From the NCBI GenBank assembly GCA_900088475.1, contig FLMG01003788.1, positions 23,204-87,203 of the forward strand: a DNA stretch of 64,000 bases. Reading direction: 5' to 3'. The stretch is from Hyphochytrium catenoides. Taxonomy: Eukaryota > Protista > Hyphochytriomycota. A model generated the notes under the pieces. It did no database searches, was not told where the DNA came from, and worked only from the letters and a program-made list of their open reading frames with translations. The position numbers were made by a program, and so were the translations under genes. This document shows, piece by piece, positions 1 to 64,000 of this stretch (the first letter of the stretch is position 1; each line of letters begins with the position of its first letter).

Positions 1-1100
1 TCATCGAATCTTTATAGTCTGCAGACCATAACGCGACATCCAAGTATTAGATTCAACTCCAGTTTACACCTTTCTAAGTATACTACTTAAGGTGACCCCA
101 TTTTTCCATAAAAACAAATTCCTGAAATTATTCCGCCCCAAACCAATATTCCAAGTGACACTAAAACGAGTTTTATGTTTTCTCACAAATCAATGGGAGT
201 ATTCGGTAAAAAAATAGTATGTCAAGCCACTAGCGCCAGTTGTGGGTAATAGTTAGGCCTCAGATACGTGGTAATAGGAATAGAACCATTCTTCCTCATC
301 AGGAGTGATGGTCGTTCCTCTTTCGTACAGTAGCGTTCTCGTACGCACATACTGTACGTACAACTACAGGTCCACATCTCTTCCTCTGCCCTCCTCTTCT
401 TCCTCTCACTTTTTCCTTAAGTTTTAACGCTTTCTTCTACTCTTTCCATTATCTCAGTTCCCCTCGCTCTCTTGAGTTTGGGCCACATGTTTGATAACAG
501 GGGAGAAAAAGAAGAGAAAAAAGGAAGAAGGAGGAGAGAGATGATGATGACGGATGAAGGTGAATAAGAAGAACACATCATCATCGCAATACAGGGAAAT
601 AGTGCATCGTAGTCTCTGTTGCTAGCAGTAGCATAGAGGCACTAAGATGATTCAAAGCGGAGATAACTAACTTCCTTCAGGTACAGGCAACAGGAGGAAA
701 GACTATGTGAATGACTGACAACGGAGTAGCACACGTCAGCGGACAGGATGGCTGCTGCTATGACTAAGAAGAAGAAGATCATCAAAGCGGGAAGAGCGCT
801 ATTGAAGAGATATCACACTGCATTGCCAGCCCTCCAACAATGTCTTTGGGGAATGCTGGTCCGAACGGAAGAAGGGAAGATGGGCTTCCCTTATTAACCA
901 CCACTGATGATAGTAGACAATATGAAGAAGATGGCGGAGACATTCATTCTATCCTCCTAGTATACACCATTACGACGACCAAGGAGGAGTGATGATACAG
1001 GACGATGATACTAAATACATGTTGATAGAAAGAAGGCCAAAAAGCAATAAAATAGATAATTCTTATGCTGACAAATGGTGAAGATGGCTGCGGGAAGAGA

Positions 1101-1406
1101 NNNNNNNNNNNNNNNNNNNNNNNNNNNNNNNNNNNNNNNNNNNNNNNNNNNNNNNNNNNNNNNNNNNNNNNNNNNNNNNNNNNNNNNNNNNNNNNNNNNN
1201 NNNNNNNNNNNNNNNNNNNNNNNNNNNNNNNNNNNNNNNNNNNNNNNNNNNNNNNNNNNNNNNNNNNNNNNNNNNNNNNNNNNNNNNNNNNNNNNNNNNN
1301 NNNNNNNNNNNNNNNNNNNNNNNNNNNNNNNNNNNNNNNNNNNNNNNNNNNNNNNNNNNNNNNNNNNNNNNNNNNNNNNNNNNNNNNNNNNNNNNNNNNN
1401 NNNNNN
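1101..1406. other. Assembly gap (N run); many shorter gaps elsewhere sit inside microsatellites
   Basis: Run of N. Confidence 0.99.
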
Positions 1407-2017
1407 AGGAGAAAGGCCAGAAGACTAATGACGATGATGATGAGAAAGAAGGCTTTATAATACTATTACAAGTACTTGTAACAAAGTGGGAAGAGAAGCC
1501 TCATTATTAGCAGAGAGAAAGGGAAAGAAAGAGAAGATGAGCAAGAGAGTGGATTCGGGAAAGGATCCCCGATAGGGAGGCGAAGAGCGTTCTCAGCCAG
1601 AATATAAAATTACTATATTCTGGAAACATTGAACGGGTAGGCCCTATTTTTCTCGGAAGAAACGTTATTTTAGCGAAGGATGGGTATGTGAGTTTGGAAG
1701 AGCCCGCATTTGTCTTGAGAGTCTCAGGACACTGTACTATTATTTACGGTTAAGCGCCTGTTAGTGGCGCTCGTCCTGATATTATTACTGCCCGATTGCC
1801 ACAACACAGAGGGGAAGTGGGTGGAACAGCACTTCTGGCTCCTAACGTACCGGTTCCGCATATAATTGGTGTTATGCTTAATAAACCATAGGTCTATTCA
1901 GGATACGAGCTGAAAAGTGAAGAGTCAGAGAGATCCATCACATCCTTGGAATCTCAGCTTTCCCTCCCTCTCTCTCTCTCTCTTCCTCTCTCTCTCTCTT
2001 CCTCTCTCTCTCTCTCG

Positions 2018-2049
<32 letters not shown>

Positions 2050-2867
2050 CTCTCTCTCTCTCTCTCTTTATCTCTCTGTCTCCAGCTCTATATCGTCGTG
2101 CAGGTACCGCCCTGCTTCTCTCTTTGTTGGGCCATCCTCACTCTGTCTCAACCTCTCCAGCTCGCACTGCTGATGTTCTCTCTCTCTCTGTCTCTCCCTC
2201 TCCTCTCATCAGTGGAAGTTGTCTCTTCTCCTCTGCACCATTTTAGGATCAAGCGTTGCCGATGGATCCAGATGCTGGTCTGATCAGGGCTTGTCTCAGT
2301 TGCTCGTGTGCCTGCCTCCCCTCCTCCCTCTTCTTTTCTCTCCCTTCTCTCTTCTCTCCTCTCCCTCTCTCTTTCTCTCCTATCTTTCTCTCTCTCCCTT
2401 CGTCTCTCTGTTTTCTCTCTTTCACCTACCTGCTTTCTTCCTCTCTTCATCCCCCCACTTTGATTCTGATCGAGGCGCTGGCTGCGCCGCACACTTCTTT
2501 CCTCTCTCACTTTTGGCTTTTCCTTCGTTCAGTGCCAAGGAGAGAAACGAATAGGAAGCGGGATCTCTGCTTTTCTGCTCAATTTCCTCTCTCTCTTTCC
2601 AACTCCCTTTCGGATAGTCCCTTGCTCTTCTGACCACTGGAGAGTACTACTAGTCCATTCCTGAGGGTTAAGAATAGAGAAAGAGAGATATTCAGGGAGA
2701 GAGACCTTGACTCTCTCCTCAACCTTTTTACCTCCCGTTAGTTGATAGCACAAAAGAGAGAAAGAGACACCTGGCTGCTTGTCTCGTCTCTTCATTGTCC
2801 TACTTCCTCTCTTTTTCCGGAGCGAAGGTCCTTTATGTGGAGAGAAAGAGAGAAGAGAGAGAGAGTA

Positions 2868-5800
2868 ATGGAGAATCGTCAGCTTTCTCCTCTCTCTTCT
2901 TCTCTTCCCCTACCTCGCCTCTCTTCCCCTTCCTCGTCCTGCAGTTCTCTCCTCCTTCTTTCCTCTTCCCTCTCTCTTCTTCTCTTCTTCTCCTCATCCC
3001 CTCTTCTCCTCGCCACCTCTTCCTCTTCTTCTCTCTCTCTCCCTTCTCTCTTCATCTCTTCCTCTGTCATCCCCGGTGCAGGGAGAGGCGTCTTCTCTCT
3101 CTCTCCCTTGGAAGAGGGAGAGACGGTGGAAGAATGTTGGACACTGAAGCTTCCCATCGGCATCGCCCGCGCTGGACTGCTCATGGATTATATCTGGCAA
3201 TATAACAGCGACTACGAACTCTATACATTTGGCTATTGTTCTCTGTACAACCACCAGACGAACTACTCGGTGACCAAGTACTGGATGCCTCCGGCGCAGG
3301 AGGAGAGAGACGGAGAGAGAGAGAGAGAAAGAAGAAAGAGACGAGGAGGAGAGAAGAGGAAAGACAAGCCTGACTTTCTCTTGGATGAGACGGAAGAGTA
3401 TCGGCCTTACAAATTCAATGGGGACTTACTGGGATCTCCTTTTCTTCTCTCCTCCTCTTCCTCCGAGGAGAGAAGAGAGAAGAGCAAGAGAGAGTTGCCC
3501 TCTTCTTTCCCTTTCCCTTTCACTACGAGCGGAGATCTACGGCTGGTGGCATCGAGAGACACGGAAGCAGGAGAGGAACTCTTTGTCTCTTATGGAAGTG
3601 AGTGGCTCCCGGCTCGAGGGTTGGAAGAGACTCCCTTCTCAGGGAGAGAAAGAGTGGAAGAGCGCTGTGACTTCTCTCTCTCTCCCGCTTTAGAGGAAGA
3701 GAAGACGATATGTGCGCCTCTCCCAGGTGTCCAAAGAGTGCAGAAGCCTGATGTTACTATCGGACCTTCCAAGATTCCTGGTGCAGGGAGAGGAGCCTTT
3801 GCAAAGAGGAAAATAAGAGAGAGAGAGACGGTGGAGCTTGCCCCTGTACTTCTCGTTCCTTTTCATCACGTCGTCTTTTCTCTCGTGGAGAACTATGTAA
3901 TCAGAGGAAAAGGAGAGAAGACTGCGCTTCTCCCTCTCGGCTATGCAAGCATGTACAATCATGACAAGAAGCCCAACTTGGTCTATAGCTGGGCAAACTT
4001 TGAAGAGGAGGAGAAGAAACGGAGGGGAGAAGGAGAGAGAGAGAATGCGTCTCTCTCTGCTTCGTCTCTCTTTCTTAACTTTACAGCGCTGAGAGATATT
4101 GAGGATGGAGAAGAGCTGACCATTGACTATGGAGACAGATGGGAAGAGGCGTGGAAAAGTTACCTTCTCCGCGTAAACGAGCATCATCTCTCTCTCTCTT
4201 CTTCTCTCTCTTCCTCTCTCTCTTCTTCTCCTTACCCAGAATTCTATCATTCAGTGGAGCCACCAGCAGAACTCTTAGAGAAATGGCCCAAGACAGGAGC
4301 AGTTGGAATGGAGGTGGACGCTCCGTCTCTCCCTGTCTCTCTCTCTCCCGCCAGTGACACATCCTCTCTCTCTCACTCTCTCTTTCTCGATGCTTCAACC
4401 CTCAATAGCGCAGGAAGAGGCGTCTTTGTCGGGAGAGACTACCGCGCGGGAGAGATCGTGGAAACGTGTCCTCTTCTTCTCATTCCGTCTCACTCTCTCT
4501 CTTACAATATCCTCATAGATTATGTATGGACCAAGAGCTCGCATGAGAGCTTTCTCTCTATGGGATTCTGCATGCTTTACAATCATCAGACAGAGAACAA
4601 CGTGGCCAATCATGACAACAATCTTGGAGTGGAAGAGAGAGAGAGACTCAAGAGAGACTTCTTTCTCTCTCTCCTTGGAAAAGAGGGAGAGAGAGAAGGG
4701 GAGCTCCGTAACCGCAGTTTGGCTACCTGCCTTAGTGAAGAGGAGAGAAAGAAAAGAGGAGAAGACAACGGACTTACGTGTAAAGAAGAAGGAGAGAGAA
4801 GAAGAGAGAGAGAGAGAAAGCTTATGGAAGAGCTGTCTCTTCCTTTCTCTCTCGAAAAGAGCTTCAGCTACGTTGCAAGAAATGATATCGGAAAAGACCA
4901 AGAAGCCTTTGTCACCTACGGCCAAGAGTGGTTTGACAGCAGAGACATCAAGGAAGAGGCCAAGCCCGAGAAGAAGGAAGGAGAAGAGAAAGAGAGAGAG
5001 AGAGAAGAAGAGGAAGTGAAGAAGAGACTTGTACGGCCCACGCCGCGGGCAGTGCATTATCCAGAGGTTTATCTCAATACGTCCAAGATCTTTGGCGCGG
5101 GGAGAGGCATCTTTGCCAAGAGAGAGTTCAAACTGGGAGAGATAGTGGAAGTCTCTCCCACACATAATCTTCCTCTTCAGCATCTTCGTCGCTCTCTCCT
5201 CGAGAACTATGTCTTTAGACAGAGGAAGAGTGAGAGAGGAGAGAAGGCGAAGAGAGAGAGAGAAGGAGAAGAAGATGAAGGAGAGATTGCCCTTCTTCCT
5301 ATGGGTCTTGGTGCTTTCTACAATCACGGAGGAGAGAAGAAGCACAACGTCAAAGTGCTTTGGTACGATGAAGAGAGAAAGAGCACATTCTCTTCTCTCT
5401 CTTCTACTTCTTCCTCTCTCTCCTATCTCGCGTTTGTGGCGACAAGAGACATTCTCCCTCACGAAGAGCTTCTCTTGGACTATGGAAGAGAGTGGGAGAC
5501 AGAGTGGGAGAGATATGGAAGATATCTAAGAGATTGCGTGGCGGGGAAGAATGACTGTGGCGAGAGAGAATTCTATTTCTCTCCCTCTCTCTCTCCCTCT
5601 CTCTCCTGGCCCACTACGGCTCAGGGGCTGGACACACAGGTCCAGGAGGCAGGATACGAGCCAGAATGTGGCGCCTACGTCTCTCTTTCTTCCATTCCTG
5701 GCGCGCATCGCGGTCTCTTTTCTGGGAAAACCTATGAGAGAGAGAAAGGGGGAGAGATTATTCTCTCTTGTCCCTCTCTTCCTGTCCCGTATGATGCTTG

Positions 5801-7400
5801 TCTCCAGACAGAGCTCATAGATTATGTTCTGGACTATTCAGAGGGAGAGAGAATGCTGATGATGGGCTACTGTCTCATGGCAAACCACGGCTCGGAAGAG
5901 AGAGAGAGCGTCAATGCTCTCTATATCTTGGAAGCCGTGAAAGGAAAGACGAATGGCAACATGCTGGGAGGGAAGAGGGAGAAGAAGGGAAAAGAGAAAG
6001 ACAGTTCAAAGGAGGAAGAGAAAGAAGATAACGACGAGCCAGAGGACGAGGAGGAGGAAGAAGAGCAAGAAGAAGAGGAAGGAGAAGATACGATGTATGA
6101 AGAGGATGACTTTGCCCCGGGCTTCTCTTTCCCTTTCCTTACAACGCCAAATGTGCATTTCCAGACGAGAGAGGGAGGACTGAAAGAGGGAGAAGAGATC
6201 CTTGTCTCTTTCGGGGAGGATTGGGCCAGAGCGCGGAACATCCCGGAAGTCTCTGGAGAAGAGAAAGAGAGAGAGAGACAGAGTGCTCTCTCTCTTCCCT
6301 CTCCTCTCTTCCCTTGTCCCTCTATTTTCTTGAGAGCTTCTAAGATCCCCGGCGCGGGGAGAGGAGTCTTTGCGAGAAGAGCCTTTCAAGAGGGAGAAAT
6401 CGTAGAAATGGCGCCTGTCTTACTCGTGCTCAAGGACCTGTTCCATGTAAGTCTCTCTCTCTCTCTCTCTGCTCTCTTTCTGTCTCTCTCTCTCTGCCGC
6501 GCGCGCCATCCTGCTCCTTGCTTCTCTTCCGATTTTCCGGCTCGTCTTCTGTTTCCCTTCATATTTTACTTTCTTAGATGCCCTATCTCGTTCTTCCTCT
6601 TTCATTTCTCTCCTTTCTCGGCCTTTCCTTGTTCCTCTTCAGCGCTTCAGGCCGACGTTTTTCTCTCCCTCTCTCTCTTCTCCTCTCTCTCTCTTGCTGG
6701 CCCTTGCTCACTTTTCACTTTTCTCCACCCACTATCTGCCTCCCTCTCCACTTTCTCTCTCTCTCTTTTTCCGTCTTACCTATCCCTTCTGACCACGCAT
6801 CTCCCTCTCTCTCTCTCTCTCTTTCTCCTCCCTTTCTTCCTCTCTCTTTCTCTCTCTCTCTCCCTCTCTCTCTCACAGGGCCATATCTCGTCCAACTACC
6901 TCTTCACCAGCAGAAAGAACGGCGTTGCCGCTCTTCCTCTCGGTCTTGGCGCCTTTTATAACCACGCACGACAGCCCAATCTCGAGTTTTTTTGGGCAGA
7001 ACCAGAGAGAAAGAAAGAGAAAGGACAGGAGAGAGACGAAGAAGATGAAGAAGAGGAGAAAGAGGAGAAGCCTTACTTTGCCTTCCGCGCTCTACGTCCA
7101 ATAGAGAGAGAAGAAGAACTGACGATTGACTATGGGGAAGACTGGGAGAGAGCCTACAATGAATGGCTGGGAGAGCTAGAGAGAGAGACAATCAATTCTA
7201 TCCTCGCGGGAGAGAAAGAAAAGAGAGAGAAGATGCGCCCTTTCTTTCATAGTATTGTCGTCCCTGACACTCTCTCCTGGCCAGAGACTATCCCTGTCAG
7301 CGAAAGAATGTCCACTCCTACGTCTCTCCCGAGGGATGAAGAAGAGAAGAGAGGAGAGAGAGAGATTCCTATGCTCTCAGTCTTGCACGATGAGCTGTAA
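2868..7400 (+). CDS. Six-SET-domain protein (three tandem SET pairs) with putative signal peptide and C-terminal HDEL; exons 2868-6446 and 6879-7400, ~1366 aa (alternative ATG at 2835)
   Basis: Six copies of the SET motif series (S.IPGAGRG.F ... NH ... GEE...(D/S/T)YG) at about 3050-3605, 3750-4155, 4380-4935, 5065-5510, 5670-6225 and 6320-7160. The GTAAGT donor at 6447 and CAG acceptor ending 6878 are phase 0 and join DLFH|GHISSNYLF, matching the other repeats. The ORF ends VLHDEL*. Confidence 0.9.
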   Translation: MENRQLSPLSSSLPLPRLSSPSSSCSSLLLLSSSLSLLLFFSSSPLLLATSSSSSLSLPSLFISSSVIPGAGRGVFSLSPLEEGETVEECWTLKLPIGIARAGLLMDYIWQYNSDYELYTFGYCSLYNHQTNYSVTKYWMPPAQEERDGERERERRKRRGGEKRKDKPDFLLDETEEYRPYKFNGDLLGSPFLLSSSSSEERREKSKRELPSSFPFPFTTSGDLRLVASRDTEAGEELFVSYGSEWLPARGLEETPFSGRERVEERCDFSLSPALEEEKTICAPLPGVQRVQKPDVTIGPSKIPGAGRGAFAKRKIRERETVELAPVLLVPFHHVVFSLVENYVIRGKGEKTALLPLGYASMYNHDKKPNLVYSWANFEEEEKKRRGEGERENASLSASSLFLNFTALRDIEDGEELTIDYGDRWEEAWKSYLLRVNEHHLSLSSSLSSSLSSSPYPEFYHSVEPPAELLEKWPKTGAVGMEVDAPSLPVSLSPASDTSSLSHSLFLDASTLNSAGRGVFVGRDYRAGEIVETCPLLLIPSHSLSYNILIDYVWTKSSHESFLSMGFCMLYNHQTENNVANHDNNLGVEERERLKRDFFLSLLGKEGEREGELRNRSLATCLSEEERKKRGEDNGLTCKEEGERRRERERKLMEELSLPFSLEKSFSYVARNDIGKDQEAFVTYGQEWFDSRDIKEEAKPEKKEGEEKEREREEEEVKKRLVRPTPRAVHYPEVYLNTSKIFGAGRGIFAKREFKLGEIVEVSPTHNLPLQHLRRSLLENYVFRQRKSERGEKAKREREGEEDEGEIALLPMGLGAFYNHGGEKKHNVKVLWYDEERKSTFSSLSSTSSSLSYLAFVATRDILPHEELLLDYGREWETEWERYGRYLRDCVAGKNDCGEREFYFSPSLSPSLSWPTTAQGLDTQVQEAGYEPECGAYVSLSSIPGAHRGLFSGKTYEREKGGEIILSCPSLPVPYDACLQTELIDYVLDYSEGERMLMMGYCLMANHGSEERESVNALYILEAVKGKTNGNMLGGKREKKGKEKDSSKEEEKEDNDEPEDEEEEEEQEEEEGEDTMYEEDDFAPGFSFPFLTTPNVHFQTREGGLKEGEEILVSFGEDWARARNIPEVSGEEKERERQSALSLPSPLFPCPSIFLRASKIPGAGRGVFARRAFQEGEIVEMAPVLLVLKDLFHVSLSLSLSALFLSLSLCRARHPAPCFSSDFPARLLFPFIFYFLRCPISFFLFHFSPFSAFPCSSSALQADVFLSLSLFSSLSLAGPCSLFTFLHPLSASLSTFSLSLFPSYLSLLTTHLPLSLSLFLLPFFLSLSLSLSLSLSQGHISSNYLFTSRKNGVAALPLGLGAFYNHARQPNLEFFWAEPERKKEKGQERDEEDEEEEKEEKPYFAFRALRPIEREEELTIDYGEDWERAYNEWLGELERETINSILAGEKEKREKMRPFFHSIVVPDTLSWPETIPVSERMSTPTSLPRDEEEKRGEREIPMLSVLHDEL
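6447..6878 (+). other. Spliceosomal intron (432 nt, CT-rich, in frame and stop-free)
   Basis: GTAAGT ... (CT)n-CACAG. Removing it restores the sixth SET domain; its translation is S/L/F low complexity. Confidence 0.85.
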
Positions 7401-8780
7401 AGGGAGATGTTCCTTTCTTTTCTTTCTCTCTCCTCTTTGTAGCCCGTCTTTCTTTATTATCTATGTCACCTCTTTGCCTCTCTGACTGTCTACCTTCATC
7501 TTCTTCTCTCTTTCTCTTGATATTCTCTCCCCCTCTCTCTCTCGTTCTCTCTCTCTGACACACCAGCTTGTGTCGCTATTGGATGCTAATAAAGTAGCTC
7601 GTAATGTAGAACTTGTGCCTGAAGAGGCGTCTTTCTCTCTCTTTCTCTCTCTGTTGTCCGCTATCATCTATCATTTCTTTGGTCCCTTTTTTGCTCCTCT
7701 TTGCCGTGTTTCTCTCTTGTCTCTCACATGGCTTACCCTCTCTCCTCTCTCTGTTCATCTCCTCGCTCTCTTCACCCTCTCTCTCTGCTGGCCAGTCTAT
7801 CCTTCTCAGTTGTTTTAGTGTCTCTCTTTGATCATTCTCTCTATCCTCTCTCTCCCTCTCTGTTTCGTCTGTCTCTCTCTGTTCAGTTTGATTCTCTCTC
7901 CTTTCAGTCTCTATTCTATATCTGTTTTGTTTCTTTCTCTCTCTCTGTTCAGTCTCTCTCCCTCTCTCGGCTCAGTCTCTCTCTCTCTGTTCAGACTCTC
8001 TCTCCCCCTCTCTCCGTTCTCTCCCTCCTCCATTCTCTCTCTTTGTTACACTCTCTCTCTCTCTCTCTGTTCAGTCTCTCACTCTCCCTGCTCAGTCTTT
8101 TTCTCTCTCCCTGTTGATTCTTTCTTTCTCTCTCTGCTCAGTACTATCTTTCTTTCTCTCCCTGGTTCTCTCTCTGTTCAGTCTCTCTGTACTATGAACA
8201 AAAGAGAGACAGAGCATATGGGAAGGAAACTGGAAAGAGGGAGGAGAAGAGAAACGAAACACAACGAGAGGAACAAGGAGAGAGACACGCTTTTCTAGCT
8301 CTCAGGAGGGGAGAGGGACTTTTGATAACGTGACTGACAGGAGAAAGAGAGAGTACACTGCCTTTCTTCTTCTCTTGGCAGCCAACAGAGAGAGCAAAAT
8401 ATGTATACTTCGCCAGGGGGAGAGAGACTTTTCCCTACCCCTCAAGCAGCCAACCAGAGAAGAAGACTTTAGTATATCTCTCTTTCCTTCTCTCTCTCTC
8501 TCTCTTTTTTTCTTCTTCTTTCTTCCTCTTCTTCAGAGCTCCTTACTTCTCCAAACATTGAAAGAGGGACTACCGAGACTGAGGCGGGAGACAGGAGGAA
8601 GACAGAGAGAAGGAGACGAGGAGAGAGAGAGAGAGAAGAAGAGAGAGTGGAAAAATGAGAAAAGCTAGAAGATCTCAACCTGTCGGGAGAGGAAATGAAG
8701 GGAAAGTCCCTGTTGATATCTAGAAAAGAGCTGCTTTGGTGCCTTCTAGAGTGTCGTATCACTGTTCCCTGCTTCTTGTA

Positions 8781-9340
8781 GTCTCCTCTCTCTCTCTCTC
8801 TCTCTCTCTCTGCTTCTCTCTCCCTCTCTCTCTCTTTCTCTCCCTCTTTCTCTCGCTCTTCTCTCTCTCTCTCTTTCTATCCCTCTTTCTCTCTTCTCTC
8901 TCTCTCTTCTCTCTCTCTCTCCTCTCCTTCTCTCTCTCTCCTCTCTTCCTTCTCTCTCTCTCCTCTCTTCCGTCTCTCTCTCTCCTCTCTCCCTTCTCTC
9001 TCTCTCACACACTCTCACTACGACCAAGAACACTATCGCCCTCTGTCTACCTAATAGCCATGAAAAAGTTTGAGGGATTCCTTACTGCAGCGCCAGAAGG
9101 AAAGAAAAGTTCATCGGAGAGAGAGAGAGTGAGAGCGAAAGAGGAAAGAGAGAAGGGAAGAGAGAAAAGAGAGACAGAGATAGAGACAGAGAAAGAGAGA
9201 CTGAGAGAAGAGAAGAGAGGGAAGAGAGAGGGAGAGAGAGAGAAGAGAAGAGAAGAGAAGAGAGAGCGAGACACAGAGAGAGAGCGGGAGAGAACAGAGA
9301 GAGAAAGACAGAGAGAGAAAGAATACAGAAGGGAGAGGGA
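8781..9340. repeat. Long (CT)n-rich tract followed by a long (GA)n-rich tract; representative of dozens of such tracts in the window
   Basis: CT tract ~8781-9005, spacer ~110 nt, GA tract ~9117-9340. Confidence 0.9.
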
Positions 9341-10725
9341 AGAAAATGGAGAGCTGGCTTTCGGGCGGCTGGAAGAGTATAGAGTCCAGAGCTGACGTGT
9401 TGTTGGAGAAACCGAATGCCTCGCTTTCTCTTTTCTCTCTCTTCTCTGCCCTGATTGCAAATCCTAGCAGCATATCACTCTCTTCTTTCCTTCTTGTCTT
9501 TCTTCCTAGCTAACCTTCTTCTCTTCTCGTCTTTCTCTCTCTTCAATAAGCGTTGGCCTTGCTGAAATTTTTTAGTCGTCGTTGTTGCTCACATTTCTTT
9601 CTGAGGAAAATCTGCTCTTTCTCTCTTCTTCTTCTCCTGTAACTTAAACATCGTTTGTCGATCGTCCTTGATGATCTCGTCTGGAGAAGACTCTGTTGTT
9701 GTCGGAAGAGAAATGCCTGGAGAAGAATGGATAACATTGAAAGAAGGGAAGAGAGAGAAATGAAGAGAGAAAGTGACAGAAAAAATGATGATGTTGTCTT
9801 TCTCTTCTCTTCTTCTTCTTCTTAGTCTTTCTTCTCAACTCCCTGCATCGCCACGCACTAACAACACGCCCAGCAGGAAGAAATAAATAGCGGCCGCTGA
9901 TGAGGGTGAGCGATAACGAGAGGAGAGAAGGAAGAAGGAAGGTAGCTGTCAAGAGCGCTCGTCAAACTTGGAGGAGAAGGGAGGAGTACCCGCCAGCATG
10001 ATAAACAAGTTCAGAAAAGTAGAGAAGGATGTTGGGCCACTGTGGGAGAGAGAGAGAGAGAAGAGAGAGAGAGGAGAGAGAGAGAGAAAGAGAGAGAGAG
10101 AATGAGAGAGAGAGAATGAGAGAGAGAGAAGAATAAAGAGAGAGAGAGAGAGAAGTCGTTCTTAGTGCCCTCTCTTCCTCACCAAGATCAAACGGTTTTG
10201 GAAACCAATCGTTTCAGAACACCCCCGGGAGGAACCGTCGAAACGAAATTTTAGCGCTGAAACGTTTAAGCTGGGAAATAAATGAAATATTATAGCCTCT
10301 GTGGATTGATTGACTATGTTGCAGTTCTCAAGCTGAAACCTATGATTTATAGTGAACATATCAAAATGTAGCTGGTCCTGGGGGAGACCAGAACTGGTGG
10401 GAAACGGCTGTTGGGTTGGCAATGTAACGGACGTTTCTGTCCCTTTCTCTCTCTCTTCCCTCCAGTCTCTTTCTCTCTCCTTGTCCTTGCTTTTCTCTCT
10501 CTCTCGCTCGCTCTCACTCTCTCTCTCTCTCTCTCTTTTTCGTGAACTGCCTGGAGGAGAGAAGAAGAGGATGATGGAGAGAGAAGAGGGAAATGGACCA
10601 GGGGAAGAGTCGTGGATGGCTACTCCTTCATAACGGCCCAGGCTGCCCCATAGTGCACTAGGAAACTCACTAAAAGCTTCGGGCCTTACCGTAAATTTAG
10701 CCAACAGTCTGAGTATAAATGTTAC

Positions 10726-10757
<32 letters not shown>

Positions 10758-11638
10758 TGTTCTCTCTCATCCTCTCTCTCTCTCTCTCTCTTCCCTTCTC
10801 TTCTCTTCTCTTTTCTGCTCTCCCGTTTTCTGGGTCAACTATGGTGGGGTCCTTAACGTCCCCTATGCCCTCTTCTTCATTTTATGTGTCCACTCTACAA
10901 GCCCCTCCTTTCCTGTTCAGCCCTCACCTTCCCCTCCACGCTGTCTCTACTCCCTCGCTCTGACTCTCCGTTGTCCTACAAATTTATTGTTCTTCCTTCT
11001 CTCCTCTCTCTCTCATTGACCTTGCAAATTTTTCTCCCTATCCCTCGCATGGCTGAGGTCAGCCCCAATCCGCTTGACCGGTTGCTTTTGCCTTGACTGC
11101 CCAGACTGCCCAGCACTTTTTCTCCTCTCCTCTCTCTCTCTCTCTCCCTCTCTCTCTTTGCCTTTCCCTATCTCCCTCCTCTCATCATTCTCCTGCGGCT
11201 ATTTTTCTGTCTTCTCGTTGTCAACACTGACGTCCCTCCTGCCTCACCTGACATCAGGTGCACCTCAAGGCTTTTCCCTATAAATCTCCTTCGTCTCTCC
11301 CTACAATTGCTGGCTAGCCTTTTTGTCCACTTCTATGCCTATGGCCCGGCTTCTTCTCCTCTCTCTTCCATACTTTCCTCCTCTTCCACCTCGTCTAACT
11401 CAGTCTTTCCTGCCTGCTCTTTTCAAGGCGTCTTACTATCCATAGTGGGTCTCGTCTGTCTCGTCTAGTCCGTCATCTATTTCCCGCCTCTCTTCCTCAC
11501 TCTCATCTGTCCTTCTTATGGTGCTGCTACCACCGAGTCCAGTCTACAGTCTCTCTTCCTTCTCTGTCGGCTTCTGTGGCTTTGGCCTTTCTCTTTTCCT
11601 GCATTATACCTCTCTTGTCCCTTTCTCCCTCTTTCTAT

Positions 11639-11683
<45 letters not shown>

Positions 11684-12222
11684 TCACTCTCTCTCTCTCT
11701 CTCCTTCACTCTCTTCTAATTATCTAACAGCCCACTAGCTGTCCCTCCTTTGCAAGCTCCCATCTAACGACACTGGATGTCCGTCACGGCAACTGGATGA
11801 CAAGGCAGAGCTCAGAGCTCAATCTCCGACTTACCCCTTACCCTTTCCTCAAGTCTCTCTCTTCTTCATTCTCGTCCGTTGTCTCTCTCGGAATATCCTC
11901 TTCTTCCCTCAAAAAGAGAAGCCGGTCGAAGGAAGAAGGAAGGGAAAGAGCATTACGTCTGTCACATAACGTCAGAGCCGGTTGCAGAGAACGACACACT
12001 CTTGAAAAGGAGAGAGAAAGATTAAGCTAAGTAGCAGTCTCCATCTTCCTAGTTACTCTCTCTCTCTCGCTTTTCCTCCCTTCTCTTCCCCTTTGTAGCG
12101 CAGCTCAGACACTTACACACGGACATTCAAGGGAGAAGAATAGTCCAGCAGCAGCCGCACAACAGGGACGAAGCGGGCGCAACGGAAAGAGAGAGACAGA
12201 GAGAGAGAGAAAGAAAAAGAGA

Positions 12223-14315
12223 ATGCGGATCCCCAACGCTACTTCTCCCAACCCGATCCCCACGGATGGCCGCCCAAACCCTGAGCTGTCCAACTTTCCC
12301 TCTCCCTTAGAGTACAACTGGTCCTTCTACTTCGCGCTGGTCTATCAAATCTTCATCTCTCTTCTCTCTCTCTCTCTCTTCTTCCGGTACACCAAGCACC
12401 GCCACCGCTTCCCCTGTACATTGCAGCCTTACCACCTGCAGGCCATCCTCATCCTCGCCCAGCCCTTCATCTCTCTCTCCTACACGCACTTCCATCTCTT
12501 CCCCAACGCTGTGCCCTGTGGTGCGCACATGTTCATCATGTACTTCCCTTTCCTCCTCTACGGCGCACCAGGGAGCGCCTCTAACTTGCGCTTCTTCTTC
12601 CTCTATCGTGCGCAATATCACATGGCGAGAGGCGAGTTTAATCACTTCTTCGTGCGGAAGAAAGAGCTGTTGAAAGGCTATAAGTTTGACTTTATCGTGC
12701 TGTTTTTTTATCTCTGTCTCACCGGCGCCTCGCCCATTGTCCGCGCCGCGCTGACCCCGGCCGAGGCGTTTGGAGAGCCAGTGTGGAAGCTGAGCTGCTC
12801 GTCTCTCTCTTCGGGACAGTTTGCCGCGCATGTCATCTCGTCCTGGGCCTCTGTCTCCTCAAACCGACGAGTTGCTGGGCTGATGAAAGAGGTGCGAGCG
12901 TCTTCTGATTTGTCTTCTCTCTTTCTTCTTCATTCAGGGCTTTTTTGTCTCTCTCTCTCTCCGCCTCTCTTCTCCTTTCATGAAAGTCCTCCATCCTGGC
13001 CAGCGTCTATAATGTTACTGGTCATCGACTCGCTCTCTCTCTCTTCTTCTTCTTGGGTTGAGGAGTGTCTTTCTTTATTTCTCTCTCTGTTCTTCAACAT
13101 TTCGACTTTCTTCCTTGCTTCTCTATGTATAACGGTTCCCTATGGACTCTAACATTTGTTCTTCTCTTTCAATTCTCCCTCTGTTTCTCTCCCTCTGTTT
13201 CTCCTCATCTGTTTCGCTTCCTCTGTTACTCTCTCTCTCTCTGTGTTTCTCTCCCTCTGTTTCTCTCCGTCTGTTTCTCTCTCTGTCTCTGTCTCTCTCT
13301 CTCCTCTCTCTCTCTCTGTCTCTGTCTCTGTCTCTGTCTCTTCCCTCTCTCTCTTATCTCTCTCTGTCTCTCTCTCGCTGTCTCTCTCTCTCTCTCTCTC
13401 ATTCTCCAGGTGAAAGAGAGCTACCCATTCCGTGAAAGATATCGCAAGGTGACGAAGCCGATGGCGTACTCTCTTCTCTTCTCTCAGCTTCCCTACTGGC
13501 TCAAACAGTTCTGGACCGACGCCTCTCCCTCTATTTTCAACAACATCGTCTGGGTCTGTTTCTTCATTTGGAGCGCCGCCTATTCTCTCCCCATGCTTTA
13601 CTATTTCCATTACAAGGTCTCTCAGGACGCAGCGAATGGATATGTACCGGTAAGAGAGAAAGAGAGAGAAAGAAAGAGAGAGAGAGAGAGANNNNNNNNN
13701 NNNNNNNNNNNNNNNNNNNNNNNGAGAGAGAGAGAGAGAGAGAGAGTTAGAGTTTGTGCGCGGAAAGGGCGGGAAGGTGCCGAGGTTCGGAAGAGGATCA
13801 CTTGATGTCGATAGAGAAGAGAGAAACGATTGTTAGAAGGTTGCACAAGCTGCAAGTCTCTCTCTTACCCTTTCTCTCTCTCTCTCTTTCTCTTCGACTC
13901 TATTGGATTCATCGTAGCCTCACTTCCGGTTACTACGTTTAGCAAGCTCTAACCTTTCTTTTGTCCTTCACTCTTCACTCTCTCGCTCCTAATCTCTTTT
14001 CGTTCTCTCTCTCTCTTTTTCTCTCTCTCTCTCTCTCTNNNNNNNNNNNNNNNNNNNNNNNNNNNNNNNNNNNNNNNNNNNNNNNNTCTCTCCCTCTCTC
14101 TCTCTCTCTCTCACTGGCAGCCTGTCGCCATGTCTTCCGACCGGTCGAACCGTAAAGTGGAGGCTGTAGAAGTCACAAAGACGACCGGGAAGAAGTTCAA
14201 AAAGGCGACCACGCCTTCAGAACTGAGAGAGATTCTTCTTGGAGATGAGGAAGCCGCACACGGTGAGATGAACAGCACTCGAGAAAGACAGACATAGTAT
14301 GGGTGTACAAGAAAG

Positions 14316-14378
<63 letters not shown>

Positions 14379-15112
14379 TACATCTTTCGGCCACGGCGTT
14401 TACTAAGGCCGCCTTTTTAAACCGATGTGTCTTTACCGTCTCTCACCCTCTCTTTCTCTCTCTCTCTTTCTCTCTCCCCCTCTCTCTCTCTCTCTCTCCC
14501 TCTCTCTCTCTCTCCCTCTCCGCCATATCTGCGGTCGCGTGGCTATAGCCTTTCAGCTGTACCTGGTGCGTGAGCTTTGTGTGGAGAACATGTTATTCTT
14601 CAACGCAGTAACCAAGTTCAGGAAGGAACTCTGCCAAACAGGTGAGGGCTCCACACGTCCGCAATGTCTCTTCCCATGTGTTTCTTTTCCTGTATCTCTC
14701 TCTTTTTCTCTTTCTGTCTCTCTCTTCTTATCTCTTCGCGCTCCCTTCTTTCATATCTATCCTATTTTTTACTTCTTGTCTTGGTACGGTTCTGACGGGG
14801 GTGTCTGGCTGTACATGCTGGCACTTTCTTTCTCCTCTTCTTCTTCTTCTCTCACATCTCATATCTCTCTCTCTCTTTCTTCCTTTTCTCCCTCTCTTAC
14901 TTTTCTATCTCCGTCTCTCTCTCTCCTTTGCCTCTCCTTTGCCTCTCTCTCGCCCTCTTCTCTCTTCTTCTCTTTCTTCCTTTTCTCTCTTTTACCTTTC
15001 TCTCCATTTTTCTCTGTCTCCCGCACACTCTCTCTCTCCTTTTCTCTCTCTCTCTCACTNNNNNNNNNNNNNNNNNNNNNNNNNNNNNNNNNNNNNNNNN
15101 NNNNNNNNNNNN

Positions 15113-15153
<41 letters not shown>

Positions 15154-15453
15154 GCTGAGGGGCGTAAAGCAGCCCAACAGCTGTGTGAGGAGTATATCAA
15201 AGTTGGCTCTCCCTACGAAGTGAATGTCAGTCATTCCTGCAGAGTTCAGACCTTGAAGGCCGTGGACGGGCATCTCTCTTCCGGAGCGGGAGAGAAGAGA
15301 GAGACAGAAGGTCCCTTTCCTGCCCCGGATGTCTTCCAGCGGTGTGAGGAAGAAGTGCATAAGATGATGCTGGAGCCGTATCAGCGATTTGTCATGAGAA
15401 GAGCGTCCTCCGCTGATCTTAGCGCCATCGTCGCTAAGAGCAGGGAAGAATAG
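12223..15453 (+). CDS. 7TM-RGS protein (multi-pass N-terminus plus C-terminal RGS domain); exons 12223-12891, 13410-13649, 14121-14262, 14549-14641, 15155-15453; ~480 aa
   Basis: All four introns are GT-AG with consistent phases (0,0,1,1). The spliced product reads LREILLGDEEAAHAFQLYLVRELCVENMLFFNAVTKFRK ... YIKVGSPYEVNVS ... FQRCEEEVHKMMLEPYQRF, matching the RGS helical motifs. About seven hydrophobic segments lie upstream (the fifth is weak). Confidence 0.88.
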
Positions 15454-15513
15454 GGTGTGAGGGGGAGAGAGAGAGAGAAAGAGAAAGAGAGAGAGAGNNN
15501 NNNNNNNNNNNNN

Positions 15514-15546
<33 letters not shown>

Positions 15547-15923
15547 GTAATGGAGATGGTGGAGGAGGAAGACTGTGTATTATGTTAGGGTCATATAATA
15601 TATATTTTTTGGTATATTCAGCACCAGCTGGTTCTTCCAAGACGCACTGCCGCCTACCGCTCTCTCTTTCTCTTCTTCCCTGTCTTTCCTCTCTCGCCTC
15701 TCGCATTGCTGCTACAATTCAGTGAAGGCATCTCTTTCCTCTCTCTCTCTCTCTTTCGCTTTCTTTCGTTCTTCTATACTCTATTCTATGGCTGTGGAGG
15801 CGCTTGTGGCCGACCTTAGACGGGGCTCTTATCTTCTCCCTCTCTTCCTCTTCAAGACCATCACCGTCTTCCTTCTCTCCATACCATAATGTCCCTCTCT
15901 CTACTCTTCCTTGTTTCCCATCT

Positions 15924-15959
<36 letters not shown>

Positions 15960-16392
15960 TAACTCTCTGTCATAGAGAGAGACTGAACGTCTTAAAGAAA
16001 GAGACAGAGGAGAGACACGAAAGGAAAGACAAAGACCACCTCCTGACAGAGTCACTGGTTCTATCATAATTTAGTAGATGAGAAAGAGAGACTCGCCTGC
16101 GTTGACCCTTGTTTCTCTTTCACTTCTTGTGCTCTCTCTTCTTCTCTCTTCCTGCGCTCTTCCACAAAAAGTCTATGATGCCCTCTCTTTTAATGCTCTG
16201 CTCTCTCTCCTGCTCTTCATTCTCTCTCTCCTCTTTTCGCTCTCTCTTCTATCTCTTGTTTCTCTTTGTTCCCAACATTGGGGAGAGAGAGAGGGAGTGA
16301 GAGAGAGAGAGGGAAGGAGAGAAGAGCAAGTAAGCGAATGGAAAAGGACAGAGAGAGAGAGTCCATGATCAACCATCTTTGGCCAGGTCTTC

Positions 16393-18281
16393 CTACTCTC
16401 TCTCTTCCCAAAGAGAGAGAACTCTCGCGGTAGAGAGAGGCTCGGCGGAGAGAGCGGAGGAGAGAGATGCCCGTCTTCCAGGGGAAAGCCCACTGCTGCT
16501 GCCACCAGGGATGGAGAGAGAAGAGAGAGGAGGGGCAGGGGAGAGAGAGCTGATCGCTGCTGAGAGAGAGAGGGAAGTTGATCCCAAAGAGGATCGCCTT
16601 GTTTCTGAGGAAGAGGAGAGAGAAGAGAGAGGTGCAGCCTGACAGGAAGAGAAAGTAGCCGGTGGATCTGGAGAAGAGAGACTCTTTCTGTGTCGAGGAG
16701 GTGAAGAGAGAGACTCTCCGGCTCCGGAAGAGAGAGGAGGAGGAAAAGGAACGTCGATTGCAGGAGGAGAGAATGAAGAAAAAGAAGGAGAAGACGGCAT
16801 AATAGGAGGAGAGAGAGAAGAAGAAATGGGAGGAGGAAGAGTGAAATCAGCAGTTTTATACGGGGGAGAGAGTGAGAGAGAAGGAATACCGGATGAAGTG
16901 ACGGGAGAGGAAGCAGAAGCAGAGAGAGAAAGAGGAGGAGGAGAGAGAGAAGAAGAGAGAGACGACGAAGAGGACGGAGCAGGAGAAGAGAGAAGAGGCA
17001 CCTCCAGGACTCTCATCCGGCTCCTCAGTAAAACACAGTCATTGGGATGCTGGAAGGCCAAGAAAGTCGCTTTCCCCATGAGCATCAGGACCGAAAGGCC
17101 TCGATTTAAACAGAAGTCCACCACGGACATCGTCCACATCTCTCTCTCTCTCTCTCCTCCCTCTTCCCCGTCTTCCACACAGACTCTGTCTTCTCTCTCT
17201 TCCACCAACAGCCGTCCGTCCCGTAAGTCGATCCTGTAGGAACACATGTGAGGAGGGAGACCGAGGTAGATGAGAATGAGATAAGAAGAGAAAAGAGACA
17301 CCAGATGATCAGCGCGACTCTCATACTCTTTCTCACGGCCACAGGATAGCTGTCATACATGAGAAAGGCTTGAGAGAAAGAGAAGACAAGCGTGAACGAG
17401 AAGAGCCACGCGGAGAGAGAGAAACAGAAGACGCCTGCAATGGAGAGAGAGAAGAGAGACATCTCTGCAAGAAAGAGCAGCGCGTCCACTGTTCCTAATG
17501 ACCGAGAAAGAAGAGCGAGATTCCAGAGAGAAGACTGCCGAAGAAAGAGAAAGGCCGCGCAGAAGACATGAGGGAGAACCAGCATCTGTCTCTCTCTCTC
17601 TGTCATCGGAAGTAATAGATAACAATAGTAAATGGTGCCTCCGGAGAAGAAGAGAGAGAAAGAGAGAAGACTGCTGCTCATGACTTTTCTCCATCGCCAC
17701 CAAAAGAGAAAGAAGTCTCTCCCGAAAAAGCCTTCCATCACGGAGACGTTGCTCTCTCTCTCTGTCAGCTCTGTGTAGGTGCGGACAGGAGTCATGAAGA
17801 GAAGCCTCTCCTTTCGCATTCTCCCTTCTTTCTCTCTTTCTGTTTTCTTCTCTCTTCCGGTCTTCCCCTCCCTCTCTCTCCTTTTATCGTCTCCCCTCTT
17901 TGTCGCTTGTGAACGCTGTGTCTCTTCCTTAAAAATGCCGATGCGAGACTCCTTGTCCTCTTTCTTTGGAGAGAAGAGAGAGAGAGACTGTCCGATGCTG
18001 TTTTTCTCTGGTTCTTCGTCTGGAAGAGATGGAGAAGGGAAGACACGCCTGTTGTCTCTCTCTTCTGTTTTGTTTCTCTCTTCTCCTTCTCTTCCTCTTC
18101 TTCTCCTCTCGTCTTCTTCTGCTCCTGCTCCTCGGAGAACATTGTCAATTTCTTCTCTCGCTTGAGAGAGAAACTTCTTGGAAGAATGGTTCAGAGGAGG
18201 ACGCGTGCGAAGATGCTGCGTCAGCTTGAGAGAGAGCGTGCACGTGGTGCAAGAGAGATCTTCTACAAGTGGAGAGATCAT
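16393..18281 (-). pseudogene. Membrane-protein family copy 1, broken by a 1-nt frameshift (pseudogene or assembly error)
   Basis: ORFs 17106-18425 and 16393-17301 together carry the family motifs (AREEID, MTPVRTYTEL..ESN, YDSYPV..RK.MR, DFCLNRG.SVLMLM, AFQHPNDC..RSR). There are 29 nt instead of 30 between W and IY; one extra A in the run at 17291-17294 restores the frame. Confidence 0.8.
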
Positions 18282-20035
18282 CCTCCTTATCCAAGAGAAG
18301 GGGGAGGACAAGAGAGAGAAGAGAGAGAGGGAGAGAGAAAGAGAAAGGGAACGGAGGGGAAGGAGAGAGAGAGAGACCGCTGGCGCCGTTGCTTTCCTCT
18401 CTAGATCTTTGGCTTGAGGTGTCAATCAACGTATAGACATCTCTCCTTCTTCTATAGAAGAAACGAGAAGCCAGGAAAGAGAATCAAGCAGAAGGCGGAG
18501 AAGAGAGAAGAGAAAAAAGAGTAATAAAGAGACAGAGAAAAGAGGTTTGAAGAGAGCGTAAGTTAAGATTTCTGTCGTCTGCCGCGAGTGGCCGCGGTGG
18601 GGCCTACCAAGGGGAACATTAGTCGTAGATTGGTGTCTGTGTCTCTTCTTCTTTCTGTCTCTCTCTATCTCTTTCGTCCTCTCTCTCTCTCTCTCCTCTA
18701 TTATCCCAGTGTCAAATCTAACCACCGCATCAGCAGTTTTCTCCCTCTTCTTTCTCTCTCTCTATTTCCTCTGCCCTCCTCTTCCTTGCGTACCTTTTGA
18801 GTGACCAGTGATGACGAGGGACACGGGGACAGGAGAGGGAACAATGAAGCCAAACTTATACACGGAGAAAGACAGAGAAATGAGAGAAATGGTGTCAAGT
18901 GCGAGACGGAAGAGAGAAGCCAGGACACTGCAGTTTGGTGTGAAGTCAAGTGATTGGAGGGCAGAGAGAAAGCAAGCAATAGATAGTTCTGAGAGCGGGA
19001 GAGAAAGGAGAGAGAGAGGGAAAGAGAGAGAGAGAGGGTAAGAGAGAGAAGAGAGTGGGAGGGAGGGAGAGAGAGACAGAGAGAGACACAGAGAGAGAGA
19101 CAGAGAGAGACACAGAGAGAGAAGAGACACACAGAGAGAGAAAGAGACAGAGAGAGAGACACACAGAGGGAGAGAGCGAGAGAGAGAGAGAGAGAGGGAG
19201 AGAGACACTTTGATGAGGGGGTCCCAGAGCAAAAAAAAGATGCGTAGACATAATACCGAATAATGATATTGTTTATGTGATATACCTGGCATTTTATTCC
19301 TAACATGAACGACCGTTACATGTGTGGAGGGTCATGAAGTGCACTCGTCATCTCCTACTGTCACCTGCTGGCTGACAATATTGGTCTTCTGGCTCCTGTT
19401 GCTTCCAATCAATGACTCTTCTTTGTGAGAATCAGAAGATGATGATGGACCCAACAACCACCAATCGGCAGCTCGCTGCCTAGTAGTTATTAATCATCAG
19501 CAAGGCGAAGGCTGCCGGCGAGCCAAGGGCGGTAGAGGAGTAAGAGTTATTATGCCACTACTTATATTTTTAGAAATTGCTGTTATTAATAATAGTGGCA
19601 CTATGACGCTGAATGAATGAAGTTGGTGAGGTTGTCCTTCTCCTTCCATCATCATCTAGATATGACGAGCTGATCGCTATCATCATCATCACTGCTTGTT
19701 GTTACGGTGTGGTGGGTGGTGTGGAGGTGGTTAAGATGTGTTGCCTGCTGCTGCTGCTGCATGCTGTTCTTCATTAGTGTGGCAGGAAAGAAGGCGCAAT
19801 ACCATCACCACCACCACCACCTCCTGCTGCTGCTTGTGGTGCCTCTACGTGCTGCGCAGTAGTAGTATACACCTGCCATAGGTACTCATTGTTCGCCAAC
19901 TATGACGCTGCCCTTCTTCTCTGTTCTACTACCACCTCTTCTTTTTCTCAAATTCACTATAATCTTGTAATTTTATGTTGATTGGTGTTGTGGTCCTAGA
20001 TATTTTTTGGCGGCTGCTGTCGTCGAACGGACCAA

Positions 20036-20096
20036 CACAGAAGGAGAAGAAGGAGGAGTGTCCCATCACAGAAGGAGAAGAAGGAGGAGTGTTCCC
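20036..20096. repeat. Two-copy ~31-bp tandem repeat (cacagaaggagaagaaggaggagtgt)
   Basis: Direct repeat read in the sequence. Confidence 0.75.
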
Positions 20097-21336
20097 TTCT
20101 CCCAAATGATGATGATATTATAACATCATCACATAAATAATCTAGAGGAGGAGGAAGAAGAAGGCATATTGATAAGGAGGTAGTAGCGGCGTGCGTGGGG
20201 CGGCTGCGCGATAAATAGTTTCTGCTAGGCTGCTGTTATTATCCTGAAGAAGAAGAAGAGACTGCTTGCTCGAGCTGCAGCGGCCGCCGCCGCCGCTGCC
20301 CTACCTGCTGGCAGTAGTGCACGTAGCGCTCAACTCAACGCTTGTTGGTTGGAAACTTTATTCGTTCCTAGTAGTTAGACTTGCGAGAACCCAAGAATTG
20401 AGCATGGCGGCCAAGTAATTCAAGTATATCTACAAGTACCCGTCCTGCAGCAGATATCTCCTTGTGATTTTGGTACTTACTGTCTGTCACTACTCCTTCA
20501 AGTACAAGTTTTTTTTGAGACTTGTGTTCTTAGCCATCGTCGTTATTCTCGGGTTTTTATAATAATTGGAGATGGCTTTGAGAGTGTCAGAGTATTCCAG
20601 GTACTAAAACTCCCTGTTCAATTAAGTGCCACCCTAAGTTCGGGTGTACTACTTTCGGCTCTGTCACTGTATTGTTGTACCTGTAAAAACCCCAGCGTTA
20701 TCTATAAAAACCCTTTACTTGGTGACAAAACGCAGACTCCAACAGCTGGGAAAAGGCGAGCTGCCAGCTGTGAGTCGAGCTCCTATCACTCCCTCCAAAC
20801 GCAGACCATAAGGCAAATAACAGTATCCTTTACAGGGCTGTTAAAATGAAAGACACAAGCTTTTCAAACCTCAAACGTTGATTATGACCCGCTCTGTCTG
20901 GTGGTATCCGTTTATGTGCCACACTCTTGTTCCTTCGTTGTCTCTTGGTTCAAGAATCAGACACACAACCATTTGTTCCAAACCCACAGTCTCATTATCC
21001 CACCCAAACTACAGACAAACGCGGTGAGATAACTCACACACGCTTTACTACATTCCCTTGACAACATTCTTTGGCCCCATCTCCTCTTCCTCTGTCTCTC
21101 TCTTAACCCGTCCCTTTCTGCCGTACGTTGTCTCTCACTATCCTCTGTCTTGGTGCTTCCTCCCTGTCTTCCATCTTTTCTCTCTCTCTCTCTCTCTCAC
21201 TCTCTTTTCACTCTCTCTCTTTCTCTCTCTCTATCGTTCTCTCTTCCCTCTCTCCTCTCTCTTTTTCTCTCTCCTCTCTCTTTTTCTCTCTCTCTCTCTT
21301 CTCGCCCCTTGTTTCTAACACACACCCACATTCTCG

Positions 21337-21408
<72 letters not shown>

Positions 21409-21735
21409 CTTTCTGGATCATCAGGACCAGCTGGCAGGAAAAACGACTCCCTAAGGTTGTGGCTGGATTGTGATTGCCAACGGCACAACAGGGAAGATCA
21501 TGCAGTGGTTCTACTCGTATTCACCAGAGTCCAAAAGATCTTCTTCTTTCTCTCTCTCTCTCTCTCTCTCTCTTTTCTCTCTCTCTCGCTCTCTCTCTCC
21601 CTCTCTCTTTTCTGGATCATCATGACCAGCTGGCAGGAAAAACGACTCCCAAAGGATGCGGCTGGATTGTGATTGCCAAGGGCACAACAGGGAAGACCAT
21701 GCAGTGGTTCTATCACCATGAGTCTAAAAGATCTT
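21409..21735. repeat. Tandem duplication of a ~130-bp unique unit, each copy embedded in (CT)n
   Basis: ttctggatcatca.gaccagctggcaggaaaaacgactccc...gagtc.aaaagatcttc occurs at about 21409-21543 and 21608-21735 with few differences. Confidence 0.9.
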
Positions 21736-21760
21736 CCTTCCATCACATCTCTCTCTCTCC

Positions 21761-21838
<78 letters not shown>

Positions 21839-22285
21839 CAGCATCGCTTGTATTGTAAGTGGGACACAGAGCGGGAGACAGTATCCTCAACAACTATCAC
21901 CAGCTCTCAGCTGGTCACAGATTGGAGAACCGAACTGAAGGGAGAAGAGAGAGGAGAGAGACAAGGAGAGGACCTAAAAGACGGGGTGGATACTACTCCC
22001 GCACTCGCCCTTCTCCCAGTCCTTAGTCTTAAATTTTCCCGCTCCATAAGAAGACAGAAATAGCCTCATCATCATAAGCTTCAAAAGTCTCTCTCTGTAT
22101 CACCGTTAATACTTATCCTCTCCTACTACTCATTGCCAACTAAGTCATTTCTCTCTCACTCTTTCTCTCTCTCTCTCTCTCTTTCGTTCTGTCTCCGTGT
22201 CTCGCCCCTTCCATCAGATCTCTCCGAATCTCTTTATAATATCTCTCCGGCGTAGGCTCTGCCACCTATCTCTTCCTCGCGCAGC

Positions 22286-24184
22286 ATGGCCTCTTCCTCG
22301 ACCGCCAAAGCTCTTCGCATTCTTATCGTTGGAGGTGTTGCAGGTGGAGCCTCTGCCGCCGCTCGGGCTCGCAGACTCTCCGAATCCGCGATCATCACGA
22401 TCCTGGAGAAAGGGCCGTACATTTCCTATGCAAACTGCGGTATCCCGTACCACCTCGGCAAGGTTATTCCTAATGAATCTGATCTGATTCTTCAGACGCC
22501 CAAAGCGCTCGGCGAGAGATTCAACCTGGACGTGAAGATCAACACGGAGGCCATTGCCATTTCTCCTGAGAAGAAGACGGTCTTGGCGCGGAACCTGGAG
22601 ACACAGGAGGAGAGAGAGATCCCCTATGATAAGCTGATTCTCTCTATGGGCGCGCAGAGCATCGTCCCCTCCCTCCCAGGGACAAATCTCGATGGCGTGC
22701 TTTGTCTGCAGACCATCCCAGATCTTCAGAAAGTAAAAGAGAGAATCGACAGAGTTGGGGCGCGGTCTGCGGTGGTCATCGGCGGCGGGTTTATCGGCTT
22801 GGAAGCCGTAGAAAATCTGGTACATTTGGGTCTGAAGGTGACGCTCATCGAGAAGAATAACCAGGTGTTTATGCCTTTTGACCCAGAAATGGCTGCGGCT
22901 GTGAGGCGGGAGCTCGAGAAGAACGGCGTTGACGTCCGCCTCGGAGTAGAGTTCACAGGCGTGGAGAAGGCAGGGCGAGATGGGGAAGAAGAGAAAGAAG
23001 AAGAGAAGACAGGCAGTCTCTTGGTGCGGTACAAGTCTTCCGGAAGAAGAGGCAAAGAAGCAGGGCAGAATGGGGATCATCATCTAGGAGAGGAGAGCAT
23101 TGCCACGGACCTCGTTCTTATGGCGATAGGGGTCAGGCCACGGACAAAGCTAGCGGAGAAGGCAGGCGTAAAGATAGGAGAGAGAGGCATCAAAGTAGAC
23201 CGCTTTATGCGGACAAACGTGCCAGATGTCTACGCCATTGGCGACCTGGTCGAGGTCACGCAGCCCCAGCTCGGGACCTCGGTCTACATCGCTCTCGCTG
23301 GGCCCGCCAATAGACAAGGAAGGCTTGTGGCCAACCACATCTTTGGAGAGGAGAAGGAGGAGAAGAGAGGAGGGGAAGAGAAAGAAGAGAAGAAAACAAA
23401 GAAAGGCTATCGAGGCACAATGGGCACAGCGATCTGTAAGGTCTTCGGGGTCAACGCTGCCTCCACGGGTCTCTCGGAGAAGGTTCTCTCTCGGGCAAAG
23501 ATTCCTCATCGCGCCATCGTTGTCCACCCTAACAACCACGCAGGATACTATCCAGGTGCGAGACAGATGGCGCTTAAGCTTATCTTTAACCCTGAGGACG
23601 GGGGAAGAGTCCTCGGAGCCCAAGCCGTGGGAGGAGAAGGTGTTGACAAGAGAATTGACGTTCTCTCTCTCTCCATCCAAGCGGGTTTCTCTGTCTTTGA
23701 CCTGGAAGAAGCAGAGCTCGCTTACGCGCCGCAGTTCTCTTCTGCGAAAGATCCTGTTAATATGGCTGGATTCGTCGCCTCTAACTCGTTAAGAGGAGAG
23801 TACCACGCTATCCGCGCGCCAGAGCTTCTCTTCTCTCTCTCCGGAGAGGAGAGAGAAGATGGGGAGAGAGGAGAAGAGAAGAGAAAGAGAGAGAAAGGAG
23901 AAGCTTTCCAGATTGTGGATGTGCGGACAAAGGGAGAGTTTGAGAAAGGCTTTATCCCTGGCGCCATCAATATCCCGATTGACCAACTGAGAGAGAGAGT
24001 GGGAGAGCTCTCTCTCTCTCTCCCGACAGTCACTTACTGTCGCGTAGGCTTCCGCGGGTACTTGGGCTATAGGATCCTTCGGCAGCAAGGGTTCGAGAGA
24101 GTGTACAACCTGGACGGAGGGATGAGGACCTGGGATGAGTTCTATGAGTTCCCTACGGAGCGCCCAGGAGAGAGGAAGAAGTGA
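22286..24184 (+). CDS. CoA-disulfide reductase / NADH-dependent persulfide reductase with C-terminal rhodanese domain (CoADR-RHD, Npsr-like), 632 aa, intronless
   Basis: FAD motif IVGGVAGGASAA, redox Cys motif SYANCGIPY, NAD motif VIGGGFIGLE, VYAIGD, YYPGA, ELAYAPQFSSAKDPVNMAG, and rhodanese motifs IVDVRT..EF..G.IPGAINIP, YCRVGFRG, VYNLDGG. Confidence 0.95.
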   Translation: MASSSTAKALRILIVGGVAGGASAAARARRLSESAIITILEKGPYISYANCGIPYHLGKVIPNESDLILQTPKALGERFNLDVKINTEAIAISPEKKTVLARNLETQEEREIPYDKLILSMGAQSIVPSLPGTNLDGVLCLQTIPDLQKVKERIDRVGARSAVVIGGGFIGLEAVENLVHLGLKVTLIEKNNQVFMPFDPEMAAAVRRELEKNGVDVRLGVEFTGVEKAGRDGEEEKEEEKTGSLLVRYKSSGRRGKEAGQNGDHHLGEESIATDLVLMAIGVRPRTKLAEKAGVKIGERGIKVDRFMRTNVPDVYAIGDLVEVTQPQLGTSVYIALAGPANRQGRLVANHIFGEEKEEKRGGEEKEEKKTKKGYRGTMGTAICKVFGVNAASTGLSEKVLSRAKIPHRAIVVHPNNHAGYYPGARQMALKLIFNPEDGGRVLGAQAVGGEGVDKRIDVLSLSIQAGFSVFDLEEAELAYAPQFSSAKDPVNMAGFVASNSLRGEYHAIRAPELLFSLSGEEREDGERGEEKRKREKGEAFQIVDVRTKGEFEKGFIPGAINIPIDQLRERVGELSLSLPTVTYCRVGFRGYLGYRILRQQGFERVYNLDGGMRTWDEFYEFPTERPGERKK

Positions 24185-26574
24185 CGCACCGCCTCTTTCT
24201 TTGCCTCCCTCTCTCTCTCTCTTTCGATCTCTCTTTCTCTCCCTCTCTCTGTTTCCTCCGTATTCACCGATAATTTTAGGCGCTTCTCCTTTGCTATCTA
24301 TCAATCTCTTCTTCTCTCTCTCCACTCTCGCTCTTCTTATCCTCTCTCTCTCTCTCTTTCTCCCTCTCTCCGTTTGTCTCTAAATCCAATGTAAATGATA
24401 AACGGGTTATTAAGGAAAAGGAAAATATGTCACTCAGAAGAATCTACTTCTTTCCTGACCCGAAGCGCTTTTTTCTTTCTCGCCCCTCCTCTTTCTCTCT
24501 CCTCTCTCTCTCTTCTGTCTCTCTCTTTCCTCTTTGGCGCAACAACATTTGCAGGAGGGAGGAGAAAAATGACAGCTCAAAATGATTCTTCCTTTGCTAG
24601 TTCAACGCATTTCTCTCTCTTTCTTTCTTTCTCTCTCTCTTTCTTTCTTTCTTTCTCTCTCTTTCTCGCTTCTCTCTCTTTCTCTGAGTCCCTGGCCCAC
24701 GTTTCCTCCCGTGCACCTCAAGCTGATTCTACTAGAGGACAATTGGAAGAAGAATGGGCATTATCGTTGATTATTACTCGGACGGCCTCTTAGGTATCTC
24801 TCTCTCTTCCTGTGTCTCCCGCATTATACTCTGTCTCTCTTGCTCTTCCGCTCTGTCTTTCAACTTTAGTTTTCTAGCATTGTGGGCCGGCCCGCTTTCT
24901 CTCTCACTCTCTCTCTCTCTCTCTCTCTCTTCCTCTCTCTCTCTCTCTGCCTCTCTCTGCCTCTCTCTCTGTCTGTCTCTCTGACTCTCTCTCGCTCTCT
25001 CTGTCTCTCCCGTCTAGTGTCTCTCTCCTCTGCTTGAGTGCAGCGGACCTAGTGTCTCTCTTCTCTCTCTCTTCTAGAATCTCTCTCTCATCGGTCTCAG
25101 AGAGAGAGAGGAAGGAGAAAAGAGGTACTCCGCAGGAAACGCGAGAGAGAAGAAAGAGGTGAGAAATGAAGGCGCCGGAAAAGTTGAACAGAAAAGCCGA
25201 ACGAGCTGATACAAGAAGAGAACGCGTAAGACTTGCATCATGCACATCCGGCAGAGAGAGAGAGAGAGAGAGANNNNNNNNNNNNNNNNNNNNNNNNNNN
25301 NNNNNNAGAGAGAGAGAGAGGGAGAGAGTAGAGAGTAGAGAGAGAGAAAGGCGGTGAGAGGAGGGAGAGAGGAGAGGAGAGAGAGCGAGAGCGAAAACAA
25401 GGGACAGTACACGTAAGAACAGCAAAGCCAAGGAAACCTTTCCAGACCTCCCCTTGTAGTTGAGATGGCACCTTGAGCATAACCACGCTGGAACTTAACT
25501 GTTAGTACTTTGCCTCTCTGGATGTTCCGGTCCCTTTAGACAGACTAAGGAGTGCCCCTTTCTTGTTGAAGGTTGATATGTAACGACCGTTTCTATATAG
25601 AATCTGCATGGAGATATTAATGTTAGAGAGGGTTTTATTATAGATATGTATGCGCCCACCCTCTAGGAGATTCCTACAAGTAGTGCAGTCCGGGTTCTGG
25701 CAGTTCCTCTCTTCCTCTCTCTCTCNNNNNNNNNNNNNNNNNNNNNNNNNNNNNNNNNNNNNNNNNNNNNNNTCTCTCTCCTCTCTCTCTCCCTCTCTCT
25801 CTCACATACACACACTCTCTTTCTCTGTGAATCACTACTAGTTGCCCTCTGCTCTCCAACCACCGCGCTTTCTGTCTTTCTCATTGCTTCAGAACTTTTG
25901 ATTCATGTCTACGCCTGTCCTCTCTTCCTTCTCTGTCGCCTTCCCCTTGTTTCTCTCTCTTTATGATCTCTCCTAGTAATATTCTCTTCTCCCTCACCAT
26001 GGCTCTCTTCTCGGTCTCTTCTTAACTGCTTCCTCCCTCCTGACCGCACTGCTCCCGTCAACCTCTCTTTCCTTCGGGACTTTTCTCTCTTTCTTCCTTT
26101 GTCACTTTTCCTCTCCTCCCAGGCTGTTTGAGCTCCTGCCTTTCTCCTTTCCTGCCTGGTGATCGTTTTTCTCCATCACATTCCTCCTTCTGCCCCCCTT
26201 CTTCCCCCGTCTAGTCTCTCTCTCTCTCTTTTTTCCTTCTCTCTCCTTTAGTCTCCCTCACTCTCCCATTTCCATCACTCTATTTTCTCTCCATACATCT
26301 AGCTACGGTCTATACGTACATCGCGAGCACTTGGTGCTGATGATGGAGCCTCGATCTGAGACAGCCCATCAACAAAGAAATCCAACTCTGTCTCCGCAGA
26401 TCTTGGCTAGGGTACTCGCCATGAGCTCTGCTGGCTTTCCCTGTTTCTCTTCTTCTCTGCTGCAGATGTCTCTTGTTTCCCTCTCTCATTCTCTCGCTGC
26501 ATTGTTGGGACCTTTGAAGGAAGAGAGACGCTAGATATATGGCGAGGTTCATCGCGTTCCCTGGTTACAGCTTT

Positions 26575-26613
<39 letters not shown>

Positions 26614-26757
26614 CATAACCCAATCTAAAAAATTAGAACTGCGGATCGTGATCTGAAGGTTCATCGGAGATCCTCCAAAATCCGGCTCTCTGCAGATTGA
26701 TCTTTGAAGCTCATCGCAGCTTCAAAAGAGCGTGTCTGAGGAGGTTGTCATAGAATA

Positions 26758-28194
26758 ATGCTTGGTCCCTCCAATGAAGACGCTGGAGGTGGGGTGACAG
26801 TCGTTCTGTGCGAAGCGTTGGTCCGCCATCTGCACGGCGAGCCTGAGCTCAATGATCTCTGCCAGAAGTCTCTGATAGAGGCACGGACTGAGATCGACAA
26901 GGCGTTAGAGCGAACAATGCTGAAGAGAAAGGGAAAGACTACAAAGACAGGAAGCCCTTCTTCCTCATCTTCTCCTCCTCCTCTTCTACCGCCTGTCCAC
27001 CCTTCAATAACGGGTCTCTCTCTCTCTCCTGCTCTCTCCTATTCCCCTCCGTCTCTTCTCGTTCCCGTCAAGTCCAGATCCAGTAGCATCCGGCCCAAGC
27101 CAATGATAAATAGCCTCATAGAGAAGACCAGCAGCAAAAAGAAGAGCAGTAAGAAACGACAGAAAGAGAAAAGAGCAGGAGAAGAGAGAGAGACAGAGAG
27201 AGCGCCAACAGCTGCTGGCCTAGGAGAAGGAGGAGGAAGAACGAGAAAGAGAGAGAAACTCCGCGTGATGGCGGCGGTGCAGTCCTACGCCCCTCTCACT
27301 GTGGCGCAAAGCAATGTCACGGTGATGGAGAGAATCTTTGGTCAGAGATTCAGTGACTGGTGGTGGAGAAAGAGAAAGATCCTAGCCCATCCTCTCGTCG
27401 GACTCGTGCTCTGTCTCGCTGTAGCGGCGCTCGCATTGACGGCCATCGGCGCATCTCTCTCTGAAGCACATCGCAGTCTCTCTGCTATTCTCTATGGACT
27501 TATCCTACTCTACCTCGCAGTGCTGCAGTCTTTTTATCTCAACTTTGCCCTTGCAGTTCGTTCTTTCCAGACCATCGACTCGCTTCTCTTCATGGCAGAG
27601 ATCACCCAGTTTGCTCTCTCTCTCGCTTGCGTTCTCTGTTTCTCTCTCTCTGGATGGATCCTCTCTCTCTCTACGGCTTTCTCTCTCACGTATCTCAACC
27701 TAAGCTATGACAGCTTTCCTGTCGGGCTAAGAAAGACAATGCGAGGGCCGCTTGTCCTCTGGAGCTTGGCCTTCGCCTTGCTCTTAGCGGGGATCTATCT
27801 CCATCTGCCCGTCCACATGTGCGGGTACCGTCTGGACCTGAATAATGGGATGATAGACGAGGAAGAAGCTCTAAAAAAGGCGGATCTTTCGGAGTGGAAT
27901 CTCTCTCTCTTGGATTTTTGTCTCAACCGCGGTTTCTCTGTGTTAATGTTAATGGTTCGGACCACTTTCTTGGCCTTCCGCCATCCTAGTGACTGCACGA
28001 TCATCAGGAGCAGGATCCGAGTGATGGAGCTGCCGCTACCGCCGTCTTCTCTCTCTTCCTCGGCGGCCTGCGCTTCTTCTTCTCTCCTCTCGTCTCCCGC
28101 GTCTCTCTCTGCTGTCTCTCCTCCTCCTGCCTCATCAGCGACGACCCCCGTAGTTGAAATAGTAGGAGGGAGGAAGAGGGATATTAACTATTGA
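26758..28194 (+). CDS. Membrane-protein family copy 2 (uncharacterised multi-pass protein, 478 aa)
   Basis: Intact intronless ORF with ~6 hydrophobic segments; shares ordered motifs with the ORFs at 16393, 29926 and 47347. Confidence 0.85.
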   Translation: MLGPSNEDAGGGVTVVLCEALVRHLHGEPELNDLCQKSLIEARTEIDKALERTMLKRKGKTTKTGSPSSSSSPPPLLPPVHPSITGLSLSPALSYSPPSLLVPVKSRSSSIRPKPMINSLIEKTSSKKKSSKKRQKEKRAGEERETERAPTAAGLGEGGGRTRKREKLRVMAAVQSYAPLTVAQSNVTVMERIFGQRFSDWWWRKRKILAHPLVGLVLCLAVAALALTAIGASLSEAHRSLSAILYGLILLYLAVLQSFYLNFALAVRSFQTIDSLLFMAEITQFALSLACVLCFSLSGWILSLSTAFSLTYLNLSYDSFPVGLRKTMRGPLVLWSLAFALLLAGIYLHLPVHMCGYRLDLNNGMIDEEEALKKADLSEWNLSLLDFCLNRGFSVLMLMVRTTFLAFRHPSDCTIIRSRIRVMELPLPPSSLSSSAACASSSLLSSPASLSAVSPPPASSATTPVVEIVGGRKRDINY

Positions 28195-28238
28195 ATAAGA
28201 AGAGGACTCACTCGTACACCCGATTGGCAGGAGGAGAG

Positions 28239-28279
<41 letters not shown>

Positions 28280-29195
28280 AGAGAGAGAGAGAGAGAAGAG
28301 AGAAGTGAGAGAGAGAGAGAGAGAATGGAGAGAGAGAGAGTAATTTATTTACACTCTATGTTATGAGCCCTCCTCACTTCATCATGATGGTCCTCATCAC
28401 CTCATTGGCGCAGTACGCGGTCTGTAAACTATTAGTCGTAGGTAGGAGAGACACAGCAGGGGAAGGAGAGAAAGAGTAGTTAGTTAGTTAGTCCTGGCGA
28501 ATGGAAGACGATCCCTCTCACTCTTCTAGGCACTCTTTTCTTTATGTAGCAGCGCAAAGCGATACGTCAGTAGAAAGAGAGGATGACGTTCTTCGGCATG
28601 AAAGAGAGGCATAAAAGAGAGAGAGAGAAAGAGAGAGAGAGAGAACTAGAAGTGAAAAAGTGAGAGTGGCATAGATAATATTAGACCAACGGGTTGCCCG
28701 CCCTCAGTTCCCCTTGACCTTCGCGATGAAACTGCCTAACTTCACTCCTTCGTCTTGTTGTCTCCTCTCTCTTCTTCTTCTTTCTCTACTCCTCTTCTTC
28801 TCTCTCTCCTGGACTGTGGCCTCCTCTTATCTTTCTCTTCATCTCTCTCTCTCTCTCTCTCTCGCTCTCTCTCCCTCTCTCTCTCTCTCTCTCTTCTGCC
28901 AGCAGTAGCAGCGCTGAGAAGATACGCAGTCGTTGCTCTGATGATGTTACACTACCAGATTCGACTTTGGATGTAACAGACGGCGCTATTCCTAATATGA
29001 CTTACCTTCATTCTTCATTAAAGCCATCATTTGTGCCTCTATCGCTGACGTGTCGACCTCTTGATCATTTTTGTGGGAACAAAGATCCATTCACAAAACT
29101 GAGAGAGACGGAGAGAGAGAGAGAGAAGGCCTCTCCTTCCTCCTCTCCCCTCTTTCTTTCCCCTTCGTCTCCTCTTGTCTGCTGTCTCCCCCTCG

Positions 29196-29245
<50 letters not shown>

Positions 29246-29845
29246 GTAACTCGGAGAGGAAGGGAGAGAGAGACAGAGTCGATAAGAGAGAGATGACTGG
29301 AAGAGAAGAGAGAGACGGGAGCTGAACTTAGCGAAACGTGCGCAAACCTGCGACAACAGTATGAGATAACCAGACACGCACCGAATGCCTTAAGCGGAGA
29401 GGAAGAAAGAGAGGAAGAAAGAGAGGAGAGAGAGAGAAAGAGAGAGAGAGANNNNNNNNNNNNNNNNNNNNNNNNNNNNNNNNNNNNNNNNNNNNNNNNN
29501 NNNNNNNNNNNNGAGAGAGAGAGAGAGAGAGAAAGAGAGTTAGAGGCAACAATTTGTCCTCTTCTTCGTATCATGTCAGCAAGCGCACCAACAAGCTGAA
29601 GAGGTGGCAACACGTCTTACACTTTCTTCTTGCCCTCGTTGGGAATCTCTCTATAGCTAAGGAGAGAGAAAAGAGAGAAAGAGAGAGAGAGAAAGAGAGA
29701 GAGCGAGGTGCGAACTTGAGCTCTGTCTTTGGGCTTATCAGTCCACGACGATGGCAGCTACTCTCAGCCTGAGCAGAGTTCAACGCTATTTCTATTGATT
29801 TCCTTACATTTCATCCCTTTCTCTTCTCTCTCAAGGGAGACGGGG

Positions 29846-29880
<35 letters not shown>

Positions 29881-29925
29881 GAGAAGAAAGAAGGTGAAGA
29901 GAGAGAATAGAGTAGTTCAAAGGCA

Positions 29926-31395
29926 ATGGACGCGGTAGAGGCAGCAACCTGTTGCCTCTCCCAAGCCTTGGCAGCGCATTTGAGAGAGAGAAAGCCACGG
30001 TTTGTCTCCTATGAACAGTCAAGAAAGGCGCTCTTGGAGGCGAGAGAGGAGATAGACAATGCTCTTCTTCCCTCTTCTCTCCCTCCTCTCTCTTCTTCTC
30101 CTCCTTCTCCCTACCCGTCTCTCTCTTCTCTTTCCTCTCCGGCCATACAGAGCATCCAGAAGACAAAGGAGGCTTGGAATAAGCCAAGAGCAGAAGAAGA
30201 AGACGAAAGAGGCGAGAGAGGAAAGAAGGAAAAGAAGAAAGAGAGAGAGAGACGAAGAAGAGAGAGAGGAGAAGATGTCCCTTCCCAAAGGCTCCGTGTC
30301 ATGACGGCGGTCCAGTCCTATACAGAGTTAAGCCTAAGAGAGAGCAACGTAACAGTGATGGAGAGACTCTTCGGGAAGAGATTCTATGACGCCTGGTGGA
30401 AGAGAAGAAAGGTGCTTGGCCATCCTCTTCTTCTCTCTTTCCTTTTCGTCCTCGCCTGTGCCCTACATGGCGCCTATGCTGCTGTCTCTCTCCCGGAGAG
30501 AGAGAAAACGATCGCCGCGGCGGTCTATACTCTCTCTGTCTTCTACATCACGCTCCGGCAGACTTCTCTCTGGAACTTCTTTCTCCTTCGAAGAGCACTA
30601 AGCACGGTGGATGCCTTTCTCTTTCTTGGAGAGATGTGCTTCTTCGCTGTCTCTCTGTGCGGTGTCTTCTGTTTCTCTCTCTCCGGGTGTCTCTTCTCTC
30701 TCTCTCTCGGCTTTGCTCTCTCTCAAGGCTTTATAATGTATGACTGCTGCCCCGTGGTGCTCAGGAGAGGAATGAGAGCCGCGTTGGTTCTCTGGACGCT
30801 GACCTTTCTCTCTTCTCTCGCTTTCATTTACTTCCGCGTCCCTTCCGAGATGTGCACCTACAGCTTTGACCTAATGAACGGACTGGTAAGAGAGACAAAG
30901 GGCGGAGAAGCGGTGGGAGAGAGAAAAGAAGAGAGAGAGAAGAAAGAGGGAGAGAAAGAGTCAGAATGGACCATGTCCATGTTGGACTTCTGCCTCAATC
31001 GCGGGTTTTCTGTCTTAATGTTGATGCTCCGGACTACTTACTGGGCCTTCAAGCACCCGCAAGACTGTGTTATTATTAGAAGCAGGGTCACCGTGAGAGA
31101 GCTACCGGTGAGGGGAGAGAGAGGAGAGAAAGAAGAGAGAGAAAGAAGAGACAAGGGGATGATAATGGATCATCAAGGACCAAAGAGTAAGGTTGCTGTC
31201 CTTCCTCAGCAGCTGCTGGAGGGAAGGGAAGGAGCAGCTCTTCGGAACTCTAACGAAGAGGATAAAATGAGAGAGAAGAAGGACGGCGGAGAGAGAAGCA
31301 GAGAGAGAGACGACAAGGAGAGAGAGAGAAAAGAAAGAAAGAATTCCTTTGACAGGAGGAGACAGCAGATATTCCCCCTCAGTCTTGGGCAATGA
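29926..31395 (+). CDS. Membrane-protein family copy 3 (489 aa)
   Basis: Intact ORF with AREEIDNAL, RVMTAVQSYTEL, YDCCPVVLRRGMR, DFCLNRGFSVLMLM and AFKHPQDCVIIRSR. Confidence 0.85.
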   Translation: MDAVEAATCCLSQALAAHLRERKPRFVSYEQSRKALLEAREEIDNALLPSSLPPLSSSPPSPYPSLSSLSSPAIQSIQKTKEAWNKPRAEEEDERGERGKKEKKKERERRRRERGEDVPSQRLRVMTAVQSYTELSLRESNVTVMERLFGKRFYDAWWKRRKVLGHPLLLSFLFVLACALHGAYAAVSLPEREKTIAAAVYTLSVFYITLRQTSLWNFFLLRRALSTVDAFLFLGEMCFFAVSLCGVFCFSLSGCLFSLSLGFALSQGFIMYDCCPVVLRRGMRAALVLWTLTFLSSLAFIYFRVPSEMCTYSFDLMNGLVRETKGGEAVGERKEEREKKEGEKESEWTMSMLDFCLNRGFSVLMLMLRTTYWAFKHPQDCVIIRSRVTVRELPVRGERGEKEERERRDKGMIMDHQGPKSKVAVLPQQLLEGREGAALRNSNEEDKMREKKDGGERSRERDDKERERKERKNSFDRRRQQIFPLSLGQ

Positions 31396-31486
31396 TAAAA
31401 TATGAAGATGAAGGCTCTTTGATCTTTTCTTTCTGTCCTCTTCCAGACTTTTCTCTTCTTCCAATGTTGTCTTCTCCTCCTCGGCT

Positions 31487-31528
<42 letters not shown>

Positions 31529-32249
31529 AGCTTGGACCCTCTTCTTCCTTACTCCAATTTGCCTCTCTCCACACTCTGCTGCTTTGCCGTCGTACGCCTT
31601 GTTACACATTATAGGCTCCAGATAATATATTCTTCCTGAGACGTCAAGAACGTGACAGATAGAGAGAGAAAAAGAGAGAGGGAGAGAGAGAGAGAGTAAG
31701 GAAGAGAGGATGAGCACAAAGGAGGGAAGAAACGACAGAACGGAGAGAGAACTTGAGAGCGGCGATGTCCTTGTCTGTGAAAGTACCAGCTACTAGTCCG
31801 CACGCTGCTCTACATTGACAATAATGGTTCAGGAGAGAGAGAGAGAGAGAGAGAGACAAGGAAACAAACAGAGAGAGTGAAGAAGAGAGAGAGAGAGTGA
31901 AGAAGAGAGGGAGAGAGAGTGAAAGAAGTAAGGGAAAGACGAGGAAAAAGCCAAGGGCGCTGGAGCAAAGAAGAGAAACCATCAAAGTAAAGGGCCCTTG
32001 CTAAAGATCAGTCAGATGGAGAGCTAGAGAGGTAGCTCTTGCAGCTCTCGAACAGATCTCTCTCTCTCCCGCTCCAGAAAGCGAATGAAGGAGAGAAGAA
32101 GAGACACCACGTTGGACGTCTGCCAGAGCCGACGCGAAGAAGCCTCGAGAGACGAAGAGAAACCGGCAAGAGCAAGAGAGACGCTCAAGCCGTCGGGACG
32201 CTGGAAATGTACTGAAGAAAGAGTGATTTAGAAGGAAAGAAAGAGGGAG

Positions 32250-32294
<45 letters not shown>

Positions 32295-32313
32295 AAGTGT
32301 ANNNNNNNNNNNN

Positions 32314-32360
<47 letters not shown>

Positions 32361-32461
32361 AAGGGACTGACCGGAGAAGAAGAGAGGGAATGGAGAATAC
32401 GAGGCTCTCCGGTTAGCTTGAGAGTCCAACCATCGTCATTCCTTGAGGATATTCAGACTCC

Positions 32462-34006
32462 TCAGAGCTCCGGCAGACTTTCAAGAGGATCTTCCCCCGC
32501 GGAATGACCGGAGCACCAGCCTTCCGCAGCCTCCTTCTTCTCCCTCGAGAAGGAAGAAGCCGCCGCGTATAAGAGAGAGGACGAGGATGGGGACGTGACG
32601 TCTGCAGAGAGAGAAGACATGGAAGAGAGAGACAGCAGCGTGTCCATCTTCCTCACCAGCTGCTCCACCTTGAAAGGCTTCAGAATGATATCGTCCATGC
32701 GCTGCTCAGGCACGCTTTCCGGTCATCCTGGGTCGCACTTGCCGTCAATGCAATCACTGGAATGGCATTTCTAGCTCTGCGGACGGCCCGACAGGCCTCA
32801 AATCCGTCCATGACGGGCATCTGACAGTCCATGAGGATCAAATCGTAGGCTTTTCCCTTGTTGAGCCTCTCTAACATCTGGGCGCCGTCCTCTGCCCAGT
32901 CCACGTCGCGGTATCCCTGCACCAAGAGGAGCTCCATGGCAATTCGGGCAGAGAGAGAGTTGTCCTCTGCTAGAAGGATGTGTTTCTTCTCTCTCTCTGC
33001 GGGAGAGAGAGGAGGGAAAGAGAGAGAGAGAGAGGGAGAAGAAGCCATACTGAAAGAGGAAGTGCGGGAAAGCCTTCCATCAACGGAGCTCGGTGACGTT
33101 AGAATAGAAAAATCTGACACATCTCGAGAGAGAGAGGGAGACCAACCAGCGGACCCGTTGTTCCAACAGCGGTCTTCTCCCCAATGACGATTGTTAGGGC
33201 CAAGAGCAACAAGTCTTCCTCTCTTTCTCTCTCTCCTTGGTCTTCTTCTCCTCCGCGCGAGACGCCCAACGGGACATGAAAAGAGAACGTGCTACCCTTT
33301 CTTGGTTCACTTTGCAGTGAGATGTCTCCTCCCATGAGAGAGAGAAGATCCTTGCAAATGGAGAGACCGAGCCCTGAGCCTCCGTACTTCCTGGTCGTGC
33401 TGTTATCTGCCTGGATAAACGGACGGAAGAGCTTTGCCTGTGTCTCCGGAGCTATTCCTATCCCTGTGTCCGAGACGCTTGCCTCCGCTATCACCACCCC
33501 TCCCTCCGCTTCTTTGCTGTCCTCTTCTCTTCTTCCGGTTGGCTCCGTCACCATGCTGCTCTCTCTCTCTTCTTGCAGAGGAGAAGTTTGTTCTCCTCTG
33601 TCTTCTTCTTCCCTTCTGTTTCGCGCAGGTCAACCAATTGCTTTCCCTCTCTTCTCTTGTTGTTGGAGGCGTTTCTTCTCTCTCTTCTTTCCCTAGCTTC
33701 TTTTCCGTTTTGTCGTTCATTGTTTGTCCTTGCGGACCGCTGTGCTGTCTTCTGCTTCTCTCTCCTCTCCGCCGGTCTCTCTTCTTCCCCATCTCCTCCT
33801 TATCTAACCGCTTTCTCTCCCGCTGTTGCTTTCTCTTTTCTCTCTCTTTTGCCGTCTCTTCCCGAAGAGACATGGAGACAACATGTACCTTTCCTCCGTC
33901 TTCTGTGAATTTGATGGCGTTAGAGAGAAGATTCACTAGGATTTGCTCTATTCGCTTGGAGTCTCCCACCACCGCTACTGACTGTAAAGTCTCAGCCGCT
34001 TGATAG
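32462..34006 (-). pseudogene. Hybrid histidine kinase remnant (HATPase_c plus receiver domain), at least three frame disruptions, no H-box visible
   Basis: N-box GDSKRIEQILVNLLSNAIKFT, G1 VSDTGIGI, F/G2 LFRPFIQAD..TRKYGGSGLGLSI, and receiver ILLAEDN ... LILMDCQMPVMDG ... IALTA ... MDDIILKP are spread over four ORFs in different frames. A single missing G at ~32700 breaks GMDD. Putative acceptor at 34007. Confidence 0.8.
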
Positions 34007-34084
34007 CTGGAGAGAAAGAAGGGTTAGAGAAAGAGAAAGAGAGAGAGAGAGAGGGGAGAGAGAGAGAGAGAGAGAGAGATTGGG

Positions 34085-34125
<41 letters not shown>

Positions 34126-35476
34126 ACAGAAACACCGTTTGAGAAAATCTTGGAAGAATAGAGGAGCATAAAGAGAGAGAGAAACAATAAGTGAAACCAA
34201 CATGATAAATAAGAGACGCTTACAACGACAGACAAACTCTCCATATAAACAGAAGCTAAAAGTAGGTGAAAGAGAGAGAGAGCTTCCGACTGAGTGTCAC
34301 CTTCGTCTCATCATGGCGCTGTCGTTTCGTTTCTATGGAGAGAAGACTTTCTGGGAAGAAGGAGAAGAGAGAATCTGCTGAGTCTTTCCTTCCCAGGCAG
34401 CACACAGCATCACTGCTATTATCAGATGATGGGGCTACTTCCTCCTCCACCGATGAAGGAGATCGCAAGAAGAAGGCAAGCAACAGGGGCGAGGCCATCA
34501 CAGAGACGATCTGCTGTCTGAAAAGCTTCCCTTAGTAGAACATGAAGATGGCCGTTTCCCGTGGCAAACTACTGGCAGCAGCACATCTGTGGCCCAGTCA
34601 AGACCCGTTACTCAGTCCGCGGTAAGAGAGAGAGAGAGAGAAGGATACTCGCTGCGGATGTTTTAGGAGAAGGAGAGAGAGCCCACGAAGAAGAGATGAT
34701 TCGCATCGCTTTCCTGAGAAGAGTCCAAGAATGTAGAGACAGCGTCGCGTGAGAAGGATAATAGAAGGGCAACGAAGGGGATTGTCCCGCCTTCTAAGGG
34801 ACACTGTGGACGGAGCGAGGAGTGAGAATGAGACATCTAAGAAGGGAGAGACGCTGAAGCTGCTGCTGGTGCCGAGAGAGAGAGAGAGAGAGAGAGAGCT
34901 CCTTTATTATTCTGCTTAGCCCAGAATACGAGAGGAGAGAAGGCGAGAGGAGAGAAGATGTCTCTTCAAGTCTCTTCTCTTCTTATCTCTCTCCCTGATA
35001 ATATCCTCTTCAGCTTTCTCTCCATCTTCCCTTGAATGCCCTTTGCAGCTCTCCTCATCTTGTTTTTTTCTCTTCGCGCGGGCTAGGTTGACGTGCTGGT
35101 CAGCAACGTAAGAGCCCTAGTCTCTGTCTTACCTCTCCTGTTTCGTTGTCATCTTTCCTGTCTCTCTCTATCACAACTCTCTCCCTCTCGCTCTTCCTCC
35201 TTTTTTCTTTTCGCTCCCTCTCTCTTTCTCTCTGCCCTGTTACTCTCTGGTTTTCTCTCCTTCTCTCTTGTTCTCTCTCTGTCTCGCTATCGCGCTCTCT
35301 CTCTCTCTTGTCCCTTGTCCTCTCTTGTTCTCTGTCTGTCTGTCTGTCCCTTTCACTCTCGTCNNNNNNNNNNNNNNNNNNNNNNNNNNNNNNNNNNNNN
35401 NNNNNNNNNNNNNNNNNNNNNNNNNNNNNNNNNNNNNNNNNNNNNNNNNNNNNCCGCATCGGCTTGGAGGGCCTGC

Positions 35477-35986
35477 TCAAGCTGGCACTGCATATCTTGG
35501 ATCATCTTCGCTTCCTTTCTGATGCAGGACGATAACATTCTCATCAGGGTCTCTAAGAACGGCAAAAAGTCCTCCGGGCCCAGAGAAAGGCTTCGAGACG
35601 TTGCAGTCCAGCCCCTTTAGCCTCTCCACATCTCTCTCCAAGTCGTCCGAGTCCAGCGTTAGACCTGTCTTCTTACCCGGAGGAACCTCTTCACCTGCAC
35701 ATTCTTCTTCTTGTCCTCCGGCGCCCTTCTTCCCTCCTTCCTCCTGACGGTTCTCTCCTGTTTTCTGGGAGAAGGGAGAGGGAAAGAGACAGAGAGAGAT
35801 CGTGGTGCTGTCGTCCGTCGGGGTTGCAAGCTGAATCCAGCGGAAATCTACGGCTTTGCCCTGATGCTCCATGAGATGCTTCTCGTCTCTCTTCGTGATG
35901 AAGCCCAGACGTTCTCGATAGAACTTCAGGGACCTGTCCTGGTCCCGGACAGGAATGGAGATGACGCTGAAGTTCGTGAATACCAT
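35477..35986 (-). CDS. VOC (glyoxalase/bleomycin resistance) family protein, 169 aa, intronless
   Basis: ISIPVRDQDRSLKFYRERLGF ... RWIQL ... LTLDSDDLERDVERLK ... GGLFAVLRDPDENVIVLHQ follows the typical bacterial VOC pattern. Confidence 0.88.
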   Translation of the reverse strand: MVFTNFSVISIPVRDQDRSLKFYRERLGFITKRDEKHLMEHQGKAVDFRWIQLATPTDDSTTISLCLFPSPFSQKTGENRQEEGGKKGAGGQEEECAGEEVPPGKKTGLTLDSDDLERDVERLKGLDCNVSKPFSGPGGLFAVLRDPDENVIVLHQKGSEDDPRYAVPA

Positions 35987-36274
35987 GGCTCCGTCCGCTT
36001 CAGATGCGAGAGATTGTCGGCGCGGCGTCTTTTCTGCTGGCGGCGGGCGGCGGCAGGGAAAAGTAGATACTGAACTGAAAGGCCTGGGACGCAGGGAAAA
36101 AGAAGATAAAGAAGTGAACCATCATTGAGCTCTAGAAAGTCGCGACAGTGTGGCAGGTGAATGAGAGAGGAGGGCGCTCTCAAAACTTTTAGTGTAAGAA
36201 GAAGGGGAGATGTGAGAGACAGAGAGATATAAAGAGATTCAGGGAGAGAGGGAGTGGGGGGAGAGAGAGGTATA

Positions 36275-36343
<69 letters not shown>

Positions 36344-36649
36344 GAGAGAGAGAAAAGAGAGAAGAAGAGAGAGAGAGAAAAAAGAGAGAAGAAGAGAGAA
36401 GAAGAGAGAAGAAGAGAGAGAAGAGAGAGAGAGAGGAGAGAGGAAGAAGAGAGAGAGAGAGAAACAGAGAGAGTTTTGATGCTAAGCGGAACAGAAACCA
36501 ACCGCCTCGAGACAGAGTGAGCTACTAACCTGTATTATGTAGAATATCCAACCATCCAGAGATGCAATCTTCCGCTCTTTTTGGTCAAACCGACAACGTG
36601 AAGAACTTTCGGCACGAAAGCTTCATGGCAACGAAGCTTTCTCATCCTG

Positions 36650-38050
36650 CATCCCCTCTTAGCTATATCAATAAAAGAATGGAAATCCTTGAAACGTTTC
36701 GTGAAGGAAACTATTGTGTTTGTGCCCAAGATCTTCAGAGAAGAGATCTTTCTTGCTTTGCTCTGTCACAACGACTCACAGCGTGATAACCGGAGACTCT
36801 CTTCTCTCCAAAACGCTGCTAATAAGCAGCGAGAAGCAGCGCTGACAAAGCTCCTACGTTGGAGACTGATCAGAAGAACCACTTGGCTCAATCCTCCTCG
36901 TTCTGCTCGTCATCGCCATCATCTTGGGACTGCTGGACAGAAAGCATTCTGATGAGTGGCATTCATCATCCTTCTTCTCATCAGCAGATCTCTGCCTCCT
37001 GGACCACCACGTGTCAGAGTCCCTTACATAGATCTGCTCTCTTTTATACGTAAGGCTGTAGTCCGGCTTTGCCTTAGGATATTGCAGGAGACGCTTCGTC
37101 CGCAGATCTCGGTCTAACCAGCAGATCTTACGCGGTAGGCCTACTTGGGAGATTTGCCTCTAAGCCTACGAACGATCGCCCACTGGACGCCATGAAGCGT
37201 CTCCTGCAAGATCTCAAGGCACGTGCGGACACAATCTTACGTATAGCAATGAGCAGTTGTCTGAAGGAGTCCTCTATCTTCTGATCTTGTGGGCTTTTCG
37301 GCTGCTATTTGGGCAGGGGACTAATGGGACGGAAAGAGCACTTCCGGTTATGTTCTTTTTCTATGGTGGCGCAGCTGTGACATGGAAATCCAAGAAGCAG
37401 GCGACTGTGGCTCTTTTTTCCAGCACCGAAGCAGAGTACATCGGTCTTCTCCCAATGGCTGCGAAGACGGGTGTATGGCTTTGTCAACTTCTAAGGGAAC
37501 TTGGAGAAGGAGACGTAGCTGCTACGGTACTTTATGGAGACAACATTGGCTCAATCTTCTTGAGCAGCCATCCAGTTGGCCATCAACGCACCAAACACAT
37601 AGAGGAGGTTCGATGCACTTTGTCTGTCACAAGATTGAGAAAGGTGAAATAATCAAAGCCACTCACTTCTTGGTGACAGAGGCAACGGTAGCGGACGCCG
37701 CACTCACTCAGGCTCTTTCTCAAGAAAAGCACTCGCACGTTGCCCAAGTGATGTCGTCTGGGGACTTCACATCCTACTCTAGTCGTCGAACATAGTCTGA
37801 ACGACCGGGAGGAGTGTTGCGAGAGCGTCCTGATTATGTTGTTGCAATGGTAGGAGCGAGTTAAGGTGCAACTCATTGCAGCAGCATCTCTTGATGACCT
37901 GTGGCTGCAAGCTGATGGGCACGACAGAAACTGGCCCTACGTTCTGGCGACTGAGGTAGTCGATTGGAGGTGCCCCTCAGAGCGTTTGTTCGCTTTGTTC
38001 CGTGGCCCCTCAGAGCGTTTGTTGGCTTTATTCCGTGGCCCCATGGTGCA
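36650..38050 (+). mobile_element. Decayed Ty1/copia LTR retrotransposon 3' part (RT end, RNase H, PPT, start of 3' LTR); boundaries approximate
   Basis: YAVGLLGRFASKP, AMKRLL, WAGD*..GKSTSGY, GGAAVTWKSKKQATVA..STEAEY, YGDN..SI.L..HP..HQRTKHI, with frameshifts and stops. Purine tract GGGAGGAG at 37807-37814 is followed directly by TGTTG at 37815. Confidence 0.85.
37972..38042. repeat. 33-bp tandem repeat (~2 copies) within the putative LTR
   Basis: gcccctcagagcgtttgtt(c/g)gcttt(g/a)ttccgtg twice. Confidence 0.85.
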
Positions 38051-39546
38051 AGAAGGGAATGGGTCAGCCACCGAGCTCAAGCTACAAATGTAAGGATTTC
38101 GAGGGTGATGGACGAGGACAATCTATGAATGAGCATTAATAATCAATGGAGAGTTTTAGCGGACAACGTGCTTGCGTAAGGAGGAGGTTTCTCCTTACAA
38201 TTATGGTCACAACTAATCATTATTCATCAGGTTCCAGAAGAAAGCACTCAGGAAAACGAGGACTAGTAGCTAGTATCTGGTCAAATAACGGACGCCTTTC
38301 TCCCCTCCTTCCTAGGTGATGACCTTCGCACCGCTCGTCGGTCCCTCTTCTCGTCGTAGTATTGATCACGATGATAGGCCTAGTATTAGGCAGCCGGCGG
38401 GCGGCGCTAACTGGTGAGGCGCTATCGAGCGTCACTGATGAAGCAGAGAGCTAGGGAGCTGCAGGAGGAGGAGGACAGGCAGGCAGAAGTCTAGGGGACA
38501 TTGGGATCCCAAGGTTGGTCAGCCCACCAGTCCCGCAGTGCTCGAGCAGGGCAATCCGCCGTCTTCTTCGTAGACAGTAAGCTGTGTATTGACCCCAGGC
38601 CCTGATATTGTACAATAGTCTCAGATCTATGCGCTTTTGCTGTCTTTTTTAACCTATCGTGTCAGTCAGGTAGTGATACTGATATGGTTTACAGCTCTAC
38701 ATGAACCCTTATATTCACGCTTTTTGGAACAACCATGGCTGGTTCCAAAGAGATAAGAATTCCCTTGTTATCTCCTTGTAGTTCTCTCTCTCTCCTCCTT
38801 TCTCTCTCTCTCTNNNNNNNNNNNNNNNNNNNNNNNNNNNNNNNNNNNNNNNNNNNNNNNNNNNNNNNNNNNNNNNNNNNNNNNNNNNNNNNNNNNNNNN
38901 NNACCGAAATCGTCCTTTACAATCAGCAAGACTCGGTCTCCTTTTCTCTCTCTTCCACTTCATCGCTTCTCTCCGCTGCGTGCCTCTCTCCCCCTTTCTT
39001 CTATTGCATTGCCTTTATAAAAATGGTAGTCGTACTTCGAACTGCTTGGCTCTAGTTCTCATCCTCCGAAAAGAACTGTCTCGGGCAAGATCCCTCGCTC
39101 TTTCTCTTGCCCAGACAGCAACCAGCACCTGAGACTGGGCTAGCGGCTTCCTCACTCTTCTTGTTGGTCGCAGTCTCTCCTTATCTCTCTCCTCTCTATC
39201 GCACATCCCCTCCGCTTTATCTCGAAGAGCATCATCATTTCCTCACTCTTGCGGCTCCTCCTTGTTCTCTTTCTCACACTCTTCTTCTCCTTTTTGGCAC
39301 TTCTTACGCTCTCTCTTCTCTTCTCTTCTCTTCTTCTCTTCTCTTCTCTTCTCTTTCCTCTTCTTTTCTTCGCTACGCGTTCTTCTCTATAGGCAGCGTC
39401 ACTCGTGGTTTCTTCTGCACCTCTGCTGCTTCAAGCTCTGCGTCTTTCCTTATCCCTGTTTTTCCTCCCCGGTACATAGCCAGCAGCCAGAGAAGAGAGC
39501 GAGAGAGAGAGAGAGAAGGAAGAAAAGCATCAACAACGACAGAAGA

Positions 39547-41520
39547 ATGGCAAGCGCGGAAGCGAGCTCGGCTTCCCACGGCCGTCTCTTCTCTCTCTCT
39601 CCTTCGCTGCTGTCGCGCTATTATGAAGATCAGATCCGTCAGGGCAACTGGAGCATCGCCAGAGCGCTAACATTATCTATGGGCTACGGGCTCATCGCGC
39701 TGCGGCCCTATCAACAGGGAGAGACGATCTTTGAAGAGACGCCGGTGGTAGCTGAGCAACTTGTCAGGAACAAACACATCGTGCTCTCCTGCGGACAGTG
39801 CTTCAAATGGCTGGGATCGGTAAACACACAGCTTGATCTGCTGGCAGGGAGGATCTCTAGAGAGCAGCTGGCGTCTGGGGCTCCTCCTCCTCCTCCCTCA
39901 GGCTGTCGCCTTCCTGATCTGGCCACTGCCTGCGGAGGGCGAGAGGGAGGAAGAGAAGAAGTAGGAGAATCTTTCCACTCTTTCTTCTCCTGCCCTGCCC
40001 ATTGTGGAGAGCTCTTTTGCTCTTCTTCCTGCCTGGAGACAGCGATGAGGGACGGGCACTTGCTGCTCTGCACAGGGACAGTGGAGGAGATGGAGCATCC
40101 GATCGTGCAGTTCAAGTTCCATGCCATTCAGAGCTATGAGCTTTTTCTCTCGGCAGGAAAGGTCTGCTGCCGCATTCTCTCCCGTTATAAAGAGCTTCAA
40201 CACGCTCAAAGTCTCTCTCCTGAGGCAGCCTGCAAAGAGGCCGTCTTAGAGTTTGCGGGGCTAGAGAGCGCCATGTGGTGGGAGGGCAAAGTAAGTCAGA
40301 AAAGACTGGGGAAGAGCGCGCTAAAAAGCGAGGAGGAGTTCCAGGCGGACATGAAGAGACATGCGGAGATCTCCCTTGGCCTGTTGACGAGTGCGTTGGC
40401 GGTAGATCCAGCTGACCCCATAGCGCGGCTCTTTACATTAGAGCAGTATGGTGCGAACCTATGGTTCTAGAGCCCTGTCTATTGATCTTTCTTCTCTCTT
40501 ATTCTCTCTCTCTCTTCTTCTCTTGCCTGTGTATCTCTCTCTCTCTCTCTCTCCGTCTCTCTGTCTCTCTGTCTCTCTTTTTAACCCTCTTCTCCAGGGC
40601 AGAATTTTCAACTCGTTCCCTTTTCCGTTTTCTTTGTTCTCGCTTCCCACTTCCTCTTCCAAACTCTCCAACCTCCTCTTCTTGTTCGTCCTGTCGTGGA
40701 TCACCTATTAACGCCGTTGTCTCATGCCTTGACTTATTCCTCCTCCTCCTCGTCCAATGGCTTAGGCCGCATCCTGGGCGCCTTAAACAGGAATCAGATG
40801 AGCATACAATGGGACTCTCCCGTCCTTCAATACGTCAAAGCGCTGAAGAGAACGGCGGAAAGGATTGCCCAGCAAGCCAAAGACGAAGAAGCAGAAAGAG
40901 AGACTGATAAGCTAGTAAACGCCGCGAGAGAGGCGCTGTCCACTTATGAGGACGCAATAGAGGAACACTTGGAGGCAATAGAGACGCTCAGGGTTGAAGA
41001 TAGCTCTGACGAGGAGGAAGAAATGGAAGAAGAAGAGTGGGATCTGGCAGCAAAAATTGACCATTATGCACGGGCTATGGAGGACGAGGAGGAAAGAGGA
41101 GAGGTGGAGAAGACGAAAGTAGACGAGTGCTGCAGAGGAAGAGAGAAGGATGGTGACGGTGACGAGAAAGAAGAAGAAAATATGGGTGAAGGAGACGATG
41201 CTGTGGATGATCTGATAGAAAGAGGAGAGGATCTCTTTCCAGAGTTTGACGGGATTGGCCTCTTTCCCTTGGTTGCCGTGATGAATCACTCGTGTCAGCC
41301 TTCCTGTAAGGTCCTATGGCCTTCTTGGGAGGAGGAATCCCGACCCCGTGCCCGAGCCCGCGTGGTTGCCCTTCGGCCGATAGAGAGAGGAGAGGAGCTT
41401 CTGCAGAGCTATATCGACGCAGATCTTCCCTTGGAAAGGAGGAGACGGAGGTTACTGCCCTACGGCTTCGTATGCACTTGTCCCAAGTGTAAGGAGGAAG
41501 AGAAACAAGCGGGAACGTGA
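39547..41520 (+). CDS. SMYD-type (SMYD5/ATXR2-like) SET-MYND lysine methyltransferase; exons 39547-40450 and 40766-41520, ~552 aa
   Basis: GYGLIALRPYQQGETIFEETP, zinc-finger motifs CGQC, CPAHC, FCSSSC, H..LC; phase-1 intron GTGCGA...TTAG gives EQYGRILGALNRN; GIGLFPLVAVMNHSCQPS, ALRPIERGEELLQSY, post-SET YGFVCTCPKC. Confidence 0.9.
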
Positions 41521-42285
41521 AGGATAATGCTATGCCGCACAAAGAGGATTAGAAACGGAGACTTGGACAGCTCCAGCAGGGACATTTTCATTGATCGAGA
41601 AGCGCGTGAGAAAGGGAGGAGAAAGAGAGGAGAAAGCTGTGTGCTTTTATTAGCCCTGTTATGACTGATAGTCCTTTCTTTCAGTTCTCAAGTCTTGTTG
41701 GTCGTCTCTCTCCCTTTCTCTCTCTCTTTCTGCCATCATGACATCTCGTCCTGTTCGGCAGGCCTGCCTCTCTCTGAGCATTGTTTATCTACACCGCTAG
41801 GGCAGAGCCTGTGTAAGACCAATGACCATCATCTGTCCTCAGGGTCCACTGTCTTTCTCTCCTGGGAAGATAAGGGAACCAAAGCTGCACAGCAGCACAA
41901 GGAACAGGACGAAGACAGAGTTCACCGAAAGTAGTGGGGCTCCTTCTTCTTTCTCTGGGGAACTTTGAGAGGAAGACGGTCACTGTAAGGGATTGTACTG
42001 CCTCTTCTATTATTGAAAAAAGAAAATAGTTTATAAAATGGGCTAACAAGGAAGCCCTAGAAATTCGTCTTCTTCTCTCTGTCTCCTTCCCTCTCTCTCT
42101 CTCTGTCTCTCTCTCTCTGTCTTTCTGCTCTGTTGGATTTATCCTCGAAAGAATGGCGCCTTTCCAAGCACTATTGTGGCGGAAAGAGAAAAAGAGAGGC
42201 GCAGACTAGCCGTCTTTAGCAGCCAACGCACACATTCTCTCTTCCACTTCTCTCATTGGTCCTCATAGTCCTTCGGCGGCGCAAT

Positions 42286-42654
42286 TTACTGCTGCTCCTG
42301 CTCCTCAGCTCTAAGAGCTCTGGCAGCCTTGGTGTTAACTGTGAGCTTCATCCTGCTGCAGTGGTTGCTCACCTGGCAGGAGTAGTAGGTGGTGCCAGGC
42401 TTGTCCAGGGTCACTCTCAGTGGACCAGAACTGCCCAGAAGGGTTTGCTCATTGGCGCAGCTGGCGAGATCGGCTGCGGTGGCGTGAGTGTATACGTTGT
42501 GTCCCCTTACAAAGTTGAAGACCAGGGTGTCTCCTACGTTGGCATTTACAGTCTGTGCGCCAAAGCTGGTGCTCCAGGAGAGAGGAATGTCCGCGGCGGT
42601 GGAGAGCTGAGCCACAGAGGCGATGGCAGCGAGGAAAGCTAGAAGACGTGCCAT
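42286..42654 (-). CDS. Secreted cupredoxin, phytocyanin-like blue copper protein, 122 aa
   Basis: Signal-like MARLLAFLAAIASVAQLSTA; VGDTLVFNF..GHNVY; YYSCQVSNHCSRMKL supplies the type-1 Cu ligands H, C, H, M; two extra Cys could form the phytocyanin disulfide. Confidence 0.88.
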   Translation of the reverse strand: MARLLAFLAAIASVAQLSTAADIPLSWSTSFGAQTVNANVGDTLVFNFVRGHNVYTHATAADLASCANEQTLLGSSGPLRVTLDKPGTTYYSCQVSNHCSRMKLTVNTKAARALRAEEQEQQ

Positions 42655-45600
42655 TTTGTTATTGTTGGATATAGGGAGCGAGAGGTGCTGGGCCTTGCGG
42701 TGCTTGATTTGCTGGTACGAGAGCTGGGCGCTTTTGACGCAGATAGTAAGTTTGGTTGTGAGCTGAATGTGGCGGTGTCTGAGAGGATACAGCCGCGAGT
42801 TTACCATCCCTTCAGACAAGGTGATGAGATAGGAGAGCGTGGTCTGAATGCGAACGAGAGAGGAGAAGGGAGAGGAGAGAATAGGGAACAGAAGCAAGAG
42901 CGAGCAGGAATAAGAACCGAGATCTTGTCTAGCGCTAGAGAAAGAATGGACGGAACATTGGTCCGTTGGAATAGACCATAAGAAGCTGGGACAGTGGCAG
43001 TTCCCTGCTGGCAAGCTCGCGCATTTCTTGGTGATCTTTTTTGCCTTGAACTTCTTCTCTCCTCCAGACTTTAGAATAAACTGCGATGACGGCTGGTTGG
43101 TCCAGAGAACACTCTCTCACATTTTAGGGGTACGTCACTGCCGACACACACGAGGGGCAGCACGATACGCTGCTCGGTTCGCTCTCTCTTTCTCGATGGA
43201 GACGTCGCTGTCGTGTCCTGCTCCCATTCCCGGGAAGGAGGGTGAACAACGATCAATACTAAGATGGAAAGATCGCTCCGCACACCTTCATCAGCTTGTC
43301 AGTGCCTTCCCTCGCCTCTCTTCGTCTCTCTTCTTCATCAGGTCGCTGAGGGGTATCTGCATAAATTTATGGAGCGGCAAGGCATTCCATCTCTCTTTCT
43401 CTTCCACCCTCTGTGGCGCTCTTGTTCTCCCTCTTTCTCTCCCCCTGTCTCATTCCATTCTTTTCTCTCTCCCTCTTTCTCTTCCTCTCTCTTCCTCTCT
43501 TTTCCTCTCCGTTTCCTTTCTCTCGTCGGGACCAGTCGTTCTAGCGGATGGTTCTATTCCTTCTTTGCATTCTTCTCGAAGTGGAAGCATAGTCAAGCGG
43601 CCACAAGCTGCCTGCCGCCTTCTCGCTTGCTTGCCGCCGTCCAAAGACGCCAAGGACTGCCTTGAAGACACAATAGACCGTCTTAGTCAGAATAAATGCC
43701 AAACCCTCGGCGAAACAGTAGTTGTTTCTCATCTTCCTACTACTGGTGACGGCTCCAGTCAAGTGTCAAGAATAAACGCAATCTTATTCTTGATTCTAGA
43801 TAACGCCATGATAGTAAACTCATCTTTCCCTGTCGCTATTCATAATCCACACGCTGCCTCTGTAGTCGTTCTCCCTGGGTAGAGGAAGGTGAGGCCACGG
43901 AACCTCCGCCACGCGCGAGATCATGCTTCGTTCATCTGCTAGGGTCTTTCCTCCGTGGTGAGACTGCCGCCGGCGGCTAAGACTTTCCTGGAACTCTTTT
44001 CTTTTCATTTCTTTACTTCTTCCCCCTAACAGCTGTTTGCTTGTTTTGCTTGTTGTGCTTCTCCCTGTTCTGATCACAGGAAGGAATGAAGTTTGGCTGT
44101 TGACACGCGCAAGATAGGCAAGATAGAAGCTACTTATTACAGCACAGCGTCTGGAGACGACGTTATTAGTCGCTCTTGATAAAGTTAGGGTCTAGAAGTC
44201 TAGAACCCTGGTGGTCAGCTTATCAATGATCTTGTCTCCCTCCTTCGATGGTTCTTCTGTGTCTTATACTCGCCGCCTTCCCTCATCACATGCATCTATA
44301 GAACATTCTAGGGGCCATCACCATGCTATAGACCTACCTATGAAGCTATGACAGCGAGCTATATCGTGCATGGAAGGTAATAAAGGAGAGGAGGAGGGGC
44401 AGCAGCAACAACACCTCCAGCTGACCTAATGGTGCTGCATCCACGTCTTTGGCGGTCTAGTAGCAGCAAGACAATCATCACCGAGTACGTAGGAACACTG
44501 CGGATGGAGTTTGGAAGGAAGGCAAGTCTTTTGATGAGGAGTAAGGACTGAAGAGAGAGCATTGTTAGAGACAAAGAGGAACCACCACCCACCACCAACC
44601 ATCGCAACGTCCATCGGGAGGCACCGACCACAGGAAAGGGAAGCTCTTCGACCTTGATCGACATGTCACTGTCATCCAGGACAACCATGCTGGCAGACGA
44701 TTTCGACGGCTAGCCAAGAGCGACAAAGTGGTACTTTAGGCGACCAGCCGACAATCTCTATCATAAAGTAGTACCGCTGAGGTTGACTACTAGGAGAGAC
44801 GTATGCAGCCTTTCTTCAGTCAACAAATAGTTCTTCTCTGCTGCTTTTTATAACACAGTGAGAGGAAGTTTCTTTCCATCAGCTTGTAGATATCACTCGC
44901 GGCGGACAATGTAGACGCTCTTTGGATACTGTCTCTCACCCATTGACGTCCACTCTGCAAGACAATGGTGGAGGAAGAAGGAGGAAAGCACCTCACCCTA
45001 TGATGGAGGAGGGACGCAAGAGGACAGTTTCTGGCAACAACATCGTCAGGTTCTTACTGGAACTCTGCAGAAGTGTGAGGAACGGATCGACGTTGCTCAT
45101 AGTGGCTGCGTGAGGAGCAATGGGATCCAGGTTCCGAGCTCGCAGGCATCTACTGCTTGTTAGGATGTATAGCCTAAGCAGCTTGAGACAGCGCTAACCC
45201 CGCCACTCGTAATCCTTCTTGCTTTCTTATCATGTCGGTCGTGCGACGGCTGCTTTGTGGTCCAACGCACCCTTCTAAGAAGCTTCCTTGTTCGTCTCTA
45301 CTTCTTGTTCACGATCAGTGAGTCCACCTTCTTTGCCCAGTTCGGCTCTTATTCTAGCTTCACTTTATCTATTATTATTATCCTGAGAAAAAACGGGTTT
45401 AAGGGATGCAAGTCGGTCTCTCCTTTCTTCCTCTGCCAAGCTTCTTTATTATGGGTTGCCTTCCTTCTTCTTTCTAACACCGTGCACGGCGTGCGAGCTG
45501 CAGACCGCAGCGAATGTGGAAGAACAACTGTTCAAGCAACTTCTCACCATAAAATTGCGCTGAGTAACGTCCGACAGTGAAACGATAAAATGCCTCCGAC

Positions 45601-46190
45601 GATATAACGGAACAGTGCTCCTCTGTGAATCGCCCTACTTAGGGTATCTCCTCAACATCAGGCAGCTTGCTGCGCCGCCATTGTTAATCATCGGAGATCA
45701 TGCAAGATGAAGATCAAAATTTGCTTTCTTCTCCACGACTGTTCTTCGCCAGTTGTAACGCCATTCAAGAGAGTCGTCCGGCATGAATAGTGGTGGGATG
45801 AGCCAACAACTGCTGCTCTTCATTATAGAGCAATTATTCCTAGCTTAGTCCTCACCACCTTGTTCATTTAGCTCAGCAGACAACAGGGATGGTGGCGTAT
45901 GGTTGCGCTCCTGGTCGATAGTCCTAAGCACTTAGCTGCTACTTGCTGGTGTAATAATAACAAGTAGTAGCCCTCAAACACTAGGCAACATAACGTTTAA
46001 CAATAGGATTAAAGGCTATTCAGCGAACGAAAGAGAGACGGGCTTTGGTGAGTGGCTTGCCAAGCAACAGGGGCGGTCCACTGCCGCTTCTTCTGACGAC
46101 AGAGACTGGAGAAGGCTGCCGGTCAGTCAGATTATGGGTGGATAGTAGGTTCTTTTTGTTGGTGGTCCTTGCCCTGCTGCTTGCTCTGCT

Positions 46191-46314
46191 CTGCTGCTGG
46201 CGGCCCTGCTGCTGGCGGCCCTGCTGCTGGCGGCCCTGCTTCTCGCCCTGGTGCTTGCTTTTTTGCTGCTGGCGGCCCTGCTTCTCGCCCTACTGCTGGC
46301 CGCCCTGCTGCTGG
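46191..46314. repeat. GC-rich 15-bp minisatellite (ctgctgctggcggcc), degenerate
   Basis: Read directly; three near-perfect units followed by variants. Confidence 0.85.
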
Positions 46315-47346
46315 TGTGGGCAGCCAGTTGAAGTGCACTCCATTTCTGACCGAACACTTTGGGAACAACAATGTAAAACGTGAAACGGCCGCGTTATTTG
46401 TCATAAGTCATGCCATTTCCCCAAATAAGCTCACTATAATAAGATCTTCTCAGAAATAACGAATGCACTCACCCTTCCAATAACAGAGTAGAAAGTAGCA
46501 GAGAGAAGCGGTAGGCACAAAGGTGGCAGAGAGACAGTGATCAGCTGTACCGACCTGGACGAGAGAAGAAAGAGAAGAAGAACTTCCACTCTGTCTGTCT
46601 CTCTATGAGTTCCAGGAGAAGAGAGGCGCCGTAGGAAGTCTTTCTCTTGAGGCTTCAATCATTCGTTAGGCGGTCCCTTCTGCCTCCTATGTCGACCAGC
46701 AGTCTTCATGCCAAACTGCCTTCATCAGCAGCCTGCATCATCTTCAACTGCGTTAGCGTCAGTGCCTCCGAGGAAGTAGTCTTCCCATGAGCAGATCCTC
46801 TTAGTGACTTCCTAGTAGCAGGAAAGAAGACCGCAACGCAAGGGCTACGACGTGATGAACGGGGCGATAGAGAAGTGTGTAAGCCTCGTCCTCCTCCTCT
46901 TGGATATTCCTATTTGATTTGATAGGAAAGGTGAACATACATCAGACGCTTCTCCTCAAGTGCCCGAGCCGCCTCTGGTTGGTCTGTGTTACGAAGAGCC
47001 TCTCTCTCGTGGTGCTCTAAGTGGTCTAGAAGGGCAAGTATCTGCCAAGCTCCCTCACATGTCTCCGGCTCCCTCCGTGGTCCGAAGGTGGTGGTGGTCG
47101 TCGTGGTGGACCTGTAGGCCTGTCTGGACCTAGGACGACGTGAAGCAGCCATAACGTCATCGGAGGAGTTAAAGGTTGGAATATCACAAGGAATTAACGG
47201 CTCTTGAACCGAAGAGAAGCATTGACGAGGCCACAGACTTGTTTCCCAGCCGTGCCGGTCCGTCTGCGGTGGGATTTCAACCTCTCCCTTCACGTTTTTT
47301 TGATCCTTCCACCCGCTGTCTCTGGTGACGAGGAGCGAAGGGAGAT

Positions 47347-48750
47347 ATGAGAGGTGAAGGGGTCGGATCCTCTGGTCCGCCTCTGTTCCTTGATGCGAGT
47401 CCCATCACAAAGCTATGTCTGTCTCTTGTCTACCAGCTTCAGCAGCGGCCTCCTCTGGACGATATCTCTCGAAAGTTCCTTGCCAACACAAGGGCAGAGA
47501 TTGATGCTGCTCTCACTTCCACGACTGGCAGTCCTCCTCATCCGTCCCCTCCCGTTATTCCCATCGTCACGTCGAAGGCGCAGCATTCTCTTACCTCTGC
47601 CTTCAGCTCTAAGGTGGCTGCCGCTCCAGAGAATTCTCAAGACGGCTCTTTTTCTGCTCAGGGAAGGAAGACGAGAAAGCGTATCCTTTCTACCATAAAG
47701 ACGAGGAGGCAGAAGGTGAGAGTGATGACCGCAGTGCAGCCGTATGCAGAGCTGACAGTGCCAGAAAGCAATCTGACGGTGCTGGAGAAGCTCCTTGGAA
47801 AGATGTTTTTTGCTTGGTGGTGGAGGTTTAAGCGGATCGTTGGCAGTGGACCTCTCTCCTTCCTCCTCTTTTGCGTTGATGGGCTCCTCTTCTATGCTTA
47901 CACTCTCTTCGAGTTGTCGGACACGCTAAGGACGGCGGTAGTGTCGACCTTCGCTGGCATTGTTTGCTTTCTGTTTTTGAGGCAGTCGGCGTTTTGGAAC
48001 TTTGCCCTCCTCTGCAAGTCTCTCGCGACGTTTGAGGCCTTTTTCTTCCTCGTAGAGCTCTCTCTCTTCTCCATCGCTCTCTCCGGGGTCTTCTGCTTCA
48101 GTTATGGTGGCACCATGTTGGCTGTCAGTCTTACAATGGCTATATTCACAACGACGCTACCCTACGATAGCTTTCCCGTTGTTCTACGTAAGGGAATGCG
48201 GGCGTCCTTGGTGCTTAGTTGCTTCTTTACGGGCTCTTATATGGCGCTGATCTACCTCCGTCTCCCTCGACAAATGTGTGGCTATCGCTTTGACCTAACC
48301 CGAGGAGAGATGGAAGACGAATATAATCTTCCTGAGCGTAGCACTCTCTGTGGGACAAGGCCACGAATGAGTCTTTCTCTCGTTGATGTCTGCATCAATC
48401 GCGGCTTTACACTGTTGATGCTGATGTTAAGAGCAACCTACCTCGCCTTCAAACATCCCCAAGACTGCGTTCTTATCCGAAGCCGTATCAGGATCTCAGA
48501 GCTGCCTGTCCCGGACAATTATTCTGGGAGAAAAGACCCATCCAAGGTCGAAATGCTATCGTTGCCCTCTCTGGCTGCGTCGTCTTCTTCTTCTTCGTTA
48601 AGGAAGGTGAGGACGGAGAGAGCTCGAATGAGGTTGGAGAGTCTAAGTACCCAGGACCTGGCGACCGGCCGATCTTCAGACGAAGAAGAACGCAATTATA
48701 CCGAGCAAAGTACTATTAGGCACATGCCAAAGGGTACAACCGGAAGGTAA
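47347..48750 (+). CDS. Membrane-protein family copy 4 (467 aa)
   Basis: RAEIDAAL, RVMTAVQPYAEL, YDSFPVVLRKGMR, DVCINRGFTLLMLM, AFKHPQDCVLIRSR. Confidence 0.85.
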   Translation: MRGEGVGSSGPPLFLDASPITKLCLSLVYQLQQRPPLDDISRKFLANTRAEIDAALTSTTGSPPHPSPPVIPIVTSKAQHSLTSAFSSKVAAAPENSQDGSFSAQGRKTRKRILSTIKTRRQKVRVMTAVQPYAELTVPESNLTVLEKLLGKMFFAWWWRFKRIVGSGPLSFLLFCVDGLLFYAYTLFELSDTLRTAVVSTFAGIVCFLFLRQSAFWNFALLCKSLATFEAFFFLVELSLFSIALSGVFCFSYGGTMLAVSLTMAIFTTTLPYDSFPVVLRKGMRASLVLSCFFTGSYMALIYLRLPRQMCGYRFDLTRGEMEDEYNLPERSTLCGTRPRMSLSLVDVCINRGFTLLMLMLRATYLAFKHPQDCVLIRSRIRISELPVPDNYSGRKDPSKVEMLSLPSLAASSSSSSLRKVRTERARMRLESLSTQDLATGRSSDEEERNYTEQSTIRHMPKGTTGR

Positions 48751-50975
48751 CATTGTTCAGGCTAAAGCTTCTCTTCTTCTGCGGCCTATCGGGTATGGAA
48801 GAGCAGAGCGACTGGGAAGAACAAGCTTGCTAACTGCTTCTCTATGGAATTGAAAGGAGTCTTTGGGATCCGCTGGTTGAAAGAAGAAGATCGATGACTT
48901 GTCTGCTGCTGGGAGAGAAGATGAGCTAGTGGTCATCTGGACATGTAGGGACTTCATTTCTCGAATTGTCTCCTGTGCTGCTGATAGAGCTCCATGACCG
49001 CTGGTTGCCTAAGACCTCAGCCTTTGCTTCTGCGTGGCTGGGCTATCACCGAACGCCAGAGGATGTAACGCCTGAAAAGGCAGCTTTTTAATTTGTCTCT
49101 AATGGACAGAGTCCATACTCCCTCTGTGTATCATCTCTGGAGAGATCTTGAGACCGACGAGACCAAGAGGAGATGTTGATCGTGAGGCTCTATCGCAACT
49201 CCACGGAACGGAACAGATCGCAGGCGGGAAGTCACTAACAAGAAGTCTGAGTGGACAACCTCTGGTGATAGCCTGGCTTGCCGGAAGAAGAAATAGACTC
49301 ACTCAAAGCTGTTAATCTTGCATCTCCTCGTGCTCTTGCGTGTGCCCTAGCTTTCTCTTCCTCCGGCGCGCGCTCTTTGCTCTTGCATTTGTTGCATGTC
49401 ATAGTCACTCTACTATACTAACAGACGGTAAAAAATTAGCCAGTGGCAGCGGGTCAGATGAGCTCATTTGTCACTTGCTCTACTGCCCTGGTGCTTCGTG
49501 GGGCAATAGGACTCGGTGGTCCGAGGAAGTAAGCGCTAGAATGACAGGCAAGCATAGCACTTCCTTTCTAATTGTTGAGTTAAAGCCTTCGCATCAATGC
49601 TCTTTGGTCAAGAGAAGGCCGAGGCTTAACCAGAACCAGCCGCCATATGCATGTGTGGGCCCCGCTGCTACGAAAGTGACACATCTTGGAAGTATAAGAA
49701 GGCTCCAGCCTGATAGAGGATGGTCGGCGTAAGGGTCTGAGGATCTATGAAGCAAGACGGCAGCAGGTAGACTAACTCTCTCCTCACTCTTCTCCCTTCA
49801 AAGGCCTCCCTCCTTCTCTGTTCAACACTCAGAGAACGCAGGAAAGGAGGAGCAGAGAGAGAAGGGAGAAAAGAAGAGAGGATTCGCGTTTGCAGGTTTC
49901 CCTTGAGAAGAACAAAGACAAAGAGAAAGGGATTGAATGGGATATGGGCGACCAAGTAATAGAGGAAATAAGAGAAGACGGAGAGAGGAGAGTGCAAGGC
50001 GAGGAAGAGGAGCAAAGGAGGCATAAAGAGAGAGAGAGAGAGAAAATGGAGGCCACAGTAGTGAGCATTCTGTCCTCGGTCTTTTGTTCTCTCTGTGTAA
50101 AGAGAGAAGAGAAGGCGAAGAGACGCGGTCTACTCTCTTTCCAAGAGAGACGAAGAGAGAAGCTGGCAGAAGAGACAAGTTACTCTCTTGTCGAGCACGA
50201 GTCGTGAAGGGAGATGATGCTATGACAAAGGACAGCGGAGAGAAAAGAGAAGGAAAGGAAGGGGCTGATCGTCAGGACAGATTGAAAACTCGGCAGAGGT
50301 AGACGGAGACTCAGAAGCCTTTGATAGTCATATTTCTACGAGAGACAATGAAGAGAAGCCGGAGATCCCTTGTAGAAGAAAATGTGAGAGAGGCGGGGTA
50401 GTCCTTCTCATATGGTCGTAGAGAAGTAGCCTGTTGAAGTGAGAGAGGGAGGCACGGGAGAGAGAGACACAGAGAGAGGGAGAGAGATGGAACTGAAGAA
50501 AAACAATGACTTCTAGGAGTAAACAAGGCACTCGAACCCTTTAACTTGTACTGCTGAAAATATTTCACCTTGTCTTCCCGTCCACATATTTCGCCCTCTC
50601 TCTGTCGCCTCTCTCTCTTGCTCTCTCTGTCGAAGGCCGACGGCTTCCTCCTTCTTCTCCACAGAAGAAAATAGTGCTACCACCAGTGACAGGCTGACCC
50701 TGCCGTCCGTTGGCTAACACTTCTTGCTCTCATAACGTAAGCGGCTGTTTCTACGCCTGACCGAACCTCTTTCATTGCCACTCTCCCTCCTCCTGCAGCT
50801 ACTTTCTGATACGCTCCTTGGACCCTGGCGGACGATATATGACAGAAGAAGGACTATGGATACGAGGAGTGTACTATTGTCTATTTCGCTCTTTATAATG
50901 CGGGCCATAAGCACTCAATGAGGTGCAGAGGCCTCTATATCCCTTAGTACTTGAGAGGAAGGTAACCACCCAGCA

Positions 50976-51848
50976 CTAGGCTTTCAATCTGATAAAGGAG
51001 TCCGTTCGACTGTTGTTAGACGAGGTCATGACGAGGATGTCTACCGCTTGTAGCCCAACTTCCTCTATGCCAAATGGAGAAGCGGCCCTTACAGCCACGG
51101 CCTCATCCTGACATCTGGAGGCCTTGATCTGTGCGTACACTTGGAACGCAACGTCAAAACAGGTCATAGTGACGCCTACAACGAACAGATAGGTCATTGC
51201 AGGATACCAGCAGCCATAGCAACTGCCCTTGCACGATGAGATCACGTAGGCAGAGCACGTAGCGAATCCCACGAGCACACTGATGATCATTGTGAATCTT
51301 AAGGCGTCTCTCCTTGCGGGGCGTGCAAAAAATCGAAAGATCATGCAGCAATAGTTGATGATGGTGTGCAAGTACCAGATGACGAAACCTTGGTAGAGAA
51401 GGGCATCGCGAAGTCCTGCGCCCCACATGACCAGCCATGGAAGCAACAGCGCAAGGCCAAGAGCGTGATGATACTTGTAGAAGGTGCGAAAGCCAGAGCT
51501 AAGCTCATCCCACTTGGAGATCAGCAGCAGAAGATCATAGAAGTATTGACCCAGAAAGGAAGCACCAATGTACTGCTTAAAGACCATGAGATCAATGACT
51601 CCCACTGCTTCAAGAGTGAACATAATGAGCCATGAGAGCAAGAAAATCTCCCCCACAATGTAGAATATTTTCTCATACATCTGCTTATGGCCACGTAGGA
51701 GAGGCACCAGCAGACTGCTCAGCATGAGATCAACGCCAATGACCGCAAAGATATTGATCCAGTCTTCTAAGCGCGCTAAGTACTGACCGTGATCTGACAT
51801 GGCGGCATCGCCAGCCACCAGCCCACACATCGCGCCAGCTTCAGTCAT
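50976..51848 (-). CDS. Multi-pass membrane protein, probable TLC (TRAM/LAG1/CLN8)-like domain, 290 aa
   Basis: Intact non-repetitive ORF with ~7 hydrophobic segments; FLGQYFYDLL...YKYHHALG resembles the TLC YF.YD...HH pattern. Confidence 0.6.
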   Translation of the reverse strand: MTEAGAMCGLVAGDAAMSDHGQYLARLEDWINIFAVIGVDLMLSSLLVPLLRGHKQMYEKIFYIVGEIFLLSWLIMFTLEAVGVIDLMVFKQYIGASFLGQYFYDLLLLISKWDELSSGFRTFYKYHHALGLALLLPWLVMWGAGLRDALLYQGFVIWYLHTIINYCCMIFRFFARPARRDALRFTMIISVLVGFATCSAYVISSCKGSCYGCWYPAMTYLFVVGVTMTCFDVAFQVYAQIKASRCQDEAVAVRAASPFGIEEVGLQAVDILVMTSSNNSRTDSFIRLKA

Positions 51849-54800
51849 TTGGCTATTCCCTTTAAATTTGTCCTTGCTTTGGAAAGACTCGCGTGACTAA
51901 CTTATTGCCTTTCTCTAGGGACGGCCGATGCCAACACTGCAGCTCTACCAGCAGTAGGGAGTCGAGGTAGTGGTAGTGGTTTCTGGCTGAAGCTTCCTGA
52001 GCCTTTGACTTCCGGTAGGTGGAGCTGATCTGAAGGATGTGGTGCCCTTGCGTAGTAGACTGGGACTTCTGAAGTGAGCAGTTGTTGATTATAAAGTGAT
52101 CCTGCCCGAGCAGACATATAGACCTTGTTAGCCTCATCATCGTCACTGCCAGAGCGAAGATGACTGGCTGACAATGCGGGCGTCTTCCGACTGCCGGTGC
52201 TGCAATGTCTGGCGGACGAAGGGGGAGGAGGAGATTACCTTCACTGCTCAGTCCTCAGCATGTCCTCCCTCCCTCCCTCCTTCTGGTTCATTATGCTGCC
52301 CGCCGACTGAACAGCAGCTACCACGAGCCACACCTCTTTCCTGTCTTCACCTTTTCTGCAAAGCTGATGGGTAGTGATGAAGAAGAGCCCACAAGGTCCA
52401 GCTTGTAGCTGTATCTTCTTCCACCCAGTAGTAACTTATTATCCGGCTACTATCTCTTCTCTACCCTCCTCCCTTCTTCTTTATGCTGCTTGCTTTCCAA
52501 AGGGTGCTACCTCCTCCCTGCTGATGCCTCCTCTTGGGGGCACAAGTGGGAACCTATAATCATCATCACCATTTTGATGGAGGTGAACGGTGACAGTTAG
52601 TAGGTAATAATAAAGGGAAGAATAGCAGGAGCAGCAAGGGAAGAAGAAACGGAAGCGCAGCATCTGAGGCAGGAAAGTGCGGGCTTCCAGATCAGAAGAA
52701 CATGGCCGACCCTCGCCAGGCTGCACATCCTGCAGTGCTGCTGCTGCACCAGAACCCGAAACATTAGGAGGCCTGTCTACTACCCTCTCTCTGTCTCTCT
52801 CTGCCTCTCCCTCTCTCTGTCTCTCTCTGCCTCTCTGTCTCTCTCTCCCCTTTTCTCTCTCACAAGACAAAATGGCACCAAACGAGGAATAAAATGATAA
52901 AGTTCATCAAATAGGGAATAAAAAAAGAGAAATGACAACAGACAACTTGGCTCGCATTCAACACATTACACACATGATAGGCGAGCCTGACCACATTCTT
53001 TGGGCGGTGATCAGGACCTCTTTATTGGCCTTTATTCATAAACTGGATCTTACTAGGAATCATCCTTCAATAGCATTCCACACGGTAACAAACCGCCGAG
53101 AAACTGAAAGGGCCACCTGTCCTAAATGGTTATCAGCTCTTTTTACTCTATATAAAAATAGGTGTAAGTATATTATTGAAATAAACAACATACGAAAAGG
53201 CTCATGTGCGGTATCGTTATTCGTCCGTCGATGTAATATGCTGTTGCTTTCAATATTTAGTGAGTATGTTGTGCGGATCATAGACTTGATGACCGTCATC
53301 AGGCAATGGCGGGCCGCCCCCATTTCTTTTTTTTATCAGGATGGTATTTACCATCGGCTGTGTATACAGTAAAGGCCTTCATAAAACCAACAGTGCTGTA
53401 TAGCTGCCCCCGTCACTAGGAGGATAGGATGAATACTGAATACTGAATACTAATTAGGACACACTCTCCTCCATTCTTGCCCCCTCTTCCCTTTCTCTCT
53501 GCCCTTCACCTGCTGACTGCCTCCCTTCATTACTTGCAGGTATAGCAAGTAGTGCACAGCTGTCTAGCCGAAGGACTATTGCCTCACCAACACCCGCCAG
53601 GTGTCAAGGAGGGAGGAGCATTCCTGATGAGACGGGGAACCGGCAACAAGAGAAGGGGAATGAAGGAGAGGACAGCAGCAGCGGCGAGGACAACGACGGA
53701 AGGAAGAGCGAAGTCAGCACAACAAGTGTCTCTCGTTGGTTGTCCGTCAGGCTTATAAACATAGATAGATAAAGCCGGACAGAGGTACAGCAGCCCTGAT
53801 TAGTGCTTTTTTTTTAAAAAATAGGGAGTAGGATGTATTGGACCTTTAGGCTCTTTCAGGTATCAAATTCTCAGCAAAGCTTCGTTCTATGCCATTGCAG
53901 AGTGAGTAGTAGTATCCACCAAGAAAATATAATAGCATTGTTGTCACTCTAATAGCAAGGACAAGCCTGCCGAGAAAGGAGGAGGAGATGAAGCAGAAGT
54001 AGAAGAACCCTGTCGTTAGGATAACGACAACAAGAAGCGGGGTACATCAACTTCGCTGCTGAGCAACCCGCATAGTAAAAAAGTCCGATCCTAACTGTGC
54101 CTCTTCACTTCTGGCAGTGATTGCCATCTTTATCAGAGAACTTATGCCTTCCCGCTCTATAATATGCACTACTCTTACCGCTATTCATCAGGAAATACGA
54201 AGCGAAAAAGTGAAGCAAAGGAGAAGAAGAAGTCAGGTTGTGGACTGGCAAAACGCAGTACAGAGATAGAGAATAGAAAGGCAGCTTTTAATGTACGGAG
54301 ATCGATGACGGGTCTTGAAAAAGTGCTTTGACTGTACCTTGGCTGGCCAGGTCTCAGTACAGAAAAGCACCACGAAGCAGAGGAAGACCGCGGGAACGCG
54401 CATTAGGAACAAAAATGCCTGCTACGCAGAGTGTAAGGTGAGAATCTTCTGTGAGAGAGTCAGTCTACCTGGTCAGCAAAGATAGAAGCCGCGACATGCA
54501 AGAGAGATTGAATCAAGAGGCTATCCTAGACACATGCAAAGAGGAAGAGAGCAGGAAGAATTAAGAAAGAGAGTATCCTTCGTCAGAGCCATCCGTTGCC
54601 TGCTCTAGTCAGAGCCACCCGTCCTAAAGGTGCTTTCTTATAGGAGAGGTCACATCCCTTACAACCGGCCGATCAGCATCCAGCTCGCAGTCCGGGGATT
54701 CAGCTGTCAGAGGAAGTACACATATAACACACTACTATCACTGCTGTCCGACGGCATTTGCCCAACCGGTATGATGACTGCAGAGAAGCGCAAAATCTAT

Positions 54801-57321
54801 CGTCCTGGCAAAGACCCCATGGCGGCAAGAGCCTCGTTAGTCCAACTTGTTACCGGGTTGGGGTGCATGGCGTTGCTTGGCCTTCTACCTTGTTCTGCAG
54901 TTTGATCTAACGATGGCTGTGGCTAGTGTATGGCTTGACCTGCTGCTTGCTGGGTTGTTGACTCTTGCTCGGTGGGTATGCGCCTGTGCTCTGCGAGCTG
55001 CTCTATCGGAAAGTGGGTGCGCAGAGTCCACGCTGGGCCTCCTGTTTGGCTCCTTTTTGGTCTGCCGTTTGACCTACTACTGTTGTTTGCTCGGTGAGTT
55101 AGTAAATTGACGTTGTGTTGAAGGTGACAGAGTCTGGAATGTGGTCTCCATAGGGCTGGCAGCCCGTCACCGGACGTAGAAGTGGGCGCGACGTTACCGC
55201 GATTCATCAACCCGAAGCCTTGCTATACACTTGGCTATATGTGTCCGGCGCAGTCTCTTGCACCGCTCCACTAAACAGAGCTTTCAGATCAATTCTTTCA
55301 TAGTTCATAAGCCTTTGTGGTTTTAGCAGCGATGGGTGGCTAACCTGGCATCCTTCATTCCTTCGTTCCTGCTTTCGTTGAAGGTAGTGTGCGTCTCGAT
55401 AGCCCCAGTAGTTCTATACTTGCCACCCATAATTCCTTTCTCTTGGCAGGCAAGTCTCTCCCCTATCATCTTCCCGCCCTTCAAATTTCTCCGTCCCTGT
55501 CTCTCTGTCTCTGTGTCCGTCTCCCTTCTTCCCATTGGTTATGTATCACTTATCCCTTCTTCCTTCTCTCTTCTTCTCATAGACAAAATCTACTTAGTCA
55601 CCTATACTTCTGACGACAAGTCTTCAATCAGTCTAGTAACTCTTGTCTCTCTCTCGCCCTGCCCTATTATGTGTCTGCTAACTACTCCTAGGTAGCTGCC
55701 TTTCTTCTTGTTCTGTCTTCCGTTAATTGCTGGCTTCCTACAGCTAACTCCGCGAACTCTAACCTAGGGGCTCCTCGGGTTTCTCCGGTCTCCTTCTTCC
55801 TTCTCGACTTCATCTAATCCTTCTAAAGCACGTTCGGGTCTCATATATCTTTATTTGGCTACCTAGCACCCACCTTCTTCTCCTCCTTGATTCTGGCGAG
55901 TAAAAGTCCTTCTCTCTTTCTTTTATTGTTCACTATCACTCGTCATGCAATGTTCGTCTGAATATTAGTCTTACTTTGATGATTGCGAGAGAGTAGAAGG
56001 AAATGTGTGCTAAACCATGAACGAAGGGAAGGGAGCCAGGACTATAAAGCTACTCCATTCAGTAACTCTTCGCATGCAAGAGAGCAACGGCGGAAGAGCT
56101 GGACAATGATAGCCGCTAGTAGATCAATGATGGGGCACCAGACGTAACGACGGCCAGCTGACCTGGACGCAGCAGCATTTTTTTACGATCTCTGTCTTCT
56201 AAAAATTTTGCCGAAGCCGAATGATCTCTCTTCTTGATCCATAACTACGTTACTTGGTTAGCGCTCCTTGATGCCCTTTGTCCCAACTCTTATTTTGTCA
56301 TCTCCACTCTTCTTGCTGTGCCTGACTCCATGTCTTTAGATATAACCAAGAGTGACAAGCTGTGCAGCACTTGCTCTATCTTAGACTACTGCTCTTATTC
56401 CTTCTCATACCCACAGTTGTGATCTCCTATTCTCTTATCTACCGCCACACCGCAGGAAGGCGCGCTGCCTTTGACACTGCTCTGACCGCAAAGAAACGAA
56501 GCCGAGCTTAAAGTGTTATGGAAGAAGCAGGAGAGAAAAGAATGCGAAGTACCCATGCTCCAAACCTTTGGAGGACAGAAGACTACCGTTGGTGCGTTTG
56601 CTTGTCGGGGAAGGAGAGATGTTCCTCTCTTGCGTGAGCGAATATCGCCATCGTATCATGCACATTAGGTTCGATGCCCTGTCAATCTCAGGGCACGGGA
56701 GGTGAGCTCCTTTGAAGGTGAGGGTAGAAAGCAAATAGACACGCGTGTATTACTGAGAGATAAACTGGACTTGACGCAGACGCGGCACGACGAACCTCCA
56801 GGCTCCCCAAACAGATTGAGATGGAGTGGGGGCGGACAGGGCGGGTGCAGAAGCATAGAAAATCAGAAACGCGGTAGGAGCGACGAAGGAGACTGGACCA
56901 CCTCAAACTCCCTCTAAAGAAAACTAAGATTAAGGCGCATATAGCCAAAGCATAGAGGACGGACTCCACCAAGAAGAGTCACAACTCAAAGGCGCGTCAG
57001 GAATTGCAATAGTACGTGACAAGCGAGAAGGAAGCACTACGCAGAACGGTCCCGGATTATAATGCCCTAACAGTTGAAAACGTCCGCAAACATCAGGAGA
57101 GGTTTTAGAAAAGGAGTGGCATGTAAACTCTTCTCTTGCAAAGGCGTACTACTATGGAGCACTGTGGGTGCTCTCAAGTGCAATTATGACGGAGGGAAGG
57201 GTAAAGTAAAGAGAGGGGAGGCTATTCCAATGTTACGTGATCTGCAGATGATGCTGGATGCATGCAGACGGTAAATAATACCTACTGCGGCTTATATCAA
57301 AACGTCAGTCCGACAACGACG

Positions 57322-58194
57322 TCATTTTCCTCCCCCGGTCATTTCACTCTTTTTGCTCTCGGTTGTAAGGCCATCATGCCTCACTGTGGCAAAGGTTACA
57401 ATCTTGTTGCTGGTGTTGCTGGCGGGTGTAATAGGGATAGACTTATGCATGACAGCGGTAGATGAAACACCTCCAGTCCATATCAGCTCAATATACCGAT
57501 TTAGAGAAATGAAGGTGCGAACGTTCACCGCCCATGCAAAGTACCCGAATGCCACTCCAAGATCAGGGTTCAGGTAGGACAAAATCGTTGCTACCAGGAC
57601 CAATATACTGCTGACTATCATAAAGACAGCATGCTGAATGTTTGCTCTACCGCTGTGATCCTCCTTGTAGGCATGTGCGCGTTTGGACAAGTCGCCATAA
57701 ACGAGGGAATACATGAGGACGCCGTGCATCAATACCTCATTTGTGAGGAGTAGTATGTTGAAGGTAGGGAAAATGATATTTCTCGTCTCCGCGTCAATGA
57801 CCCCAAAGACGTTCAGAATAGTTGCTAGTCCTGCGATGCCGTAAGACCAGGAAAGCACCATAAAGATGCTCATGCGCTTCCGATGTGACGCTTTATAAAA
57901 AAGCGCGCGTGTCCGCAGCACAAATGCCAAATCTAGCGGTGTTGAAGCTAAAAAGTCCAAGATGCTGCCAATAACGATGGAAGCGTCTGTCAGCTCTGGG
58001 TGCGTTGGAGACACTGAAAAGAACACAAGCTGGCTAACCGGAAACCCTATGGTCCCAATAATAGAAGCCGCCAGTAGGCACGGGATAGGCTTTTTGATTG
58101 ACAACGTTCTCCACTTAATCGTATCGATCACGCTAGATGTGATGACCATGCTCCCGCAATATAGCATGGTAATGAGCGCAGCGGCGTCAGTCAT
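57322..58194 (-). CDS. Orphan seven-transmembrane (GPCR-like topology) protein, ~290 aa
   Basis: Intact ORF from ATG 58194 with seven hydrophobic segments, LRTRALF after segment 3 and a Ser/Thr-rich C-tail. Confidence 0.7.
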   Translation of the reverse strand: MTDAAALITMLYCGSMVITSSVIDTIKWRTLSIKKPIPCLLAASIIGTIGFPVSQLVFFSVSPTHPELTDASIVIGSILDFLASTPLDLAFVLRTRALFYKASHRKRMSIFMVLSWSYGIAGLATILNVFGVIDAETRNIIFPTFNILLLTNEVLMHGVLMYSLVYGDLSKRAHAYKEDHSGRANIQHAVFMIVSSILVLVATILSYLNPDLGVAFGYFAWAVNVRTFISLNRYIELIWTGGVSSTAVMHKSIPITPASNTSNKIVTFATVRHDGLTTESKKSEMTGGGK

Positions 58195-58650
58195 TGGACT
58201 CAGGGAGGGGGAGAGGAGATATGATAGCACAAACAGCTGACTTGTCCAGGACTTGTCTCACGTATTGGAGGAGTCTTGAGATGATGATCAGTGCGGTCAT
58301 AAGATTGTGTCAGTAAAAGATTGACCTGCTGATGAAGCCTATGGTTGAGTAAGGAAGCCGATTGCCGCCAGCCCGCAGTCGGCGGCGCCATAGGAACCAC
58401 AGAGACATAACAAACATCATACAAGCAAGCAACTTCCGGTCGGCTCTTTCTTCCTGAGCAACCGCCTTTGCGCCTTTGAGACTAGGAAGGTACCTGTGTA
58501 GGAAGCATTCCGCCGGAGGAGAGAGGACGGAGAGGTGAGGGGGAAAGAGATTGGCGCACTCCACAAAAAAGCCGTTTCATAATGGGCTAGGCTGGTCGTT
58601 GACTTGATAACTAGTTCGGGAATCACAACAGCATCAGAAGAGGTGATAAA

Positions 58651-58770
58651 TGACGGGTCTTTCAGATCACATACGGCTTAGATAACGTACAGCTGTACCA
58701 AGCTTGGAACTCTCATAGTAATTGATGACGGACCTTTCAGATCACATACATAATGTACCAAGCTTGGAAC
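58651..58770. repeat. Imperfect tandem duplication (tgacgg..ctttcagatcacatac...tgtaccaagcttggaac)
   Basis: Two copies read directly; the second has an internal deletion. Confidence 0.75.
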
Positions 58771-59691
58771 CTGATGATGGAAGATGAAGGCGCGTCTGCC
58801 TTGTTCTCAGCCAGCCAGGTTCACCCTACTATGGGCCCTGTGACGGTGTGCCACTGCCCTCTTACTGCCCAGCGGCAATGGCAGGCTGCCGTCTTCGAGT
58901 GGGGGACACACACAGGGAAGAAACTCTTCATAGAGCCTAGTTCTATAGAAAGGAAAGAGGCACAATTCACCACCGTAGACCGAAGCCACAGGAATGAAAG
59001 GGAAAAGACTGAGCCAAGAATTGGAAGGAGATTGGAGGGAGGTAACAAGGAGGTAGACACTACGACTGTCTCTGCTGTCATTTGTAAGGATTGTTGCCTC
59101 TGTGGAACCGACTCTCCCTTGCCTTCTGTTTAGCTTTCTTGGCCCCTCGAGTCTCATCTGGAAAAACGGAACATCACTTCCTGCTCAATCCGCAACCATT
59201 GTCGGACCACAAGGTGGGGAGAGAAGGGAGGAGGGACTGAAAAGTGAGGCGCAGCAGAGGTCATTAACAGAAGGGATATCAGATAGTGTGGCTGGGAGCT
59301 AAGGGACGGAACTAGACAGAGTAAGGCAGGAGGAATGTCCTTGGCCGTGTGAGAGGAACTAAAGATGGGAGAGAGAGGTGAGGGGAATGAATGAGAAAGA
59401 GAGAGGTAGAGAGAGAGGAAGGGACTCTAGAGGGACTACATGCCGGGAGGAAAGCTTCAATAGAGCCGTCTTGGACAACTGTCTCTTTCGAACGGTAAGC
59501 TGTCAAGGACGACGGTCCTAATTCAGCTTACTGTTGATTGCGCATCCTCTATTGTCTTTCTGTTTCCATTCTCACTCTGCCGAATCTCTCTCGCCTTCAG
59601 CACTTCATCTAAATCCCTTAATCTAGTCTTGCTCTCCCTGTTTCTCTCTTTTTGTTTGTTTTCCTTCGTATTCTCTGTAGGTAACTCTCCA

Positions 59692-59743
<52 letters not shown>

Positions 59744-62700
59744 CCTTTTCTCTTCTTTCGTCCTCCTGTTTCTGCTATATTCGTCGGTCAGAGGTCTGCC
59801 TGTCTGCAGCTCTCTCTCTCTCTTCCTGTCCAGTAATCCTCTGTCCTCTTAGTCCCTCTGCCTTTGGTAGGCCTTCTGGGCCGTCCTCTTTACCTCCTCA
59901 ATGTTCCCTGCTTTTCGTGCAATACTCTCCTCTCAATCTAATTAATTGGACTGAACAAACAGTAAAAATGTTGCCTAGCTTCCCTTTCTGACGGCTTCCC
60001 CCCCAGTCTGAGTCTCTTCTTGGTTTTCAGAAGTTTCTCACTTCAAGCTCTCATTCCATCATCTGGTATCTGCCTTCCTCCTTCTTGACCACTCTCCTAT
60101 CTCCTAGTCAAGTTTAATCACAGTGGCCCTCCAAGACTTCAACCTCCCACTGCCTGTTCTCCCGCTCTACTCTTGTCTTCAAGTGCGTTTCTGGCTAACC
60201 GAATTCTAAGTAGCAGCTTTCCTTTCCCTTTGGCCTGAGCGTCAACGTTTACCTAATTCCAGCGCTTCTCTATCACCTCATTGCTTCTCTTTGTTCTATT
60301 GGCTTCCTCTTCTATAGCACCGTTTCTCTCTCACGTCTCGTGTTTACAGTTGTAAGATTAATAGATAATCGCCAGTCTCTCTTCCGCCCTCTCTCTTCTT
60401 CTCTCCTCCTCTCTCTTCTCTCTCTCCTTCTCTCTCCTTCTCTCTCTCACTCTCTCCTCCTCCTCTCTCTCCATCTTTCCCTAATCTTTTTCTCTACCTC
60501 GCTTGATACCCACCATACTCCTACATCTCATTTATTATTTATTACTTCCTACACTAGTCTCAAGCTCTTTAGCTGAGGAGACGGTGGCGGATAACCCTGG
60601 AGCTTCCTCTTTTTTGCCTCCGCTTCAGCAGTCACATCCTGAGCGGGACCATATATATATATATGGAGAGAGAGGGAGAGACCCATAACGAGAAACAGTT
60701 GATAGACAATGGGAACAGGACTCAGTGAAGTAGATAGAGAAGCTTGGAATATGGAAGAGAGAGACACAGAGAGACGAGAAAGGGCTTATCGTTGGAGAAG
60801 CCCTTGATCCTTTGACATTCAATAAGAAGAAAAGACACTCGGAAGAGAGAGAGTACGTCAAACCGGCAGAGAGAGTCTGATGGAGTGGAGTAGTCTTCTC
60901 TGTACGATCAGTGTAGCGGATCATGAAAACACTTCCCTCTCTCTTTTTCCTACTCCTCCTTCCCCTCCTTGTTTTCCTTCCTCCTTCATCAAAATAAGAG
61001 AGGACAGAGAGTCAACAATGAGACAGAAGAAGAGGGAGATCTGGATGCTCAGGTTGCAATGCTGAGATGGAGAAAGATCCAGCAACACAGTCAAACCATG
61101 CAGACGATCGAGCTCAGTCCGTCAGCCGCTGAAGCAGCAAGATTTAGAGCTCTGCAAGGCGCGCAATGAAGCGAGAGAGATAGAGAGATGGATGGAGAAG
61201 ATTGTTCATCAGGGAGGAACTCAGTAAGCCTCTGGGAGTAGACTTTTTTCTCGGTCTCTCTCTCTCTTTAACTCTCTCTGTTTCTCTCTCTCTCTTCCTT
61301 CCTACCTCCACCGTCCTTCTCTCAACCTCTAACCTCAATTTCTCTCTTTTCTGTCTCCTCTCTTCCGCTAGACACCTTCCCCGATCGCTTTCTCTCTCTG
61401 CTTTTTTGCGATGCCCTTCTTCCCTTCTCTCTTTTTTTTTCCCTCTCCCCTAGAAGCCCTAACTTGCATTTCCTTTCTGCCTGTCCCTATACTCCATCCT
61501 CTTCCTCTCTTGCTCTCCTCTCTTTTGCTCTCTCTTCGCCTCGTTCCTCCCTGCTTCTCTCCCCCCCTCACCTTCTTCTTCCTTCTCTCTCTCTCTCTTT
61601 CTCTCTTTCCCTCTCTCTCTTACCTTGTTTTTATCTCTCCTTATTATCATTGCTCTCGTCTTCTCTCTCACTCTCACCTCATCCCTTTTCTCGCCTTCTC
61701 TTTGTATCTGTAGCTGGGCCCTTCTTACCTCGAACATCTAGAAGAGAGACAACGGCAGACCATGAGAAGGGCGCGAGAGGATCTTAAGAAGCATAAAGAA
61801 TGATCAAAGCTTAGAAAACTCTCTTCGAGAGAGGACCGAGCTAAGAGAAGAAAAAAGTCTTACAGGGAGAAGAAGAGCCACGCCCTATCTTCGCTGTTCT
61901 ATGGACGCAGACGGGAAAGTGAGGTTGCCATCTCTTGGAAGCCCGACCAAGATAGTTACCGGTAAGTTTCCTCTCTCTCTTTCCTCTTCATCTCTCTGCT
62001 TCTTTCTCTCTAACTTTTACCTCTCTGCTTCTCTCCAGATTTTGTCGACCTCCCTTTCTCACCGTCACATCTCCTTCCTCTCCTACCATCGGAGTCAAGT
62101 CCCTCTCGAACTCTCTCTCTTTCCTTCTCTTTCCTTTGCGCTGTCTCCGTCGCGCTTTGCCTCTCTGCCTCTCTTCGTCCCTTTCATCAAATAACGCTTG
62201 TCACTTGGACGCTGTTCTCTTCTCTCTTTCTGTGGCCCATTCCCTTCCAATATTATCGCTCTTGCTTATCCCGACGACTCGATGGTGCCCTCGTTCTCCT
62301 CACCAACCTGCATTGCTCTTCACTACTGATTTCCTGGTATCTCTCCCCACGTTCCACTGGGCAGCAGCTTCTAACGATCGCTTAGCGCCTGTTCCCTAAC
62401 TAAGATGCATTTGCACCGAGTGAAGGAGATGTGCGCAGCTCAGCAGCAGCCAGCCAAATTAGATATGTGAGAGAAAGAGAAGAGCGCGAAAGAGAAATAT
62501 GAGGCCTAGAAGGAATTAGCTCATGAATAAGTCCTTCTTGTAGTTCTTTTCTCTCTCTCTCGCTCTCTCTCTCCTTCTTCTCTATCGCTTTCTCCGTCGC
62601 TCTATCCACCTCAGATTGTTCTCACGGTCTCTGTGTCTCACTTCATTTTGTCTTCTTCCGTTCTTTTTCTCCTCTCTCTCTCCTATTTCTCTTCGGGGGG

Positions 62701-63716
62701 CTTTGCTCTAGGGTCCAAAGGCATCCGTATATCGTTCCTTCACTGTCTCACACTGCGTTTGAACACTGATGATTAAAGATAGTAGATTTAGCTGAGGGCT
62801 AGGAAGAGCAGTCTCTGACAAGCTTTATAAGCTGTAATGGAGCTGGTTGTTGGTGCTTTTGCTTTGTTTGGTAAGTTGAGAAGTGATATGCATTAATGAA
62901 GTGCTTCTTGAGCTCATGGAGCTAATTTGAAGCTTTTAATATGAAGAGCGATGAGTTATCGCTAAAGTCTCCTAGGGATGCTATGTTGCTAGAGTTAAGT
63001 CTTTGCTATGTGAGGAGCTGCAAGAGGCAACCTCAAGCTTACCTTTGATGACTGCGCTTTTGGCGCTAGATGGGTAGGAGTTAAGAGAAGTCATAGAGTT
63101 TGAACTACGTGCGGAAGGGCAAAGCAAGTAGTAAGCTAAAAATGCAGAGAGGATAAATTTAGCAGAGATGAAGTAGGGCTGAGATAGAGCCTGAAAAGAT
63201 CCTGAGATTGTGATGTAGAAGTTGAAGAAGAAGGAAAGATTTGCGTGTCCTTCGGAAGTCTAGCTGTTTGCTGCTCGCTTTGTAACGGATAAAGCGAATG
63301 TTCAACAGAGTTGAAATCTCACTTTTCCTGTGCTGATTTCTTCGCCATAGATAATGTTCTAAGGCAGAGTCTGGTGACAAAGCCAAAAATAGATTCAGAC
63401 AAGAGCCAAGAAGGGTCAGCAGCGTGGACTGGACGAGCCAACTTTCAACAATGATAGCTGACAAACAGGTTCTGTGCTTCTTATTGATCAACAGAGCAAA
63501 TCCTTTCCCCCTTAGAGTATCTTAAGCAAAAAGAGAGAAAGGAAGTCGAGATCTTTGTCCGCTATAAGAATATGACAGGCAATGCCGAAGCGGTGATCTT
63601 CATCTGCTGCAGAAAGCGCAAAGCGAAAGAACAGTTCAAGAAGAGAGAGATTGACGATGGTCTCTCTCTCCCTCCCCCTCTCTCTCTCCCTCTTCCCTCC
63701 CTCTCTTTTCCCCCCT

Positions 63717-63747
<31 letters not shown>

Positions 63748-64000
63748 TGTGTCCCTCTCTCTCTCTCATCTCTCTCTTTCCATCCCCCCCTTCTCTCTCT
63801 CTCTCCCCCTCTCTCTCTCTCTTTCCGCTTCTTTCCTTTAAGAGATACCGCACCTTTCTCCCCTGCTTCTCTCATCATCTAGGTCCCAATCTGTTGACGC
63901 TTGACACGGTGACCTATATCTATGCTAGGATCATATGAACTTGGTGACCCATACGTTTGCTAAGATTGGCTGCAACCCCTGTGACCCCCTAGCAATCAAA

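Follow-up and report, generated by a model that had tools for sequence, protein, structure and literature searches.

An open reading frame of 1552 codons without a stop (2742-7400) in a 64,000-nucleotide stretch of DNA from Hyphochytrium catenoides, the whole of which is here called the window, raises the question whether SET-domain methyltransferases also work in the lumen of the endoplasmic reticulum (ER). To our knowledge, lysine methylation has been regarded as a modification of the nucleus and the cytosol, and the only well-known luminal case that we are aware of concerns the diatom silaffins with their heavily methylated lysines, for which the enzymes, as far as we know, have never been demonstrated. 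The BacSETs of diatoms, which come closest to such enzymes in published description, reportedly carry ER signal peptides. They are reported to be expressed together with the genes for the silica cell wall at cytokinesis (Nemoto 2020, Mar Biotechnol 22:551), and papers citing this work name cell-wall proteins, long-chain polyamines or putrescine as what the diatom enzymes are thought to target.

The locus is a real gene, interrupted by an intron and probably functional, with two or more coding exons (all positions given here are those of the window, and all features lie on the + strand). The first predicted coding exon (2868..6446) runs from the first plausible ATG, besides which there is a second in-frame ATG at 2835, to the donor CAT/GTAAGT at 6447 and encodes the leader, the domains SET1 to SET5 and the N-terminal third of SET6. 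It is followed by a predicted spliceosomal intron of 432 nt (6447..6878, phase 0, GTAAGT...CACAG), which is CT-rich, contains no in-frame stop and is read through by the ORF. The last predicted coding exon (6879..7400) supplies the rest of SET6, the third tail motif, a linker, HDEL and the TAA stop. The intron is identical with a 144-aa insert seen in unit 3 alone (a unit being one pair of SET domains, A and B); when it is removed, SET6 has the same spacing as SET2 and SET4 and gives a single HMM match of 128 bits, as compared with two partial matches of 39.6 and 78.6 bits for the unspliced form. Because a phase-0, stop-free GT-AG intron splits SET6, the protein starting from ATG 2868 has ~1366 aa and not 1510.

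Further introns were sought in the GA-/CT-rich inserts of SET1, SET3, SET4 and SET5, where there were no usable donor/acceptor pairs; the inserts were treated as coding loops. A GTGAGT at 3598 was rejected as a donor because it sits within the conserved YGSEW motif, and an alternative 3' splice, with CT/GTAAAG at 7397 as donor and TAG/ at 7442 as acceptor, was discarded because its 46 nt are too few and it is not conserved. Upstream of the first exon there is a speculative alternative first coding mini-exon (1680..1687; ATG GGT AT / GTGAGT), drawn by sequence logic only, which is in phase with the acceptor CAG/ at 2944; the N-terminus of the protein would then be MGI-SLLLLSSSLSLLLFF...

A preliminary description of the reading frame had counted six SET domains, and a motif search of ORF 2742..7400 returned just this number of GxGRG / NH / (Y/F)G sets. 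HMMs specific for the A and B domains of the family described below detect all six with 73-158 bits, in the order A-B-A-B-A-B. Unit 1 consists of SET1 (A-type, 3048..3605; PGAGRGVFS, LYNHQ and EELFVSYGSEW; Pfam 24.7 bits, A-HMM 101 bits), which has a low-complexity loop of ~65 aa predicted to be disordered in the AlphaFold model, and of SET2 (B-type, 3753..4142; PGAGRGAFA, MYNHDKKPN and EELTIDYGDRW; Pfam 39.7 bits, B-HMM 158 bits). Unit 2 is made up of SET3 (A-type, 4380..4931; NSAGRGVFV, LYNHQ and QEAFVTYGQEW; Pfam 19.7 bits, below the cut-off, A-HMM 104 bits) and SET4 (B-type, 5067..5495; FGAGRGIFA, FYNHGGEKKHN and EELLLDYGREW; Pfam 37.9 bits, B-HMM 146 bits). Unit 3 contains the degenerate SET5 (A-type, 5673..6224; PGAHRGLFS, MANHG and EEILVSFGEDW; no Pfam SET match, A-HMM 73 bits) and the intron-split SET6 (B-type, 6324..7145; PGAGRGVFA, FYNHARQPN and EELTIDYGEDW; Pfam 48.8 bits, B-HMM 129 bits).

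With the Pfam SET profile (PF00856, curated cut-off 22.4 bits) the whole protein scores 139 bits. Six matches had been expected from this profile; SET1, SET2, SET4 and SET6 pass, whereas SET3 remains below the cut-off and SET5 is unmatched. No other Pfam family was matched, N- and C-terminal pieces included, in agreement with the earlier statement that pre-SET, post-SET and chromatin-reader domains are lacking. The GxG / NH / Tyr catalytic motifs are intact in five of the six domains (SET1-4 and SET6). SET5 has AHRG, ANH instead of YNH, Phe in place of a Tyr that is at least 90% conserved across the family (Y184 of the family consensus), and a long acidic loop; it is probably weakened or non-catalytic. 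In the B-type domains the lysine-methyltransferase motifs are fully canonical (YNH..PN, EELTIDYG), whereas the A-type domains diverge from canonical NHxxxPN and ELxxDY.

The AlphaFold model of unit 1 (pLDDT 80, pTM 0.78) contains two SET folds, and a Foldseek search with this model retrieved 4rz0, 5h6z, 3kma, MLL1 and SUV420H1 with probability 1.00, the first three being the nearest PDB entries. The best sequence and fold matches of the B-type domain are PFL0690c from P. falciparum (4rz0), Set7 from S. pombe (5h6z) and vSET from a Chlorella virus (1n3j/3kma); the domain matched such minimal SET structures with E values of 2.9e-12 and 1.9e-10 and with TM scores by target of 0.72-0.83. What it shares with them is a compact SET core without pre-/post-SET zinc modules. 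The three known proteins are, however, single-domain methyltransferases of histones, nuclear or viral, without signal peptide or xDEL, whereas the Hyphochytrium protein has two diverged SETs fused to each other, a family-specific tail and this module three times over. vSET and Set7 act as homodimers, to which the covalently linked A-B pair forms a parallel. We infer that the two minimal SET domains of an A-B pair probably pack against each other as an intramolecular pseudo-dimer, for which PfSET7, S. pombe Set7 and the viral vSET are the nearest solved folds. The complete two-domain arrangement can be superposed on an ESM Atlas cluster in which diatoms dominate (TM 0.66, 317 residues aligned).

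Word-index searches for relatives were swamped by low-complexity words (4 and 2 matches). An exhaustive protein search with a profile made from the three A-B units yielded 4887 relatives, 158 of them below 1e-30, and the best match, P0005, was found at 6.6e-118 with six matched stretches. By these matches the Hyphochytrium protein is a new member of a known and large family, uncharacterised and barely studied, that is known mainly from diatoms. The basic form of the family has ~400 aa and consists of a signal peptide, SET-A, SET-B and a conserved tail, P.FR..I..P..FP..W. The generalisation in the preliminary description that SET enzymes are normally single-domain is inapplicable here, since the family is built from tandem A-B pairs; the single A-B architecture is that of 115 among the 153 proteins counted (the best 152 of the 4887 matches and the window protein). 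Searches of the literature on tandem/double SET domains and on SET with biosilica found nothing relevant, and a demonstrated activity or substrate for any enzyme of the tandem-SET family was not found in the accessible literature.

The family tail motif is found behind each of the three A-B units of the Hyphochytrium protein. In unit 1 it reads PEFYHSVEPPAELLEKW (4236..4286), which fits the form P.FR..I..P.G.FP..W, and in units 2 and 3 it follows the family consensus with EFYFSPSLSPSLSW (5568..5609) and PFFHSIVVPDTLSW (7239..7280), respectively. In the phylogeny the three A domains of the protein form one clade (support 0.92) and the three B domains another (0.97). The (A-B)x3 architecture arose by lineage-specific triplication of the A-B-tail module. 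A Cys that is conserved in the family before each SET strand is absent from units 1 and 2.

The members of the family would generally be directed into the secretory pathway. Full-length members typically have a textbook signal peptide right before the first SET strand (e.g., C.LYLAPS.IPGAGRG), and among the 75 members having a scorable leader (median length 30 aa) 53 (71%) have a Kyte-Doolittle mean, taken over 11 residues, of 2.0 or more. C-termini in -EL (KDEL, NDEL, REEL, DDEL-like and one RRHDEL) were found in 42 of the 152 best matches (~28%) as compared with 2 of 120 unrelated controls (1.7%), which is a ~16-fold enrichment. In P0155 a signal peptide, A-B-A-B and the ending ...ERSEL occur within one protein; P0002 has extracellular ShK domains besides its signal peptide, and P0003 has a clearly recessed, anchor-like hydrophobic segment. 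Judged by these leaders and ends the family is secretory overall rather than strictly ER-resident, since ~70% of the listed members lack an -EL end. The core proposal of the preliminary description, a candidate ER-luminal methyltransferase akin to the secretory SET proteins of diatoms, is supported by the homology, the signal-peptide leaders and the -EL enrichment.

The hydrophobic stretch that had been noticed just before SET1 is present in the protein. It is an S/L/F-rich stretch, SSLLLLSSSLSLLLFFSSSPLLLA, encoded by CT-rich DNA at 2943..3014, and is a candidate for the core of a signal peptide or for a signal anchor. On the Kyte-Doolittle scale its mean peaks at 2.13 for 11 residues and at 1.72 for 19 residues. 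When the remaining pure C/T runs of the window are translated, their values have the median at 1.71 and the 90th percentile at 2.28, and the value of 2.13 falls inside their range, so that the stretch taken alone is indistinguishable from chance, as the preliminary description had cautioned. The value is also moderate when set against the 2.6-3.7 of clear family signal peptides. The stretch occupies the place of the signal peptide in family members; with ATG 2868 as the start, its distance of 27 residues from the N-terminus is large for a signal peptide. With a 19-residue mean of at least 1.6 as the threshold for a membrane span, the only other such segment in the spliced protein is a buried strand of SET2 (residue 322).

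At the other end the protein terminates, as had been claimed, with ...SVLHDEL directly before the stop. The ER-retrieval tetrapeptide HDEL (7386..7397; codons CAC GAT GAG CTG, then the TAA stop at 7398-7400) stands at the extreme C-terminus behind a low-complexity linker of ~35 aa. Genes for BiP, PDI or calreticulin, whose C-termini would show which retrieval signal the organism uses, are absent from the window.

We therefore favour, as a reasonably probable reading, that the locus is a functional gene for a secretory tandem-SET protein of ~1366 aa that would be retained by its HDEL and would methylate luminal cargo. The N-terminal hydrophobic segment, be it a signal peptide that is cleaved off or a signal anchor, would bring the protein into the ER; HDEL would retain the protein there via KDEL-receptor retrieval; and the luminal SET domains would N-methylate lysines (or similar amines) of transiting proteins, using S-adenosylmethionine (SAM). 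Because the family is one of signal-peptide-bearing SET enzymes, the protein would most likely methylate cargo of the secretory pathway rather than histones. That scale, wall or biomineral proteins are the substrate is a guess.

The secretory location could be the same and the substrate not a protein lysine at all, the SET domains acting instead on polyamines, lipids, glycans or small metabolites. We consider this improbable, yet it has some points in its favour: long-chain polyamines and putrescine are named for the diatom enzymes in the citing papers mentioned above, the bacterial SET enzyme BurB is reported to methylate free methionine, and the A-type domains of the Hyphochytrium protein depart from the canonical motifs. 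Against it stand the B-type domains, whose motifs are fully canonical, and the nearest solved folds, which are those of histone-lysine methyltransferases.

It is likewise not very probable that the protein is secretory without being a soluble ER resident, be it that the hydrophobic segment is an uncleaved type II anchor or that the protein travels onward to the Golgi, to vesicles or to the wall, with an HDEL that is partly effective or removed. Such a fate would agree with the segment passing the 19-residue threshold of 1.6 (with 1.72) at a distance of 27 residues from ATG 2868, with the recessed anchor-like segment of P0003 and with the majority of the family having no -EL end. The canonical HDEL, however, is exposed at the C-terminal end, and a type II anchor together with a luminal HDEL would still mean residence in the ER.

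It is very unlikely that the gene encodes a conventional SET methyltransferase of the nucleus or cytosol, or is decaying, with a signal that arose by chance from a CT microsatellite and an HDEL that is an accidental ORF end or lies outside the real last exon: although the CT-rich stretch is statistically unremarkable and another 3' end is formally possible, a GTAAAG overlapping the stop and a pyrimidine tract with TAG lying 46 nt downstream, the family is overwhelmingly signal-peptide-bearing with -EL ends enriched as given above, chromatin modules and zinc-binding pre/post-SET modules are missing, an intron of 46 nt would be far shorter than the one of 432 nt and would add a non-conserved tail, and decay is contradicted by a reading frame of 4.1 kb in which six domains are conserved and the intron leaves the frame intact.

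For the favoured ER-luminal methyltransferase the BacSETs of diatoms are the obvious comparison. They are likewise secretory-pathway SET proteins without chromatin modules, and the role proposed for them is likewise methylation of secretory cargo. The Hyphochytrium protein differs from them in its three A-B modules, in ending with HDEL and in coming from a host that is not diatom-like, with GA/CT-microsatellite-rich DNA. It is homologous to the diatom protein P0008 (Epithemia) and to ESM Atlas clusters dominated by Bacillariophyta, which bears out the kinship with diatom secretory SET proteins that had been suspected. The restriction to diatoms did not hold. The taxon-labelled members (4 of the 30 proteins looked up were named) include, besides P0008 from Epithemia, proteins from the silica-scaled chrysophytes Paraphysomonas (taxid 36769) and Mallomonas annulata. 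These named members fit the published BacSET family. Since both chrysophyte genera have the family, the term Bacillariophyceae-specific is too narrow; this touches the published name and not the homology. When prokaryotic relatives were sought, no close relative of P0048 was found in the genome contig collection.

A second comparison is with the plant Golgi, where pectin and xylan methyltransferases use luminal SAM supplied by Golgi SAM transporters. These enzymes, too, have a SAM-dependent domain facing the secretory lumen and require SAM import, which makes them an analogy only: they have the unrelated Rossmann class I fold, act on polysaccharides and are membrane-anchored type II proteins, not soluble ones retrieved by xDEL.

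With the signal peptide, SET-A, SET-B, the tail motif and often an xEL end, a candidate enzyme family is now clearly defined, which extends past the diatoms and whose A-B module can multiply; its HDEL-tagged member allows localisation and activity to be tested directly. If the host is a non-silicifying heterotrophic stramenopile, we would tentatively suggest, as a possibility that we rate below an even chance, that luminal SET methylation of secretory cargo predates silica biomineralisation. It would then be an ancestral stramenopile (possibly SAR) system and not a silica invention of the diatoms, with the A-B pseudo-dimer as its basis, an ER importer for SAM as a need and (A-B)x3 as a six-site, ER-retained form. 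With a non-silicifying host the silica-specific role proposed for the family would need revision, and there would be good reason to look for an ER SAM transporter.

Three observations concern the DNA around the gene. The host DNA is rich in GA/CT microsatellites. The assembly has a gap (N, 1101-1406) at a distance of 1.5 kb upstream of the gene. A CoADR-rhodanese ORF has matches in bacteria and fungi only, at ~51% identity or below.

An ORF on the + strand runs from 2742 to the TAA at 7398-7400 (1552 codons, with in-frame ATGs at 2835 and 2868), and a motif scan of it found six times the SET signature GxGRG, then NH, then (Y/F)G..W: in SET1 (3048-3605; PGAGRG, YNH, VSYG), SET2 (3753-4142; PGAGRG, YNH..PN, IDYG), SET3 (4380-4931; SAGRG, YNH, VTYG), SET4 (5067-5495; GAGRG, YNH, LDYG), SET5 (5673-6224; PGAHRG, ANH, VSFG) and SET6 (6324-7145; PGAGRG, YNH..PN, IDYG). 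Against Pfam SET the whole protein scores 139 bits. When it was scanned piece by piece, SET1, SET2, SET4 and SET6 passed the cut-off, but SET3 stayed narrowly below it (19.7 versus 22.4 bits) and SET5 gave no match, so that the six Pfam matches expected in the preliminary description were not all obtained. HMMs of two alternating domain types, A and B, made in this analysis from family alignments, detect all six domains (73-158 bits) in the order A-B-A-B-A-B; together with the six motif sets they bear out the number claimed. The Pfam scan returned no family besides SET, the leader and the C-terminal pieces remaining without a match, in agreement with the earlier statement that pre-SET, post-SET and chromatin-reader domains are lacking.

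The three A-B units (SET1-2, SET3-4 and SET5-6) share one plan and are 36-40% identical. The structure of unit 1, predicted with 84 family sequences (pLDDT 80, pTM 0.78), consists of two β-rich SET domains, a long helix and a tail. Foldseek and HMMER agree that the B domain is nearest to PfSET7 (4rz0), Schizosaccharomyces pombe Set7 (5h6z) and vSET. Both vSET and Set7 form homodimers, which makes it plausible that A and B together are a dimer whose partners have been fused and have diverged. The two-domain arrangement as a whole can be superposed (TM 0.66, 317 residues) on the representative of a diatom cluster, and therefore the relative orientation of A and B seems to be conserved. SET5 has lost a tyrosine that is at least 90% conserved across the family and whose equivalent in SET7/9 (Y335) supports SAM binding; catalysis by this domain is therefore probably weakened or absent.

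Unit 3 contains a 144-residue insert rich in S, L, F and P that is absent from units 1 and 2. The underlying DNA begins with a donor, CAT|GTAAGT, at 6447 and ends, after a long CT tract, with CACAG| at 6878, delimiting a phase 0 intron of 432 nt within SET6. It has no stop codon, which is why the ORF first described ran straight through it. After splicing, SET6 has the same VLLV-11 residues-NY spacing as SET2 and gives one match of 128 bits to the B-type HMM, where the unspliced sequence gives two partial ones (39.6 and 78.6 bits). No further strong donors were seen in the ORF, and no plausible splice sites were found in the GA-rich or CT-rich inserts of SET1, SET3, SET4 and SET5; the insert of SET1 and the linker between the domains are disordered loops in the predicted model. 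The spliced product from the ATG at 2868 has 1366 amino acids.

An exhaustive search with a profile of the three A-B units yielded 4887 proteins with E≤1e-3, of which 158 had E≤1e-30. The best 152 matches and the window protein were dissected with the A and B HMMs: 115 of these 153 are single A-B proteins of about 400 amino acids and 17 are A-B-A-B. Three-unit forms are rare among them, namely the window protein, a diatom protein of 2237 amino acids from Epithemia clementina (P0008) and probably the best match (P0005; 6.6e-118, A-B-A-B-A, 889 amino acids). On its short contig P0005 (317-2986) is directly followed by a SET gene of 388 amino acids (2986-4152), and the two are probably one (A-B)x3 protein that was divided during gene calling, in which case the six-SET form would occur in at least one other organism. 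The family consensus comprises a signal peptide, SET-A (C.LYLAPS..GAGRG.FAG ... NH ... GEE.F..YG..WF), linker and SET-B (G.CLSDV.V..S.IP.AG.GLFA ... NYC ... AMINH ... ATRDI..GEEL...YG..W..W) and a tail motif (P.FR..I..P.G.FP..W), the last found behind each of the three units of the window protein; one member (P0002) carries additional ShK domains. Members labelled by taxon are from a diatom, Paraphysomonas and Mallomonas. The ESM Atlas clusters of the same two-domain shape are mostly Bacillariophyta, and of the AlphaFold DB matches B8C2A5, A0A1E7FIH2 and A0A1Z5JNH7 appear to be diatom entries and A0A812... and A0A1Q9... dinoflagellate entries, judging by accession series.

The C-terminus reads unambiguously ...IPMLSVLHDEL directly before the stop codon, confirming the HDEL. 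(The stop codon is overlapped by GTAAAG, and 46 nt further on comes a TAG with a pyrimidine tract; an alternative 3' splice between the two was judged unlikely.) The hydrophobic stretch before SET1 is present as described (residues 26-49 from the ATG at 2868, SSLLLLSSSLSLLLFFSSSPLLLA), with Kyte-Doolittle means of up to 2.13 over 11 residues and 1.72 over 19. Elsewhere in the window, runs of C and T alone translate to values with median 1.71 and 90th percentile 2.28, so the stretch alone is not evidence, and the caveat that it could be a chance product was justified. A doubtful alternative gene model, based on splice signals, has a mini first exon: the sole strong upstream donor (GTGAGT at 1688), immediately preceded by ATG GGT AT (1680-1687), is phase-compatible (1680-1693, 2930-2945) with CAG| at 2944, the sole acceptor-like site with a good pyrimidine tract upstream of SET1. 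The hydrophobic core would then lie right at the N-terminus (MGI-SLLLLSSSLSLLLFF...PLLLA|TSS) in a leader of about 37 amino acids, near the family median of 30. An assembly gap at 1101-1406, 1.5 kb upstream of the gene, limits statements on its 5' end; more short N runs lie near 13.7-15.1 kb, and most gaps are flanked by CT/GA microsatellites.

Many family members have a textbook signal peptide 5-15 residues ahead of the first SET strand, the 11-residue mean being ≥2.0 in 53 of the 75 with a scorable leader. The C-terminus is -EL in 42 of the 152 best matches, 19 of these ending in [DE]EL (KDEL, NDEL, REEL, VDEL, EDEL and RRHDEL occur among the -EL ends), versus only 2 of 120 unrelated proteins; in one relative (P0155), an ...ERSEL end goes with a signal peptide and A-B-A-B. 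The simplest interpretation makes the window protein a member of this secretory tandem-SET family, a known but uncharacterised kind which the literature describes from diatoms under the name BacSETs. The proposed ER-luminal methyltransferase is favoured by homology, HDEL and the family-wide features. The protein would be imported into the ER, be retained there by HDEL and, supplied with luminal SAM, methylate protein lysines. A non-protein substrate would accord with the same targeting features, the SET homology pointing rather to lysines. Membrane anchoring or a post-ER location could draw on the hydrophobic stretch; HDEL favours the ER. A cytosolic or nuclear enzyme with chance termini would fit the C/T-run values but hardly the -EL ends and signal peptides across the family.

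In trees of the A and B domains of the window protein and the 69 best matches, the window's A domains group together (support 0.92), as do its B domains (0.97), both clades on long branches, from which it follows that (A-B)x3 arose through triplication of the whole unit in this lineage. No close orthologue was found in the databases searched. Around the nearest A-domain relative in the tree (P0048; L002:3436-4641), EamA, DUF374, DAO and HNH genes are closely spaced and occupy both strands, a setting that resembles prokaryotic or viral DNA; a search of the collection of bacterial and archaeal genomes gave no close relative of P0048. New are the HDEL-tagged triple-unit member, the explicit definition of the A-B-tail module, the enrichment of xEL ends put in numbers and evidence against diatom-specificity. 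If the host is indeed a non-photosynthetic stramenopile, the link of the family to silica is not general.

The window contains a second, unrelated SET gene in two ORF pieces (39262-40470 and 40696-41520, +), SMYD-like (MNHSCQPSC..., C-terminal CTCPKC) with an N-terminus that is not signal-like, presumably a conventional cytosolic or nuclear enzyme. Dispersed paralogous genes for multi-pass membrane proteins (16393-18425, -; 26758-28194, 29926-31395 and 47347-48750, +) share motifs such as RVMTAVQ.Y.EL..ESN.TVME and LDFCLNRGFSVLMLM; a comparison with the ESM Atlas gave no recognisable family (best score 0.71). An ORF fragment at 33406-34023 (-) with the histidine-kinase ATPase motif IEQILVNLLSNAIKFTEDGGKVHV probably belongs, as a single exon, to a gene for a hybrid sensor kinase. 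A single-exon CoA-disulfide-reductase/rhodanese fusion (22286-24184, +) has GA-rich (E/K/R/G) insertions of the sort that is typical of the host genome; its best matches (about 51% identity) are almost all from bacteria, some being from fungi (Macrophomina, Leptodontidium). A small secreted cupredoxin/plastocyanin-like protein (42286-43014, -) has a classical signal peptide, MARLLAFLAAIASVAQLSTAA, an example of an unambiguous one in this organism.
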